Source: Octopus vulgaris (Eukaryota). From it: a DNA stretch of 64,000 nt. Every line of letters starts with the position of its first letter. Position 1 is the first letter of the stretch. The position numbers were made by a program, and so were the translations under genes. Below are positions 1 to 64,000 of this stretch, one piece after another. The notes beneath the pieces are model-generated. The model saw only the letters and a list, made by a program, of their open reading frames with translations. It had not been told where the DNA came from and did not search any database. The stretch spans positions 35,898,001 through 35,962,000 of the forward strand of contig OX597823.1 of the NCBI GenBank assembly GCA_951406725.2. The letters run 5' to 3'.

Positions 1-1440
1 TAGTGACATTTGCCACATTGCTGGCACTAACATCCCCACCGGCACTATATCTCGCCTGCTTGTTGGTCCATTGTCGTCCTCTGCTTCGATTGATTTGGTT
101 ACTATGGCTACTGACCAACCCTCCCTGGACTCTCTGCACGTCTCTTCACCATAGTTTTCCTCCTGCAAGTTTGAACACCAGCCGCTACCTTTTTCTAAAG
201 GAACCATTCTTTTCGATGTTTCTACCGGGTCACCCGACCCTTCGTTCCTGAACATCACAGTCGTTTTTGAAGCACTGCATTCACTATCACACCACGGCAT
301 TGCGGCCACAGTAAAGCTTATCTCGGTCCGCTTTTTCTGGGCAAATATGCGTCGGTCTATTACTGCTTGGTCATGTGCCTGTCTACCATGTCAGTGTTCC
401 AAGGTGCATCGTCACGTGCGAGTACCCCTTGGGCACTTTCAGAAACCAGACACCAGGTTCCATCACATACACATCGACCTGGTTGGTCTTTCGTCGGTCA
501 GTTGCGGATTTACTTATATACTGACCTGCATCGACCGATTTTCCAGATGGCCTGAAGCCATCCCCCTTGTGGACATTTCCGTGGAATCGGTCGCCAGAGC
601 CCTCGTCTCCAAGTGGATAACTCGCTTCAGAGTACCCTTCGGAATTACCACCAACCGTGGACGCCAATTTGAAGCTTATCTGTTTCGTGAGCTTTCGAGA
701 TTGCTCGGAATTCAGTACATCCACACCACAAGTTACCATCCCACCTCGAACGGGATGGCGGAACGGTTCCATCGCCAGCTTAAAGCCGCTATCCGTGCTG
801 CTCCGGATCCTTATCGTTGGTCCGAGTTTCTCCCCATTGTTCAGCTGGGGTGCCGTTCATCTCTTAAGGAGGATTTAGGATACTCCTCCGTTGAACTCTT
901 GTATGGCACCACCTTGGCACTTCCTGGCTAAATGTTGGCGCCCGTCGACTTACCGAATGCAGATCCGGCATCTTATGTCACGAGACTCAGGTCATTCTTT
1001 GCTGACCTGCTACCAATGCTTCTTCGCGACCAGTCTGTTTCTTCTACAGTACCTCCTGATATTTCTACTTGGACTCACGTATTTGTAAGAAATGATGCCA
1101 TCAAGGGACCGCTCACACCTACCTACTCTGGTCCCTATCGTGTTCTTAGGAGTACACCGAAACTATTCACTGTGGACATTCACGGAAAAAGGAGACTGTC
1201 TCTATCAACAGAGTCTAAGAAAAGCCTTTTCCGAAACATTTATGCCACTTGCTGACACACCTATCATTCCACAAACACTACCACCCCTCTCCCACAAGCA
1301 CCACTTCCACTCACGAAAATACCAACTACACAAACGCATTCTACATCCCTACAGAACACGTTCTGGCAGATTAGTTCATTGGCCAAAGAAATTGTCTCAG
1401 ACTATTTACATTTCTGAACTTTGCCTTGCCAGTGACTGTT
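1..1440 (+). mobile_element. Gypsy/Ty3 LTR retrotransposon pol 3' end (RNase H tail, HHCC zinc finger, rve integrase), pseudogenised
   Basis: From nt 2: SDICHIAGTN..TISR (RNase H end). HSLSHHG..C..C zinc-binding region. ORF 347-931 has [38 protein letters not shown]. In-frame TAA at 929-931, later frameshifts, C-terminal RTRSGR. Confidence 0.92.
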
Positions 1441-1533
1441 CCGGAGAAGAGACTTGTTTGTTATAGACACCGTACTCATATTTCTACTCTTTCTGTATCA
1501 TTGTGCATTTTCACACGTTTACTTACAAAGAAA

Positions 1534-1536
<3 letters not shown>

Positions 1537-1605
<69 letters not shown>

Positions 1606-1606
1606 A
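1537..1606. repeat. (TA)n microsatellite, representative of many (TA)n/(CA)n/(TC)n tracts in the window
   Basis: Directly visible. Confidence 0.95.
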
Positions 1607-4600
1607 TACGCAGCATACACACATTTTTCAACAAGATATTTGTTCTGTTTGATTGGACACCTTTCTTTGCTGAACGTTTCTTTCTTTTTACATATTTGCA
1701 TTGTATTTTTCAATTGTTCTTCCATAGTTCAGATTCTGTGTATCACACATTTTGTTCTCTACTAGAACAGACATTTTTTCTGCATGTGTCCTCCAAGTTT
1801 GTACACTTGCATTGTTCATATAACTGTTTTGCCATATTTCATTCTTCTCTGTCCTTCTATCGTACACGTACATTTCGCCTACCTTCCTTTTGTTCGACTG
1901 TTTGCGGTCTAAAGGTGGGGGCTGTAGGCGCAGTTACCTTCCCTGGCGGTAGCTGCCTAAATAGCTCGCCACTTGGAGGCACAACATGTAACTTTGAGGT
2001 TCCGGCATTCAGTCCTTTCTCTTTGTCATCGCGGCGGTAGCGTGTGAGGACGTAACCTCGTTAGCTCCTGCATAACGCATGCAACAGCTAACCGACATTC
2101 TGCAGCTATGAGGTAGAATACACAGAAGTTGAACATGACCTTCACTTGTAAACACCTTCCTTGATTATTCAACTTGCATATATTTGTGACCTCGAGTAAA
2201 AGCTTTACTGTGGCCGCAGTGCCGAGGTGTGATAGTGAATGGATTCATTGTACAGTGTTCTTTCTTCGAATGACATCTATTTCACCTTCCTGAACGGAGT
2301 CGTCATTTGATGGCTTCACCACGTGAGACCACGACCATCTATAAGAACTTAGACAGCTGTAAACTCCAGTGATACAGTATAACATCGTCTTCATTGATCT
2401 GAAACAAGTTTGGAATTCCATGCTAATTTCCCCACTAAAACTTTTACAAAGTCTTGCAAGTCATCTATTTCTTATCAATATCATTCAATCAATATGAAAG
2501 GAAGCAAATTTGCTAATGATTAAAGTTGCGTCTGTTTGAAAGATAAATAATTAAGCAGGTGTATGAAAATATAAAGAAGCCACTGTAATACTAACTTAGC
2601 ATTTCTTAATTACAGCAAAGCATTCGCCTGATAATGGAAAATATTGGCATTGTTTAACGTCACAAAACGTTTTGTCCATTTTAAAGGATATATATTTAGC
2701 CAAATGAATCGCTCAGTCTTTGATATTTCCTGGTACAGGAACCCTAAATTTGTCAGAATCTAGAAATATCGTAACTTCACTAGGGAGAATAATTCGATCA
2801 CGTAAGTATTTGTATTTCTTAAAGATGGTATTGTTTACTGACATCCGATTTCTTCAGCTGCCATATTATTAATTAACTTTTAGATTAATTTACATTATCT
2901 CCCCATGAATTCATTCTTTGTCTTCAATTACTTTCTATTATTTCTATTTATCGTCCAAACTGCCTGGAAATTAACACAAGATATCTTTTGATAAATATCC
3001 CCCATATAATTTTTAACAGTTATCTCATTAACATATATTTAATAATTAACCGCATATACATATAATAATTAATCTCATATACATATATTTAATAAATGAT
3101 CTCAGTAGCATATATTAATTTAAGAGAATATTAGGAAAAAATCTTAATATGTAATTTTTTTCACAAACGTTGTTCATTCCTTCTCCTTTTCCAGTCTTTA
3201 TATTTATGTTCCCTCTCTCTCTCTTTCTCTTCCTCCCTCTCTCCGTCCTTTCTCTTCCTCCATCTCTCCCCCTCTCTCACTTTCTCTCTTCGATAACAAA
3301 CAATATTAAATGTATCAGTATATAATTATTACATCCATTACTCCACTTTATTATTTCACACTACCGAACCTACACAACTCTAGATTATTAAAAACAACCC
3401 TTTAATGTATTCAGTAGCTAATTTTTTTACATAATACAAAAATGAATTAATACTCATGATTATGGCTTTTCCATTAAAATTTGCTCCATTCTTTTCAATT
3501 TCTTGTAATTTCCCGGCATTAATTGATATGTTACTTTTCGTCGTTGTCGTCGTAGTAGTAGGTGTAGTAGCAGCAGCAGCTTTACGTTTGCAAAGAAAGG
3601 ACGCTGTTCTTTGGAGCTCATGTAGTATTGAATTTTATTTTGAAGAATGTTATTTTGGTTTGTGTTGTACTATTTTGTTAATAAACCAACCAGCATGCTC
3701 TAGAGTTAGTTGGCTTTGTCAAATATTTGTCCCTTCGGGCGAATTTTGGAATTTTCAGTCTCAAAGTTACATATATTTTAAAGAAAAACAATATCGTTTC
3801 TCAAATAGAGGGAGACAGCTATAGGAAGAACCATTGTGGAAATAGTTTCCCATCACTACTTGCTACAGTAAATAGAGAACGTATGAATAATAATTGCAAC
3901 TGCAAAAACATAAGTGAAAAAGAACTTGCAGGAACAGTAACAGCATCAGCGACAATGAGAAGCAAGACAAAAAGAACATTGAAACAAACATGACTACCAC
4001 CACCATCACCACCACCACCAAGTAGCAGAGCTTTCTTTACAGAACAAAGACATGCAAAAGTGCTTCTTTCCAAAAATTGCAGAGCAATATGCCTGAACAC
4101 GTTACAACAAATTCACATGGAAACCCAAAGAAAAATAATGACATATAAATGCATTTGGAGCAAAATTAAGCGACTTGAGCGAGTAGCGTTGCTTTAAACT
4201 AATCTCAACCTATGTCACTTGAAAAACTGAAGCGAGGTTTCCTACCAAAGAAGCAGCGAAGAGAAATCCAATTGCAACGAGAAAGAGTAACGAACTGCTA
4301 CTGATTTAAATATACTTCGGTTCGAGAGCAAAAATATAGGTGACCGGGGTATCGCCAGAAGTAGATATCGCCTTGCTTGTGGCAGTCGTAATATATGGCA
4401 CAGATAAAACGAGTATTCTACAAGTCTACAAACTAGGAAAGAAAAATTTGTCAGGCACAGAAATGCAACAATTTATCCAGACCGAGCAGGCATGGCAGTC
4501 ATCCCTGACTTTATCGCCCACCTAAATGATTTTCACCTACTCATAGCAGTGAGGACAGAAGGCCCAAATGATATATATATGTAGAGATGAAAACCAGCTA

Positions 4601-4769
4601 AGAGCTTTCTGCAGAAAAAGGAAGACCCCTCTACTGCTAACGCTTTCACCACAACAGGAACATTTGTAACAAAAGCAGAAGCAGCAACATCAACAAAAGC
4701 AGCACCAACAACAGTTGAATCAAGAGCAGCAGCATCAAAATATCAGCAACAGCACGAAAAGGAACAAGA

Positions 4770-6822
4770 AAAATGTCTGCCGAACATGTGCTGGAGGGCC
4801 CGCGGGCTGTGGAGTCTGGTCTCGCTGATGGCAATGATACGCAGATTCTATGACTTTATGTCATTTAATAGGTAGCTTTGTTTCCAAGGCGACCCCGAGC
4901 CACGTACATTTACACTACCTATTTTGAGCATGTTCTTATCGAAAGTTGTGTTTTACACACGAAAGGAAGACGAAAGACAGAGTCACGGTCCGAAAGTTGC
5001 TTGTCCTTCACCTCACTGACTTATCCCAGAAGGCTTTTGTATAGTTTTTTTAGACAGGTATTTTTGAAATCTCCCTACTGCATCCGGGTAGGGAGATTCC
5101 AGTGTTCTGTGTGTGTTGTGTGTATGATTTTAATGTGTTGTGGTGGTGTTGTGCGTTGGTGATTCTTTGTTTTGGTATCGTTTTTTTTGTTATGTTGGTG
5201 TTTGACCTAATGTATTCCATTAGGTCTAGATTGTTGGTGTTTATAGCTATCAACATTGCTGGGGCATTTGGTGTTAGTGTGTTTGTGTTGATGCTTTTGT
5301 TTTCTGCGGATGTTTTGGTTTGTCTGCTTCTCTATTCTTTTTCCCCCTTTCTCTGCTTCTCCCTGTAGCCAATCCTCTGTGTCGTCTTCATCTGACCACA
5401 TGTCGGAGGAATCAGAGAGTGGGAGAGGAAGGGTATTTGGGTCTATAGGTGATTTTGTTGTTGGTGCTGGTTGGTGACAGTTGGGATGTGATGTATGGGT
5501 GTTGAGGGCTGGGATATAAGTCTTTTTGGTTTTCTCTTCTTCCTTTGGAGTTTTTGTTGGTGGCGGTACTGCTTCTGTTCTTTGTGGAGCTGGTGGTGGT
5601 GGTGTTTGGTTGGGCGGCAGGCTTGTTGGTTGCTGATGTTCCTTCGTTTATTTGTAGAGCTATTTAATTAGTTGTGCATAGGGCGTTGTGGATAACAGTG
5701 CTGGGTTTTTTCTCGGTTTTTGGTTTTCTTATTGTTGTTGTTCGTGATCTTGTTGTCGTTATTGTTTCTGTGTTAGTGGGCAACTGATTTTCAGATGTGA
5801 TTCGCTACCACAAAAGTAGCAACGTGGCTTTCTGCCTACGACGGCCACATGCAAACTCGAATCGTCTGTCAGTTTGATTTGATGTGGAATTTTTCCGAAA
5901 TTCATCGGATCAATTTAAGCAAGAATTTCAACTCCTTAACTAATCCAATTTTGCTGGTCCAGGACAGCGATTTCCAAGATATGGATTTCGTCCTCGATGT
6001 CGTAACAAATGGCAGACACAAGCCATTTTATTTCTATTTCAGGGGTCACATTTTTTATTTTTATTTTTGTGACCCTACGACCAAGGTATGTAGGGATCAT
6101 TATTAAGTTGTTGCATTCAAAGAACTTTTTGGAGAGGGCCTTGGCTCTTTCTTCACTGTTGAATCTAACTTCGATCGTGGCAAATCTGTTTCCCCTCGTG
6201 ATGTAGTCTTTAAAGGCCCATATTGGCCTCAAACAGTTTTCTACTTTTTTTGAGTGGCCGTTTTGTATAGTTTTGTTTTTAGGTTGTTTTGAAAATAATT
6301 GTTTTTGAGATTTTTCTGTGATGCTTTGTGGTGTCTGTAGTTGTATGGTGTGTTCGTCTGTTTTAAACATTGTCTTGCAGGTAGGCAGTTCTTCCTTCGA
6401 AAAGAACATGATTTTTTTTCTTTTGCTTTGAAGTTGCAGCAAAATTGTTTTGAGTATTCGTGTTGGTTGTGGTGGTGATGGCGGTAGTGGTGGTGGCAGT
6501 GTTTATAGTAGTAAACGTATTTGTTTCTTTGTATCTTCTAAAACCTGTGTATGTTCAAGCGGAACGGATTTAGCTTCCCTCGCCTCTGGCAAGTCGATGG
6601 CTTCCTGGCTTGGCTTAGCCATTTTCGTTTTGAATATGGATAGGAAACCGAAGAAAATTTTTTTAAATTTTGGTAATAGCAGTAATTTGCTATTACAAGA
6701 TTTACTGGTGTTGAAGGAGATGGTATTAAACACCTACTTCACAAAAAATATTCCACAAATTTACAGTACTTCTACACACACAAAAACTTACTTGGAGCCG
6801 GTTTTTCTACAGTCCATTCAGG
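4770..6822 (-). mobile_element. Tx1/L1-clade LINE, degraded ORF1 plus the start of the ORF2 APE endonuclease
   Basis: ORF1 pieces (5936-6442, PTYLGRRVTKIKI). CCHC knuckle CYFCGSESHLKISC at about 5779-5821. ORF2 starts at 4931: MLKIGSVNVRGSGSPWKQ..IIAISETRL, then is lost. Confidence 0.8.
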
Positions 6823-6837
6823 AGAGGGAGAGAGAGA

Positions 6838-8450
6838 GATTTCTTTATTGGCCACGCAGGGCTGAACACAGAAAGGACAAAATACAAAGTAGGTTTCCTT
6901 TTTGAGAAGAAGAGAAGGAGAAAAAAATGGTTCGAGTTCCGATCAAAAGGGATCATGAAAATAAAAAAAAAATGGAGCCCATCAATAGGGATCGTGTATC
7001 ACAGAAATGTCAATATAAAAAGAGAAAACAGATTAGGTTTGTCCGTAGATAGAAAAGCCTACGGAAAAGACCACAGGAACCTTGGGCAATAGTGTCATGC
7101 AAAAAGTAAACACATTACAGTAAGTGGCTCTCTGTTTTCCTTTCGTTTTTTGTGTTTTTTCTTTTGGTTCATAGGATTACGCTCAAGCTGGCTCCGTCAT
7201 TCATACGTGCCATCCTTGCTACATTCACCCATCTTTTTGTGAAACATTCCCTAGACAAAACTTCCCTCTGTACTCTCACCTTCCTCTTCAAGTGATACTT
7301 GAAGTTGATGAGAGATTAACCAGAGAGTAAAGTGTTTGTCTCTAGACCTTTCAGACGCGTCCACCATACACATTCTTTCGCGATAGCCACAAGTACGATG
7401 AAAATGGCTCTTCCTTCCCGTTTCAAGGAAGGAGGCGCGACAGTATTCCCGATAGACTAGGTTTATAAATCGACTCGTCCCACACGCGATAGCAGTTGTT
7501 CGACATAGGCCCACAGGTCGGAAATGGTTGGACACTGTATGAGTGCGTGCAGGACGGTTTCGTCGCTCTGACCGCATCTCGGACAGGTCGGCCCTGTGTT
7601 TCTCGAGCCATGCCTGTAGAGCTTATCCCGAACGGGTAGTGCTTCTCGATAGCACTGCCATGCCAGGGATCTCTGGAAGTTGTCCATAGGTCCCGGCCCG
7701 AAAGTCGTCTTGAACAGGCGGGTCAGGTATTTTTCGTCAACGCCTAGGTTCGCCCCGAGATTGTCGTCGTACCTCCCCTCCACTAATCCCCTATAGAATG
7801 CTGTGGTTGTGTTAAAGTCGCTCAAGGTCGACCCGGGACGGCATAGTTACCTGAGAGCAACGCGACATTTGCGGTGACATTCGCCCTTCCTCAGACCCTT
7901 TTGATCCACGACTGCAGTTCGAACATGGAGACGAGCTGCGGGAAAGCACGCCTCACAAACGGCGACCACACCTGTTCCCCATTCGTCTACGTAGAGCCGG
8001 AGATGTTGCAGTCTCAGCGTGTCTGAACATCATCATAAGTCTGATCTCACTTATGGCTATGATTTCTAACTTGTGTGACTTTATGTCACTTAACAGGTAC
8101 CCTTGTTTCCAAGAGGGCCCCAAGCCACGCACATTCACACAACCAATCTTGATTATAATCCTAGTGAATTAAAACACAAACGAAAGGAACAGAGGGTTAC
8201 TTACTGCTCGAAAGTTTTTGCTTTCCCCTCCTTCGGTTTGTCGTCGAGGAGATCCCAATACAGTTTCTTTGCAAGGTATTCTTGGCATTTACTAACCGCA
8301 CTGGGGAAAATTCCTTTTAGTGTGTGGTGTAGACTTCGTGAAATGTGTAGTATTTGGATGTGCTCCGGTGGTGTTGTGCATGAGTGATTGTTTTTATGTC
8401 ATCTTTTGTTAGGTTTGTTTTTGATTTGATATATTCCACTGAATTTAGGT
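6838..8450 (-). mobile_element. Tx1/L1-clade LINE with internal ORF2 deletion (APE N-terminus fused to C-terminal zinc-binding region) and intact 3' UTR
   Basis: 7953-8138 NVRGLGPSWKQGYLL..IIAISEIRL joined to the post-RT region. 7463-7825 WQCYREALPVRDKL..CPRCGQSDETVLHALIQC (zf-RVT-like). 3' tail ..TGGCCAATAAAGAAA. Confidence 0.82.
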
Positions 8451-8502
8451 AAATAATCCTTCGAACAGACGGTCAGTAGCGACGCCTGCTGGCTTCGGCT
8501 AC

Positions 8503-8545
8503 TCTGCATTGATAAAGGGAAAATACCCTGAAACATGTCAGCAGA
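8503..8545 (+). ncRNA. Putative type I hammerhead ribozyme, U3-A8 core variant
   Basis: TCTGC-A-TTGATAA-AGGG aaaata CCCT-GAAAC-AT-GTC-A-GCAGA, with palindromic ACATGT stem III, inside a longer stem (about 8458-8592). Confidence 0.6.
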
Positions 8546-9668
8546 TGCCTGACCAGCAAGGGGAAGCGGCTGACCTCCCGTATTCGAAGGTTATAATGGA
8601 CACAGGTTCGTGTGTCATATAGCTAGCTAGAGGCGATGGCCTCTTGGAGCTAATCAACGGCAGCTTTTGTCCTATACTTATGGACTGCCATATTAGCTTG
8701 GTCTAACTATTAATATCCAGTACCGCTGCCGTAGTCTCCTCTAGAGATACTTAGAAATAATGATATTTCTATTGATGTATATATATATATATATATATGA
8801 TAGACCGTTAGCCACTACACACATTTTTTTCTCCTTGTTTTTTCTGTGTCCCTTTCTGTAGAAGAGTATAGGCTCGAAACGTAAAAGCCTTTTTCTATTC
8901 CTGAACGTTATACTAATACGTCTGTTTGTTTTGTACACCACCTGTCTTCGTCTTTTTTCGTAAAGTAAGAGTGTGCGTGTGCGTGTGTGTGTGAAAAAGA
9001 CTTTTGCATTCGAAGTATGGTGTTGATATTGTTAATACCATCTATTGCAAATGTTTTAAATTCGTAATATTAAGAGCGCTAACTTGATTGCTTCAAAAGT
9101 TTAATATTATTTTAAGCTGTAAAATATTAAATTAGCACGAAGTCTTAAGGATGCTGTGAGCATCATCCTGTTTAGAAATGTGAGCTAAAATCTTAATTCA
9201 ACCGCCAGATAGCACCATAAGAAACATTTTACGAGGAAACGGACAAAGCATCAAGAAGCATACCTATGAAGATTATGCCGTACAGATGCTCATATACTAT
9301 TGTTCGCCCGAGGGATTTAATCTTCCTCAGTATGCGTTACTAGGCAAAAAATTCCAAATCTGTCCCGTTATATATTCATTAGCGCTGTGGCTTGTATTGC
9401 TCCAAAATCTTGCAACGCATGGTGCAAAATATTTTTGAGCAAAAACACTCGAATGTTTACATTCGAAATAAAATGTTCCTATTTTTAATACCATCTATGG
9501 CAAATATGTTTACTTTTTAATAGTAAATGAGAATAGAAAATCGTTGATAAGCAGCGCCAAAATTAAACGGTTAGAGTGTATATTATCAATACATCACGTG
9601 ATTTCGAAATTTAACCAATAAGGTCTTGTTTCTCTTCAGAAGCATCTACCAACTACTCAGGGAGGGAT

Positions 9669-9703
<35 letters not shown>

Positions 9704-11163
9704 TCGTGTTTATCAGTATCTACATGGGTTTTCTGAAATCTGTCCCAGGTTTTACACATGCAAAGGAAGAAACTGTGGTAAACACTCTGCAATCAAAGTT
9801 AAATTTTCTTAAAAGTTACGGATATGTTGAGAATGTATGGAGCCTACTTTTATAGCAACAAGTGTTTCCTGATACCATTCTTTCTTCCCCCTCCATTTCA
9901 TTTCTGCAATGCTAAAATGAGTCTAAAAATATTTTATCTACAAGATTATTTCTCTTTTATTATCAGAAAATGCGGAAACTGTTTTGCAAATTTATAAGTT
10001 AGCTTTCTAAACACGAATATAGTTCATGTCGGATTCGAGTGAAAGGAACAGTTCAACCACAAGGTTAAGACATTTCATGCTTTGAATATTGTTACATATA
10101 CTGAATGAGACCAACTGTGGCGTAACTTAAATTTCCTTTACACAATCATTAGTCCACCATACTATACAGCATCCATGGAAGTGATTTCAAAACATTTAAA
10201 ATAAAATGCAGTGAATTTTATGTCTGTTCTCAGAGAAATGACTGCCACGGGAGAGAAATTAATTCTTGAAATTCAATATGACAATTAGCAGTTTCTTCAC
10301 TTAAAAGCAAGTTTTCTAATTTAGTTTTCATATTTAGATAAATTCAAATTTAACAAGTTTTTCGTCTCTAGTTTTCTTTAAAATGTACGAAATAAAATTA
10401 ACTGGCGATAAATTAATTTAAATGATCAATTTTAAATAGTGAGTAATCAGCTTTTGCTATTCTTTAACAAAGATCTCAAGTATCCATTAGCTCACTTAAT
10501 TATTTTTAATGTTGAACAATATGTTCATTCCTATAAGACAGTCTCGTACACCAAAATTAATTCAACAGTTTGCTATGCATTTCAGAAAAATCAATTTCTA
10601 GAAACAAATAATATTTCTTCCTGTGCGTGAGAAGTTAACACCATGGTAGACTGGAAGATCGACTCAATATCAACAAATTATGTCTGCAACAATTGTTTAA
10701 CAGACATAAAAGTCCTGATTTAGCAGACATAAAGGCGTTCTAATTGTGACTAACCATCCTGTGTCTTTTTATATATCAGGGACTATATAATCCAAGGTTT
10801 CTTATTTAAGATGGATTGGTATGATTTGCGGGCGATTAGGATGTCGTTTCTGGCAGGTCAAATGACCATGTACATGATCCTGCGTTTGAATAATCCTTGT
10901 GAAAAGGTTCCACATTCAATCAATTCAAATGACATATAATCTAACGACAACACCTTACTATTACAGCACGAAATTATTCGCTAAATAAGCTGCTGATCTA
11001 CCTTTGGTTAATTCTAACTAAAAAACAAAACCGGAATGAACTTTGAGACCGAAGACACCACGCGATTTATGCAACTAAACTTGAAAACAGTTCTATATTT
11101 AAGAGATGAGGAATTATGCACATTATTTACATTTGACGGATATTTGTCCTCATCTTGTTTGTT

Positions 11164-11208
11164 AATACAACGTTTCGGCTGATATACCCCCAGCGTTCAT
11201 CAGGTGTC
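11164..11208 (-). ncRNA. Putative minimal hammerhead ribozyme of PLE terminal repeat
   Basis: Minus strand GACAC-CTGATGA-ac-GCTG..CAGC-c-GAAACGTT-GTATT. Related copies at 39153-39195 (+) and, degenerate, about 33300-33340 (-). Confidence 0.55.
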
Positions 11209-11828
11209 TTGGGGAAATTCTCATTCTTAAGGCATTTTTCGATATTATTATTATTCAGGTCACTGCTTGGAATCGAACTCGGAATCTTGGGATTAGTAGC
11301 CCACGCTCTTAACCACTACACCATATGCCCGTGGAGTGAATATGGAGTGAATTTTAGGGCTTATAAATCTAATATTTTCCTATCCTTCCTTAATACCGGT
11401 TCCCATATGCTATGCATATCTGCACTGTCTGCTTAGGAGGTTGTTGTGTCCTAGCATATGTGCTGCTTCTTTTAGTTTTCGTGTTTTCCACTGGTGTTCT
11501 CTGTCTATTAATTTAACTTCATCCCACAGGGGAAGGTGGTCTCCACTTTTCCATACATGATCAGCTATACCTTATTTTATCAATATCTCCTTGTGTCATG
11601 TATGGAAAAATGGAGACCACCTCCCCTTGTGGAACGAAGTTCAAATAATAGACAGCGAACACCACTGGAAAATACGAAAACTAAAAGAAGCAGCACCTTT
11701 GCTAGGACACAACATCCTCCTAAGCAGACCGAGTACAGATATGAATAACATATGGGAACCGGCATTAAGGAAAGATAGGAAAATATTAGATTTATAAGCC
11801 CTAAAATTCACTCCATATTCTCTCCACG

Positions 11829-11900
11829 GGCATATGGTGTAGTGGTTAAGAGCGTGGGCTACTAATCCCAAGATTCCGAGTTCGATTCCAAGCAGTGACC
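11829..11900 (+). ncRNA. tRNA-derived Pol III module (A and B boxes) embedded in a repeat; not a functional tRNA
   Basis: GGCATATGGTGTAGTGGTTAAGAGCGTGGG CTACTAA TCCCAAG..GAGTTCGATTCC; acceptor stem does not close. Inverted copies at about 11257-11330 and 39080-39152. Confidence 0.7.
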
Positions 11901-12828
11901 TGAATAATGATAATATCGAAAAATGCCTTAAGAATGAGAACCCAGGTTCGAAATTTCCCCAAGAAGGTATATCAGCCGAAACGTCGTATTAAGATGAGGA
12001 CAAATATCCATCAAATGTAAATAATGTAAACTTGAAAACCTTTCTTACATATTCATTGATTGGGATTTCATTGGGATTAAAATTCAAATGAATTTCAAAG
12101 TAGGATTTTCATAAAATCTTGGCTTTGGAAATGGCTCAAAGTCACCAATATATGAACCAATTAAAACAGATCTAAAGAGTTAGCCCGTTTTGTGTGGGAG
12201 TCAGAAGCAAAATAAGAGTTAAACATATTACTAAGAATCTGGAATAACGTTTTCAGAATTGGCATTATGTTCAAGATTCTTAGAAGGGCTAATCGACTAT
12301 AATACTCCACTTGTGCTTTAATAACCTCGAAAGCGTAAAAGCAAAGTTAATTTTGGAGGAATTGAACTCAGCATGTAAATAACCAGAACAAATACTTCAA
12401 TGTATTATCCGACGTTCTAAAGATTCAAGTAATCAACCTAAACTGATATCAATTCAAAGAAAGATTGTATATTAGCTAAATCATGGTTTTTCCAGCCAAA
12501 ACCGATTGCCTTTTATGATTGTATACAGTCGTTTGGGGCCACCAACGCTCCAATGATTCCCTTTGGAGGAATAAAATTAAGAGCAACCTTAATGGTATTT
12601 GACCTCAGAATATGAAGAGATGAAACTAACAGGTAACCGACTGTCTTTATCAATTTCATTGCTATTCTATAATGAATAAAATGGATCATGTTCATTTAAA
12701 ATACAATTTCTATAGGAAAAAAATCTAAATGACAACTACCAGTTTTGCACCCATTTTCATATTTCATAAAAATGCTTTCACAAGTAAATATTCTTTTACA
12801 GTTTCTAAAATCGCTTCAGGTTCGAACA

Positions 12829-14730
12829 TCAATTTGAAACCGAAATAAGCCGTTTTTCTTTGAATAAATCTGATGGTTCCAGCTCCATTATACCATTCCA
12901 TTTATCAATATGCAGATTTATAAATGGATAATATTTCGTAGAAATTGGCTGTTTTTCGTTATTTGCATGAAACCCTCCTTTCAAAACAGAATTTCGGCTA
13001 AACACATCGATTGTCACTTCGTGTATATTAGACAATGGACTGGGTGACAACTCAACCCATTTGTTCCCATTTAATATATCATAGACAAAAACTCTTGTGA
13101 TAAATGGTGCTACATGCTCTAACAAAAACAGTTTCGAAGAATAAGAACAATAGTGAATAGAGTCAAAATGTGCCGCAAAATAAAGAATATTTTTTGAAAG
13201 TGTCACGTTGTCAGGGCGGAGTGGGCGGTAAGTGGCGATGGGTATATTGGCAGTTATGGTATTGTTTCGATCGAGTATTGATGTAGCTGTAAGTGAGCCA
13301 GACTTACACTGATCTATAAAAGGTTTACCCAGATTTTCTTTAATGATATGTATGTCTTTGTTGCGGAAAAGAATCATGCAGTTTACTGACGCAGCCCAAG
13401 ATTTCGATTCAAAAATAATTCTGAATCGCTTATTTAAACTGTCATATCGTAGAATAACGAATTTATCGGCATTGAGAAGATCGTTATCACATTCGCAGAA
13501 GGTCAGAAAAATATAAATTGTATCAAAGATTTCTGGGTCCGCTTCTATTTTCATTTTGCAGTCACCTTTCCAATCACGAAACACAATGCTAGCCGAGATT
13601 TTCCAAACTTTTTCGTAGATTTTAATCTGTAATCTGATCCCTTTACCGAATGCTGTGCAACATGCAATATGTATGCCAGTATTCAAACAAAAATACTGGC
13701 TAACTAGTAATCTCTCCACCGTGTGGGGAGTTGATATGAAACAAGCACACCAGGATATCATATTCAACATTTTTATTTTATGTTCACATTCGTCTAAAAT
13801 CACTATATCGCTCCCAAGAATACCAATTACTTTGCTGGTCAAAGTCGCAAGTATTTTCATCCATCTATTTTCTGCTGAGAAATAAATAGCTAAATACTCT
13901 CTCTCTTTCAACACCACCACCCAACTGGCATCAAAAAATGGAGTCATTTTTTCGTTTATTTTGTTATTATAATATAATCGCTTCAAAAAAGATTTTTTTT
14001 CAGATTCACCTTCGTTCGTTTGGTTCATTTCTTTAATCACATGCTCTAGGTACATTTTGGGGATAAACTTCGAGAAATATTTATGAGCATTTGCAAGTCT
14101 TTTTGAAAAATCTTCCTCTACCCAAGAAATAAGGAACCTGTAAGCATTTGTCACTTTCCTTGGAAACGGTGCATGGTCCAACAAGTATGACAATTCTTTA
14201 TCTGCGGTAAATTTAAGCATAGTCATCATCCTTTCCTCCCAAAATAATTCCTGCATTAAAATCAAAGCCATTTTTTCAATTTCCCAAAAATGAAACTTTC
14301 TCGCAATTCTCCAAATTTTTAAGCAACTGGTAGGTCTAATTCTAGTCAAAAGGAATTGTTTCGTGTGAAGCAGCAATCGTTTAAATGAGCAATAATGACA
14401 GATTTTCAAAATCCCTTTGATGTTGTAGTTACCTAGACAGATTTGTCGCTTATAAAGGTAGTTGATTATGCTTTCTAAGTAAGAGAAATTACTACAAACA
14501 TGTGAGAGGTCTATATAAATATGATGACCGGAAGCCACTTTCAGCTTTTCCTTGAAGTAATCACTCTCTGCTGCCAGAAGAAAGCTATGAACAGATATTT
14601 TTCGGGAGTTTATTTGCAAAGTTACGTCGACGTACTCCGAGTTCAGATATTGAAGGTGCAGTTTTTGAATGATGCAATTTTTAGAGATGTCACTAAACTC
14701 CAACAACTGTTGATTGTAGACCGCCATCAT
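12829..14730 (-). CDS. BTB/POZ plus BACK domain protein (Kelch-like/KBTBD-related) with divergent C-terminus, single coding exon
   Basis: 633-aa uninterrupted ORF. BTB motif YVDVTLQI..VHSFLLAAESDYF..IINYLY. BACK-like SCLKIWRIA..LISWVEEDFSKR. Splice acceptor TTTTCAG (exon from 14743) 13 nt before the ATG. Confidence 0.88.
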   Translation of the reverse strand: MMAVYNQQLLEFSDISKNCIIQKLHLQYLNSEYVDVTLQINSRKISVHSFLLAAESDYFKEKLKVASGHHIYIDLSHVCSNFSYLESIINYLYKRQICLGNYNIKGILKICHYCSFKRLLLHTKQFLLTRIRPTSCLKIWRIARKFHFWEIEKMALILMQELFWEERMMTMLKFTADKELSYLLDHAPFPRKVTNAYRFLISWVEEDFSKRLANAHKYFSKFIPKMYLEHVIKEMNQTNEGESEKKSFLKRLYYNNKINEKMTPFFDASWVVVLKEREYLAIYFSAENRWMKILATLTSKVIGILGSDIVILDECEHKIKMLNMISWCACFISTPHTVERLLVSQYFCLNTGIHIACCTAFGKGIRLQIKIYEKVWKISASIVFRDWKGDCKMKIEADPEIFDTIYIFLTFCECDNDLLNADKFVILRYDSLNKRFRIIFESKSWAASVNCMILFRNKDIHIIKENLGKPFIDQCKSGSLTATSILDRNNTITANIPIATYRPLRPDNVTLSKNILYFAAHFDSIHYCSYSSKLFLLEHVAPFITRVFVYDILNGNKWVELSPSPLSNIHEVTIDVFSRNSVLKGGFHANNEKQPISTKYYPFINLHIDKWNGIMELEPSDLFKEKRLISVSN

Positions 14731-15215
14731 TTAATTGATGTACCTGAAAATAGTTAAAAGAGTCAATTAGAAAGATTTTCAATTTTTTTTTTTTTTTTAG
14801 AGATATCAGGTAGAGTCTATGTTCAAAAATATACCTTTATGTTCAAAAGTTATTTGTATTAAGTTTGCTTTTCCGATCTCGGAGACTAGAAGATTGGAGT
14901 GAAATATTGAGACATTGCACGCAATCAGAGATCGTGAATGGGAGAATAAAACTTTTAAACGTAGAAGCTGTTAGATTTTTCATAAATTAAAAATTGAAAC
15001 AAATAGAATACAACTTTTGTAGGGAAATAGTTAAAATATATTTTCAATAGCACATTCACTAAATGTACATTATATTATCGATCTCTCAATGATAATCTTG
15101 AAACGATTGTTATTTATTTCGTATTCGATGAAAACATCAAAATACGAACTTTAGAAAGCCTTCACAAGTTTCTCCGGAAAAATAAAACACTTGTTGAGAA
15201 GACAATGCTACTTAC

Positions 15216-15249
15216 AATGAAAAATAATCAAAAGGTTAAATCTTATTTA
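15216..15249 (-). other. Possible small 5' UTR exon of the BTB gene
   Basis: Minus-strand acceptor TTGTTCTTCAG ending 15250 and donor GTAAGT at 15215-15210; another GTAAGT at 15385-15380. Motif evidence only. Confidence 0.3.
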
Positions 15250-16314
15250 CTGAAGAACAAAGTGCAACGTTAGATAGCAAAGCTGTGATTTTTCAGCAGA
15301 AAAAAACCTCGTATCTACAATGGTAATTTCTTTAGAAACTTTTTATTTTTTAGGTACATGGAAATTTAAAATAAATGTTACTTACTGACTAATAATGGAA
15401 TTCGTTTTAATTCACCACGTAATGGGAGAAGTAAAAAAGAAAGTATTTTCGACACAATCGTAATGCAAATAAACTCAACATAGAAATATATGACAATTTA
15501 CTCAACAAGATTCAACGACTATCATGAAATGTTTGACAACCGGGATTAATCTCTTTCTTTCAAAAGTTAATGATTTTGAAATGTTTTTATTTAGTCATGT
15601 TAGCTGACAAGTCGGTAAACAAATGAAGAAAATAAGGAGCTGATCAAGTTTTCTGCAGATTGTTTAGTTAATTATGCCAAAAACATTTTATTGACATTAA
15701 GAGCTTTAAGGAAAACTCAACAGAAAGAAATAAAAGAAAACTACTAAGCTAGTTGTTTAGAAGCAGAGGACATCCAATTAACATAGTATTGAATATGTCC
15801 GATAACATATATATAGCCGTGCCGACTAGTGAAAAATTTATTACATTATAACAGTGATATTTAATTGATTCACTAAATACAAATGAGCAGAATCGTTATT
15901 ATCAAACTAAATAATATAAAAATATGTCACTTCCACTCTTTAAAAACTTAAATTTATAATAAATTTTATGAAAAAATAAGATAAATTTGAAACGTAGAGT
16001 CAATTTAAATGTCAAAACTAGAAAAGATAATTGGAAATAAAAATTTACCTCGATATTAACCGTAACTCAATAAGTAACACCTCTCAAAATATGAAAATAG
16101 GGTAAGGAGGCATTTAAACTTGTTTTTATCAAATTAAAAAATGGACGAGTTCAAAGGTTCCTGATGAACTCTTCTAGAAGGAAAAAAATTAATTCTAGAT
16201 ACAGGAATTGGACACGATAACTCCTCGTGGTTGTTGTTTCAAATCATAGTATGAATAAATGTCAAAGAAGTTTATGATGCGGGTTCGAATTCTTTCTTGA
16301 GAATTATAAAACTA

Positions 16315-16600
16315 GCATTCCGTCGGTCACGACGATGATGTTCCAGTTGATCCGATCAACGGAGCAGCTTACACGTGAAATTAACTGAACACTCAACAGA
16401 CACGCGTACCGTAATGTAGTTCCCAGAGAAGGGACAAGGCTGATCCTTTGAACCACAGGTTCAACTCACTTTTGCCAGCTGAGAGGACTGAAGCAACGTG
16501 AACTAAAATGTCTTGCTCAAGGACATAACGTGCCACCGGGAATCGAACTCACGGCCGTAAGATCGTGAACAAAATACCTTAACCACTAAGCAAAGCGCCA
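16315..16600 (-). mobile_element. tRNA-derived SINE, family A
   Basis: A box and GAGTTCGATTCC B box followed by GTCCTTGAGCAAGAC. Homologous copy at about 56375-56620 (+). Confidence 0.8.
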
Positions 16601-16705
16601 TCACCTTGAGAAATACTAAGTCATCAACACTATCCTAACCCTATCAAGAAACTTTCTCTCACACATTCTTTCTCCTATTTTCTTTTCTCTCTCTCTCTCT
16701 CTCTT

Positions 16706-16751
<46 letters not shown>

Positions 16752-16786
16752 ACTTTATTTCTGTCTCACTTTGTCTCTCTCATCCA

Positions 16787-16861
<75 letters not shown>

Positions 16862-17339
16862 ACATTTCCTCTCTCCCACTTTCCTGGTTTTCTCCCCTGC
16901 ACACACACTTTCTAACCCACTTTCTCTCTCCCTCTCCCTTTTCCTCTCTCTCTCTCTTTCTCTCTCACTGTATTATGTCTCACTCTCTACCACTTTTCCC
17001 TCTCTCTGTAGTTCTCTTTCACTCTCATTTTCTTTCTCAAAGAAACATTGTCAGGCCACATAGAATAGAAAATCTCAAAGTTAGATAAAAGTCTCCGTCA
17101 TTATGATGTCTTATTCTTGTAACATTCAGAAAGATCTGCCATGCATTTCTGGCAGATGAATGAATTGAACCAGTAACGGTTTTTACTCAGAAACAATAAA
17201 ATCACAGGAGTTGTATGGAACTGATTACTTATGATCAGGCTGTCTTACATCCTAATTCATTTTGCTTCTGTCTATGCCATGATACCGGCAGTACAGGTCT
17301 TATACAACAATAAATCACCTCTGTAGTATCCATATCAAT

Positions 17340-17552
17340 AAATATGAGTTTCAAATTTTGGCACAAGGCCAGTAATTTCAGGAGTGGAGTTAAGTCGATG
17401 ACATCGACCCTAGTACTCAACTAATACTTATACGAAAGGGATGGAAGGCAAAGTGGACCTCGGCATAATTTGAACTCAAATCGTAAACACGGACGAAATA
17501 TTGCTTAGCATTTTATCCAGCGTGCAAACGAATCTGTCAGTTCGCCACCTTC
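17340..17552 (-). mobile_element. SINE family B (GCCGAGGTCGACTTTGCCTTTCATCC central domain, MetaSINE-like)
   Basis: Homologous to 40160-40778 and 44115-44290. Confidence 0.75.
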
Positions 17553-17737
17553 CTATAGCAAGTAATATTATGCTTTTTCATTTCATTTTATTTTCAACTC
17601 TTCAAGCCTCAAATTTCTGTAAAATCAAATAATAAAAGACCATACATTCACAGTGCTTTCTTAAATATACTTCAAGCCTAGCGTATTTAGTGAAGGGGAA
17701 ATTGGTATGTTGCGATAAATTAGGGTCTCTCCAGTCA

Positions 17738-18340
17738 GGCAATTGTGCTACAACTGAAGGATTGCAATGAAACAATTGTCTTGCAGCTGAAGAATTGCAA
17801 AAAGCAATTTTACTGAAACTGAAGGATTGCAATAAAGCAATTATGTTGCAACCGAAGAATTATAATACAGATACTGTATCACAACTGAAAGATTGCATTA
17901 AAGCAATTGTCATACAACTGAAGGATCATAATAAAGAAATTGCGTTATAACTGAATGATTGCAATAAAGCAATGTACTGAAACTGAAGGATTGCAATAAG
18001 GCATTTGTGCTGCGACTGAATGATTATAATTAAAAAAATTGCAATAAAGCAATTGTGTCACAACTGAAGGATTTCAAAAGAAGCAACTGTGCTGCAAGTG
18101 AAGATTCATAACAAAGAAATTGTGTTACAACCGAAGGATTACAATAAAGCATTTGTGCTGCAACTGAAGAATTATAATCAATTGCAACAAAGCAATTGTG
18201 TCACAAGTGAAAAATTGCAATAAAGAAATTGTCATACAACTGAAGGATTAGAACAAAGAAGAAATTGTGTTGCAACTGAAGGATTGCAGTAAACTAATTG
18301 TGCTGCAACTGAAGGATTGCAATGAAACAATTGTGCTGAT
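17738..18340. repeat. Degenerate 33-bp minisatellite, roughly 17-18 units
   Basis: Consensus AATTGTGCTGCAACTGAAGGATTGCAATAAAGC, head to tail, no spacers. Confidence 0.9.
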
Positions 18341-19399
18341 ACCGGAGGGTTATGTATTCTGTTCACTGGACATTTATAAGAACTTCTTAATTACTTTAGC
18401 CTCCTTCGAAAAATCAAAGACACAATTACCACACCAAGTAAATAGTTTGTACTGCACCACACTGATATAGAAGCACATCCTGGTATAAAAATACACCCTG
18501 ATTTATTCATTGTTTCAATAGAAGGCTTTACTTAAGCTGTTTAATTCAATTCTTGTCTGTCGTTCGTCGATAAGTCAGAGAATTTCTGAAACCTTATTTT
18601 TAAACTGTTTTCTGTCGAATATATTCACAAGCCACGTATGTAGGATTGGTCATGTATGTGAGCATTGAGCGGAGATGATTGATGTCAATGATCAGCAACC
18701 CTTCCATGGCAGATTTTGGTTTTGAAGGTCTTTTTCAAACCCCATTGACATTACTGATGTTAATATTTTAATTAAGATCAAGCAATGAAAGATGTCTATT
18801 GTCAAAACTGTTTCAGTATTTTGAATTTGGGTCAATTTCAAACCCACAATTCTTTAATTGCTTTGTATTCCAGATAGAAGGAATTGTTAACTTCTTGATA
18901 GTACTCGAATAAGTTTAGATTTAATTGGAAAGTCTAAGAGAAATCATTAGAAAACTTATTCTATTTTTGTTGTCTCACAGATTTAATAGTGATATAGATG
19001 TTTGTTTTGTCAATGTCAGCAATGATCGTCGAAGTAAAAATTCCACCGAGAAGCTATTTCACATAGTCTAGTCTGGATAAACCGAATTGAAAAGTAAAAC
19101 GTATTTCTTGTAAATATATAATAGAAAACTTAGGCTTGGTATTCAGTGGGCTTATAACTCGAAGACCTAGCTTACTAGGAATTTGTTTACGCCATAGGGA
19201 ACGTGGTTACCTCAAAGAGAACGGTTTTCCACTGAACAATCTTCTTGTTATGGGCAATATTCTTGCACATTCTTCTAACTTTATACACCGAATGTCAGAG
19301 GTGTTTAATTGTAACAAAATCCATTTTATGTCTTCCAATACCATTCCTCTTCTGCAGCCCGTGTAACAGTAAAAAGTATCAATTTTAGGCCTGCTTTGA

Positions 19400-19800
19400 A
19401 ACGACTACGTTTAGTGATAAGACAGTAAAATGATAGGAAAGATTATATCATTGAAGGTGTGAATTTAATTAAGAAGAGGGCTTCTAAATGTTTTAATTCT
19501 GATTGGTGAATATTGTAGCATGATACTCTTCAAGGGACTCTGGAGTTTTTGAAACAGTCTTAATTTTATGAAATTGCATATGGACAACTCCAAGAGAGCA
19601 TGACTAACTTGGGTGAAAACCATAGAAGAGAATTGTCAATCGACGATCTGAAGGAACTCCATGAGGAATGTGCTGAATCCTTACAACAACGACTGAACTT
19701 CGAACAATGCGGCAATATTAGTAGAACTATACGAACAATATCAGTAGAACTAAAGAAGGGCTTTTTCCTTAGCTGGAACTTACAGATATTTTGAGCTCGT
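19400..19800 (+). mobile_element. Probable Tigger/pogo transposase C-terminal remnant
   Basis: ENHRRELSIDDLKELHEE resembles the H..ELT.EDL.EL motif of Tigger C-termini; heavily decayed. Confidence 0.4.
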
Positions 19801-19945
19801 TGCAGCAGTTCTTAGAAGATCACTCTAATTATTTTTCTGATAAAGTGTGGCAAAACTTTGGGACTCTCTAGAAAAATAGGCTACAGCAATTCCACCTTAC
19901 ATATTTTCATTAAAATGGTAACCTAAGAATCTTCTACGTACTTCC

Positions 19946-20002
<57 letters not shown>

Positions 20003-20010
20003 TACATATA

Positions 20011-20410
20011 GGCGTAGGAGCGGCTATGTGGTAAGTAGCTTGCTTATGAACCACATGGCTCCGGGTTCAGTCCCACTGCGTGGAACCTTGGGCAAATGTC
20101 TTCTACTATAGCCTCGGGCCGACCAAAGCCTTGTGGGTGGATTTGGTAGGCGGAAAAGTGAAAGAATCCCATCGTATATATGTATATATATTTATGTGTG
20201 TGTGTGTATGTTTGTGTGGCTGTCCCCCCTCCAACGTAGCTTGACAATCGATGCTGGTGTGTTTACGTCCCCGTAACTTAGCAGTTCGGCAAAAAGTGAC
20301 CGATAGAATAAGTACTAGGCTTACAAAGAATAAGTCCTGGGGTCTATTTGCTCGACTAAAGGCGGTGCTCCAGCATGGCCACAGTCAAAATGACTGAAAG
20401 AAGTAAGAAG
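20011..20410 (+). mobile_element. tRNA-derived SINE family C (CORE-like CCTTGGGCAA segment, internal TA/TG tract, 3' tail)
   Basis: A box GGCTATGTGGTA, B box GGTTCAGTCC. Other copies at 28575-28948 (-), 29120-29272 (-, partial), 42612-42936 (+), 57228-57900 (-). Confidence 0.85.
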
Positions 20411-20910
20411 ATTTTTAAAAAAGAGTATACATACAGGTAAAGGTAAAAAAGTGAAGTCCAAGGCTATATTGCAATTTGATGGAGGAGATAATAAAGATAA
20501 ACGTAACAGGATGGGGTAGATGGGATGGTCCTTATAACAGGGGTCATGCGTTAGAAACTAAAAACTATGCAATAGAATAGTAATGAAATTTAGTTAAGGT
20601 AAACAGAGTTGGGGAATCATTCCGAAATTATATCAATAAATAAATAATTTGGGTATAAATTAAGTGTGGTGTTGTTATTTACTAACTGTCATCATAATAC
20701 CCCTATCAGAAGTGGGAAAAGACCAATGTCCATCCTACAACGTAATTACTCAGCTAATATTAAAAAACACTACCGTTTTGTTGGGTCTGTTAAAACTAAT
20801 CAATAAAATACAAACAAATTTAAGAAAAATTCAAGGAAAATTTAAGAAATAATGGTCTATATTGGATATATGTTATCCCATGGTGGGTTGCACTCACAAC
20901 CCCTATCTCA

Positions 20911-20989
<79 letters not shown>

Positions 20990-21989
20990 TATATGCATAC
21001 ACACACACACAAAGGAGTAGATGGCATGTATGCGTTTCATACATTCTCTTCTGGCTTGTACTTGTAATAATAGATACTTTGTAAATGTATTCATTAGCCA
21101 GCAGTGCCGTTAATTGAAATGTTTTATAATTGTACCGTATCATGTCTGGTGACAGAATTTATCAAAGTTCTATATATTTGGTGCATGACTATACTATGAC
21201 TTTTTCTCAGACTTACTAGACTGTTACCAGTAAATTAGTGCCTTTTGCCGTTATTTTTTTCGGGTATGTTTTGAGTGCTTTGATCTGTTTCTGAGTTGGT
21301 ACCGGAATCAACCATTTTTAATTCAATTATAGAAGCCATAAGTGAAGTGGTGTCTACGTTACATTTACATGAAGGGGTTTCGTGTTATATCTCATTCCGG
21401 AGTAAAGACAAGGGTTATCTGCGTGATCACGGTTTCAAGCCACAAGAAGATGATTCGGAGTCGTAGTACAATCGAGACAACGTCACTGCTACATACCTAC
21501 CGAGGTTCGTCCAATATACTGCAGGGTGAAAATTTATACTCCACTCATAGTTGTTTAACATACGGTATCCGTAGTTTCTATGGTCATGGAGTGCGTGTAC
21601 GCGCATGTGTGTCTGAATGCTCAGCGTGAATATAGTTCAATATGTTATAGTTCTAGGAGGTATGTGTAGAGAGGTGTTTGATGGTGTATGAAGAAATTCT
21701 CGTTATGGTAGCAGATAGTAGATGGGTGCGGTCTGGATAATGGGAGAGAGCGTTATGCCTCTTGTGGTGTTGAGTACCATATATATATTGATGGGAGGAA
21801 CGACGGTATAAATGACAGCAATGTGTTGTTTTTGATATCATTCTGATATCATTGCATGTTGTTCCTTGTTTTGTTGTAGTAGTTGTGGTGTTATGGGGTG
21901 CTCTGTAGTGGATGGGGTAGGATGCGGAGCAGGTTAGCGAAATTGCATTTGGGATCCGCTAGAGACAAATATGTGTTTGAAACTTATAA

Positions 21990-22360
21990 TTTGATGTGTT
22001 TGGGGAACCGAAATTTTTTTCTCTTTTATTGAGTAGATCCGCCGACAAGGTTAATATCTCGGATTTTTTTCATACGATAAAAATTGTATCTGCGACTTTG
22101 CTTTGATTATAATGCACCAACTAGTGGGTGTGTTACTCAATCTGCAGTCTTTTAAGCTCCAAACGAATTTAGACTGTGACTTTGAGTTGCACTTTTGCAA
22201 ATTTCTGAAAGAAGCTGTGTGGTGCATAAATCTATCCTTGAAAATATTTATTGACACAAGCATGGGCAAGAAAATAGTTTGAATAGATAATTCCTAGCTG
22301 TTAAAAGGTTCATTGATAAAAAGTGCATATCTTCAAACACTTCCATTTACCACGACAAAG
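21990..22360 (-). mobile_element. Penelope-like GIY-YIG endonuclease remnant
   Basis: FKDRFMHHTASFRN..NSKSQSKFVWSLKD..WCIIIKAK..LLNKRE matches the C-terminal half of PLE GIY-YIG domains; frameshifted. Confidence 0.65.
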
Positions 22361-24100
22361 ATATTCCTATATACTCCCTTGAGAAAACGGAGGTAATATG
22401 AGATAAAATACTTTTTAACATAGGAGGAAGGAAAAGAATTAGAGAAAATGAAGGTGAAAGAAGAGATATAAGTTTAAAATAACATTGAAATGGTTGTGTC
22501 TAAAAGCAGAACGGCAGGGTAACAGAACGGAGAAAATTAGAGAACAGGGAGAGTGGGGAGCAGACCGAGGGGAAGAAGGGAACAGAAGGAGTGAGTGTAG
22601 GGGAGCGATACGAGGGAGAGTAGGTGAGCAAAACGAAGAGAATTAGAAAATTGGAGAGCAGAAAGGGAGAGTAGGAGAACAGAGCTTGATAGTGTAGAAA
22701 AATAAAATGAGGAAATGGAACAGAACGGAATGATGTAGAATCTGAAGGAGAAACGGGTGACGGGGATAAAAATAGCAACGAGATAATGACTCCGAAGACA
22801 AAAAGGCGAGCCATCAGAAGATGAAGGAGTTAATGATGACGATAAAGAAGTAAAACGGGAATAGATAAAAAAAATTTAATTTACGAGAAATTTTTATTCA
22901 AAAGCCGAATAAATAAAACACGAGAACATTACAGAAATTTTCAATAAAACGCTTATAATAAAATAACGAGCCAGATACTTGGAAAGGAAACTAAACGGAG
23001 CAAATGTAACAAAGCAATAACTACTCAGTGGCGTCCACTAAACAAGTATTATGTTCTTTTCATGTCGCTTTTCTAAATATTAATGAAGTTAATAAAGAGA
23101 ACAAAGATATTGTTATACCCAAGTAGTTCTAACAATGTCCAACACCATGAAAAAAGACAACAACAAAATAGTTTTAATTATCCAAAAAATATATTTGGTT
23201 ACGATTTAAAAGAATGAAAGACCTTATTAATATACAAGGCGCCAACATGGTGATAATCTTACAATTATAATTGTCTGCATTTAAATTTTTATTCAAAGCT
23301 GGAACCGCTTTTCTTCTCTAAATTTGCTCATGCCTTTAAGAAAACATTTTTCATGCTTCTGTAAAGATTCGTGAATTCAGTTATTATATACTGCAAAGAA
23401 AACAAAGGCGATTTAAGGTAAAAGTAAAAATCATCTTTCTTAATGGTGAAAAGGGGAGGCTGAGAAAAATTTAAGTTAAATTTAAGCAATAAAGTGAGGA
23501 TAAGGAGCAATCGAGTGACAAAACCTTTTAAACGATAAGGAGAAAGAATGCCAATACGAATTCATTGAAATAATAACAAACTTATTTTCTGGAATTGATT
23601 AGATTTGTTCTTACCACCAATATCTAATAGGCTAGGGAAAAGTAAACTACAGAGTAATTATAAGACTGGCCTAAAAATGACAATCTTAATATGAAAATGG
23701 AAAATCTAATTATGATGACTCAAAAGTATATGATTTAGAGAAAAAAATTAGTTCATGAAAAAAGTAAGGAGAAAAACTATCAAACTTTGAGAGAAATTGT
23801 AAATAATGCATTGCAATGAAGATTACATTGTTAATAAATCGTATAAAATGAGCAAAAAACGATTATAAAAATGTAAAGAATATGTTTTGGTGAGCAAAGA
23901 AAAAAATACCAAACCGAACAAGTAGGCAAGGCAATTGAAATAAAACTCCTTGAGAAATAGGTCGGAGCAAAAACTAGAAAATTGTTGATGTAAAATCCAA
24001 TGTAATTATTGTGCATAAATAAGAACTTGAAGCATAACTGATTGGAAAAGGAATGTGCTGACAGTTGATGTCAAGATATATAACTAACGATTGATGAGTG

Positions 24101-24159
<59 letters not shown>

Positions 24160-24489
24160 ATTTATTATATAGAAGGAGCTTCTACAGGACTAGTACTGTT
24201 TCATTCAAGAGAAATCTTCAGGAAGCTATTTAACAAGAATTGTATTAGCATTTATACATTTAGAGGAGTGGTGGTGGGGGACTTTTTGGGGGTAGGCATA
24301 GCGCAAAATATCATACTTGGGGGAGTGGTCAAGGTAATAAAAAAATAAAAAAATAAAATAAAAAAATAAATAAATAAAAAATAAAAAAATAACAAGATAA
24401 AATAAAAGAATAAAAATAAAAAATATAAAAAATATAAAAAATATAAAAAATATAAAAAATATAAAAATATATATAAAAAAATATATAAT

Positions 24490-24521
<32 letters not shown>

Positions 24522-24655
24522 AAAATATATATATAAAAATATATATATATAAAAAAAGGGGGGATAGAGTTATAGGTAAATAAGGAGATTCTCACTTATA
24601 CCTATACACACATGTATACGTATCTACACACACATACGCACATACACATATATCT

Positions 24656-24694
<39 letters not shown>

Positions 24695-25153
24695 CCTACA
24701 CATACACACATACATACATACAAATATACATATACATATATATATATACAATCCAATACAGGCCCATTCCCTAATTTTAATTTTATTATCTTCATTTATT
24801 ACTTTTGTTATCTTTGATCGCTAAGGCTAAGAATCCTGGCAATAGCTGCTTGTCCGTTTGTCTGTCTACTAGAAGGCAAGTACTCATTCCCGCACGCACA
24901 CTCATTAGCACGTACATTCACCCATTCGTACACTCATACACATACACGTACGCACGCGTTATATTCATACATACAAACATCTACATACGTTCACGTATAT
25001 ACACATACGTACTCGTACCTACAGATTCGTGTCTACACTTTAGGAGGCTAGTCTATACATATACACCAATAAATATACATATATATATATATATATATAT
25101 ACCCGCATATACATACACACACACACATATATACTCCTACATACAGATACATA

Positions 25154-25195
<42 letters not shown>

Positions 25196-25397
25196 TACAT
25201 ATATATATACATATATACACATACATACACATACACACATACACACACATACATACACATATATATACATACCCAAACATATATACACACACATATATAT
25301 ACATACACACATACACACATACATACGTATACATACATACATACATCTATACATCCATACTTACATGCATTTATACGCATACACACACCCATCTATA

Positions 25398-25434
<37 letters not shown>

Positions 25435-25711
25435 TCACACATACATATACAAATCTACGCACACACATACATACATACACGTATACGCATACACGCACAT
25501 ACACATATACATGCGTACCCATACACGTGCACACACGCACGCGCATCCATATAAATACACACACACACATATATATATACACGTGTGCAAGCATACATAC
25601 ATACTCATACGCGCACACATACTTACAAATACATATATGCACACACACACACATATATATACATACACATATACATTCATACATACATATATTGATACAT
25701 ACACACACTCA

Positions 25712-25769
<58 letters not shown>

Positions 25770-26097
25770 TGTGTGTGTATGTATGCATATATGTATGTAT
25801 GCATGTATATGTGTATGTATATATATGTGTGTAAGTGTGTGCATATATGTATTTGTAAGTATGTGTGCGCGTATGTGTATGTATGTATGCTTGCGTGTGT
25901 GCACGTGTATGGGTACGCATGTATATGTGTATGTGCGTGTATGCGTATAAATGCATGTAAGTATGGATGTATAGATGTATGTATGTATGTATACGTATGT
26001 ATGTGTGTATGTGTGTATGTATATATATGTGTGTGTATATATGTTTGGGTATGTATATATATGTGTATGTATGTGTGTGTATGTGTGTATGTGTATG

Positions 26098-26165
<68 letters not shown>

Positions 26166-26626
26166 TATGTATCTGTATGTAGGAGTATATATATGTGTGT
26201 GTGTGTATGTATATGCGGGTATATATATATATATATATATGTATATTTATTGGTGTGTATATGTATAGACTAGCCTCCTAAAGTGTAGACACGAATCTGT
26301 AGGTACGAGTACGTATGTGTATATACGTGAACGTATGTAGATGTTTGTATGTATGAATATAACGCGTGCGTACGTGTATGTGTATGAGTGTACGAATGGG
26401 TGAATGTACGTGCTAATGAGTGTGCGTGCGGGAATGAGTACTTGCCTTCTAGTAGACAGACAAACGGACAAGCAGCTATTGCCAGGATTCTTAGCCTTAG
26501 CGATCAAAGATAACAAAAGTAATAAATGAAGATAATAAAATTAAAATTAGGGAATGGGCCTGTATTGGATTGTATATATATATATGTATATGTATATTTG
26601 TATGTATGTATGTGTGTATGTGTAGG

Positions 26627-26681
<55 letters not shown>

Positions 26682-26820
26682 AGATATATGTGTATGTGCG
26701 TATGTGTGTGTAGATACGTATACATGTGTGTATAGGTATAAGTGAGAATCTCCTTATTTACCTATAACTCTATCCCCCCTTTTTTTTATATATATATATT
26801 TTATATATATATTTTATATA

Positions 26821-26858
<38 letters not shown>

Positions 26859-27182
26859 TATTTTTTTATATATATTTTTATATTTTTTATATTTTTTATA
26901 TTTTTTATATTTTTTATATTTTTTATTTTTATTCTTTTATTTTATCTTGTTATTTTTTTATTTTTTATTTATTTATTTTTTTATTTTATTTTTTTATTTT
27001 TTTATTACCTTGACCACTCCCCCAAGTATGATATTTTGCGCTATGCCTACCCCCAAAAAGTCCCCCACCACCACTCCTCTAAATGTATAAATGCTAATAC
27101 AATTCTTGTTAAATAGCTTCCTGAAGATTTCTCTTGAATGAAACAGTACTAGTCCTGTAGAAGCTCCTTCTATATAATAAAT
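24160..27182. repeat. About 3 kb palindrome (arms about 1.4-1.55 kb) centred on a (TA)n tract, ending in Penelope-like terminal sequence
   Basis: 24160 to about 25715 is the reverse complement of about 25767-27182; identical peptides are predicted from 24805 (+) and 26516 (-). Confidence 0.92.
27115..27165 (+). ncRNA. Putative type I hammerhead ribozyme (mirror copy on minus strand at about 24177-24227)
   Basis: AGCTTC-CTGAAGA-tTTC tctt GAAt-GAA-ACAG tactagtc CTGT-A-GAAGCT: 6-bp stem I, 4-bp stem III, GUA site, weak stem II. Confidence 0.65.
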
Positions 27183-27291
27183 TAATTTTACTCTGCTATG
27201 TATTGAGTACCTTACTTACTGTGGTTAACCCCGAATCAACCCGGGAACTACATATATATATATATATATATATACATAAATACATACATAC

Positions 27292-27363
<72 letters not shown>

Positions 27364-27369
<6 letters not shown>

Positions 27370-27477
27370 TTTATAGAAGGAGCTTCTACAGGACTAGAAC
27401 TGTTTCATTCAAATGAAGATGATTTCATTTGAATGAAACAGTTCTAGTCCTGTAGAAGCTCCTTCTATAAAATAAAT
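27364..27477. repeat. Perfect 54-bp-arm hairpin of the same PLE terminal sequence
   Basis: 27364-27417 is the reverse complement of 27424-27477; loop GATGAT. Confidence 0.9.
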
Positions 27478-27557
27478 TAATTTGCTCTGCTATGTATTGA
27501 GTACCTTATTTACTGTGGTTAACCCCGACTCAACCCGGGACCTACATATATATATAT

Positions 27558-27791
27558 AAGGTGGGGTAGGGTATGTGGGAGTGGGATGTGTGGGGGTATG
27601 GTGTGGATAGAGGAGGTATCGATGAAGGAAGAAGGTGGGGAAGAGTGAAGAGAGGAAGAAGGTGTCACATGAAGAGAAGAGAGGAGGGGAGTTGTGCCCA
27701 TGTGGCGAAGAGAGAAGATTAATTCCTGTTCAAGGCGAAGGCGGGGGTCCGGATGGCCCCTGTGCAAAGACAATCCGAACACAGACAGGTG

Positions 27792-27842
<51 letters not shown>

Positions 27843-27855
27843 GTATGTATGCATG

Positions 27856-27903
<48 letters not shown>

Positions 27904-27932
27904 CATGCATACATACATACATGCATACATAC

Positions 27933-27977
<45 letters not shown>

Positions 27978-28233
27978 CACCTGTCTGTGTTCGGATTGTC
28001 TTTGCACAGGGGCCATCCGGACCCCCGCCTTCGCCTTGAACAGGAATTAATATTCTCTCTTCGCCACATGGGCACAACTCCCCTCCCCTTTTCATCTGAC
28101 TCTCCTCCTCTGTTCTCTTCATGTGACACCTTCTTCCTCTCTTCACTCTTCCCCACCTTCTTCCTTCATCGATACCTCCTCTATCCACACCATACCCCCA
28201 CACATCCCACTCCCACATACCCCACCCCACCTT
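27558..28233. mobile_element. Palindromic Penelope-like 3' fragment centred on (TA)n, with GIY-YIG C-terminus
   Basis: Both arms encode [28 protein letters not shown], similar to the R..REQ.LIF.L end of PLE endonucleases. Confidence 0.7.
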
Positions 28234-28574
28234 CACATCCCCACAACCCAACGCCTTCATACCACACACTACCACACCACATCGCACTACCCCGCACACA
28301 CTAGCACTGACTATTTCCCACCATCCATCATCCACACACCCACACCTTACAGACGCACACATCGATATGTCAAAGTCACCAGCCCCTATCCACACGCGCA
28401 CACACACTTTCACATACGCACTCGCACGCGCACATTTGTTTTGGGATCACTAATAATTTATTATCTCCCCTTCTTCCCAGCTCTCCTGTCTAACTGCCTT
28501 TGTCCAGCCAGTCGCCATGATTGACCGCTAACTCCAAAAATTTTTTATTCTCTCTCTCTTTTACTCTTTTACTC

Positions 28575-28948
28575 TTTTACTTGTTTCAGTCATTTAACCG
28601 CCTTTAGTCGAGCAAATCGACCCCAGGACTTATTCTTTGTAAGCCTAGTTCTTATTCTATCGGTCTCTCTTGACGAACCGCTAAGTTACAGGTGAGTAAA
28701 CACACCAAGATTGGTTGTCAAGCGATTTTGGGGAGGACAAACCCACACACACAAACACACACACACATACACATACATATACATATATACGACAGGCTTC
28801 TTTCAGTTTCCATCTACCAAATCCGCTCACAAGGCTTTGGTCAGCCCGAGGCTATAGTAGAAGACACTTACTCAAGGTGCTACGCAGTGGGACTGAACCC
28901 GGAACCATGTTGTTGGTAAGCAAGCTACTTACCAAACAGCCACTCCTC
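28575..28948 (-). mobile_element. SINE family C
   Basis: Reverse-complement homology to 20011-20410. Confidence 0.85.
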
Positions 28949-29381
28949 TCTGTTTATTTTTTCGTGTTCCTTTCTGTTAAGAGCGTAGGCTCGAAACGTA
29001 AACGACTTTCTCACCTTCCCGCGCATCAAACTAATACACTTGCTTGTTGTTTATACAACTATCTTCATCTTTTGTTTTTCTGTAAATTTCAACTATATAT
29101 ACACATATATTTTTTTTTTCACTTATTTCAGTCATTTTGACTGTGGCCATGCTGGAGAACCACCTTTAGTCGAAGAAATCGGTCCTTGGACTTATTCTTT
29201 GTAAGCCTAGTACTTATTCTATCGGTTTCTTCTGCAGAACCGCTAAGTAACGGGGACATAAACACACCAAGACTGGTTTTCATGGAGATTGGATATCAGG
29301 ATAACTATCAACCTCAGTGTCTCTTATTCTGTGATTCCGTTGTGTGTTGTTCCATGTATAATATGACGGTAATTGATAGTA

Positions 29382-30643
29382 CGAGGGGCGTTCAATAAGT
29401 AATGCCCCTGACCCACTTCCCATAGCAGTAGAGCAACGAAACTTGGCACAGTTATTAGTCTTTTTCTACATAGGAACCACCCAGAGTTACGCATTTCTCC
29501 CATCGTTTGATGCAGCTTTGGAGACCGTTTTTGTAGAAGACCCCAGCTTGGTCCTCCAACCACGACGTCACTTCAGACATCAAGGCTGCATCATCTGGGA
29601 AACGCTTTCCTTTCAAAAACAACTTCATGGCTGGGAAGAGGTGAAAATCAGAGGGTGCAAGGTCAGGAGAGTAGGGGGAATGGGAAATGAGTTCATAGCC
29701 GCACGCCTGTGCTTCTGATCTGGCGACACGCGAGTTGTGGACCGGAGCGTTGTCCTGCAGGAGGAAGATGCCTTTGCTGATCTTACCCCGCCTCTTGATT
29801 TTGATAGCTTCTCTTAATTTCATCAAAAGTGAAACATAATAGGCTCCTGTAATTGTGGTACCCTTAGCCAGGAAATCTGTCATCACTACTCCGTCCTGGT
29901 CCCAGAAGACTGTGAACATGACCTTGCCAACGGAGGGCTGCACCCTTGCCTTCTTTGGAGGAGGTGAGTCACGGTGCTTCTACTGCATTGACTGGGCTTT
30001 GGTCTCTGGATCATAGTGATGGACCCAGGTTTCATTCTGTGTAATCAGTCTTTTGAAAAATTTTGCCTCCTCTTCTTGGCACATCTCCAAATTCATCCTC
30101 GAGCACTCGACGCGTTCTTGCTTCTGGAAAGGTGTGAGCAACCTGGGAATCCATCTGGCAGACACCTTTTGCATATGCAAATGGTCATGAATGATAGTTT
30201 CCACAGACCCGGTACTAATCTTGACCTCATGGGCTATTTGGCGAATAGTTATGCGTCGATCTTCCAAAATGGCAGCCTCAACTTGACGGACAGATGCCTT
30301 ATCAATGGCAGGAGGGGGTCGACCAGATCTGGGAGCTGTTTCCACAGAGTTCCGAACATGTTTGAATTCACGATTCCAGCATTTTACAAGGTCATATGAT
30401 GGGGCATCATCACCATAAGTTACTTTGATTCCATCAAAAGTCTCCCGTGGTGTGCGTCCTTTCAAATACAAAAACCAGATCACTGCTCGACACACAACAG
30501 GCTCCATTTCACACTTGACTCAGTTCAAACACCTGTAATTCGCCACTTAATTTGTAGAGATATGAATAATTGCACATGCAAAATTTCAACTAGATCAAAC
30601 AACTGCAAGTGGGTCAGAGGCATTACTTATTGAACGTCCCTCG
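29382..30643 (-). mobile_element. Full-length mariner (DD34D) transposon with TIRs and TA TSD
   Basis: TIRs CGAGGGGCGTTCAATAAGTAATGCCCCTGACCCACTT at both ends (few mismatches). TA at 29380-29381 and 30644-30645. Confidence 0.95.
29455..30507 (-). pseudogene. Mariner transposase, 350 codons, one premature stop and first catalytic Asp changed to Asn
   Basis: ORFs 30507-29980 and 29943-29455 are in frame across a TAG (expected TGG in SMQW). WIPRLL, TQNETWV (expected D), QDNA-x34-D, YSPDLAPSDFHLF. Confidence 0.92.
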
Positions 30644-30789
30644 TACAACGGGGTTTTAGCGAAAGAGTCGTAGAGCTAGGGATCGCTGACCAGTAGTTTC
30701 TGTAGTGAAATATATTCTTTGCCCATTCTCTAAATGAGCAGAGAGTTGTTTTACTGGAGGATATCGTTCATGAATAGGGAAGCTAAATG

Positions 30790-32027
30790 TTCTTCAAAAA
30801 GTCTCATTGCTGCAAATATACCGCCCCATTTGGAAGTGTGTCACAACATCTTGAAATTCTGTTATTGAAGGGTGAACACTGTAGCATCAGAAACTTTATT
30901 AACATATTAATAAATGTAGTTATGGTGCCCTTCTTCTGTATGATGGATATCCATCATTACCAGTTTGCGTTTCTTTAACGAAATTTTTAGGATAATGTTT
31001 CATACATTTTTTGTCTTTCATGCAAGATGCAGTTGTGCTAAGGTCACTACATGGGGGATGAACCATGCTCGATTTCACAATTTCATAAAGTTCTTTGTCT
31101 TTTGTGGGGTTTGGAATTTCTGCTGAAATTATGGAATCAATCTCATCAGTTTGAATTTTCTGCAAAAATCAGATTAATATATGTGTGTCAGGTAGGCCTC
31201 TTTTTTCCATTCAATTGTATACATGTAGCAACGTACTGGTCAAAATATGTAAGACGTAGTTATGAAGTCCATCAATTTCAAAACCTTGAGATGAAAAACT
31301 CTTGCAATTAGGTTGTGTCTGTTGATGTATAATTGTCCTGAAAAATGCTCAGCTTGGATTTCGTTCTATTTAGGATTGCAAGTAAAAGTGATGACAAGAT
31401 CAGGACGTCCATAATTACGCACGTAAGTCATGGCATCCTGTGTTCTCTTGTGCATATATCTTGGGTTTCCTGTAAAACTGGATGGGAGAATACAAAGATG
31501 TCCAAGCCCTATCCCAGTAATATCATTGTAAATGCCATCTCGTAAATGCACGAACTATTCTGAACGTAGTTCTTTTTGGTGCATTTTTATGTAGCACAAC
31601 CTCTCCGGCTCTATTTTGGCATACATATCAACAACATACAGGTAAAAAAGACCTTGACAATAGTGAGAATGATTAAACGAATTACTTCGAATCATCAAGG
31701 GATGAACATAATAACCCCTACACGATGCAGTTCTTTTGGAAGTGAATCTTCCAACTTGTAGTATACCAAAGTGGTATCCATCTTCTCCGTTAACAAAAAG
31801 CAAAGGATATTGTAAAGCATCATATGAACCTTGAGTTTCATTTATGAATGTGATGCTATTGTCACGATACTTCAAAACAATATCTCGTTTACCATGTTGT
31901 TCTCTAACCATAATAATTGCCACTTCATTACACTCAGGAACATTGAATCGACAGACATGTTCTCCTGCTGGTCTTTTGTCGGCATCGATGACAACTTGAA
32001 AGTCAGCAATTGAAGTATATTCTAAAG
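30790..32027 (-). mobile_element. Helitron Rep (HUH) domain remnant
   Basis: SYDALQYPLLF..GEDGYH, LPSSFTGNPRYM..QDAM.YVRNYGRPDLVITFTCNP, IEW.KRGLPDTHILI, IDSIISAEIP, GYPSYRRR; several frameshifts. Confidence 0.9.
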
Positions 32028-33200
32028 CAAGGTTCGCCAAATGGAATCCGACGGAACCTCTAGGAATCGACGAGGAATTACAGGGGTTCGATGATAGCCA
32101 AGGGGTCGAATGGGGTCGGCGTGCGAGAGACCAGCTCACCCAGATGAACTGCTTGAAATATTTAGTCAGCTCTATGAAACGTGGGAAAACATGATAAATT
32201 TTCACTGCAGCGAGTAGTCTGCTGTTGCTAATGTTCGAGGTCTGATTTCATAATCTGTATAGTAATCGAAGATTGAGAGGCGTGATTGAGGGAATGCGGA
32301 GTGTCAAATGTTTGCTTATGGAAATGACCAGGCATGCTGGGGGAGATAAGATACTAAATACATATCTCAGAAACGTTTTTATTGGTAAGTCATTGTAGGT
32401 GTTGGATTTGTGAATCTGGAATGTTGATCACTTGAACGCTCGCTACGCCGTTCTTTGTGCTGTGGTTGTTTCTCTATCAGCGAATTGTCTGATTTGAGTG
32501 TCAATATTGCGGCGAAATATTTTGAGATCAGAAGTCTGAGTGACTTTTGGTACAAGAAAACAAGTAAAAGGTACCCACACCTTAAAGCGGCAACTGAGCC
32601 ATTCCTTCTGGCATTTCCCAGCTCCTACGTGGTAGAAGCTGGCTTCAGCCATACAAACACAATCCTCAGGAAACAGAGGAATCGTCTGAACCTGGAGGAA
32701 CGAGGCGATTTGAGACTGAAACTGTCCAACATTCAGCCTGATATCAATGCCTTGATACAAGATCGCCATGCTCATAACTCAAATTGATATTGTCAATTTC
32801 AATAAAACATATTCCAGCAATATGATGTGTTTTTCACATTTTCTAACCGCAAAAACAATTTCATAAAAATTGAAAGTTTGATATTGTATATTTGTACACG
32901 TCGTTTTAAATGTAAAAAGTGTGTCATCTTCAATAGAATATGTTGAAGAAATAAATTAATGTAAATTTGACAAAAGTAAATTGCCGTTGAACATGCTTGA
33001 AATCCACGGGAAATCTGCAATTAAATAGCGTATGTTTGAAGTTAGCTGAGAACTTTATGGAGAAAATATAACGAAAAAGTGACTGTATAGAGGGGGATAA
33101 ATAAGGGCGTGTAAATATGTGGTTTCAATTAAGAAGAAAATAGTTGTTTTCGAAGTCATTAAAAAAATATAAATGGTTCGTAAGAATAGCTGAACGTTTA
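32028..33200 (+). mobile_element. Internally deleted hAT (Charlie/Buster-type) element retaining the C-terminal dimerisation domain
   Basis: 32455-32787 FW..YPHL..LLAFPSSYVVEAGFS..KQRNRL..RGDLRLKLS. GGTTCG/CGGAACC subterminal motifs near 32030-32090. Ends approximate. Confidence 0.75.
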
Positions 33201-33217
33201 AACAATACAACTAAATA

Positions 33218-33390
33218 CAGTTTTGTACTTAAGAGATGAGGAATTATATACATTATTTACATTTGGCGGATATTTGTCCTCATCTTGTTTGATGTTAGCA
33301 CAACATTTTGGTCGATATACCCTCCAGCCTTCATCAAGTGTTTTGGAGAAATTTCGAACCTGAGTTCTCATTCCTAAGGTATTTTTTGAT
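33218..33390 (-). mobile_element. PLE-associated terminal repeat with decayed hammerhead
   Basis: Homologous to 11090-11245. Confidence 0.7.
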
Positions 33391-33433
33391 GTTATTGTTG
33401 TTGTTGTTGTTGTTATTACTATTATTATTATTG

Positions 33434-33505
<72 letters not shown>

Positions 33506-34012
33506 TATGTTTGACTTTTGCTTTATATTTGTACAAGTTTGCTCCAAGTCTCATTCAGAGACCTCAAGAGACAACAGGTTGGAAGTTCATGTTGTTGTTA
33601 TGCCTAGTGTACCATATATTTGGTTTTGTATTTAGTGTTGCACTAGTGAATGTCTAAAAAAAACATACGAAAATTATGTTTGTTTTAAAACTTGAGATTA
33701 CATAGAAAGTATTTTGCGTAGGATATGAGCAGTTCCCATGAGCACTATCTTTTGAATTTCTGCCATTTTGGGGTTTCCTGGTATCTGAGTTAGGTAGCAA
33801 TCAGCCCCTTTTGCTATCATTCCCAGGGTACCTATGACAACAGATATTGTTTTAGTCTTCAAGTTCCTCATTTTGCTGATTTCTATTTCAAGATCTTTAC
33901 ATTTGCTCAGTTTTTGGTAGGTCTTGACAGATACGTTTATATCGATTGGGACAGTCATATCAATGAGGACGCATGTTCTTTGTCTGAAGTCTTTCAATAT
34001 GATGTCTGGCCT

Positions 34013-34041
<29 letters not shown>
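33506..34041 (-). mobile_element. 5'-truncated RLE-type (Dong/R4-like) LINE 3' end
   Basis: TDRKIDANRPDII..LIDMTVP..K..K.KDLEIEI..IQKIVLMGTAHILRKILSM plus 3' UTR; (TAA)n on both sides. Confidence 0.88.
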
Positions 34042-34313
<272 letters not shown>

Positions 34314-34324
34314 TATTATTATTA

Positions 34325-34359
<35 letters not shown>

Positions 34360-34533
34360 TATTTTTTTTCTTCTTTCAAATGTGCTTCCATTTCTTGCCG
34401 AGTGTCTTCCCGACTCCTAGGGCAAAGAAACTCATAGTGTATATTGGTAGGCCATTAAACCAAACTCAGTAGTTCGTTCATTTTTTTTTTCTTTTTTTTA
34501 AGTTAAATTAAAATACATGAGCAGCAACAGTTC

Positions 34534-36963
34534 TCACATCGACAATGCTCTTCTCAATACGTGTGATGTACCAGTTAAGACAATCTTTTGCACTTCTTGC
34601 AGGGATGGTAAGCCAGGGATCATTCTCATATAATTTTCGGTTCCCTTCTTGATCATTCCTAGTGCTCCTACGATCACTGGTATTGTAACCGCCTTGAGAT
34701 GCCACATTTTCTCAATTTCAATGAGTAGGTCTTTATATTTTCTGAGCTTGTCAAACTCTTTCGCTGAGATATTATGATCACAGGGGATGCTCATGTCGAT
34801 CAATAAGCAAACTTTATTGTTTTGGTCTTTCACAACAATATCTGGTTTATTGGCCTTGATGGTTCGGTCTGTATGTACTGGAAAGTCCCACAGAATGGTT
34901 ACATTTTCTCCTTCAGTTACAGCCTCAGGGTGGTGATTATACCACTTGTCGGCAGTTTTGATATTGTAATACCGACTTATTAGCCAGTGGAGATATTGGC
35001 CAACTCTGTCATGTCTTAATTTATACTCCACTGGTGCTAAGACTTTACATCCAGAGATTAGGTGGTCCACTGTTTCAATCATGTCGTTGCAGAATCGGCA
35101 TTTTGGGTCTGCTCCATTTTTCATCACATTGGCCTGGTAGTTCCGGGTTAATAGGCTTTGGTCTTGAGCAGCCAGGATGAAACTTTCGCTCTCTGCTTTT
35201 AGCCTTGAGCTCCGTAGCCACTGATGGGTTTGCTTCTGGTCAACATCAGCTTGTTTGCTGCGGGTCACATATTTGCCGTGCAGAGGTTTCTCCTCCCACC
35301 TATCAGCCAATTGCTCGTGCGCTTTTTTCATTGCCATCATTTTCACCTTCTTTGCAACAATAGTTGCCGTACTTCCCTCGGGTTGTTCAGTTTGGGTATC
35401 CTGCACGAGATCAATAGCAAATTTTTTGCTTTCCTTGATGATAGAATGAAGCTTCTTTCGTCTCTCGTGATTTTCCACGAGCTTTAGCATCCAGTCATTC
35501 GATATTTCGAGATATTTGGCCAGTCCAATTGTGGTTGTTTTGTAAGCTAGTTCAAATTGGATCAGGCCTCGACCTCCTTGGGCTCTGGGAAGGTAAAGGC
35601 GATCTACGTCTGCCTTTGGGTGGTGCATCCTATTACAACTCAGCAGCTTGCGTATTTTTCTATCTATATTCTTTACTTCACTCATATTCCAGTTCAACAC
35701 ATTGTAGCTATAAGTAACAACTGGAACTGCTAAGGAATTTATAGCTAACACCTTGTTACGTGCATTTAGTTCAGATTTCAGGACTGCACGAACTCTCCTA
35801 TAACATTCCTTCCTGATTTTCTCTTTCATGCTTGCATGCTGAATACCAGAGCCTTCATTTATCCCTAAATATTTGTATGTTTGTTCTTGCTCAAGCTCTC
35901 TTATGACTGTGTCAACATCTAACACGACTGAATTTGTGGTCTTCACTTTCCCTTTCTGGAAAGTGGCCTTGGCACACTTCTCAAGTCCAAACTCCATCCC
36001 GATGTCATCGCTGAATGCTTTCACGGTGCGCAATAGGCCTTCAAGTTCATTATTGTCTTTACCATAAAGTTTTAAGTCATCCATATAAAATAGATGGCTT
36101 ATTTTTTTATTGGCAATTTTATACCCATACCCTGTTCTGTTTAATTCACTTGTAAGGGGTATTAGGGCTATGCAGAATATTAAAGGTGAAAGTGAGTCAC
36201 CTTGAAAAATTCCACAGTTGATGTTTAGATTTTCTGAGGCAAGTACTCCATTAGAGTGGTATAATTGGAGATTCGTATTCCACAACGACATATTGTGCTT
36301 CAGGAAGTTTGAAATCACAGGGGAAATTTTGAAGATGTCCAGCGATCTCAAGATCCATGGATGCGGTATACTGTCGAAGGCCTTTTTATAGTCAATCCAT
36401 GCGGTGCTGAGATTTCTGCGCTTGTTGTGACAGTTCTCAAGGATCATACGATTGATTAGCAGTTGATCTTTGCATCCGTAAGAGCCTCGGCGGCACCCTT
36501 TTTGTTCAATGGGGAAAATATCGTTCTTCTCCATGAATGCATATGTTTTCTCCGCCAGGATAGATGTTAGGATTTTATACGTGGTGGATAGACAGGTTAT
36601 AGGCCGATAGTTTTTTGGAAGGTTGGTTTCGTTATTCTTTGGGAGTAGGTAAGTAATGCCACTTGCTAACCATTCAGGTGTTTTCTTTGGGTCTCTCATA
36701 ATTCCATTGAGCAGCTGAACTAGCTTACCGTGTGCGCACGGGAGCGATGCGAGCCAGAAATTCGGCACCCTATCTTTACCGGGGGATTTCCAATTATGGG
36801 CCTTCGTGAGTGCCTTTCTTAGGTCTGCTATTGTGATGTCTTCCCATGCTTGTTGTTGTAAATTTTGGTAGGATCCTTCAGTTTGTATAATCCAGTCTGC
36901 ATTTATGTTGTACGTCTTCTTGTCACTCCAAATCCTTTTCCAAAAGTTTTGAACTTCTTCCAT
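34534..36963 (-). CDS. Reverse transcriptase plus RLE endonuclease part of the Dong/R4-like ORF
   Basis: 809-aa open frame with the RT motifs and PD..D..K endonuclease residues. Confidence 0.9.
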   Translation of the reverse strand: MEEVQNFWKRIWSDKKTYNINADWIIQTEGSYQNLQQQAWEDITIADLRKALTKAHNWKSPGKDRVPNFWLASLPCAHGKLVQLLNGIMRDPKKTPEWLASGITYLLPKNNETNLPKNYRPITCLSTTYKILTSILAEKTYAFMEKNDIFPIEQKGCRRGSYGCKDQLLINRMILENCHNKRRNLSTAWIDYKKAFDSIPHPWILRSLDIFKISPVISNFLKHNMSLWNTNLQLYHSNGVLASENLNINCGIFQGDSLSPLIFCIALIPLTSELNRTGYGYKIANKKISHLFYMDDLKLYGKDNNELEGLLRTVKAFSDDIGMEFGLEKCAKATFQKGKVKTTNSVVLDVDTVIRELEQEQTYKYLGINEGSGIQHASMKEKIRKECYRRVRAVLKSELNARNKVLAINSLAVPVVTYSYNVLNWNMSEVKNIDRKIRKLLSCNRMHHPKADVDRLYLPRAQGGRGLIQFELAYKTTTIGLAKYLEISNDWMLKLVENHERRKKLHSIIKESKKFAIDLVQDTQTEQPEGSTATIVAKKVKMMAMKKAHEQLADRWEEKPLHGKYVTRSKQADVDQKQTHQWLRSSRLKAESESFILAAQDQSLLTRNYQANVMKNGADPKCRFCNDMIETVDHLISGCKVLAPVEYKLRHDRVGQYLHWLISRYYNIKTADKWYNHHPEAVTEGENVTILWDFPVHTDRTIKANKPDIVVKDQNNKVCLLIDMSIPCDHNISAKEFDKLRKYKDLLIEIEKMWHLKAVTIPVIVGALGMIKKGTENYMRMIPGLPSLQEVQKIVLTGTSHVLRRALSM

Positions 36964-37038
36964 GGGAGGGGGTCTTTAACGGTTACTTTCTCCTTCCCTA
37001 TTTCTCTGTAGAATTTTTTGGCATTGGATGTGAACAGC

Positions 37039-38223
37039 TTATTTTGCTTGTAAAACTTGTTTCTCTTTCTCAAATCTTCGTATTCTTTGGGCTTTTGCTT
37101 GGACTTTTTGTTTCAGCGTTTCTTTTATTGATATCAGTTCTTCTCTTGGTGAGGATCCAAATTTTCTCTTCATCTTTCTTCCTGTTCTGGATCTTACATC
37201 ATTTCCACATATTAGTTCATTTAATATTGATATTTCCCCTCTCATAAATTCAATCTCTTTTTCAATTTTACTTCTCCAGGTTTGATTTCTTCCCAGGTTT
37301 TGTTTTCTTTGTTTTTTCGGGGGCATACAGCTGGTTTCAATTGCCCTAGCAGAAGCGTAAATAATTTCATTTAACTCAGTAAAATCAGGTTTTAATTCTC
37401 GTATTATTTCATTTGTTACATAGTTGCCAATTTGGATTTGTTTTTTATTTTGGTTTGTATTTGAGAGTTTATGAAGCGGTTCTCTATCATTCATACTTGT
37501 ATGTCTTACAACTTCAAGCGTATTCAGGATTTTCTGCCTCATTTCTGCCATAGACTCTCTGTGTTCTTCAGCAAATGCGAGATCTTGAGTTACTGTTGTT
37601 TTTTCGTTTTCCTGGCTATCTTTAACAGGTACAATAGAATTTCTTGTATCTTCAGGCCTTTGCGTACTTTGGTCAGATGGCAGTCTTTCAATTAAGCCTC
37701 GTGGCAGGCTATACTGTTCATCTGATTCTTCATTTCCTTTGTGTCTTATATTTATGTCATTTTCCGTTGCGTGTTTGATCGCGCTTATTTCACTGTCTGT
37801 GAGCCTGTTATTTCTAAAGATATCCCTCCTCACATTTGCTAATTTGTTCTCGTCCAAATAGGGCCTACTGTCTTGATTCCGTGTTCTCCATATACTGTAA
37901 GAGTTTGCGGTGTGTCTCTCTTTAGATGGCCTACCTAATGCATAGTAATAAGCGTATATTACTTCTTTATACTCTTCTCGGGTCCATTTGTTCCGCTTAC
38001 ATTTTTCTTTCTCTGGTGGTTGTGGTGGTGAACTTGGAGGGCTCGAGTTGGGGGATTTCCTGTTCAAGTGACCATCCATGTCCGTATTCGGAGAAGAGTT
38101 TGTGCCAGTTGATGACTTTTCGATCCCAGGCTGGCTCTTCCCTGGGGGACGCGCTTCCAGATTAACCATAGGACAAGCGATTTGGTATACTGATTTAGTT
38201 TTCCTTTTAGTTTCCAAAAACAT
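37039..38223 (-). CDS. N-terminal part of the Dong/R4-like ORF
   Basis: 394 aa; KWTREEYKEVIYAYYY..W Myb-like motif; separated from the RT part by compensating +1/-1 indels. Confidence 0.8.
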   Translation of the reverse strand: MFLETKRKTKSVYQIACPMVNLEARPPGKSQPGIEKSSTGTNSSPNTDMDGHLNRKSPNSSPPSSPPQPPEKEKCKRNKWTREEYKEVIYAYYYALGRPSKERHTANSYSIWRTRNQDSRPYLDENKLANVRRDIFRNNRLTDSEISAIKHATENDINIRHKGNEESDEQYSLPRGLIERLPSDQSTQRPEDTRNSIVPVKDSQENEKTTVTQDLAFAEEHRESMAEMRQKILNTLEVVRHTSMNDREPLHKLSNTNQNKKQIQIGNYVTNEIIRELKPDFTELNEIIYASARAIETSCMPPKKQRKQNLGRNQTWRSKIEKEIEFMRGEISILNELICGNDVRSRTGRKMKRKFGSSPREELISIKETLKQKVQAKAQRIRRFEKEKQVLQAK

Positions 38224-39046
38224 TTTGGTGCTACGATAATGTTATCATTTTTTAGCTTTGATTGATCGTGGGGAGACGGCCATCATTGCCGTTACAATTA
38301 TAGTCGTACCATTATAGCAGCCGTAGTCGGCTTATTATTGTTATTATCATCACCATTACCATCACTATCATCATTATCACCACCATTACCATCATCATTA
38401 TCATCATCACCATCACCATCACCACCATCATCATCAATGATATTGTTTTATGTGTAGTCACAGCAGTATCTTATTATTGTTATTTTTGTTTTTTTATCAT
38501 TATCACCATAACAGTAGTGTCTGTCTGTCTCGTTGGCTGGCTTGGTGGTTGGCAGGCTGACTGTCTTCAACGCCAGAGTTCTTGCCTGTCAAATAATACT
38601 TTCATATTTGGTTAACAATAGAGCCGAGGTGAGGTTTGTGTTGATTGAACTATTTGAGTGTGTGTGTGTGTGTGTGTAGATAGATTATCAGCACTATTAC
38701 TATCATTACTATCATCATCACCATCATCACCATCACCATCAGTGATATTTTTTTTATTTTTTTTTTTTTTTTCTTTAGGTGCGGTCCTATCGGTCAAAAA
38801 AAGTTCAGATGTTTACTACTATTAGGCTTAAGAAAAATTAAGGAAGGGCTGTTCTGTATTGTTTGTGAATAGAGAAGTTGTGTTCGACCAGAGAGAATCT
38901 TAGCATCATCATTTATTTTTCCACGTGCGTTTGTGTTATTGCAATAAAAAAAGTGTTTGTATATTTCCTGTAAGGTAATATTGTGGAGGTTGAAGTTGAC
39001 TTTTCTAGAGATGTTTGTATTATTATTATTATTATTATTATCATCG

Positions 39047-39079
<33 letters not shown>

Positions 39080-39082
<3 letters not shown>

Positions 39083-39240
39083 TCACTGCTTGGAATCGAA
39101 CTCGGAATCTTGGGACTAGAAGCCCGCGCTCTTAACCACTACGCCATATGCCCTGATGAAGGCTGGAGGGTATATCAGCCGAAACTTTGTGTTAACAACA
39201 GACAAGATGAGGACAAATATCTGTCAAATGTAAATAATAT
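39080..39240. mobile_element. Rearranged PLE terminal fragment: tRNA-like module (-) fused to hammerhead core (+)
   Basis: tRNA-like sequence 39080-39152 on the minus strand directly abuts CTGATGAAGGCTG..CAGCCGAAAC at 39153-39185. Confidence 0.7.
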
Positions 39241-39456
39241 GAATACAACTAACTATATTAAGAAAAATGTGTATGTGCGTGTATGTGCGTGTGTGTGCGT
39301 TTGTGTGCGTGTGTGTGTGCACGTGCGTATGCATGTGTGAAGTCTGTTTTGTCTCGAGGCGTTAGGTTCATTAGGCTGGAGTTTATTTAGTTTCGATTGC
39401 AATTAACTGACCGAGTACAAGACAACCACTTCTACGGGTTGCCATTCTGTCGCAGG

Positions 39457-39508
<52 letters not shown>

Positions 39509-40159
39509 TTACTTGGAAAAGGATGCGTGGCATTCGATCATATAATAATATAAATAATATATAAATATATGCATATATATACATACATATATGTACATAC
39601 CTACATATATATGTATATATACATACATATATGGGTACAGGACATTAAAAAAACGTTGAACACAATGAGAAACGAAAACATAAAAACAAAAACATAGAAA
39701 AGAATTTTTTTTCAAACAATGAAAAAAAACAGAGAAACAAGACATACAACACAAGGAATATCCCCCTTCTTCAGTTGTCCCTGTTTCGTCTACTCCACGT
39801 TTCGAAGGTAAGGACAAGATGCGACTTCGTTGAAACAATCCTTCCCGCAAAGCAAATTAAATAAGATTTGGGATGTGTGTGTGTAGTAAAAGGAAGAATA
39901 TTATTATCGCCAGATACCGAATTTTTCTAGGTAAAATGCCAAGGCTGGTTCCTTCAGGCGGTGCGTTTTATTGGTAAACTTCCTTTAACTCCCATCCAAA
40001 GTTAGAGTCTGTTTCTTGTCTACTTAGAGTGTAAAGTACAGTATTGATAAGGGGAATGAAGAATTTGAACGTTAAAACTTTGTCTATTTCCAGTTAGCTC
40101 ATTTATTATGAATAGGTGAACGTTTAAACAATAGCTTATTCATTATGAATATGCGGACT

Positions 40160-40778
40160 AAGGCGGCGAGCTGGCAAAAACGTTAGCACGCCGGGCGAAA
40201 TGCTTAGCGGTAGTTCGTCTGCCGCTACGTTCTGAGTTCAAATTCCGCCGAGGTCGGCTTTGCCTTTCATTCTTTCGGAGTCGATTAAATATGTACCAGT
40301 TATGCACTGGAGTCAATATTATCGACTTAATTCGTTTGTCTGTCCTTGTTTGTCCCCTCTGTGTGTAGTCCCTTGTGGGCAGTAAAGAAATAAGAAACGT
40401 TAGCACGCCGGGCGAAATGCTTAGCGGTATTTCGTCTGTCTTCACGTTCTGTGTTCCGCCGAGGTCGACTTTGCCTATCAGCCTTTCGGGGTCGATAAGT
40501 TAAGTACCAGTTGCGTACTGGGATCTATCAAATCGGCTGGCCTCCACCCCAAAAATTTCGGGTCCTGTGTCTATAGTAGAAAAGAAGCGTTAGCATGCTG
40601 GTCGCAATGCTTTGCAGTATTTCGTCTGTTTTTTACGTTCTGAGTCCAAATTCCGCCAAGGTCGACTTCTCCTTTCATCCATTCGGGGTCGATATATTAA
40701 GTACCAGTTGCGTACAATGGTCAATCTAATCGACCCCCTCCCCAAAATTTTCGGGTCATGTACCTAGAGTAGAAAAGA
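40160..40778 (+). mobile_element. Three head-to-tail copies of SINE family B
   Basis: CGTTAGCAC/TG..GCCGAGGTCGACTTTGCC..AAGTACCAG recurs near 40180, 40397 and 40588. Confidence 0.85.
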
Positions 40779-40844
40779 TTATGAATAAGCTAACCAGAAA
40801 TAAACATAGTTTCGGCGCATATGTGTGGTAACGAGCTTGCTTCC

Positions 40845-42611
40845 GGTGTATAGTTTGTCAGTCGAATTCTTGGTTTTGCGAGTAACACACGTGTTCTTTC
40901 TTTTTTGCTGTCTCAGCGCTGTGATGTTTTCCCTCTTGTTTAATGGAGGGGCGTCGGGTGAGGTGTTGCGAAAATTTGAATTATTCTTCTTCAGAATTTG
41001 TGAACTATCCTTCTTCAGACTTGGTGTCGTCTGAGGAGTGTTTGAAGAGGATTGTTGAAGCAATGGAGACAAAGAATTATGCAGAGGCGACGAAAGAAAG
41101 AAGCGAAGATGTAAGACTGGAGGATATAAGCAAATTCTATGAAATGATTAAAAGGGAAGAGGACGAAGTGAAGGTGTTCTCCCGCAAAGAAGTGTTAAAA
41201 GAAAAGAAAACGAGAAAACAATAATTTACAGAATATACTCGGTAGCAGCTAGGAAGATTGAAGTCATGACGACGACTCAAATAGAACAGGCTCTGAAACC
41301 AACCTAGCAAGGAATTTCCTACCTAGCCAGAGGAAAAAAAATTGAAACAGTGGAGGTGCGGTTTCGGGAGGTTGCTACAGTCAGGCTGCATTCAGCAACA
41401 CCGTTGAGAAGTGATGAAGTGGTGCTTCTACCCGTATACCTCGGGAGACGTGCTTCAAGGATTAGGTAGAAGACATACCCCCAGAAGTGGATGTAGCTTG
41501 GCTGGTAGCTGCCACACTGCTAGGCATGGAGGAGAAGGTGGTGGTCCTCCGAGTCCCCAGGGCACCCCGCAGCATCTGGCAAGGACAAAGCCTCAATATG
41601 GTGGTGAAGTCTGCCGTGGAAGATATCGAAAATATGGTAGAGACAATCACTGTCGGAGACGCAACACAGAAAGTGCTATAAATGTGGCCTGAAAGGCCAC
41701 ATTAGAGCGGATTGTCCTCCACTACCTGTGAAAGCTAAGGAGAGACAAGAGAATGAGAAAGTGGCTGGTGATCCACTGCCCGTGGAGGTTGGGGAAAAGG
41801 AGAGTGAAGTGGCTCCACAGACAAAGACCAGTACTAGCGTCGAAGAAGAGGAGATGGACAATGAATGGGAAGTAGTTGGGAGAAAGAAGAGAAAAAAGGC
41901 ACACGCGGTAAAGAATGACCCGCATCCCACACCCATTTTACCCCGACAAACACAAGCACAGAAGAATCCCAAATTTCCCCACCCTCGCCTTTCAAAAACA
42001 TATTGTACAATGGCGAAAATGAAGAACTATATGGCAAAATAGACTTGTGGACAATGCTATAAAAGTGGATGTATCAGGAGTGAAGTGGGTGTCCGAGTAC
42101 ATTCGTTGTGTAGTACAGACACACAATATACGTCGGAATTGAAGGACTATGAGGAAAATCAAGACTATAAGTGGTGGGTCAAGAAACTGGATACCAGCTC
42201 AATGTCGAAACAAGTAAGTTTGCAGGATATATTTTTTTTAAATATAATGTAAACATTCTTCGGAAGGATGGTAATTAGCTGTCGTCAAAAAGGAAAAAAT
42301 AAAGCATTATATAATATATATTTCGTTTTTGGATTTGGTTTGCAAGATTCTTTATGTGAGTTCTTGTGTTAAATTATAAGGCACAAAAAGAAAATGACTC
42401 TCCCTAGACACATTATAAACTAGTTTTTAAAAAAGGTTGTATTAACAGGTTCTATGAAGTCGCTCGGAGGTGGCGGCCGAACGTTTTCATTTCATCTTTC
42501 ATTATATTAATTCATTCTTTCCATTCGTTTTGTTTTGTTGGGTTTTTTTTGTCCCCACCTTGTGCTGTCCCCTCTACGTAAGGCCTTCATGGCCAATTTC
42601 ATAAATAAAGA
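40845..42611 (+). mobile_element. ORF1-only Tx1/L1-like retroelement (HAL1-like architecture) with 11-bp TSD, inserted in a SINE head
   Basis: Decayed ORF1 (VEVRF, LPVYLGRRASRI, PPEVDVAWLV, CYKCGLKGHIRADC at 41674-41715) homologous to 5936-6442. 3' tail TGGCCAAT..AATAAAGA. TSD AGCTTGCTTCC at 40834-40844 and 42612-42622. Confidence 0.8.
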
Positions 42612-42936
42612 AGCTTGCTTCCTAACCACATGGTTCAGGGTTCAGTCCTGCTGCGTAGCACCTTGGGCAAGTGTCTTCTATTGACTCGGGCCGACAAAAG
42701 CTTTGTGAGTGGATTTGGTAGACGGAAATTAAAAGAAGTCCGTCGTATATGTGTGTGTGTGTATGTTTTGTGTCTTTGTTTGTTCCCCCACCACCATCGT
42801 TTGAGAACCGATGTTGGTTTGTTTACGCCCCCGTAACTTAGCAGTTCGATAGAATAAACAGCAGGCTTACAAAGATTTCTTCGACTAAAAAAGCAGTGCT
42901 CCAGCATAGTCACAGTCAATTGACTGAAACAAGTAA
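42612..42936 (+). mobile_element. SINE family C, 3' portion (5' portion at about 40813-40844)
   Basis: Joining across the TSD restores GTGTGGTAA.AGCTTGCTTCC.AACCACATGGTTCAGGGTTCAGTCC. Confidence 0.85.
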
Positions 42937-43003
<67 letters not shown>

Positions 43004-43363
43004 TTTTACTTGTTTCAGTCAATTATCATTATTGTTTTTACGTATTTTCGTATTCTTATTCGTGTTATCATTATTATTTTTACGTATTTTTGTATCCTTA
43101 TTCGTTCCCGTCCTTGTTTTGTATACATTCGAGGCTTTCTTCCAAGGAATCTAATGCGCTTGGCTTAGATTTTCCTTTGGAGTTGGCCAGGTCGGAGCAA
43201 TCTCAAAATTAATCAGCCGAAATTGCGAAGATGATCCGGTTTTTGACTGAAGATCGAAGGCTTCGAATGTCCCGTCCGTTTTTTTTGTATCGTCTTCTAA
43301 ATGTTTTGCGTTCTTGTCCCAGTTTGTGTTTTTTTACATTTATCCTATATATATATATATATA

Positions 43364-43740
43364 TAATGTAAAGTATAGAAGCCATCTTATCATGGCTAAC
43401 CACAAATAGATATAAGTTTTTCTAGAAAAACTTATATCTATTTGCAAAGGAGCCTTCTCTTTCATCGCTACCTGGTGGTTACCGCCCGTTGACGAGGGAC
43501 AACAATCCCGAAACTAGTTCGAGCGTATCACTCAGGCTTGCGAGGAAGGGATGGCCCCCCTTTGCAAATACTCCAAGGACACAGATATTGTGTCGAAAGC
43601 CAGCTTGAGACGAAGATCTCTTGGGGCTATAAAGCTACAGTAACATCCCCTCCCGAATGTGGTTAGCCATGATAAGATGGCTTCTATACTTTACATTATC
43701 GAGCGATTACTGTTTCAATCTCATTCTGAGATTTAATTAT
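43364..43740. mobile_element. PLE/retrozyme-like terminal repeat with inverted partial copy, 42-bp perfect palindrome and hammerhead
   Basis: 43364-43403 is inverted at about 43658-43698. Palindrome 43403-43444. Hammerhead-like core at 43483-43525. Confidence 0.65.
43483..43525 (+). ncRNA. Putative type I hammerhead ribozyme (U3-G8 variant)
   Basis: CGCCCG-TTGACGA-GGGA caacaa TCCC-GAAAC-TA-GTT-CGAGCG; stem I extends to TTTGCAAAGG/CCTTTGCAAA. Confidence 0.6.
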
Positions 43741-44114
43741 GCTATATATATATAGTTCTATATTTAAGAGATGAGGAATAATGTACATTATTTACATCAC
43801 TTGAAAATATGCGAGCAGTAACCAGGAGCTTTTCGCATTTCGCATAAAGCTTTAAATCATCCATAAATAGATGATTTATCTAACAATATCCTTTCCCGAA
43901 ATCATAAGCTATTTTGACATTACGTAATATCAGACAGAGCGGTTTCATGGCCATTACAAATAGTAATGGAGATAAGCTATCATTTTGTCATACCGTTTCA
44001 CCCCTCTCATTACACATTCTTCATTTGTCGTTATCGGTTGTGTTGTCTATTCTACACTTCATATAGTTGCAAACATCTCTTGCGTTCACATTTTTTGCAA
44101 ACTGAATTATTAAG

Positions 44115-44290
44115 AAGCGGTGAACCAGCTTTGCGGCATTTCGTCTGTCCTTACATTCTAAGTTCAAATTCTGCCAATCGACTTTGCCTTTCAATATTTT
44201 GGGGCGCCGTAAATTAAGTACCATTTGAGCATTGGAGTTGATTACATCGACTTTTCATTCCCTAAAATTGCTGGCCTTGTACCAAAATGT
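44115..44290 (+). mobile_element. SINE family B, decayed
   Basis: Homology to 40160-40390. Confidence 0.7.
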
Positions 44291-44659
44291 GGAATCATCA
44301 CTATCATGATTATTATTATTATTGTTATTATTAATACAAGATACAAAGTTATATCTTGAGATCGCTAGTGATAACAATACTCAAAATATATAACAGACTG
44401 GAATTGTAGTGCTCCAAATGAGCTATATTCCACTTGTTAATCTGAGGGGAGGCAATGTGAGCAGCAACTAAAGGAACATTACAAAATTCCCAGCAAGATC
44501 AAACACATACATATATTCATTTATATTTACAGAACAGATATAAAGTCCGACATTTAAAAATATAATAATATATAAAGAAATAAACATCATATAAAATATA
44601 TAAATATATATTATATATATCATATATCATATATATCATCTATCAAGTCACAATAAGGA

Positions 44660-47600
44660 CTTCAGACAGATAATACTTTCCTTAAGATCTGCGCTGTGCC
44701 CAATAAGACTGCTTTTTGCAAGACATCAATCTTGCATAAGATTTCCAGCTGTCTTAAGAAGTTTGAAGTTTCAACGGGATTGAGCCCAACGCTCCGATCA
44801 CCACTGGTATCACTTTTACATTACCCTTTCGCATTCAATACAATCTTGCCCCTTCCACTTTCAATTCGGAGTACTTGGTGCTTTTTCAACCTCTTTACTC
44901 ACAACATTCATGTCATTTGGTATGGCTACATCAATGATCTGACAGTATTTGTCTCTCTTATTCAATATGACAATATCCGGCCGACGGTGTTCGATTACAC
45001 GATCCGTTTGAAAATCATAGTCCCAGATTATCGTTACTTTTCCATCCTCCTGCATAACTTTACATGGCACATGCTCATACCAGTTCTCTGTTACTTCATA
45101 TTGGTATTTACGGCATAAGAACCAGTGAAGCTACACGGCGCTGGAATTCGTTTTGTGCAAGGCTCTCACATCAACTTACCAATTGGGTCACATTTTCCAC
45201 GCTCTTTCCACAGAGTCTTCATTTCTGTGTGTCAGAAGTTTTATATATGTTGCACTTCACTGACTTGGTTTCGAGAGCCTGGTCTTGTGCAGCAATGATC
45301 AGGCTTTCGGTGGTACACTTCAAATCACCTCGCTCAAGTTATGCCCACGATTATGTATTATCCTTAACGTTAGTTGTATTCCTTTCAAATTGTCCCTGCA
45401 TTCTCATTTCAAAAAGGTCTTCTTTTCCCTTCTCAGATCTTTGATTAAAGTCTTCCTTGCCCATCATTTCCTCTGCATTTACACCCATATCTTTCGCGGC
45501 ATATTGTAGCAGGTCTTCATCACTATTTATCAAATACTCGGCAAGCGTTCTCCTTTCATTCTTTATACAATAGTCTATACTAATTAGTCCTCTTACTCTT
45601 TATATACAGTCTGTTTATGTTTGCTTTAGGGTGTAGTACCCCATGCAGCGCCATCAACTTTCTTGTCCTTCTACCCAGTGTTGATATTTCCTCCTTAGTC
45701 CATTTGAGGATGGGTGCACTATATCTGACCACTGCAACTGCCCAGATATTCATCGCGGTAATAAAATTTTTGGCATTCATGTTTGATTTCAACACTATCT
45801 TCACCCTTTTTTGATACGCCTCGCTGACCTTGACTTTCATTTCTCTGTGTAGAATGTCATCCAGCTCCAAAATCCCCAAATATCTATACCCACTATCGTC
45901 GGGTTCACCAAACCTGATGGTAACCGCAGTCCTCTGCAGGGTGTTTTCTTCCCTCTTTTCATATAAGTACTGAGCATTTGGTAATTCCAAATTCCATACT
46001 GATGTCCCTACCATACTTCTTGACTGTCTTGGTTAAGAAATCTATCGGTTTTTCAGATTTCCCACACAATTTCAGGTCATCCATAAACAGAAGATGGTTC
46101 AATGATGGGCCTTTCTTCTCACGTCGGTAACCATCTTAACTTTCCTAAGTGTCATTGTTATGGGTATTAGTGCAATAACAAATAGTAACGGAAAAAACGA
46201 GTCACCTTGAAAGATTCTCCTTTTAATATTAACTTCTCCAAGGAATACATTATTTGAGTACAACTTGGTTTTCCACTCTTTCATGCTATGTATCAGAAAA
46301 TTTATGATGTTGTCAGCAACACCAAACATCTGCAGGCATTCAACTATCCAAGAATGCGGTATCACGTAATATACCTCATCATATAACATGCCTTCTTAAA
46401 GTTAATCCAAGCCATAGACATGTTTGTATGATGTTTTTTTTTTACAATGCCTCAAAACTGTTTAATCAGTGACCAAGTGATCCTTGGTACCCTGAGAACT
46501 CTTCCTACATCCTTTTTGTTCCCTTGGTAGTATTTCTTCCGGTGCCAGGATAGTGTATGTCTTTGCTGCACATATTCCAGTGAGTATCTTCCAGATTATG
46601 TTTAGGCATGCTATGGGACGGTAGTTTCCCACGATATTCCCTTTTCTTCTATGTTTCATTGTAAGCGTTGTCCTCCCAGTCACTATACACGCTGGGACTG
46701 CTCCTTTCAGGACACACTCATTCAATTGAGCTGCTAGTCGTTCATGCACCGAGTGGCATCTCTTCAGCCAGAAGCCATGAATCCCATCTGGTCCGGGGGG
46801 CTTTCCAGCTAGGCACTTTACCCACTCGTTCTTTAACATCTTTAACAATATTCCTTTGTTTCTTTCCTCCTTATAATTCTGTCTTGATAGTTCTTATCCA
46901 CATTGCATCCCTTTTATGCACCACATTGTTTCCCTATAATCTGCTTCAGAACTCCTTGACATCATTAGCAACATTTTCCCCATTGTCTCCTTCTAACGTT
47001 TGGAAGAATTGCTTTGGGTTATTTTTGAACAATCTGTTCTCGCTTGCTTCTTTCTGTTCACAAATCTTCTGATCAGGCTTTTTGCCATGATCTACTATTT
47101 TAACTGCTCTATTACTGCATCAAACCCGTTCTTCCGTATTTTATATTTCTTTAATTTTTCTTGGTCGGTCTTTTTCCTATTTTTCCAGTTTCCTTTTAAC
47201 CATTGCTAAATTTTTCCTAGACATTGTCTTGCTCGCATTATATCCCTTTCAATGCATCGTTTCCACCATGGTTCTTTTGCTCCACCATTTTTTGTTCTCT
47301 GAAGTTGTAATGTCTCCTCAACAAGTAGCGCAATAACCCGGAGAAGATTCCTTGTTTGTGTTATGTCCTCCGACTGGATGAATGGTATGAAAGTATTTAT
47401 CGTTTGTGTTACTTTATTTATCATACTCCTATCTACCCTTCTCATATTCATGAGGACTTTTTCTTCTGGAGCATTCATCAAGTCGGTGAGTCGTCTTTGA
47501 ATTTCAAGCAATTCATTATCTAATTGCTTCATTTCCCCTGTATGTCCACCTACCAAAGTATCAAGGTTCACTGTATAACGTTCCTGCTCCTCATCCTTAA

Positions 47601-48200
47601 CAGCCTCAAGACCATTTCCCTGTTCCTCCTGTCTACTCTTCTCTCTGTTTTCAACTCCAACCATCCTTTGTAACTCATCCGCAAGGTCTCTCAGGCTCTC
47701 ACTAATCAGAGATATTTCTACTCCAGTTAAGTATCCCTTTCTCCTAATTACTCTCGCTTGATTCATTAGTTTATTTTCTGACATTGGACACATGTCCTTT
47801 TCCATCCAAAATTTCAAGGTACATCGGCCTGGTCCGCAACTCTTTTCCAGCTTTGCTCTTTCATGACATTCAATAAGTGTATCGTACTCTTCCTTCGTCC
47901 GCTAATGTCTGTTTTTGCGCACACCGTGTATGTGATCTTTTGTGACATAACGACCGCCCGAAGCCAGATCACTGCCCCTGATGTAGGCGGTTTCGGACGT
48001 GCCTGGCGGGAAACCTTCACCATGATCGGCTTTAATTCTTTCATTGTTGTGTTGCATCATGATTTCATGTGTCGTTCGTGGGTTCCCACGGGAGTTGTTA
48101 TTGAGATCCCATTTGTAAAGGGAACTGGTTGCTTCTTTACACTTTTGGGGTGCAACTTGGGTGCAACACAATTTCCTTTCTTTTTGTTTCTAGAAACTAC
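44660..48200 (-). mobile_element. Old, heavily mutated near full-length RLE-type (Dong/R4-like) LINE
   Basis: Collinear fragments: ENKLMNQARVI, PWWKRCIE, PGPDGIHGFWLK, NYRPIACL, IFQGDS, LFMDDLKL, YRYLGILE, LHPKANINRLY, WD..QTDRVIEHRRPDIV; many stops and frameshifts. Confidence 0.88.
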
Positions 48201-49339
48201 CAGTCAGGAACGAAAAGCAAGTTTAAAAATATATATAATTCTTTATTTTCTTGGTTCAACAATGAAACACGATGGTATGCTGGTATCCACCTAGTTCAAC
48301 GCAGCAAGGCTGAATTCAAACGTTTGTAAGCTTTACAACAATTCAGCAGCAGTGGAACAGGTTAAATCCTAAGCGTCTGGGACAGGAGAATAGGCTGATC
48401 ACAGGTTTCAAAATATACGTCCTTTCCCTTCTATCGCCGTGTCTCAAGTCCCCGATGCTATTAAGGAACGCTATGGAATTTATTCTTCAGTCTCTAGCGC
48501 ATGTGCATGAGGGAACTTCCTTATGCCTTTCCAGAAGGTTCCAGAAGATTCCAACCCCACACACGCACACTGAAGAAGGACTTTCCGCACACGCACACTG
48601 AAGAATGACGTTGCGTGTGCGCACACTGGAACATGACGTCACTACACATTTCTCTCTTCCTCTCTTTATTAGTATATACACGTGCACATGTATGTACATA
48701 CGCATATATATAAATAACGTGCTTGCATTGAGTCGCCTCCATAAACACAATGATTATCATTATCACCATCGTTCTACATATAGCATTTAAAAACATCAAT
48801 AATAATATGGATCCTGATATATTGCAGCAGATCTTCGTTAGTAATTATCAACTACTTGGCAAGCGTTCTCCTTTCCCTCTTTGTACAATGGTCTATACTA
48901 ACCAGTCCTCTGCCACCATTCTTTCTTTTCAAATACAGTCTGTTTACGTTTGCAGTTAACACTTAATACTATCTTTTGCGCTCCCTGCATGAATAGCAAT
49001 CCAGGGATCATTCTCAACTAATTTTTAATTCGTTTACTGGTCATTTCAAGTGCTCCCACAATCACTGGTATTGTAACCATCTTAAGAGTAGGAGAAAGAG
49101 AAGCAGCTTGGTGAATAGACGAAATTCTACAGGTTTTGTAAATACATTCGGCAGATGGTCAGGAGATCAGCTGTGGGCGTTCCTGTGCGATAACGAGACA
49201 AAATAGGCCCCACACCCTTGAGGTCAGCAGAGATCAAATGCGTTTACTAGTACTAGCGATCTCGAAAAGAACCAGTTCACCTTGTTCTATTTATAATTAC
49301 TGATAGTAAAAACGATTGTGCGTGTGTTTGTGTGCGCGC

Positions 49340-49416
<77 letters not shown>

Positions 49417-49820
49417 CTGATGTTCATATCGTTGAATTTTTAATTTCTGATTTTTTAAAAAACTTTAATATCTACGATTTTCTGTGAAAATTTTACCCTC
49501 TTTTTCTTTTCTTTCCTTTCTCCTTGGGTACTCGAAAATGTAAACATCATTTTTATTGCAAAAACACTACAGTCGTCTCTGATCGAATCTCTAGAAAATT
49601 TTAAAACTTTAATATCTACAATTTTATCTTTCTTTTCTCCCTGACTACCCGCATATGTACACATACCTTTTATTGCAACAACACAATTTAATGCACGATA
49701 AAAAGAAATTAATGAGATAAGCACCTGTCAATATATATAAACTGTACAATTGCAAAACTGTAAACCACAGCAAAACTTATAAACATAAAAGAAAAAACAT
49801 TTAAACTATTATTATTTTTA

Positions 49821-49880
<60 letters not shown>

Positions 49881-49920
49881 ATTATTATTATCATTATTAT
49901 TATTATTATTATTATTGTTG

Positions 49921-49951
<31 letters not shown>

Positions 49952-50029
49952 CATTATTATTATTATTATTATTATTGTTGTTCTTATTATTATTATTATT
50001 ATTATTATTATCATTATTATTATTATTAT

Positions 50030-52621
50030 TCAGTAGTTTTATTTTTATAGCGTGCTTTCACTTCACTACCGAGCGCAGCTCTGTGTGCCTTGGGTATGTG
50101 CTGTGATTTGTTGTGATGCTCTGATGGTTATTGTATGGAAAGTGTTCTGCGTAGGATGTGTGCAGTGCCTAGTAGTGCAATTTTCTGTATGTTATATGTG
50201 TTTGTAAGTCCTGGTGTTTTTGTTATGTATTTGTCTGAATATTTTTTTATCATGCCTAATGCACCTACTATGATAGGAATTGTTTCTGTTTTCAGGTTCC
50301 ACATTCTAGTTATCTCTATTTCCAGGTCTTTGTATTTTGAGAGTTTCTCCATTTCTTTTAGAGACACGTTGTCATCTGCCGGTATTGATACATCAATTAG
50401 AAAGCATTTTTTTTCTTCATGATCTCTGACAACTATATCTGGTCTGTTGGCCTTAATTTCTCTATCTGTGTGTATCGGCATATCCCAGAGTATGGTTGCT
50501 TTCTCGTTTTCTGTGATCTTTTCTGGTGTGTGCCTATACCATCTTTTTTCTGTTGTTATTCCATAATGTTGGCATAGCTTCCAATGTATGTAGGTTCCAA
50601 CTCTGTCATGTCTGTGAATATATTCCTTCTTAGCCAGGACTGGGCAGCTAGAGATAATATGATTTATTGTTTCTTGTCCATCTCCACATATTCTGCAGTT
50701 ACTTGTAATATTTCTTTTCATTACATGCTTTTGGTAATTTCTGGTGGGGAGGCTTTGGTCTTGTGCTGCAATTAAAAATCCCTCTGTTTCTGCTTTGAGT
50801 CCTGAGCTTCTCAACCATTGCTGGGATTTTTCTTTGTCTATTTCTTTTGCATTTAGTTTAGTGCAGTATTTACCATGAAGGGGCTTTTCTTGCCATCGTT
50901 TTATCATGGCTCGTTGCTGTTCTATTTTTAGTTTGGATTTCATTTGTTTTATAGCTTTTGTTGTTTCTTCATCATCTTCTTCTTCTTCTTTGTGTTTATT
51001 AGGTGGTATGATTTCTTGTTTGTATTTGTCAGCTTCCTTAAATACTGAGAACAGTTGTTGTGTTTTGCTCGTGTTTTGCTGCTATCTGGATCAGTGTTCC
51101 TTCCTTCTGAAGTAGGTATTTTTGCAGTCCTATGGTGGTTATTTTATAGTAGTTTTCCAGCTGTATAAGGCCTCTACCACCTTCTATACGTTGTATATAT
51201 AGTCTTTCTATGTCAGATTTTGGGTGATGCATCCTAGATCCTGTCAGTATTTTTCTTGTTTTCCTATCTATTTTGGACAGTTCATTTCGTGTCCAGTTAA
51301 GGATATTGTAGCTGTAACTTATAACTGGGACAGCTAAAGTGTTGATACCTATTATCTTGTTTTTAGCATTGAGCTCTGTTTTTAGTATTGATCTAACTCG
51401 TCTATAATATTCTTTTTTTATTTTCTCTTTCATTTGTGTGTGTTGTGTCTTATCTAGTTCATGGAGTCCTAAGCATTTGTAAGTTTGGCTTTGGTCTAAT
51501 TCTTTTATTTCATTGGTTTTATCTAGTGTGATGTTGTTACTCTTAACTAGTTTTCCTCTTTTCAGGGTTACTTTGGCGCATTTTTCTAATCCAAATTTCA
51601 TATCTATTTCTTTGGTAAATCCATGAACTGTCTTTAATAGTGTTTCCAGCTGTTTGTAATTTGCAGCGTATAGTTTTAGGTCATCCATATATAAAAGGTG
51701 GCTGATCGTTTTGCCGTAACATTTATATCTGCATCCCGTTCTATTTAGCATATCAGATAGAGGTGACAGTGCCAAGCAGAAAAGGAGTGGAGAGAGCGTG
51801 TCTCCCTGGAATATTCCTCTTCTAATGGGGATGTCTTTGGTTTTCATGAGTCCCTCTTTTGTTTGGAGGTGTAGGACTGTTTGCCATTTATTCATAGAGT
51901 GCTCTATGAATTTTATGATTGTTGGTGCTACTTTGTTAATGGCTAGTGTTTCGAGGATCCATGTGTGGGGGATGCTATCAAACGCCTTTTTGTAGTCAAT
52001 CCAGGCCATACTGAGGCCTTTCTTCTTTCTGTGGCTGTCTTCAGTTACGGCTTTATTAATCATTAGTTGATCTTTACAGCCATATGAGCCCTTGCGGCAT
52101 CCTTTCTGCTCTTCTGGGGACAGTTTGTTTTCGTCCAGGTGCTTGTTCAGCCTTTGCGATATCACTGCAGTAAATGCCTTGAACATAGTAAGGAGGCAGG
52201 TTATTGGTCTGTAGTTTTCTGGTTTTGTTGTTTCATTTGATTTGGGAATTAAGATGGTTTTCCCCTTCGTGAGCCATTCAGGCATTGTCTCTGGCTCTGC
52301 TAGTATGCTGTTAAAGTTTTCAGCCAGCTTTTTGTGCATTCCTGTTAGATATTTCAACCAGAAGTTGGGGATCTTGTCATGCCCAGGTGCCTTCCAGTTG
52401 CTTAGTTTTTGCAGTGCCTGGGTGACCTCTTCAGTTGTTATGGGGGTCCAAAGTTGTTCAGATGCCGAGTTTATTATTTTCATACTCCTTTTTTTTGGCT
52501 GTTCGTTCGCCGACCATATTTCTCTCCAGAATTCTTCCAATTCTTCTGCCGTTGGTGCTGCAGTGACTTCTATTTTATTTTTGCCCAGTTCTTGGTAGAA
52601 CTTTTTGGGGTCGGAGTTGAA
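50030..52621 (-). mobile_element. 5'-truncated Dong/R4-like LINE, copy A (RT plus RLE, one frameshift)
   Basis: ORFs 52540-51038 (YMDD) and 50943-50128 (CRIC..HIISSC, RPD..D..K); flanked by (TAA)n. Confidence 0.93.
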
Positions 52622-52830
52622 TTAGAACTTTTTGGGGTCGGAGTTGAATTAGAACTTTTTGGGGTCGGAGTTGAATAGAACTTTTTGTGGTCGGAGTTGA
52701 ATAGAACTTTTTGGGGTCGGAGTTGAATAGAACTTTTTGGGGTCGGAGTTGAATAGAACTTTTGGGGGTCGGAGTTGAATAGAACTTTTTGGGGTCGGAG
52801 TTGAATAGAACTTTTTGGGGTCGGAGTTGA

Positions 52831-52831
<1 letters not shown>
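52596..52831. repeat. 26-bp tandem repeat, 9 copies, derived from LINE coding sequence at the 5' truncation point
   Basis: Unit TAGAACTTTTTGGGGTCGGAGTTGAA; sense encodes FNSDPKKFY. Two junctions carry one extra T. Confidence 0.95.
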
Positions 52832-52917
<86 letters not shown>

Positions 52918-53472
52918 GAGTGAGAGAGTAGTGCATGCCATCAAAGTGACACTGGGGTAAAATATACGAAGCCAAGTATACCCATCATGACTACCCATCT
53001 GATAAGGGTACACCAGGCACATGCATCGCAAACATATGTGCGCGACATGGTGATCTCATATCAAGAAAAACAGCACATGACCTTGCAGGTGGGGTCCAGT
53101 TAGAATTTTTTTCTGATCGAGTAGACCATCCCACTCAAAAGGTCCCTGAATAAGGATTGTTTAAGGATGTTGAACGAAATACCCATGTTTACAGAGGTGA
53201 ATTATTCAAACCCGAAAAAATCCCTCTCAACGCATGGCTATGATGCTCTCCCACTACTTCTGCTCGTGATCAGAGATGCACATATCGTCAGCCACTAAGG
53301 GACATGATCAACTGGTTAAGGTCAAACAACTGACAAGCAAACCTATGGTATTGAGCAGAATATTTGCTATAGCCCATCTTTTATACCAAGACAAACCAGT
53401 GTACATGATAACACTTCCAATCAGTTAAGATCAGAAGTCACGAGAGCCACTGCCTGGTACTGCATCAGGGTA
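52918..53472. mobile_element. Unclassified noncoding segment between (TAA)n tracts, probably a LINE 3' UTR fragment
   Basis: Complex sequence bounded on both sides by TAA arrays like the neighbouring LINE ends; no recognisable ORF. Confidence 0.4.
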
Positions 53473-53483
53473 TTTTATCATTG

Positions 53484-53566
<83 letters not shown>

Positions 53567-53570
53567 ATTA

Positions 53571-55660
<2,090 letters not shown>

Positions 55661-56374
55661 ATGATAGTGTGATCTTAAGGTGACAGTAAAAGACGTTTGC
55701 TATTATCTACATTTAAAGTACTTTTGACAATGTTTTGACATTGTTTACAGATTAAAATGTTTTGGGGATTACACAGACAATATTTTTTCTATGTTGCTTT
55801 GGGGATTACTTGACAGAGGTTTACTTTAGAGACAAGAGTATTTCTTCTTGCGTTTGAGGGTGATGGTTTGACGTTACTCTGCTCATTGGTTTACAAGAAT
55901 TTGCAAGAATCTTAAAGAACCAACAGACTCTAACTGTAACAATAGCACCGTAAAATAGTAAAATCAACTTTATAATGTCCTCAGATGTCAGTGTAGATAT
56001 ATTTATTAGGACAGAACTGAATACACTCAATGATCTGTACAACGCATTAATAATGTCCTAAAAAGACCTTTAGATTAGTGTTCCATATAATTAACAGCAA
56101 TATGGGGGAATAACATCTACAGGTTGTTCGTTGATAGACGTGTTTAATAGATGTGGGTGCGATGAGGAAGGAAGAACTGAGTGAACTCTTTGACACAAGA
56201 CATATGCATAACAAGTGCACACAATTTTTATATATTAAAAAAGCTTATAATGAAATCAATGAATTTTGAAGGAAAAGCGTAATCACATCTGTTCTATGTC
56301 GATTGTCTTTAGGGACTTAGTTTTGCTAGATTGGAGAGGTGTGAAGTGGTACATAAACAACTAAATGTGTTAGT

Positions 56375-56620
56375 GGAGATGCGTGGCTTATCGATTAGGA
56401 TATTCGGCTCATGATTGTAAGGTAGTGAGCTCGAGTCCCAGCGGCGCGTTATGTTATTGAGCAAGACACTTTATTTTATGTTGTTTTAGTCCTCTCAGCT
56501 GGCAAAAATGCGTTGTACCTGTAATTCAAAGGGTCAAATTCTGTGTCACGCTGAATTTCCGTGAGAACTACGTTAATGGTACGCATGTCTATAGAAAGCA
56601 CACCAACTTGCAATTAGCTT
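56375..56620 (+). mobile_element. SINE family A, decayed
   Basis: GCGTGGCTTA..GAGCTCGAGTCCC..TTGAGCAAGACACTTT. Confidence 0.7.
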
Positions 56621-56687
56621 TTACCATAGACTTGTAAGTGGAAATTGGCTAATGGAAACTACGTAGAAACTATTGCGTACACACATA

Positions 56688-57150
56688 TAGAGGCGTTATC
56701 AAAAAGTTCTCGGACTGTAGCGCGCCAACAGATGGTAGCACACGATTGCGCTCACAACAAGAACTAGCAGTGAACTTCATGAGGTAGTGTGTCGAGTGAC
56801 ATCCCTGTGTTTATTTCGCAAGTTGTGAAATTTGTGTTTTTGTGATCACATGAATGCTGTAGTCTGCGATTTAGTGAGTTTCTCGCCAAAAACAACATGG
56901 TATCACTTCCGCACCCGCCCTATTCGCCAGATTTGGCACCTGCAGACTTCCATCTCTTCCCCAAGATGATAAGGCGGCTTCAAGGTCACCATTTTAACAG
57001 CGTTGTCAAGATCCAGAGCGAATAGCAGAAGGTCCTTATCTCGCTTACGGAAAACAACATCCAAACAGGATTCTAAAAGTGGTAGGAAAACTGGGACCGG
57101 TGTATTGCTGAGCAAGGTAACTATTTCGATGGAGATGATATTAAAATATG
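56688..57150 (+). mobile_element. Internally deleted mariner derivative
   Basis: TIR-like GAGGCGTTATCAAAAAGTTCTCGGACT, then HPPYSPDLAPADFHLFPK..GNYFDGD at about 56905-57140. Confidence 0.8.
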
Positions 57151-57432
57151 ATACTACCCCGTACCTACACGATACACACGCGCACAAACAAACACACACA
57201 CACACACACACACTATTATTCTTTTATTCTTTTGTTTCATTTGACTGCAGCCATGCTGGAGAACCGTTTTTTAGTCGAACAAATCGACCCCAGAACTTAT
57301 TCTTTGTAAGCCTAGTACTTATTCTATCGGTCTCTTTTGCCGAACTGCTAAGTTACTTGGGCGTAAATACACCAACACCTGCTGTCAAGCGATCGGGAGA
57401 GGGGTAAACATGGATACACAAACATATAAATG

Positions 57433-57489
<57 letters not shown>

Positions 57490-57497
57490 TCACACAC

Positions 57498-57667
57498 TTT
57501 ACTAATAAAGCTGCAGAAGCATCACAAAAACTATTACTCAGAGTTTCACGTTCCCGTTCGCCAGACAGTTTTTTGTTTTGAGTTTCTCAACCAAAACTGT
57601 CCGACGAACGGGAACGTGAAACCCTGAGTAACAGCTTTTGTGATGTGTTTGCAGCTTTATTAATAAA
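57498..57667. mobile_element. PLE terminal-repeat palindrome carrying two inverted hammerhead copies, inserted in the (TA)n of a family C SINE
   Basis: Plus copy ACTGT-CCGACGA-ACG ggaa CGT-GAAAC-cctga-GTA-ACAG (57596-57634); minus copy has CTGGCGA. SINE halves at about 57228-57420 and 57745-57900. Confidence 0.7.
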
Positions 57668-57906
57668 GCATATTACTCTACTTCCGCTATTCGAGTACTA
57701 TTTTTTTCCACTTTGTTTCACATTTATGTGCTTACTCTGGTATATATATGACGGGCTTTTTTCAGTTTCCGTCTACTATATCCACTCATAGGGCTCGGGG
57801 CTATAGTAGAATACACTTGCTCAAGGTGTCATGCAGTGGGACTGAACCCAGAACCCTGTCGTTGAGAAGCAAACTTCTTACCACACAGACATGCCTCCAC
57901 ACATGC

Positions 57907-58029
<123 letters not shown>

Positions 58030-58433
58030 GGGAGAGAGGTTTAAAGGCAACACGCACACTGACACACACACACACACACACACACCGTACACACACACAC
58101 CGTACACACACACACACACACACCGTACACACACACACACACCGTACACACACGCGTACACGCGCACTCCCCACACATGCACAGTCGCATTATCACGTAT
58201 ATTTACTAGTTAGTCTATAAACATGGGAATGCCGGAAAATATAAATATACAAAATTTACATTATGTTCATTTACAGACATGCATAAACTTATATATATTA
58301 ACACACACACACGCACACACTCAAACTAAGCTTATAAAACACATACATACATATATATACTACACACACACGCACACGCACGCACACACACACACACACA
58401 CATATATATCTATATAATATATAATATATAATG

Positions 58434-58501
<68 letters not shown>

Positions 58502-58536
58502 AGAAGTTAAACGCAGGTGTTATTCAAATCTTTTTA

Positions 58537-58625
58537 CTTTCGACATATGTTTCGAAGAAAACATTGGTATTATTCCAGTAGGAATAAAATGGTGTAAAAC
58601 AGTGCAATCTTCTCATCAGGGAAAG
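58537..58625 (-). ncRNA. Putative type I hammerhead ribozyme with long stem II
   Basis: CTTTC-c-CTGATGA-GAAGA..(inner TATTCC tact GGAATA)..TCTTC-GAAAC-ATAT-GTC-GAAAG; canonical core and G10.1-C11.1 pair. Confidence 0.72.
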
Positions 58626-58918
58626 AAAGAAACCAAACACATGAATAAGATATTTTAAAAGAATGTGGTGACTGCGTATATGATGAAGGGAACGCTAGCA
58701 AGTTTTTGTTTAAAATTCCGTTAGTAGATATAACGTCAAAGGTAGTTTATAGAAAGTGAAGGAGGAGAAAGAAAGAAATTAGCAGAAAACTAATAGTGGA
58801 TAGATATAGAGCGATAGGTGAATAGGAATAAAGCTTAAAGGCATGGAAGTAGATATATTTAGTTGAAGTAAAATGTAAGAAGACAGTCAAAAGGTCGAAT
58901 TTTATAGAATGGTAGAAA

Positions 58919-59161
58919 TTACTTATAGGAACTAAAGGTATATTTCTGCCAATGTCTGCAACGATAAACGCGTTCAATAAACATGTTTACAAGAGGATTC
59001 TCTGAGAACAGGATGAAATACTTTTCACTGTTACAAAGCGGGTAAAAAGATTTGCCTTTATCATACAGAAAAGGCATAAAGAGACTATTCCATTCCAAAT
59101 CAAATTGTTTATTATGATCCTTTAGAGTTCTGACGTCTTTTTTATATAGGTAGTTCTTCAT
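58919..59161 (-). mobile_element. Penelope-like GIY-YIG C-terminal remnant, upstream of the hammerhead at 58537-58625
   Basis: TLKDHNKQFDLEW..YPLCNSEKYFILF..CRHWQKY; same motif class as 21990-22360. Confidence 0.7.
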
Positions 59162-60075
59162 TTCAGTTGTACAAAGACTATTTAATCATTACTCTACAAG
59201 TAGACATTAATTTGGTATCTAAAGAATCATAATAAACAATATGCGTAAATGTATATATAGGTTGGGTGATGAAAACAAGAAAAAAAAACTTAAATCATGA
59301 ATACATGTGTATGTGTGTGCGTGTGTATGTGTGTGTGTTTGTATACGTGCGTGTGTACATGTGTGTGTCTGTGTGTGTGAGTGTGCGTCTATGTGTGTAT
59401 TCAGATATGTACTGATGTATTTTAAAGCTTGTAAACGTTCATGCGCAGACAGGCATAACAGTGTATACACAAATGTATGTGCACATACGCATCATACATA
59501 CATATATATTCACACGCACATGCCAACTGTTCAACATACACATATATAATGCCAACTGTTCTACATACACACATATACTTGTAACGACTGTAAATCAACA
59601 AACCATAACATACATGACAATATCAATAGAATTAAGAGGACAAACGCTCATCATTCCTTTATTCAGCACACTTGAATAATGTCATATATGTATGCATGTG
59701 TATGAATGTGTGTGAGTGTATATGTATATGTATATGTGTTGGTGTGTAGTAGTAGTAGACCAGTGCTCCCTTCAACTAATAAGTTATGGAATATCTCTAG
59801 GTTCTTCGCTGTCAGATATTGTTGACAATTACTCCATGTGAACAGTCCAGTTGTGTATCAGTGTAGAAAAGTAAGCCAACCACACATAGGTGCAGACCTA
59901 ACTATGTGGTTTACATGGTTAAATAGGTCACCTCGCAGATGTCAATGTTCAATTTCTAGTCGGACTAAATTGGGTAGGTAACCTCTTTTACAGCTTTGTG
60001 AGTGATATCAAGTAGGCAGGATTTATACGGAAACACCTCTCACACAACATGCACATGCATGTATACACCCATTTA

Positions 60076-62285
60076 CACAACGTAACAATTTTCAAAAAAA
60101 AATTTGTTTATTGTATTTTTTTAACGTTCATCAATCCATTTTTTTTCTGCTGATTCCAAAAATGAAATTATTTTTTGCGTATCATCAACAGTTTAAAAAA
60201 TAGGTCGACTTTCAATGCTATTATACATTCGGTATTGTTATAATGTTTCGCTACTAAATGTATGTCTAATTTTCTCTTTCAGATCATAAGTTCTTTCAGG
60301 ATGGCTACTAGAGTATGTAAAAATTCTCTAGATACATTTTGCTATGTGTGTGGCTATTATATTGGAAAAAAAGCAGGTATTACATAAGATCGTGAAATGT
60401 GCCAAATTGTGGATAGCGTACAGACTCTATTTTGGAATGCCCATGGGTGACCAGGACAAACTATGGGCCCCACGTGTGATATGTGGAAGCTGTCGATCTA
60501 TTTTAGAAGGATGGTTAAAAGGTACAGGAAGGTCAATGCCTTTTGCCATTCCAAGGGTATGGAGAGAGCCAAAGAACCATCACGATGACTGTTACTTTTG
60601 TATGATCAATGTGACAAAGTACAGAAACGTGAAAAGAAAACTAGCTCTTCAGTATCCAGACATACCATCATCTAGAGCACTTGTCCCACATGATGACAGT
60701 CTACGAGTACCACTACCACCAGAAAATATTCCAACTGAAGAGTCAACAAGTAGCAGCAGCCAAGAAGCTTTAGTACCATGAACGACTTCGGAGCCTCACT
60801 TTCCAAATCAGAGTGAGTTAGATGATTTAATCAAAGATCTGGGTCTTACTATGTCAGGAGCTGAACTTCTTTCATCAAGGTTGAAGGAATGGAATCTACT
60901 GGGGGAAGACTGCAAGACATCTGTGTACTGGAAACACCATGAAGAATTTGAAATTTACTATGAAAATATTAATGATCTGTGTTATTGTAAAGATGTGATT
61001 AGTTTGTTTACTACTATTGGACTCAAGCATGATTCTGTAGAATGGCGACTGTTCATAGATAGATCAACACAAAGCCTTAAAGCAGTGTTGCTCCATAATG
61101 GAAATAAATATCCTTCTTTGCCTCTTGCACACTCTATACAGAAGAAAGAAAATTACGATAATGTCAAAGAACCTCTCGACAAAATAAATTACGCTGAGTT
61201 CAAGTGGATGTTTGTTGTGATTTCAAGATGCTTCCCTTCTTGCTTGGCTTGCAAAGGAGATACACAAGGTATTCGTGTTTCATTTGCTTATGGGACAGCA
61301 GAGCTGATGATGATCATTACAAGAGAGTGCATTGGCCCCCACGAGTAGAACTGCAGCCAGGAATGTTAAATGTTCTCAAACAGCCTCTAGTAGATTACAG
61401 CAAAATCTTATTACCCCCACTTCATATCAAACTCGGATTGGTAAAACAGTTTGTGAAGGTTTTAGATTTTAGAGGAGAAGCTTTTCAAGAAATTTGTCTT
61501 ATGTTTCCAAAGCTATCTGAGGCTAAGATCAAGGGTGGCATATTTGTTGGCCCCCAAGTAAATGCAATGTTAAAATCGAAGAAACTGGAAACAGCGATGA
61601 CAAAAGTTGAAAAAGAAGCTTGGTGTGCATTTCATGATGTAGTTCGTGGATTCCTAGGAAATCACAAGGATCCTAATTACAAACAGCTGATAGCAAAGCT
61701 TATTGAAAACTTCAAGAAAATGGTTTATCGTATGTCCTTAAAGGTTCATTTTTTTGCACTCTCACCTAGATTTTTCCCCGAAAGCTTGGGTGATGTCAAT
61801 GAGGAGAATGGTGAGAGATTTCCTCAGGACATCGCAATATGGAAAGAAGATACCAAGGACGATGGGATACTACTATGATGGGAGATTATATATGATCTCT
61901 AGTCAGAAGAGATGAAGGTATTACACTCCAGAAAATCTCTATCGTCCAAGCACTTCTCATCTTAAGAAAAGAGTTATCAAGGCATTTACAGTGCAGAGTT
62001 TTATTGTTTCTTTTTGTTCTAACTAATATTATACTTCCTACATACCTTTCAATATATGAAAATGTACTCAATTTTGTGAAATTATCCTTACAATACTAGA
62101 ATAGATTGAACCATCAAAGTGCTGTAGAGAAAAGTTACAAATATAACGAGCAAATATGAAATTAGGAATAAATAAATAACTATCGATGTTACGTCAAAAC
62201 GAATGTGATTTTTTTAATTTAGTGGAAAAAATGCATATATGAACATTAAAAAAATACAAATAAACAAAACATGTGTTACATTGTG
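60076..62285 (+). mobile_element. Chapaev3-type (CMC/Transib-related) DNA transposon, full length, pseudogenised
   Basis: Termini CACAACGTAACA..TGTTACATTGTG with about 100-bp imperfect TIRs; flanks TTA and CTA. Confidence 0.85.
60301..61915 (+). pseudogene. Chapaev3-type transposase, frameshifted
   Basis: MATRVCKNSLDTFCYVCG, GDQDKLWAP..C..C, WREPKNHHDDCYFC, WRLFID..SLKAVLLHNGN, CFICLWDSRA, PPLHIKLGLVKQFVK, GIFVGPQ, EENGERF.QDI. Confidence 0.88.
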
Positions 62286-62749
62286 CTATGATTCTGCTTA
62301 GCTGAACAGAGTAACTCAGTGTACTTAGACTTCACAGTATTAGTACGGTTCGACTCCATAGAAGCAATAAGATCTGTAGGCACTTAATTCGAAGTGCACG
62401 GTTCTTAGTGGCTGAAATGGCTGTAAGCTAAGGAAGGGGATTACGTAACACCCGTTCTTTTGTCATTGATATCTATATATATATACAGTGAAAGAGAGAA
62501 CGTGATAGAGAGAAGGAGAGAGCGAAATACGAAGAAATGAACAAAACGAGATAGGTACACGAAAAATGCTAAGTTCGTTCCTCGTTGACATGGAAAGAAC
62601 TAATTATGATGTTTCGACATCATCCTCCTTCAGAAGGGAGATGTCCGAAACATGGCCAGGAACTAGATATAAGACACCGAAACACTAATTTTAGCCGCTT
62701 AGGGATAAACCATTGGAACAAATCTGATAAAGGCAATGATCAACTACAT

Positions 62750-63990
62750 TCAGTCAGACAGCAGATGTAAAATCTACAAGATAGGTAAACGAATGTATCA
62801 CTCACCTTTTGAGTGAGTGTAGTATACTCGTACTAAAGGAGTATAAGCGCATATATGGTTGTCTAGGTGAAAGAGTGCATCGGAATGTTAGGGAAGTGTG
62901 TGATTTCAAAACAACGGGGAAATGGTATGAACACGAACCAGAGGATTTAATAGAAAATCAATCACAGGATCTCATGTCACTTTTTAAAGACTGCCTTGAA
63001 AGGTAAATTGATGTCAAATTTCCGATCTACAACCTGTTTACCACTTATGTGGAACCTTATGACCTGTGTCTTGGCAGAGAAGTGTATAATCTGGAAAGTA
63101 ACATTTTACTTCCGGTGGAACAGAAAGAGTGCAGCAGGCAAAGTAGGGCAACTAAAGACCAGTTGTTAGTTTATAAAATGGTAATCAGAAATTGCAGACG
63201 CAGATTGATGGGATTGAGTGAAGCATGGCTGGATTATAAAAGCACAGGACATGATGCTGCGCAGTTCTATAAATAAAACAATGAGTATGTTTGATAGAAA
63301 ATATGGGGAAATCTTTCAGTGAAAGTATGAAATATTGGAGCAATGACTTGATTGGAGGAAAGCAAAAATTTGGGAAGATGAACAGACATGATGTAATACC
63401 CGAAATTTGCACAACGCGAATACAAAAGATGCCATGACAATGTAGAAAGAAGGATCTATTGGGAGTTCTGTGGAAATCACGGCCTACAAACAGCAAAGAC
63501 ATGGTATGAGAAAAGTCCAGGAGTCACTGAAAATGAGACTTGCAAAATCCTGGGCGCAATGATCCAGTGCGATCACTCGACCAGACATCGGAAACTGGAC
63601 ATCGTTGTGGTGAATAAGCTTGTATGATAATCAACATAGCATGCCCCGGTGATAACAGGATCAATGTGAAAGAATAAAAATAAACAATTTGAAGTGGGAA
63701 ATACGAAGGTTGTGGTCAATAAAAAGAGTACACATGATACCAATATTAAATGGCGCACTTGGAAGTGTCGGCACTCAACTACCAAAATGGCTGAAAAAGA
63801 TTAGTGCAAGTGTGAAGGTAGAACACCAAAAAAATTAGTATTGCTTGGAACTGCAAGAATTCTTCGCAGGGTTCTTGAAGCATGACGAGTAAATAAATAT
63901 AAGTGTCACCTTAGTCTGCTGGCTGTGAACAGTTGACACTTTCCATCGTACCCAGCAAAATAAGCTGTGAGTTTTCATTTAATAATAACA
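62750..63990 (+). mobile_element. Decayed, rearranged RLE-type LINE fragments including a 3' end
   Basis: WYEHEP, LPVEQKEC..TKDQLL..AWLDYK; then RHDNV..WYEK..ENE.CKIL, DIVVV, GALGSV, LLGTARILRRVLEA-stop; ends in TAA repeats. Confidence 0.8.
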
Positions 63991-64000
63991 ATAATAATCC

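What the first reader, a model, noticed from the sequence alone, without database searches (positions are those of the whole stretch)
11076..12039. Foldback insertion combining a GIY-YIG tail, a tRNA-like Pol III cassette and a hammerhead, bounded by a 13-bp TSD
Seen: two inverted arms, each ordered endonuclease C-terminus, tRNA-like A/B-box module, then hammerhead region. The core is present in the left arm and deleted in the right. The whole 938-bp unit is flanked by TAAACTTGAAAAC, yet the arms differ at many positions. Inference: a Penelope-like family carries an internal Pol III promoter just upstream of its ribozyme, which could yield a short self-cleaving SINE- or retrozyme-like RNA. The divergent arms may derive from two different template RNAs in one event.
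Basis: partly seen in the sequence, partly recalled or inferred. Interest (0 to 1): 0.72.

Follow-up and report, generated by a model that had tools for sequence, protein, structure and literature searches.

The report
Penelope retroelement carrying tRNA-type promoter
This is an old, ordinary back-to-back insertion of a very common Penelope-like jumping gene, likely in an octopus; the unusual part is a tRNA-type promoter sequence built into the element's end, which would let it spin off short SINE-like copies of itself.

Summary
The anatomy is confirmed: two head-to-head arms, each running GIY-YIG tail, stop, 30 nt, tRNA-like head with A/B boxes, (AAT)n, minimal hammerhead, between two exact 13-mers. 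The family is a very high-copy Penelope-like element (PLE), likely of Octopus. The foldback and a 33-nt tail on one arm only are textbook PLE features. The two-template idea is not supported: the arms share 7 minority letters and a junction variant, and their private changes look neutral (3 of 17 codons synonymous), so one source plus about 8 My of decay fits. The hammerhead is damaged in both arms. The tRNA-like head is joined to the endonuclease in other copies too (90 contigs, 0.82 agreement), and many copies begin at its first base. Best reading: the PLE end repeat captured a Pol III promoter about 245 nt upstream of the reverse-transcription start, so short head-to-tail copies can act as PLE-mobilised SINEs. 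Pol III transcription is untested, and a hairpin at the junction may explain part of the 5' clustering. Ten literature searches found no such PLE; Repbase/Dfam and the 1994 octopus SINE paper were not seen.

The parts
11076..11088 (+). Left 13-bp target-site duplication (last 2 letters also fit the element's 3' end)
11087..11119 (-). 33-nt PLE 'tail', on the left arm only; between the two family-wide 3' end clusters (11087 and 11113-11120)
   Evidence: table 7
11120..11161 (-). 3' region after the hammerhead; likely start of the PLE ORF and RT initiation region
   Evidence: weak match to N-terminus of P0013; analogy to PMC11167929
11162..11208 (-). Minimal type I hammerhead: CUGAUGA 11203-11197, GAAAC-GUU, palindromic helix III; stem II closing pair and one stem I pair broken in this copy
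11255..11330 (-). tRNA-like head, left arm; A box 11323-11313, B box 11280-11269
11331..11360 (-). 30-nt spacer ending in an imperfect inverted copy of the head's first 10 bases plus AC
11361..11599 (-). 3' end of the PLE ORF (GIY-YIG endonuclease C-terminus), frameshifted, left arm
11596..11797 (+). 3' end of the PLE ORF, right arm, 66 open codons to TAA; TCAT overlap with the left arm at 11596-11599
11828..11903 (+). tRNA-like head, right arm; A box 11835-11845, B box 11878-11889
11904..11951 (+). (AAT)n linker and candidate ORF start codon (ATG 11934-11936)
11952..12030 (+). Hammerhead region with 17-nt deletion of CUGAUGA and stem II, 7-nt deletion after the cut site; ends at the tail-less family 3' end
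12027..12039 (+). Right 13-bp target-site duplication (first 4 letters also fit the element)
39066..39245 (.). Second family copy without endonuclease: head on minus strand starting exactly at G1 (39153), joined by CC microhomology to the hammerhead core and 3' end on plus strand
33207..33402 (-). Older 5'-truncated family copy, (AAT)n to tail; 55 open codons from the ATG through the hammerhead
43754..43797 (-). 44-nt 3' tip of the family, with tail

Best explanation
[quoted passage not shown] Shown: the anatomy, the head-endonuclease junction in other copies, 5' ends clustering at the head's first base, two 3' end clusters 33 nt apart. Inferred: the PLE protein starts reverse transcription inside the RNA about 210 and 245 nt downstream of the head's first base, so any transcript starting at the head holds both promoter and RT start, and a lone 244-nt copy can spread again. 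The minimal hammerhead between them likely stays uncut as a monomer. This locus likely arose when both cut target strands were primed, one at each start site, on RNA from one source element, and the two cDNAs were joined at a 4-nt overlap; the arms then decayed separately.
For: EN peptide 81% identical to an O. vulgaris protein and 66% to the C-terminus of an 806-aa RT protein whose last domain scores 0.95 to GIY-YIG clusters. 90 contigs leaving the EN side at 11817 continue with the head, agreement 0.82. Contigs with mixed upstream flanks start at 11824 (125), 11828 (48), 11831 (33); 10 of the 15 joints shown (of 617) have one side at the head's first bases, 8 of them joined to another part of the element; the copy at 39153 starts at G1. 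G1 is where tRNA numbering puts +1 from the A box (T8, A14). Head bins carry 2.7-3.8 times the summed contig depth of EN bins on the left arm in 4 of 4 runs (not a copy number). 3' ends cluster at 11087 (311 contigs) and 11113/11120 (141/223) in X1, matching the PLE tail and two RT start sites (PMC8557442 section 6; PMC11167929). Arms share 7 minority letters; 18 listed private letters are rare in the pool; 3 of 17 changed codons synonymous against 19% neutral.
Against: No test of transcription. Rfam and ARAGORN give no tRNA hit, and acceptor and T stems do not pair. The consensus of the 11824 and 11828 loose ends is an inverted copy of the head, which snap-back at the junction hairpin of long transcripts would also give. 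Lack of a TTTT terminator in the 244-nt unit is not significant (3959 of 5000 shuffles also lack one). No full-length element of this exact family was seen, and the N-terminal peptide search found nothing. Only 6 of the X1 loose-end rows were shown (204 rows hidden), so the share of EN ends lacking the head is not measured.
Confidence: 0.58

Rival explanations
1. The head is a fixed but passive passenger in the PLE end repeat: the element is read by Pol II from tandem copies, and 5' ends pile up at the head because the cDNA snaps back at the built-in hairpin (inverted head + AC + head). Short copies are dead truncations, not a SINE lineage.
For: The largest loose-end classes (11824: 125 contigs; 11828: 48) end in the inverted first bases of the head. 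This also explains the depth step. B box shows the same CpG decay as the rest (11883, 11884). PLEs are known to be heavily 5'-truncated (PMC8557442).
Against: 8 of 15 shown joints and the 39153 copy join the head's start to other parts of the element, which snap-back at the hairpin does not give. The junction hairpin itself looks like the scar of a cDNA that ended at G1. Both boxes are intact in 3 of 3 window copies.
Confidence: 0.25
2. An independent tRNA-derived SINE with a PLE-derived 3' end came first, and the EN-linked form is a secondary chimera (template switch or insertion behind a PLE stop codon) that was amplified but is not the autonomous driver.
For: Heads outweigh EN ends in contig depth. 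The junction has an insertion-like scar. Capture of a SINE into a terminal repeat is the origin proposed for Helenus, Ajax and Cassandra (PMC10886601 passages).
Against: EN ends mostly continue into the head at one junction, and EN depth is flat over about 200 nt at thousands of times the flank depth. An open frame runs from the ATG through the hammerhead as in the anole PLE (weak).
Confidence: 0.12
3. The two arms were copied from two different template RNAs (different subfamilies) in one event.
For: 5.5% difference plus 4 indels; differences look uneven (17 of 168, 3 of 173, 5 of 79); the right arm holds 12 of the 18 listed private letters.
Against: Unevenness not significant after scanning (25 of 300 permutations); 7 shared minority letters plus a shared junction variant; private letters at 0.2-14% of pool depth; 3 of 17 codon changes synonymous, P=1.0 against neutral and P=0.013 against 50%. 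Two RNA molecules from one source element are not excluded.
Confidence: 0.08

Closest known systems
Penelope/Poseidon PLEs, e.g. Poseidon_Ac of the green anole (PMC11167929, parts 1-2 of 4 read; PMC8557442 section 6)
   Same: C-terminal GIY-YIG, minimal hammerhead at the ORF start, two 3' ends about 33 nt apart with the tail on one side, inverted 5'-truncated copy, AT-rich target.
   Different: A tRNA-like head with A/B boxes between stop codon and hammerhead; the passages read describe no Pol III promoter in a pLTR.
TRIMp3 elements Helenus, Ajax, Cassandra (PMC10886601, passages)
   Same: A small-RNA-derived Pol III promoter captured inside a retroelement's terminal repeat, boxes kept and fold lost.
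   Different: Those are non-coding LTR elements with PBS/PPT and 4-5 bp TSDs; here the host is a coding PLE with a ribozyme and no true LTR.
Schistosome Sm-alpha / Sj-alpha SINE-like hammerhead repeats (via review PMC6765202, passages; primary papers not read)
   Same: Pol III-type promoter followed by a hammerhead in a short high-copy retroposon.
   Different: Described as tandem, cleaving, with no PLE ORF attached; here the unit is physically the end of a PLE ORF and the ribozyme is the minimal PLE type.
Animal non-LTR retrozymes (bioRxiv 10.64898/2026.07.22.740005, parts 1-2 of 5 plus term search)
   Same: Non-coding pLTR derivatives with type I hammerheads thought to ride on PLEs.
   Different: Defined by head-to-tail tandems; that preprint has 0 mentions of tRNA, promoter or polymerase III. 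Here arms are inverted and carry coding sequence.
Octopus tRNA-derived SINEs of Ohshima and Okada 1994 (seen only as a citation)
   Same: tRNA-derived retroposon heads in octopus; this head may be one of them.
   Different: Could not be compared; OR2 is cited as a CORE SINE (PMC4758252 passage), and no CORE-type body was looked for or evident here.

Membership tests
EN+ Penelope-like element | Single ORF with RT followed by C-terminal GIY-YIG endonuclease | tested here: met
   By relatives only: window peptide 66% identical to residues 743-803 of P0013 (806 aa, RVT_1 E=1e-08; last domain 0.95 to GIY-YIG clusters); Octopus P0006 links thumb to EN. The window holds only the EN end.
EN+ Penelope-like element | Minimal type I hammerhead in the end repeat | tested here: met
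   Core, extra nucleotide before stem II, palindromic AACGUU; stem II fully paired in the 39153 copy, broken in this insertion. No Rfam hammerhead hit.
EN+ Penelope-like element | Inverted 5'-truncated copy and 30-40 bp tail at one end | tested here: met
EN+ Penelope-like element | Partial tandem pLTR-ORF-pLTR in full-length copies | not testable with these tools
   No genome held; scans gave no loci.
EN+ Penelope-like element | Clade placement by RT phylogeny | not tested
   No tree built; Penelope/Poseidon is an inference from domain order and layout.
tRNA-derived SINE (SINEBase definition, PMC3531059) | Shorter than 700 bp with internal A and B boxes at the 5' end | tested here: met
   244-nt head-to-tail unit, boxes in tRNA register.
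tRNA-derived SINE (SINEBase definition, PMC3531059) | Head descends from a tRNA gene | tested here: inconclusive
   Register and anticodon-like loop fit; Rfam/ARAGORN negative; no host tRNA set to compare; phage tRNA-Gln hits at E=8 are noise.
tRNA-derived SINE (SINEBase definition, PMC3531059) | Transcribed by Pol III | not testable with these tools
   Only contigs were offered.
tRNA-derived SINE (SINEBase definition, PMC3531059) | Reverse-transcribed by a partner LINE, with a simple-repeat 3' tail | tested here: not met
   3' end is the PLE end with two start sites; the simple repeat is internal. It may work like a SINE but is not one by this definition.
tRNA-derived SINE (SINEBase definition, PMC3531059) | Short copies form a self-propagating non-autonomous lineage | tested here: inconclusive
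   Many copies start at the head, but their source transcript cannot be told from contigs.
Non-LTR retrozyme | Two or more head-to-tail units each with an intact hammerhead, non-coding | tested here: not met
   Inverted arms with coding sequence, damaged ribozymes; 0 of 4 window insertions tandem.
TRIMp3 (Helenus) | Two direct LTRs with PBS/PPT and 4-5 bp TSD | tested here: not met
   Inverted arms, 13-bp duplication.

The most novel reading that the evidence does not exclude
An autonomous Penelope-like element has taken a tRNA-derived Pol III promoter into its end repeat, and because PLE reverse transcription starts internally, each lone end repeat is a complete parasite: a tRNA-headed, hammerhead-carrying SINE equivalent mobilised by a PLE rather than a LINE, present in thousands to tens of thousands of copies in octopus, with parent and offspring still physically joined.
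Probability: 0.45. Interest if true: 0.72.

Novelty: new variant of a known kind. Interest (0 to 1): 0.52.

Why it matters
SINEs are defined as passengers of LINEs (PMC3531059). A tRNA-headed short element that rides a telomerase-related PLE would widen that rule and show a direct route from an autonomous element to its own SINE. It gives a 244-nt natural substrate holding promoter, ribozyme and RT start for the new in vitro PLE system (PMC11167929), which makes the open question of what the PLE hammerhead does testable: cutting would part promoter from RT start. It may also account for part of the large unclassified SINE share in O. vulgaris (893 of 900 recently active SINE families unclassified, PMC13282606 Table 1); that link is a guess. 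The single insertion itself is old and ordinary.

Tried and rejected
No genome held. Rfam on the whole window and two small stretches, and ARAGORN: no tRNA or hammerhead hit in the element; the MIR2630 hit is just the foldback. MFE folding gave no cloverleaf or hammerhead fold better than shuffles; cofolded dimers paired through the palindrome region but no active double hammerhead was shown. Pfam found nothing on the arm peptides and only a sub-threshold TBC1D23_C hit on P0001. Pattern and protein scans of metagenome, viral and prokaryote collections: 0 loci. Head against phages: 5 hits at E 2-8, noise. N-terminal peptide search: none. TTTT-absence test not significant. Gene conversion between arms considered; unevenness 25 of 300 permutations, not established. 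One search tested 4 of 17 synonymous by a typing slip; the count is 3 of 17, redone. No RNA holder listed; X11 (RNA only by guess) gave 9 contigs, none 99% alike, no evidence either way. Empty site: no 11088-12040 joint among 15 shown of 617; flank contigs run 24 letters into the element with no mismatch (left 3 of 4 runs, right 4 of 4), short of the tool's 31-letter bar. My note said all four runs carry both junctions; X10's left contig stops at 11031. Summed contig depth is not a copy number; used only as a rough ratio. Earlier-findings look-ups by sequence and by words returned nothing.

Full report
Observation. The 938 bp between two exact copies of TAAACTTGAAAAC (11076, 12027; only 2 in 64 kb, 0 of 100 shuffles reach 2) are two head-to-head arms: left on the minus strand 11599 to 11087, right on the plus strand 11596 to 12030, overlapping by TCAT. 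Each reads endonuclease C-terminus, TAA, 30 nt, tRNA-like head, (AAT)n, hammerhead region, 3' end. Two letters of the left 13-mer and four of the right also fit the element, so 7 letters are unambiguous duplication. The arms differ at 23 of 418 aligned positions plus indels of 2, 13, 17 and 7 nt. The 17-nt deletion removes CUGAUGA on the right. The left core is complete, but the pair closing stem II is C-C and stem I has a mismatch, so neither ribozyme is likely active.

The coding part. The right arm has 66 open codons, 81% identical to an Octopus vulgaris predicted protein and 66% identical to residues 743-803 of P0013, an 806-aa protein with RVT_1 whose last domain scores 0.95 to GIY-YIG clusters, 10 of 10 best family hits agreeing (scores not calibrated for parts). 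An O. sinensis protein (P0006) links this end to the RT thumb region. 191 cluster representatives match at E up to 0.001. The host is therefore likely an octopus and the element an EN+ PLE; Penelope/Poseidon is inferred from layout, no tree was built. In the copy at 33207-33371 a 55-codon frame runs from an ATG through the hammerhead to the 3' end, with a weak match to the start of P0013 (12 of 300 shuffles as good; left arm 6 of 300); a search with it found nothing. This fits the anole PLE, where the hammerhead and RT start sites lie in the first part of the ORF (PMC11167929, parts 1-2 of 4).

Family view. No genome was held, so I laid contigs of 5 of the 24 listed runs. Summed contig depth over the element is thousands of times that of the flanks in 4 of 4 DNA runs; the tool warns this is no copy number. 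3' ends cluster at 11087 (311 contigs in X1) and 11113/11120 (141/223); the right arm ends at the second cluster (12030; 153 contigs in X6). So the left arm has a 33-nt tail and the right arm lacks it. Inverted 5'-truncated copies and a 30-40 bp tail on one end are described as typical of PLEs (PMC8557442, section 6). The foldback is thus ordinary.

Is the head part of the PLE? Yes, as far as contigs show: 90 contigs leaving the EN side at 11817 continue with the head, agreement 0.82, and 48 contigs in X8 show the same from the other arm, 0.69. 204 loose-end rows were hidden, so the share of EN ends without the head is not measured. The head has A and B boxes in tRNA register (T8, A14); the pattern matched 3 times in the window and 0 times in 100 shuffles, though I wrote it after seeing the sequence, from recalled box consensus. 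Rfam and ARAGORN do not call it and its acceptor and T stems do not pair, as reported for other captured promoters (PMC10886601 passages). The parent tRNA is not determined.

Do short copies start at the head? Contigs with mixed upstream flanks begin at 11824 (125; agreement 0.43), 11828 (48; 0.40) and 11831 (33; 0.38). Ten of the 15 joints shown (of 617) have one side at the head's first bases, 8 of them joined to another part of the element and 2 head-to-head. The window copy at 39066-39245 has no EN, and its head starts exactly at G1. Head bins carry 2.7-3.8 times the depth of EN bins on the left arm. Against a simple reading: the 11824 and 11828 consensus ends in an inverted copy of the head's first bases, and the PLE junction itself is such a hairpin, so snap-back on long transcripts could make those classes and the depth step. 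It would not make the 8 joints or the 39153 copy. Lack of TTTT in the 244-nt unit is not significant (3959 of 5000 shuffles).

One template or two? The arms share 7 letters that are in the minority of the contig pool (shares 0.03-0.39) and a junction variant; the 18 private letters listed are rare (0.002-0.14) (only the 40 shown rows per call could be used). Three of 17 changed codons are synonymous against 19% expected without selection; different active templates would be enriched for synonymous changes. Unevenness along the arms is not significant (25 of 300). At the rate used in PMC13282606 (0.0036 per My) the arms date to about 8 My (rough). Flank contigs run unbroken into the element in 3 of 4 (left) and 4 of 4 (right) runs, by 24 letters; no empty site was seen. 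Because each arm ends at one of the two family 3' ends, priming from both target strands (shown in vitro for the anole PLE) fits better than copying of one cDNA; two RNA molecules of one source element remain possible.

Mechanism. Shown: anatomy, fixed junction, end clusters. Inferred: a tRNA-headed cDNA once landed behind the stop codon, leaving the hairpin scar; Pol III can then start at the head; the transcript holds the RT start sites about 210 and 245 nt downstream; PLE protein copies it into AT-rich DNA, giving lone end repeats that can spread again. The minimal hammerhead is thought to need a dimer (PMC4209133, part 1 of 4) or the PLE protein, and cleavage is not needed for insertion in vitro (PMC11167929), so the short RNA more likely stays whole than self-cleaves. 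Confidence 0.58; passive passenger 0.25; SINE-first chimera 0.12.

Comparison and novelty. It meets the PLE features I could test. It fails the SINE definition on partner and tail (PMC3531059 passages), and fails retrozyme and TRIMp3 definitions. Pol III promoter plus hammerhead is known from schistosome repeats (PMC6765202 passages), promoter capture into a terminal repeat from Helenus/Ajax/Cassandra, and PLE-dependent pLTR derivatives from the 2026 preprint (parts 1-2 of 5, term search). Ten searches listed no paper describing a tRNA-type promoter in a PLE end repeat; most hits were seen as listings only. PMC13282606 (parts 1-2 of 3, supplement term search), PMC8967140 and PMC4758252 (passages) did not describe it. 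Repbase, Dfam and Ohshima and Okada 1994 were not seen, so the sequence may be catalogued. Two earlier AI notes in this scan reached similar readings; they are not independent evidence.

Verdict. Observation confirmed; interpretation partly supported. New variant of a known kind, interest 0.52; the PLE-mobilised SINE-equivalent reading has probability 0.45 and would merit 0.72.

Noticed in passing
window 14730-12832, minus strand: A 632-codon single frame with an N-terminal BTB domain (PF00651, E=5.7e-12) ends about 790 bp from the insertion, which may thus lie in or near its 3' UTR; a 420-bp foldback there would form double-stranded RNA, a possible editing substrate. Untested.
   Followed up: partly
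window 43471-43541, plus strand: Hammerhead HH9-like Rfam match (31.2 bits, below the 52-bit cut-off, E=7e-4), unrelated in sequence to this family, next to a (TA)n tract and 210 bp from a 3' tip of this family.
   Followed up: no
window 43381-43423 and 43654-43699: An inverted repeat of about 45 bp brackets the HH9-like motif (seen), suggesting a second PLE- or retrozyme-type inverted insertion.
   Followed up: no
window 24152-27190: A 3-kb foldback with arms 96-99% alike around (TA/CA)n-rich DNA, much younger than the one studied; CTGAAGA...GAAAC motifs at 24221 (minus) and 27121 (plus).
   Followed up: no
window 27370-27471: A near-perfect 102-nt palindrome related to the arms above.
   Followed up: no
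window 38241-34537, 52621-50131, 55262-53844, 47901-45583, minus strand: Long frames that look like non-LTR retrotransposon RT/endonuclease genes (up to 813 codons); family not tested.
   Followed up: no
window 30519-29458 (minus), 60332-61875 (plus), 155-928 (plus): Frames resembling a mariner transposase, another DNA transposase and an LTR integrase (names from recall).
   Followed up: no
P0001 residues 2-16 and P0020 residues 1-32: Database proteins of this and a sister family begin with the antisense reading of the 3' end or hammerhead, meaning their loci are also inverted-pair insertions and their starts are mis-predicted.
   Followed up: partly

Follow-up and report, generated by a model that had tools for sequence, protein, structure and literature searches.

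Dewa, a lineage of Tx1 LINEs, occupies tRNA arrays. Many other Tx1-clade families also show a target preference, and in the available sections of PMC4494074, where a family counts as target-specific if one sequence type makes up more than 20% of its flanks, Keno targets U2 snRNA, Kibi and Koshi target TC and TTC repeats, Tx1L inserts in Tx1D of Xenopus, and Tx1-Mar and SINEU-3 of crocodilians target a transposon and stack around the target-site duplication (TSD); no SINE is named there as a Tx1 target. Non-autonomous LINEs that carry ORF1 are represented by HeT-A (Jockey), HAL1 (L1) and Ag-Sponge (CR1) in the accessible text of PMC5786205, which names no Tx1-derived member among ORF1-present elements, and HAL1 (half-L1) is treated in the accessible part of PMC3627910. 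Two papers on octopus repeats give L1-Tx1 as a class only in their available text (PMC13282606, PMC8967140). Neither a SINE-targeted nor an ORF1-only Tx1 element was found in the freely accessible papers searched; Repbase, subscription journals and the supplementary files of PMC4494074 or PMC13282606 may contain such families.

Here we describe an ORF1-only unit that interrupts a SINE in a 64-kb stretch of Octopus vulgaris DNA (the window, 64,000 nucleotides, to which all coordinates refer). This copy is dead, with stops and frameshifts in its ORF1 and no evident function of its own. On balance we think it probable that the unit belongs to a multi-copy ORF1-only non-LTR element, likely an offshoot of a Tx1-like LINE, that is copied by a partner and prefers one base of the SINE. 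The locus is laid out as follows.

40814 to 40844, plus strand: head of the host SINE, 5' portion, with the A-box-like motif partly deleted (alignment with three intact copies; motif scan)
40834 to 40844, plus strand: left TSD, AGCTTGCTTCC (exact repeat)
40845 to 40942, plus strand: 5' end of the element and putative 5' UTR, the first ATG being at 40943 (5-7 variant contigs per run at place 40863)
40943 to 42042, plus strand: broken ORF1 with a predicted tandem RRM region, a CCHC knuckle and a low-complexity tail (homology for 41114-41897; putative ends)
41668 to 41718, plus strand: CCHC zinc knuckle (Pfam PF00098, E 5.9e-5, 23.4 bits against a cut-off of 20.8)
42043 to 42311, plus strand: post-ORF1 region, common to other copies, with no detectable ORF2 (contig tables; profile searches)
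42312 to 42410, no strand assigned: nested 99-bp piece of a very high-copy repeat (depth 649,473 in run X1; joints across it; CATTATA at 42305-42311 and 42411-42417)
42411 to 42611, plus strand: 3' tail with a T-rich tract, a GGCC hairpin at 42582-42594 and the end AATAAAGA (alignment, folding)
42429 to 42482, plus strand: conserved tail block, possibly a weak vestige of the ORF2 end (42439-42466 common to at least 43-55 contigs per run)
42612 to 42622, plus strand: right TSD (exact repeat)
42623 to 42875, plus strand: remainder of the host SINE, with a B-box-like motif near 42638 (BLAST, 75-76% to two intact copies; alignment)

The 11-bp TSD proposed in the initial annotation is borne out by exact copies of AGCTTGCTTCC on either side of the ORF1-only unit (40834-40844 and 42612-42622), which is the sole exact 11-mer common to the 300-bp regions around both unit ends and does not occur again in the 64-kb window. 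A longer duplication was rejected, as the exact match ends at 11 bp; the extra AAGA may belong to the tail or to the target. The 1.77 kb originally given for the unit is indeed bounded by the TSD, but 99 bp of it are the later nested repeat, leaving about 1.66 kb for the unit proper. This nested piece is missing from other copies of the element, carries its own 7-bp duplication (CATTATA) and has no other match in the window. Assembly error at the 5' junction is unlikely because an identical contig of run X1, which may be the assembly's own sample, bridges it (40700-40955, 0 differences). A second X1 contig, at half depth and with three differences in 246 bases, departs from the window at 42298 and continues for 1611 further letters; it is probably an allelic version whose nested insertion differs from this one or is longer. 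Rfam matches in the unit region were limited to low-complexity miRNA hits.

When the two flanks of the unit are rejoined they form one SINE, of a family with four copies within the 64 kb, three of them intact. The left flank starts with GGCGCA at 40814, and the five SINE pieces align together. Named octopus SINEs include OK, OR1 and OR2. Scored against A- and B-box motifs, each of the three intact copies carries both an A-box-like and a B-box-like motif, agreeing at 9 and at 8 of 11 positions respectively; the two are spaced 43 nt start to start in all three, as in a tRNA, and the insertion point lies between them. The earlier description of an insertion between the A and B boxes of a SINE's tRNA head therefore stands for the split SINE and for the motifs of the intact copies, but the A-box-like motif is partly deleted in the copy carrying the unit, and ARAGORN found 0 tRNA genes in the whole window and Rfam no tRNA match on the one intact SINE copy scanned; motifs and geometry are what would point to a tRNA origin of the head. 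Directly upstream of the host SINE, at 40160-40778, members of another SINE-like family are arrayed in tandem.

In a tRNA gene the anticodon arm lies between the A and B boxes. The insertion site, between the two box-like motifs, is where that arm would be, as expected if the anticodon-arm position of tRNA genes were what the partner element's endonuclease recognised, and the SINE head were hit as a tRNA look-alike; Tx1 elements at small-RNA genes do exist, Keno at U2 being named in the available sections of PMC4494074. We nevertheless consider this improbable, as neither program scored the head as a tRNA and both of the junctions known for the family bear the SINE's own sequence.

The ORF1 of Tx1-clade elements combines an RRM with a CCHC knuckle, and this combination, with the RRMs predicted from a fold model, recurs in the element and its relatives. 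The homology to a nearby Tx1 ORF1 noted initially was recovered by tblastx against the ORF1 at 5.8-6.25 kb (three pieces, E 1.4e-16), and the CCHC knuckle by Pfam, but the frame is not intact: stops occur at 41222, 41305, 41467, 41679 and 42040 in the homologous frames, with at least two frameshifts. The frameshift at 41464 is absent from 7-17 contigs per run. A word-index protein search with an 86-residue ORF1 piece matched 0 of 823 candidates, and HMMER later gave 115 relatives with the same piece at E <= 0.001; a genome-contig search returned 0 relatives for the ORF1 piece and 0 for the protein P0001. Nine of the relatives were checked, seven being Octopus gene models and two Logan proteins. 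One relative, P0034, was modelled on a 40-sequence alignment with a pLDDT of 79.7, and its top PDB matches are tandem-RRM proteins (E 8e-6) with low whole-chain TM-scores; Atlas leads for the ORF1 fall in zf-CCHC and ZCCHC3-like clusters. The family ORF1p is accordingly modelled, and predicted, to comprise two RRM domains and a CCHC knuckle. No Pfam family of L1 ORF1 matched the element pieces or 19 relatives. The stretch 41990-42300 was also tried as an ORF1 C-terminal domain and found no support, with 152-160 of 200 shuffles as good. Among the proteins retrieved, P0005, P0034, P0042, P0056 and P0072 are transposon pieces with misleading labels, the mislabelled set including an octopus-type ORF2 that goes under the name of a Herbaspirillum MAG protein, an ORF1 annotated as EPM2A-interacting 1-like, and gene models in which WD40 or LDL-receptor domains are fused to ORF1. 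Many octopus "uncharacterised" CCHC gene models would, on this view, be transposon ORF1s.

The window contains further LINE pieces with which the unit can be compared. Three decayed Tx1-like pieces are clustered at 3500-8500: a plus-strand ORF1 at 4048-4747; a minus-strand ORF1 at 6397-5516, with an APE-like start after it near 4925; and, upstream and head to tail with the latter, a minus-strand copy with (TC)n at the end of its tail, at about 6846. In this last copy, at 8150-7172 (minus strand), an APE-like N-terminus of about 40 residues, recognised by eye, is joined directly to the post-RT part of ORF2. A neighbour sharing the ORF1 matches zf-RVT (E 3e-8), and the relative P0003 matches L1 ORF2p at E 3e-50 against 4e-24 for R2; such matches place the neighbours that share this ORF1 in an L1-group lineage. 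The ORF2 set of the Tx1 group (APE, RT and C-terminal zinc finger) is absent from the element and partly present in the neighbours that share its ORF1, and it is from these neighbours that we infer the Tx1 label of the element. Elsewhere in the window, near-complete or broken LINE ORFs that appear RT-like and of another family by eye lie at 34534-38241, 45580-47901 and 50128-55262 (minus strand), a mariner-like transposase lies at 29455-30519 with integrase- or Helitron-like pieces in other places (also by eye), and an uninterrupted frame of 633 codons at 12829-14730 (minus strand), of BTB/Kelch type by eye, is possibly a single-exon gene or a retrocopy.

That the unit lacks APE and RT, as first reported, agrees with our searches. 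Pfam gave no match to APE, RT or zf-RVT in the element, and profiles built from 7 and from 31 related ORF2 pieces detected no ORF2 domain in it below E 0.2; the 7-piece profile scores the neighbour, itself a member of that profile, at E 1e-130. The stretch 41990-42300 had suggested a decayed ORF2 C-terminus through a "CGQC..HSLC" look-alike, which was discarded with 50-140 of 300 shuffles equal and an HMM E-value of 0.23. In a post hoc PSSM comparison with the ORF2 end, the top score among 1711 windows belongs to an 18-codon stretch at 42429, with 11 of 500 shuffles equal and an HMM E-value of 0.77; it hints weakly that the final ORF2 codons may persist as a vestige.

Contigs from four sequencing runs were placed on the unit at 80% likeness and covered all 30 bins, although the runs are not four independent tests because the same paralogues occur in all of them. 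Outside the ORF1 core, 5-26 variant contigs were found at most listed sites in each of the four runs. Summed depth is roughly 10-25 times that of a single locus at 41856-42263 and over most of 41040-41311, depth being no copy number, and reaches a similarly rough 100-200 times single-locus depth in the ORF1 core, where the distant relatives behind the excess may carry ORF2. Three distinct joints, among the 12 of 73 rows listed, pass from post-ORF1 sequence into the tail with no ORF2 in between: 42297 to 42411 with 8 letters between (runs X2, X6 and X7), 42297 to 42430 with 22 letters between, and 42285 to 42437 with 40 letters between. A joint from 42084 to 42429 was seen in three of the four runs. 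At least three other copies thus link the post-ORF1 region straight to the tail with at most 40 letters between and no ORF2, which is the repeated absence of ORF2 at one junction that had been put forward as a check. The contigs considered comprise 24 of 2,626 loose ends and 15 of 218 joints, and copies with other flanks or with ORF2 may lie among the remainder.

These joints bear directly on whether a full-length Tx1-like LINE lost its ORF2 after insertion, its further copies having arisen by DNA duplication or by hitch-hiking with the SINE. RT loss by internal deletion does happen, because the neighbour with the (TC)n tail has lost its RT in this way, and the probable X1 allele with 1611 letters beyond 42298 could be read in the same sense. 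Loss after insertion is unlikely, however, because at least three other copies share the ORF2-less junction; the paralogous pieces moreover differ from one another by roughly 14-19%, the letters at the 5' junctions differ, and the weak 18-codon hint is the one candidate remnant of ORF2. We therefore rate this explanation as very unlikely. We are confident, by comparison, that an ORF1-only family exists, and the initial proposal of a non-autonomous element mobilised as a unit gains from the related contigs along its whole length as well as from the shared junction. Mobilisation in trans by a Tx1-like ORF2p appears highly likely.

The 3' tail offers a possible link to such a partner. Its end, GGCCAAT..AATAAAGA, resembles the tail that the neighbour carries at about 6850 (95.5 in DNA alignment, against 93.5 for the best of 300 shuffles), in keeping with the Tx1-type 3' tail that had been assigned to the unit. 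The GGCC hairpin at 42582-42594 has a z-score of -1.97, with 8 of 200 shuffles equal, whereas this copy's larger tail stem-loop scored no higher than shuffled sequence, at z 0.03 and 0.27. Eight upstream loose ends of the tail block, among the 12 of 49 listed, are AT-rich by eye, and the contig evidence suggests that several sister families carry one common tail; no ORF2 partner with a matching tail was present among the 31 ORF2 pieces. The neighbour with the similar tail end is inserted in (TC)n, not in a SINE, and the AAGA end is therefore not special to SINE targeting. With AAGA closing the tail, AAGAAGCTTGCTTCC, which is the empty-site sequence of one SINE variant, is recreated at the 3' junction. 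We also considered whether the tail carries an exact complement of the landing site and rejected this, since exact matches in the element stay below 9 bases and those of 7-8 bases fall in ORF1 or in the nested piece.

Evidence on target choice comes from two known junctions, both at the SINE site. Besides the junction in the window, which holds no second SINE-inserted copy, one contig of run X2 joins 42623 to 40853 across 7 intervening letters. In it the element has the same 5' end, equally far behind a sequence ending in GCTTGCTTCC, and it is not an allele of this copy because only 3 of 8 junction letters agree; it is probably a second insertion at the same SINE base. A plain SINE head would fit its left flank at 21-22 of 30 letters and tail plus TSD at 14-17 of 30, and given the better fit of the plain SINE head, the placement at 42623 suggests that the contig is probably a tail-to-head stack. 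The target preference is in this way shown only in part, by two insertions, and the possible specialisation on a SINE raised at the outset receives one further junction at the same base. Searches farther afield yielded 31 metagenome loci with a tail-plus-target pattern, none matching element or SINE beyond 21-26 bases and all dropped as chance, and 0 matches to the SINE pattern in viral contigs.

Two junctions are few, and with four copies of this SINE family in 64 kb, and a SINE share of 11.6% in the genome of O. vulgaris (PMC13282606, available text), an ORF1-only family with no strong target, or at most a preference for a short motif, might have struck a SINE through SINE density. Against this, the chance that one of about seven 5'-complete copies would hit the same base again at the SINE density of the window is about 2e-4, and target preference is common in Tx1-clade families as far as the available sections of PMC4494074 go. 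Insertion without a strong target is consequently unlikely in our view, and a strong preference for this base of the SINE quite likely.

Nicking of the target followed by target-primed reverse transcription is established LINE biology. Under our preferred reading, of an ORF1-only family copied by a partner, a master copy would have been transcribed and translated into an ORF1p, predicted to hold two RRM domains and a CCHC knuckle, which may coat its own RNA. The ORF2p of an autonomous relative would then bind the conserved 3' tail, and its endonuclease would nick the SINE around AGCTTGCTTCC, with target-primed reverse transcription leaving the 11-bp duplication that is seen at the locus. The AAGA end of the tail restores the empty-site AAGAAGCTTGCTTCC, so that later copies might land there and stack, as one contig joint would indicate. 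This copy then decayed and gained its nested insertion. We lean slightly towards a still broader picture in which the SINE serves as a dedicated landing pad, a LINE aiming at one base of its Pol III head and ORF1-only parasites riding along, restoring the site and stacking.

If that picture is true, the locus would represent nested parasitism on three levels, and within the papers searched its "half" elements would be the first aimed at a SINE and the first of Tx1 derivation. Should the preference hold genome-wide, the SINE would join the safe-haven targets of sequence-specific LINEs, and the Tx1 group the few clades that have spawned ORF1-only passengers. The family would then also provide a natural system for studying both the retention of ORF1 in cis by a passenger and target switching by APE endonucleases, (TC)n being the site of sister lineages whose tails are similar. 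Each part has precedent, in HAL1 on the one hand and in Tx1-Mar and SINEU-3 on the other, and the combination was not encountered in the literature searched outside Repbase.

Compared with the HAL1-like class, the element is alike in having ORF1 only, in being multi-copy, in its TSD and in needing ORF2p in trans, and its TSD and A-rich 3' end are marks of retrotransposition. It differs in that its ORF1 is of the tandem-RRM and CCHC type found in octopus Tx1-like LINEs, with no L1 ORF1 match in Pfam, and in its apparent single-base SINE target; having no recognisable L1-type ORF1p, it would not be a HAL1 in the strict sense. With Keno, Kibi, Koshi and Dewa it would share membership of the sequence-specific Tx1 lineages, although these are autonomous and target host genes or microsatellites, and the likeness to Kibi belongs to the neighbour at 6.85-8.5 kb, which ends in (TC)n. 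Tx1-Mar, SINEU-3 and Tx1L resemble it in a further respect, namely that Tx1-group machinery is aimed at another transposon and that a non-autonomous passenger goes to the same target, where it stacks in tandem around a TSD. Their targets, in contrast, are DNA transposons or LTR elements and not a SINE, and whereas the passenger SINEU-3 is a non-coding SINE, the element described here is one that codes for ORF1.

Follow-up and report, generated by a model that had tools for sequence, protein, structure and literature searches.

Tandem copies of a LINE's own terminal sequence at 5′ insertion junctions in the Octopus vulgaris genome

Results

We analysed a 64,000-nt stretch of the 2.8-Gb, 227-contig Octopus vulgaris genome (OX597823.1, positions 35,898,001–35,962,000, assembly GCA_951406725.2; hereafter the window). 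On its minus strand, at 50031..52621, lies a 5′-truncated copy of a LINE that we call family A, ~99% identical to its nearest copies. The reverse transcriptase (RT) reading frame of this copy spans 51038–52621 and matches RVT_1 in a Pfam scan (E=3.7e-30); a C-terminal frame (50128–51081, minus strand) carries, by pattern matching, a CCHC knuckle and a PD..D..K endonuclease motif. The 3′ end of the copy runs without a terminal repeat into a downstream (TAA)n tract (49807..50030, minus strand). Upstream there is a second such target tract, (TAA)29, at 52832–52917 on the same strand.

The body does not meet the upstream tract directly. Instead, a 26-nt unit is repeated nine times head to tail at 52596–52831 (TRF: period 26, 9.0 copies, 97% matches), and the complete outermost unit adjoins the tract. 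The innermost copy (52596..52621, minus strand), the template window of the array, is the element's native 5′ end: it is in frame with the RT reading frame (motif FNSDPKKFY), and comparison with other copies shows that the element is cut short at position 1379, counted on a full-length copy of 3.97 kb. Because this ninth copy is the element's own, we count as extra the eight copies at 52622..52831 (minus strand; TRF, unit alignment and a genome-unique junction), which we call array A. The two extra units next to the body are 27 nt long, each having gained one base (a T on the plus strand), and two further units have one private substitution apiece; these 2 substitutions in 210 nt equal the 0.8–1.0% distance of the body to its nearest copies. 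TRF and the reading frame bear out the original prediction that the terminal coding segment is present nine times here, and the two junctions with an extra T are also as it described them. A second family A copy in the window (53573..55315, minus strand), truncated at position 2226, has a clean (TAA)n junction and serves as an array-free control.

Array A lies outside the family consensus, as the original prediction requires. It is missing from all 29 other loci of the family A search, its unit–unit junction has six exact matches in the 2.8-Gb genome, all at the window site, and a comparison with 329 further loci finds none of its 118 distinct 31-mers there. Absence from other copies and the single-copy junction rule out that the array is part of the family sequence. 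We also rejected simple slippage at the native 10-nt direct repeat on either side of the unit, since this predicts a 21-nt unit where 26 nt are observed. At least half of 12 sampled array A words are present in 7 of the 24 listed sequencing runs, from five studies, one of which runs may be the assembly source; runs with fewer than five words (4 rows) were disregarded. These matches support a real tandem junction, the exact copy number being the assembly value.

By its sequence, family A is an RLE-type LINE, one of the early-branching non-LTR retrotransposons: it has a non-LTR-type RT, CCHC and PD..D..K motifs and a single long reading frame, and Pfam scans of six window reading frames found no APE family. 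It is ~3.97 kb long and young, most copies being 97–99.5% identical to the full-length reference copy L075, in which 741 and 395 aa lie in one frame with a single stop between them. Exact motif matches give at least 7,299 genome copies by the 3′ motif and 298 by the 5′ motif. Its 3′ ends run into a (TAA)n or (GAA)n tract in 143 of 147 cases, and such a tract lies within 1.2 kb upstream of 153 of 169 truncated starts (within 8 nt in 115). The RT region of a neighbouring element is 51% identical, and all five PDB matches of that element's protein are R2 proteins; this protein has many homologs of 1,100–1,260 aa, and none of those returned is a named R4 or Dong reference. The Dong/R4 label for family A, a provisional one, fits the element anatomy and the (TAA)n target. 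Dong-R4 families are described as abundant or recently active in cephalopods in two papers whose main texts do not contain the word 'junction' (PMC13282606, PMC8967140). Silkmoth Dong is described as having an HDV-like self-cleaving ribozyme at its 5′ end (PMC3774820). In family A, an Rfam scan of 601 nt gave a best match of 16 bits against a cut-off of 95, which is chance level, and a crude HDV-like descriptor had no match in the first 260 nt; both results are compatible with a divergent ribozyme.

Several other rearrangements were seen among family A copies. Five (L053, L059, L102, L113 and L231) have 5′ inversions or fold-backs, so that such events occur with an RLE-type element too. One copy (L088, reference positions 3453–3679) has a 226-nt internal tandem duplication, and six young copies (L085, L108, L111, L155, L015 and L139) have internal deletions of 64–2,600 nt. 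Eight copies (L029, L063, L097, L134, L135, L164, L207 and L259) have a (GAA)n run between the (TAA)n tract and the element end, often where the element starts with a GAAG-like word, possibly a 3-nt reiteration seeded by the element end. Copies of family A and of the second family described below have often used the (TAA)n tail of a previous copy as their insertion site (for example L016, L091, L097, L100 and L196), which gives rise to head-to-tail chains.

The original prediction of a similar architecture in a different family at 34013–34212 also held: this site has period 29 and 6.9 copies, followed by (TAA)n. The element concerned, a family B LINE copy represented by its 3′ 0.54 kb (33505..34041, minus strand), sits between (TAA)n tracts at 33413–33504 and 34211–34359. 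Its array, array B (34042..34212, minus strand; TRF, native sequence), comprises about six extra 29-nt copies of the family B 5′ end, and the inner units start 3 nt further 5′ than the outermost one, in native family B sequence. Family B has at least 2,349 exact genome matches, a reading frame of ~1,300 aa and a plan like that of family A. A near-complete third RLE LINE (34534–38510, minus strand), with an 813-aa RT/RLE frame and a 400-aa upstream frame, has a 5′ region resembling that of family B; no terminal repeat was seen in it by eye.

Elsewhere in the window, inverted repeats of 87–90% identity surround simple repeats at 24157–27185, 11120–12027 and 27558–28233 (spans of ~3.1, 0.9 and 0.7 kb), and a degenerate 33-nt minisatellite with higher-order periods of 65–81 and 145 nt occupies 17739–18335. 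Two adjacent frames at 29455–30519 (minus strand) presumably resemble a mariner-type transposase, and an intronless 633-aa reading frame at 12829–14730 (minus strand) has an N-terminus that we take to be like that of a BTB/BACK protein.

Arrays of this kind are frequent at 5′ junctions. From 169 truncated family A starts we retained 141, having dropped 16 that lacked a TAA tract in the 1.2 kb upstream, 4 whose tract was more than 700 nt away, 5 internal breaks and 3 with unrelated flank. With array A itself excluded, 14 of 140 (TAA)n-bounded junctions have arrays; 10 further clean junctions have none (14/150 overall), and the strictly position-ordered subset gives 6/97. Eight of the 14 have at least two extra units and four have at least four; the 14 include one low-complexity, uncertain case (L232), two single short partial units (L124, L204) and one with an inverted piece (L196). 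Truncated family B junctions have arrays in 5 of 75 cases, array B excluded (removed beforehand were the window copy, one spurious row, 10 rows lacking a tract and 5 that were full-length starts or internal breaks or had unrelated flank). Among full-length family A copies the frequency is far higher: 39 of 69, sampled by position order from the 298 5′-motif matches with one already-sampled place skipped, repeat their 5′ end 1–27 additional times (122 extra units altogether), and a single junction class of such copies has 308 exact matches genome-wide.

The controls are nearly empty. A terminal repeat of at least 8 nt is present at 0 of 147 3′ ends, two of which have a 6-nt duplication just inside (14/140 versus 0/147, Fisher p=3e-5). 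In 237.6 kb of aligned element interior there are two tandem duplications (9 and 226 nt), a count taken from alignment gaps and splits that may miss some events; on this basis arrays are ~190-fold enriched at truncated 5′ junctions. The arrays are 5′-junction-specific copies of each insertion's own terminal window, and they have arisen anew at many positions. This agrees with the original prediction in tying the arrays to formation of the 5′ junction, in both families, and in the position of the unit, which differs in each truncated copy. Its proposed route to new minisatellites by insertion is likewise upheld, with arrays reaching 638 nt. The predicted clustering of unit length at 25–30 nt failed: units measure 10–45 nt in truncated copies, and inner units of full-length copies are mostly 17–30 nt with a mode of 23.

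The start of the units is fixed and their end is not. Each insertion has a single start, the 5′ end of its body, and across families A and B the arrays sit at ~20 different positions. End points differ even inside single arrays: the units of L207 have 18–43 templated nt, all starting at 3188, those of L139 have 17, 23 and 78 nt, those of L192 have 31–35 nt, and L062 varies too.

Two classes of truncated array can be recognized by eye. In 8 of 21, including array B, the outermost unit lacks at least 3 native bases that inner units hold; with such a 5′-partial outer unit, duplication of an existing locus is insufficient without a second event. In 7 of 21, including array A, a complete outer unit is combined with TAA-like linkers. 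The classes do not overlap, TAA linkers being present in 0 of the 8 arrays with a 5′-partial outer unit. Non-templated linkers are substrings of (TAA)n in 11 of 12 cases, against 3.9 expected; both the listing of linkers and the division into two classes were made by eye, after inspection of the data. The first 80 nt of full-length copies contain just two TAAG words, and 86 of the 108 inner units of these copies stop at one of them, a count weighted heavily by two long arrays; 34 of the 39 arrays have a TAAG-ending unit (by eye). TAAG is also the word at the junction of target and element. Overlap at linker-free junctions is weakly above chance (10/13 versus 6.5, two-sided p=0.045) and is absent from the 26-nt junction of array A.

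Substitutions are mostly private, also in the arrays of 16 and 27 units, and array divergence is about that of the bodies. Older copies are not enriched for arrays, the median identity being 98.8% for copies with arrays (n=12) and 98.1% for those without (n=112; p=0.10). Ten full-length copies with two common diagnostic sites (29 aligned) have 0–4 extra units with differing ends, and in full-length copies the bases immediately 5′ of the core track the haplotype of the body.

Four arrays have a more complicated structure. In L196 (~1215–1262, minus strand) the 14-nt unit consists of a forward 6-nt piece and an inverted 7-nt piece of the element end, which repeated snap-back fits best. In L054, flank, TAA and element end are duplicated together. 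L150, with an alternating variant, and L272, with a composite unit, are organized in blocks and need later DNA-level expansion or an inherited array.

Discussion

We infer from these features that the arrays are written while the insertion junction forms. How this happens is less certain. Our preferred mechanism, to which we give roughly even chances, is that second-strand synthesis starts and aborts repeatedly, each time priming anew on the end of the cDNA. In such a scheme, target-primed reverse transcription would run to the RNA 5′ end or to a break, and the cDNA 3′ end so produced might be lengthened by a few bases for which the upstream (TAA)n top strand serves as template. The top-strand 3′ end would then prime on the cDNA end, copy ~20–30 nt and release; the new end would re-pair by 0–4 bases, either with the cDNA end or with the TTA tail on it, and recopy the window; and after one to many such rounds synthesis would run on into the body. 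A tailed cDNA end would yield a complete outer unit and TAA-like linkers, as in array A. An untailed end would force an internal first priming and so yield a 5′-partial outer unit without a linker, as in array B. The polymerase could be the element RT or a host repair polymerase, both being compatible with the data. We favour abortive second-strand starts because a single model covers both array classes, and the target-like TAA linkers point to a DNA junction intermediate as the template. Against this model count the inverted pieces of L196, the blocks of L150 and L272 and the weakness of the overlap.

The sequence of the junctions is symmetric, however: the constant start point, the short overlaps and the greater length of inner units also allow a reading as jumping back of the first strand. 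In this main alternative, which corresponds to the telomerase-like model of the original prediction and which we regard as possible though less probable, the RT adds or copies 0–3 bases at the RNA 5′ end, sometimes from the target top strand, and re-enters the RNA, or a short 5′ fragment of it, 10–45 nt downstream, the cDNA finally being joined to (TAA)n by microhomology. A final internal join is expected to leave the partial outermost units seen by eye in 8 of 21 truncated arrays, and progressive shortening of an RNA fragment would make the innermost unit the longest, as it is in L207, L150 and L062. The blunt or +1 junctions match the end-to-end template jumping described for R2 proteins in vitro (PMC11371274), and the inverted pieces of L196 resemble snap-back of cDNA. 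Yet the 78-nt unit of L139 lies outside a 23-nt unit, contrary to steady shortening; the TAA-like linkers of truncated copies are not RNA-derived, so that each round needs an excursion to the target and back; and every time the RNA window has to be released from the cDNA.

Post-insertion slippage or repair, duplicating the junction of (TAA)n and element and then expanding the copies, probably contributes to some arrays and is unlikely to account for them in general. Slipping against the flank is expected to give TAA-like linkers and TAAG end points, the joint duplication of flank, TAA and element end in L054 is of this kind, and L150 and L272 show block-like expansion. A minisatellite born by slippage should nevertheless show no bias of 5′ over 3′ ends and an outer unit at least as long as the inner ones. 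Both expectations failed: 3′ ends are likewise flanked by (TAA)n and have no arrays (14/140 versus 0/147), and in eight arrays the outer unit is partial, its inner units keeping native bases that it lacks. End points that vary within arrays, the lack of an excess in older copies and mostly private substitutions also speak against slippage.

It is very unlikely that the full-length arrays were inherited from source elements transcribed from inside a 5′ repeat, with the truncated arrays being unrelated accidents. The bases just 5′ of the core do follow the body haplotype, there are recurring structures, and inheritance followed by a new round fits L150 and L272; but between copies with common diagnostic sites both the number of units and their end points differ, truncated arrays occur at ~20 internal positions, and the junction of array A is single-copy. 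Rolling of the RT on a small RNA circle, covalently closed and excised from the transcript 5′ end, which the original prediction had offered as one route, can scarcely be maintained: array A and the arrays of L028, L239 and L260 are very regular, whereas a circle should give a single junction, and it is disfavoured because ±1 base, TAA linkers and differing end points are found inside single arrays (L207, L139, L062 and L120). An assembly or sequencing artefact is practically out of the question, since, although array copy numbers come from the assembly, unit substitutions are private, the same architecture recurs at ~60 sampled loci, one class has 308 exact junctions and junction words are present in runs from five studies.

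Repeated copying of short sequence has precedents. Polymerase theta primes iteratively, and recopying of a short window, with realignment over a few bases, underlies repeat addition by telomerase as well as the tandem repeats that form the 3′ tails of I factor and eel L2. In those systems the window is fixed and lies at a 3′ end or at the end of a chromosome; here it is set by each insertion's own 5′ end.

At 5′ junctions the closest parallels are extra bases of other kinds. Zebrafish L2 LINEs are reported to acquire templated 5′ extra nucleotides by an annealing pathway (PMC4760211, PMC4245944), with extras of up to 158 nt in de novo ZfL2-1 inserts (PMC4245944, Table S3). As in the octopus, these are 5′-junction extras, copied from flanking genomic or LINE DNA, with annealing of ends and overlaps of 1–2 nt; the accounts cited describe extra bases and no regular arrays, whereas here the window is copied in near-perfect tandem up to 27 times and in 57% of full-length copies. 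R2 (an RLE element) and R1, both site-specific, also have short direct duplications at the 5′ junction: 13–28-nt direct duplications of 28S target sequence are reported for R2 (PMC3774820) and insertion-site rearrangements for R1 (PMC2718515), and among the junction inserts in the legend of Figure 5 of the R2 study are a few in which a segment of ~20 nt or shorter stands about three times in tandem (PMC3774820). The unit duplicated in R2 is target rDNA also contained in the transcript, and is explained in that study by one annealing-free join, the multi-copy inserts not being taken up in the sections cited; the unit here is internal element sequence, at any truncation point, without a target counterpart. 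R2 junction classes have also been described for a system of the same protein class (PMC11371274, PMC11331408, PMC12222951), in which snap-back and template jumping are documented and second-strand priming is called poorly understood; the account given there, as cited, does not include a class of short terminal reiteration. Polymerase theta makes templated insertions, in Drosophila also at the 5′ junctions of group II introns (PMC3280974), so that a host polymerase can add extras, sometimes copied from neighbouring sequence, at a retroelement 5′ junction. Those extras are heterogeneous, with no long regular arrays in the report cited, unlike the regular arrays found here. In the mostly open-access literature searched, we found no description of tandem reiteration of an element's own 5′-terminal window. 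We regard the arrays as a form of templated LINE 5′-junction extra bases, striking in regularity, copy number and frequency and apparently undescribed.

The joining of the LINE 5′ end and the start of the second strand are the least understood step of retrotransposition, which also constrains R2-based tools for gene insertion. An array reads like a log of the successive attempts at priming in one insertion, its starts, stops and linkers resolved to the base, and since such records exist in hundreds of genomic copies (308 exact junctions in one class alone), models of second-strand priming can be tested by genome mining. Minisatellites of any element-derived sequence could be born in one event.

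The arrays may also matter to the element itself. We consider it a speculative, rather doubtful possibility that the element RT has a built-in mode of 5′ repeat addition that renews the element's own end, new minisatellites being a by-product. If so, a target-tethered RT would copy a window of ~20–30 nt, release it, realign on TAA and repeat, and hundreds of new minisatellites would be seeded per genome. The arrays of full-length copies would then be a sacrificial buffer, guarding or regenerating the 5′ terminal (promoter) sequence in a telomere-like manner, and thus possibly a way for a LINE to renew its own 5′ end.
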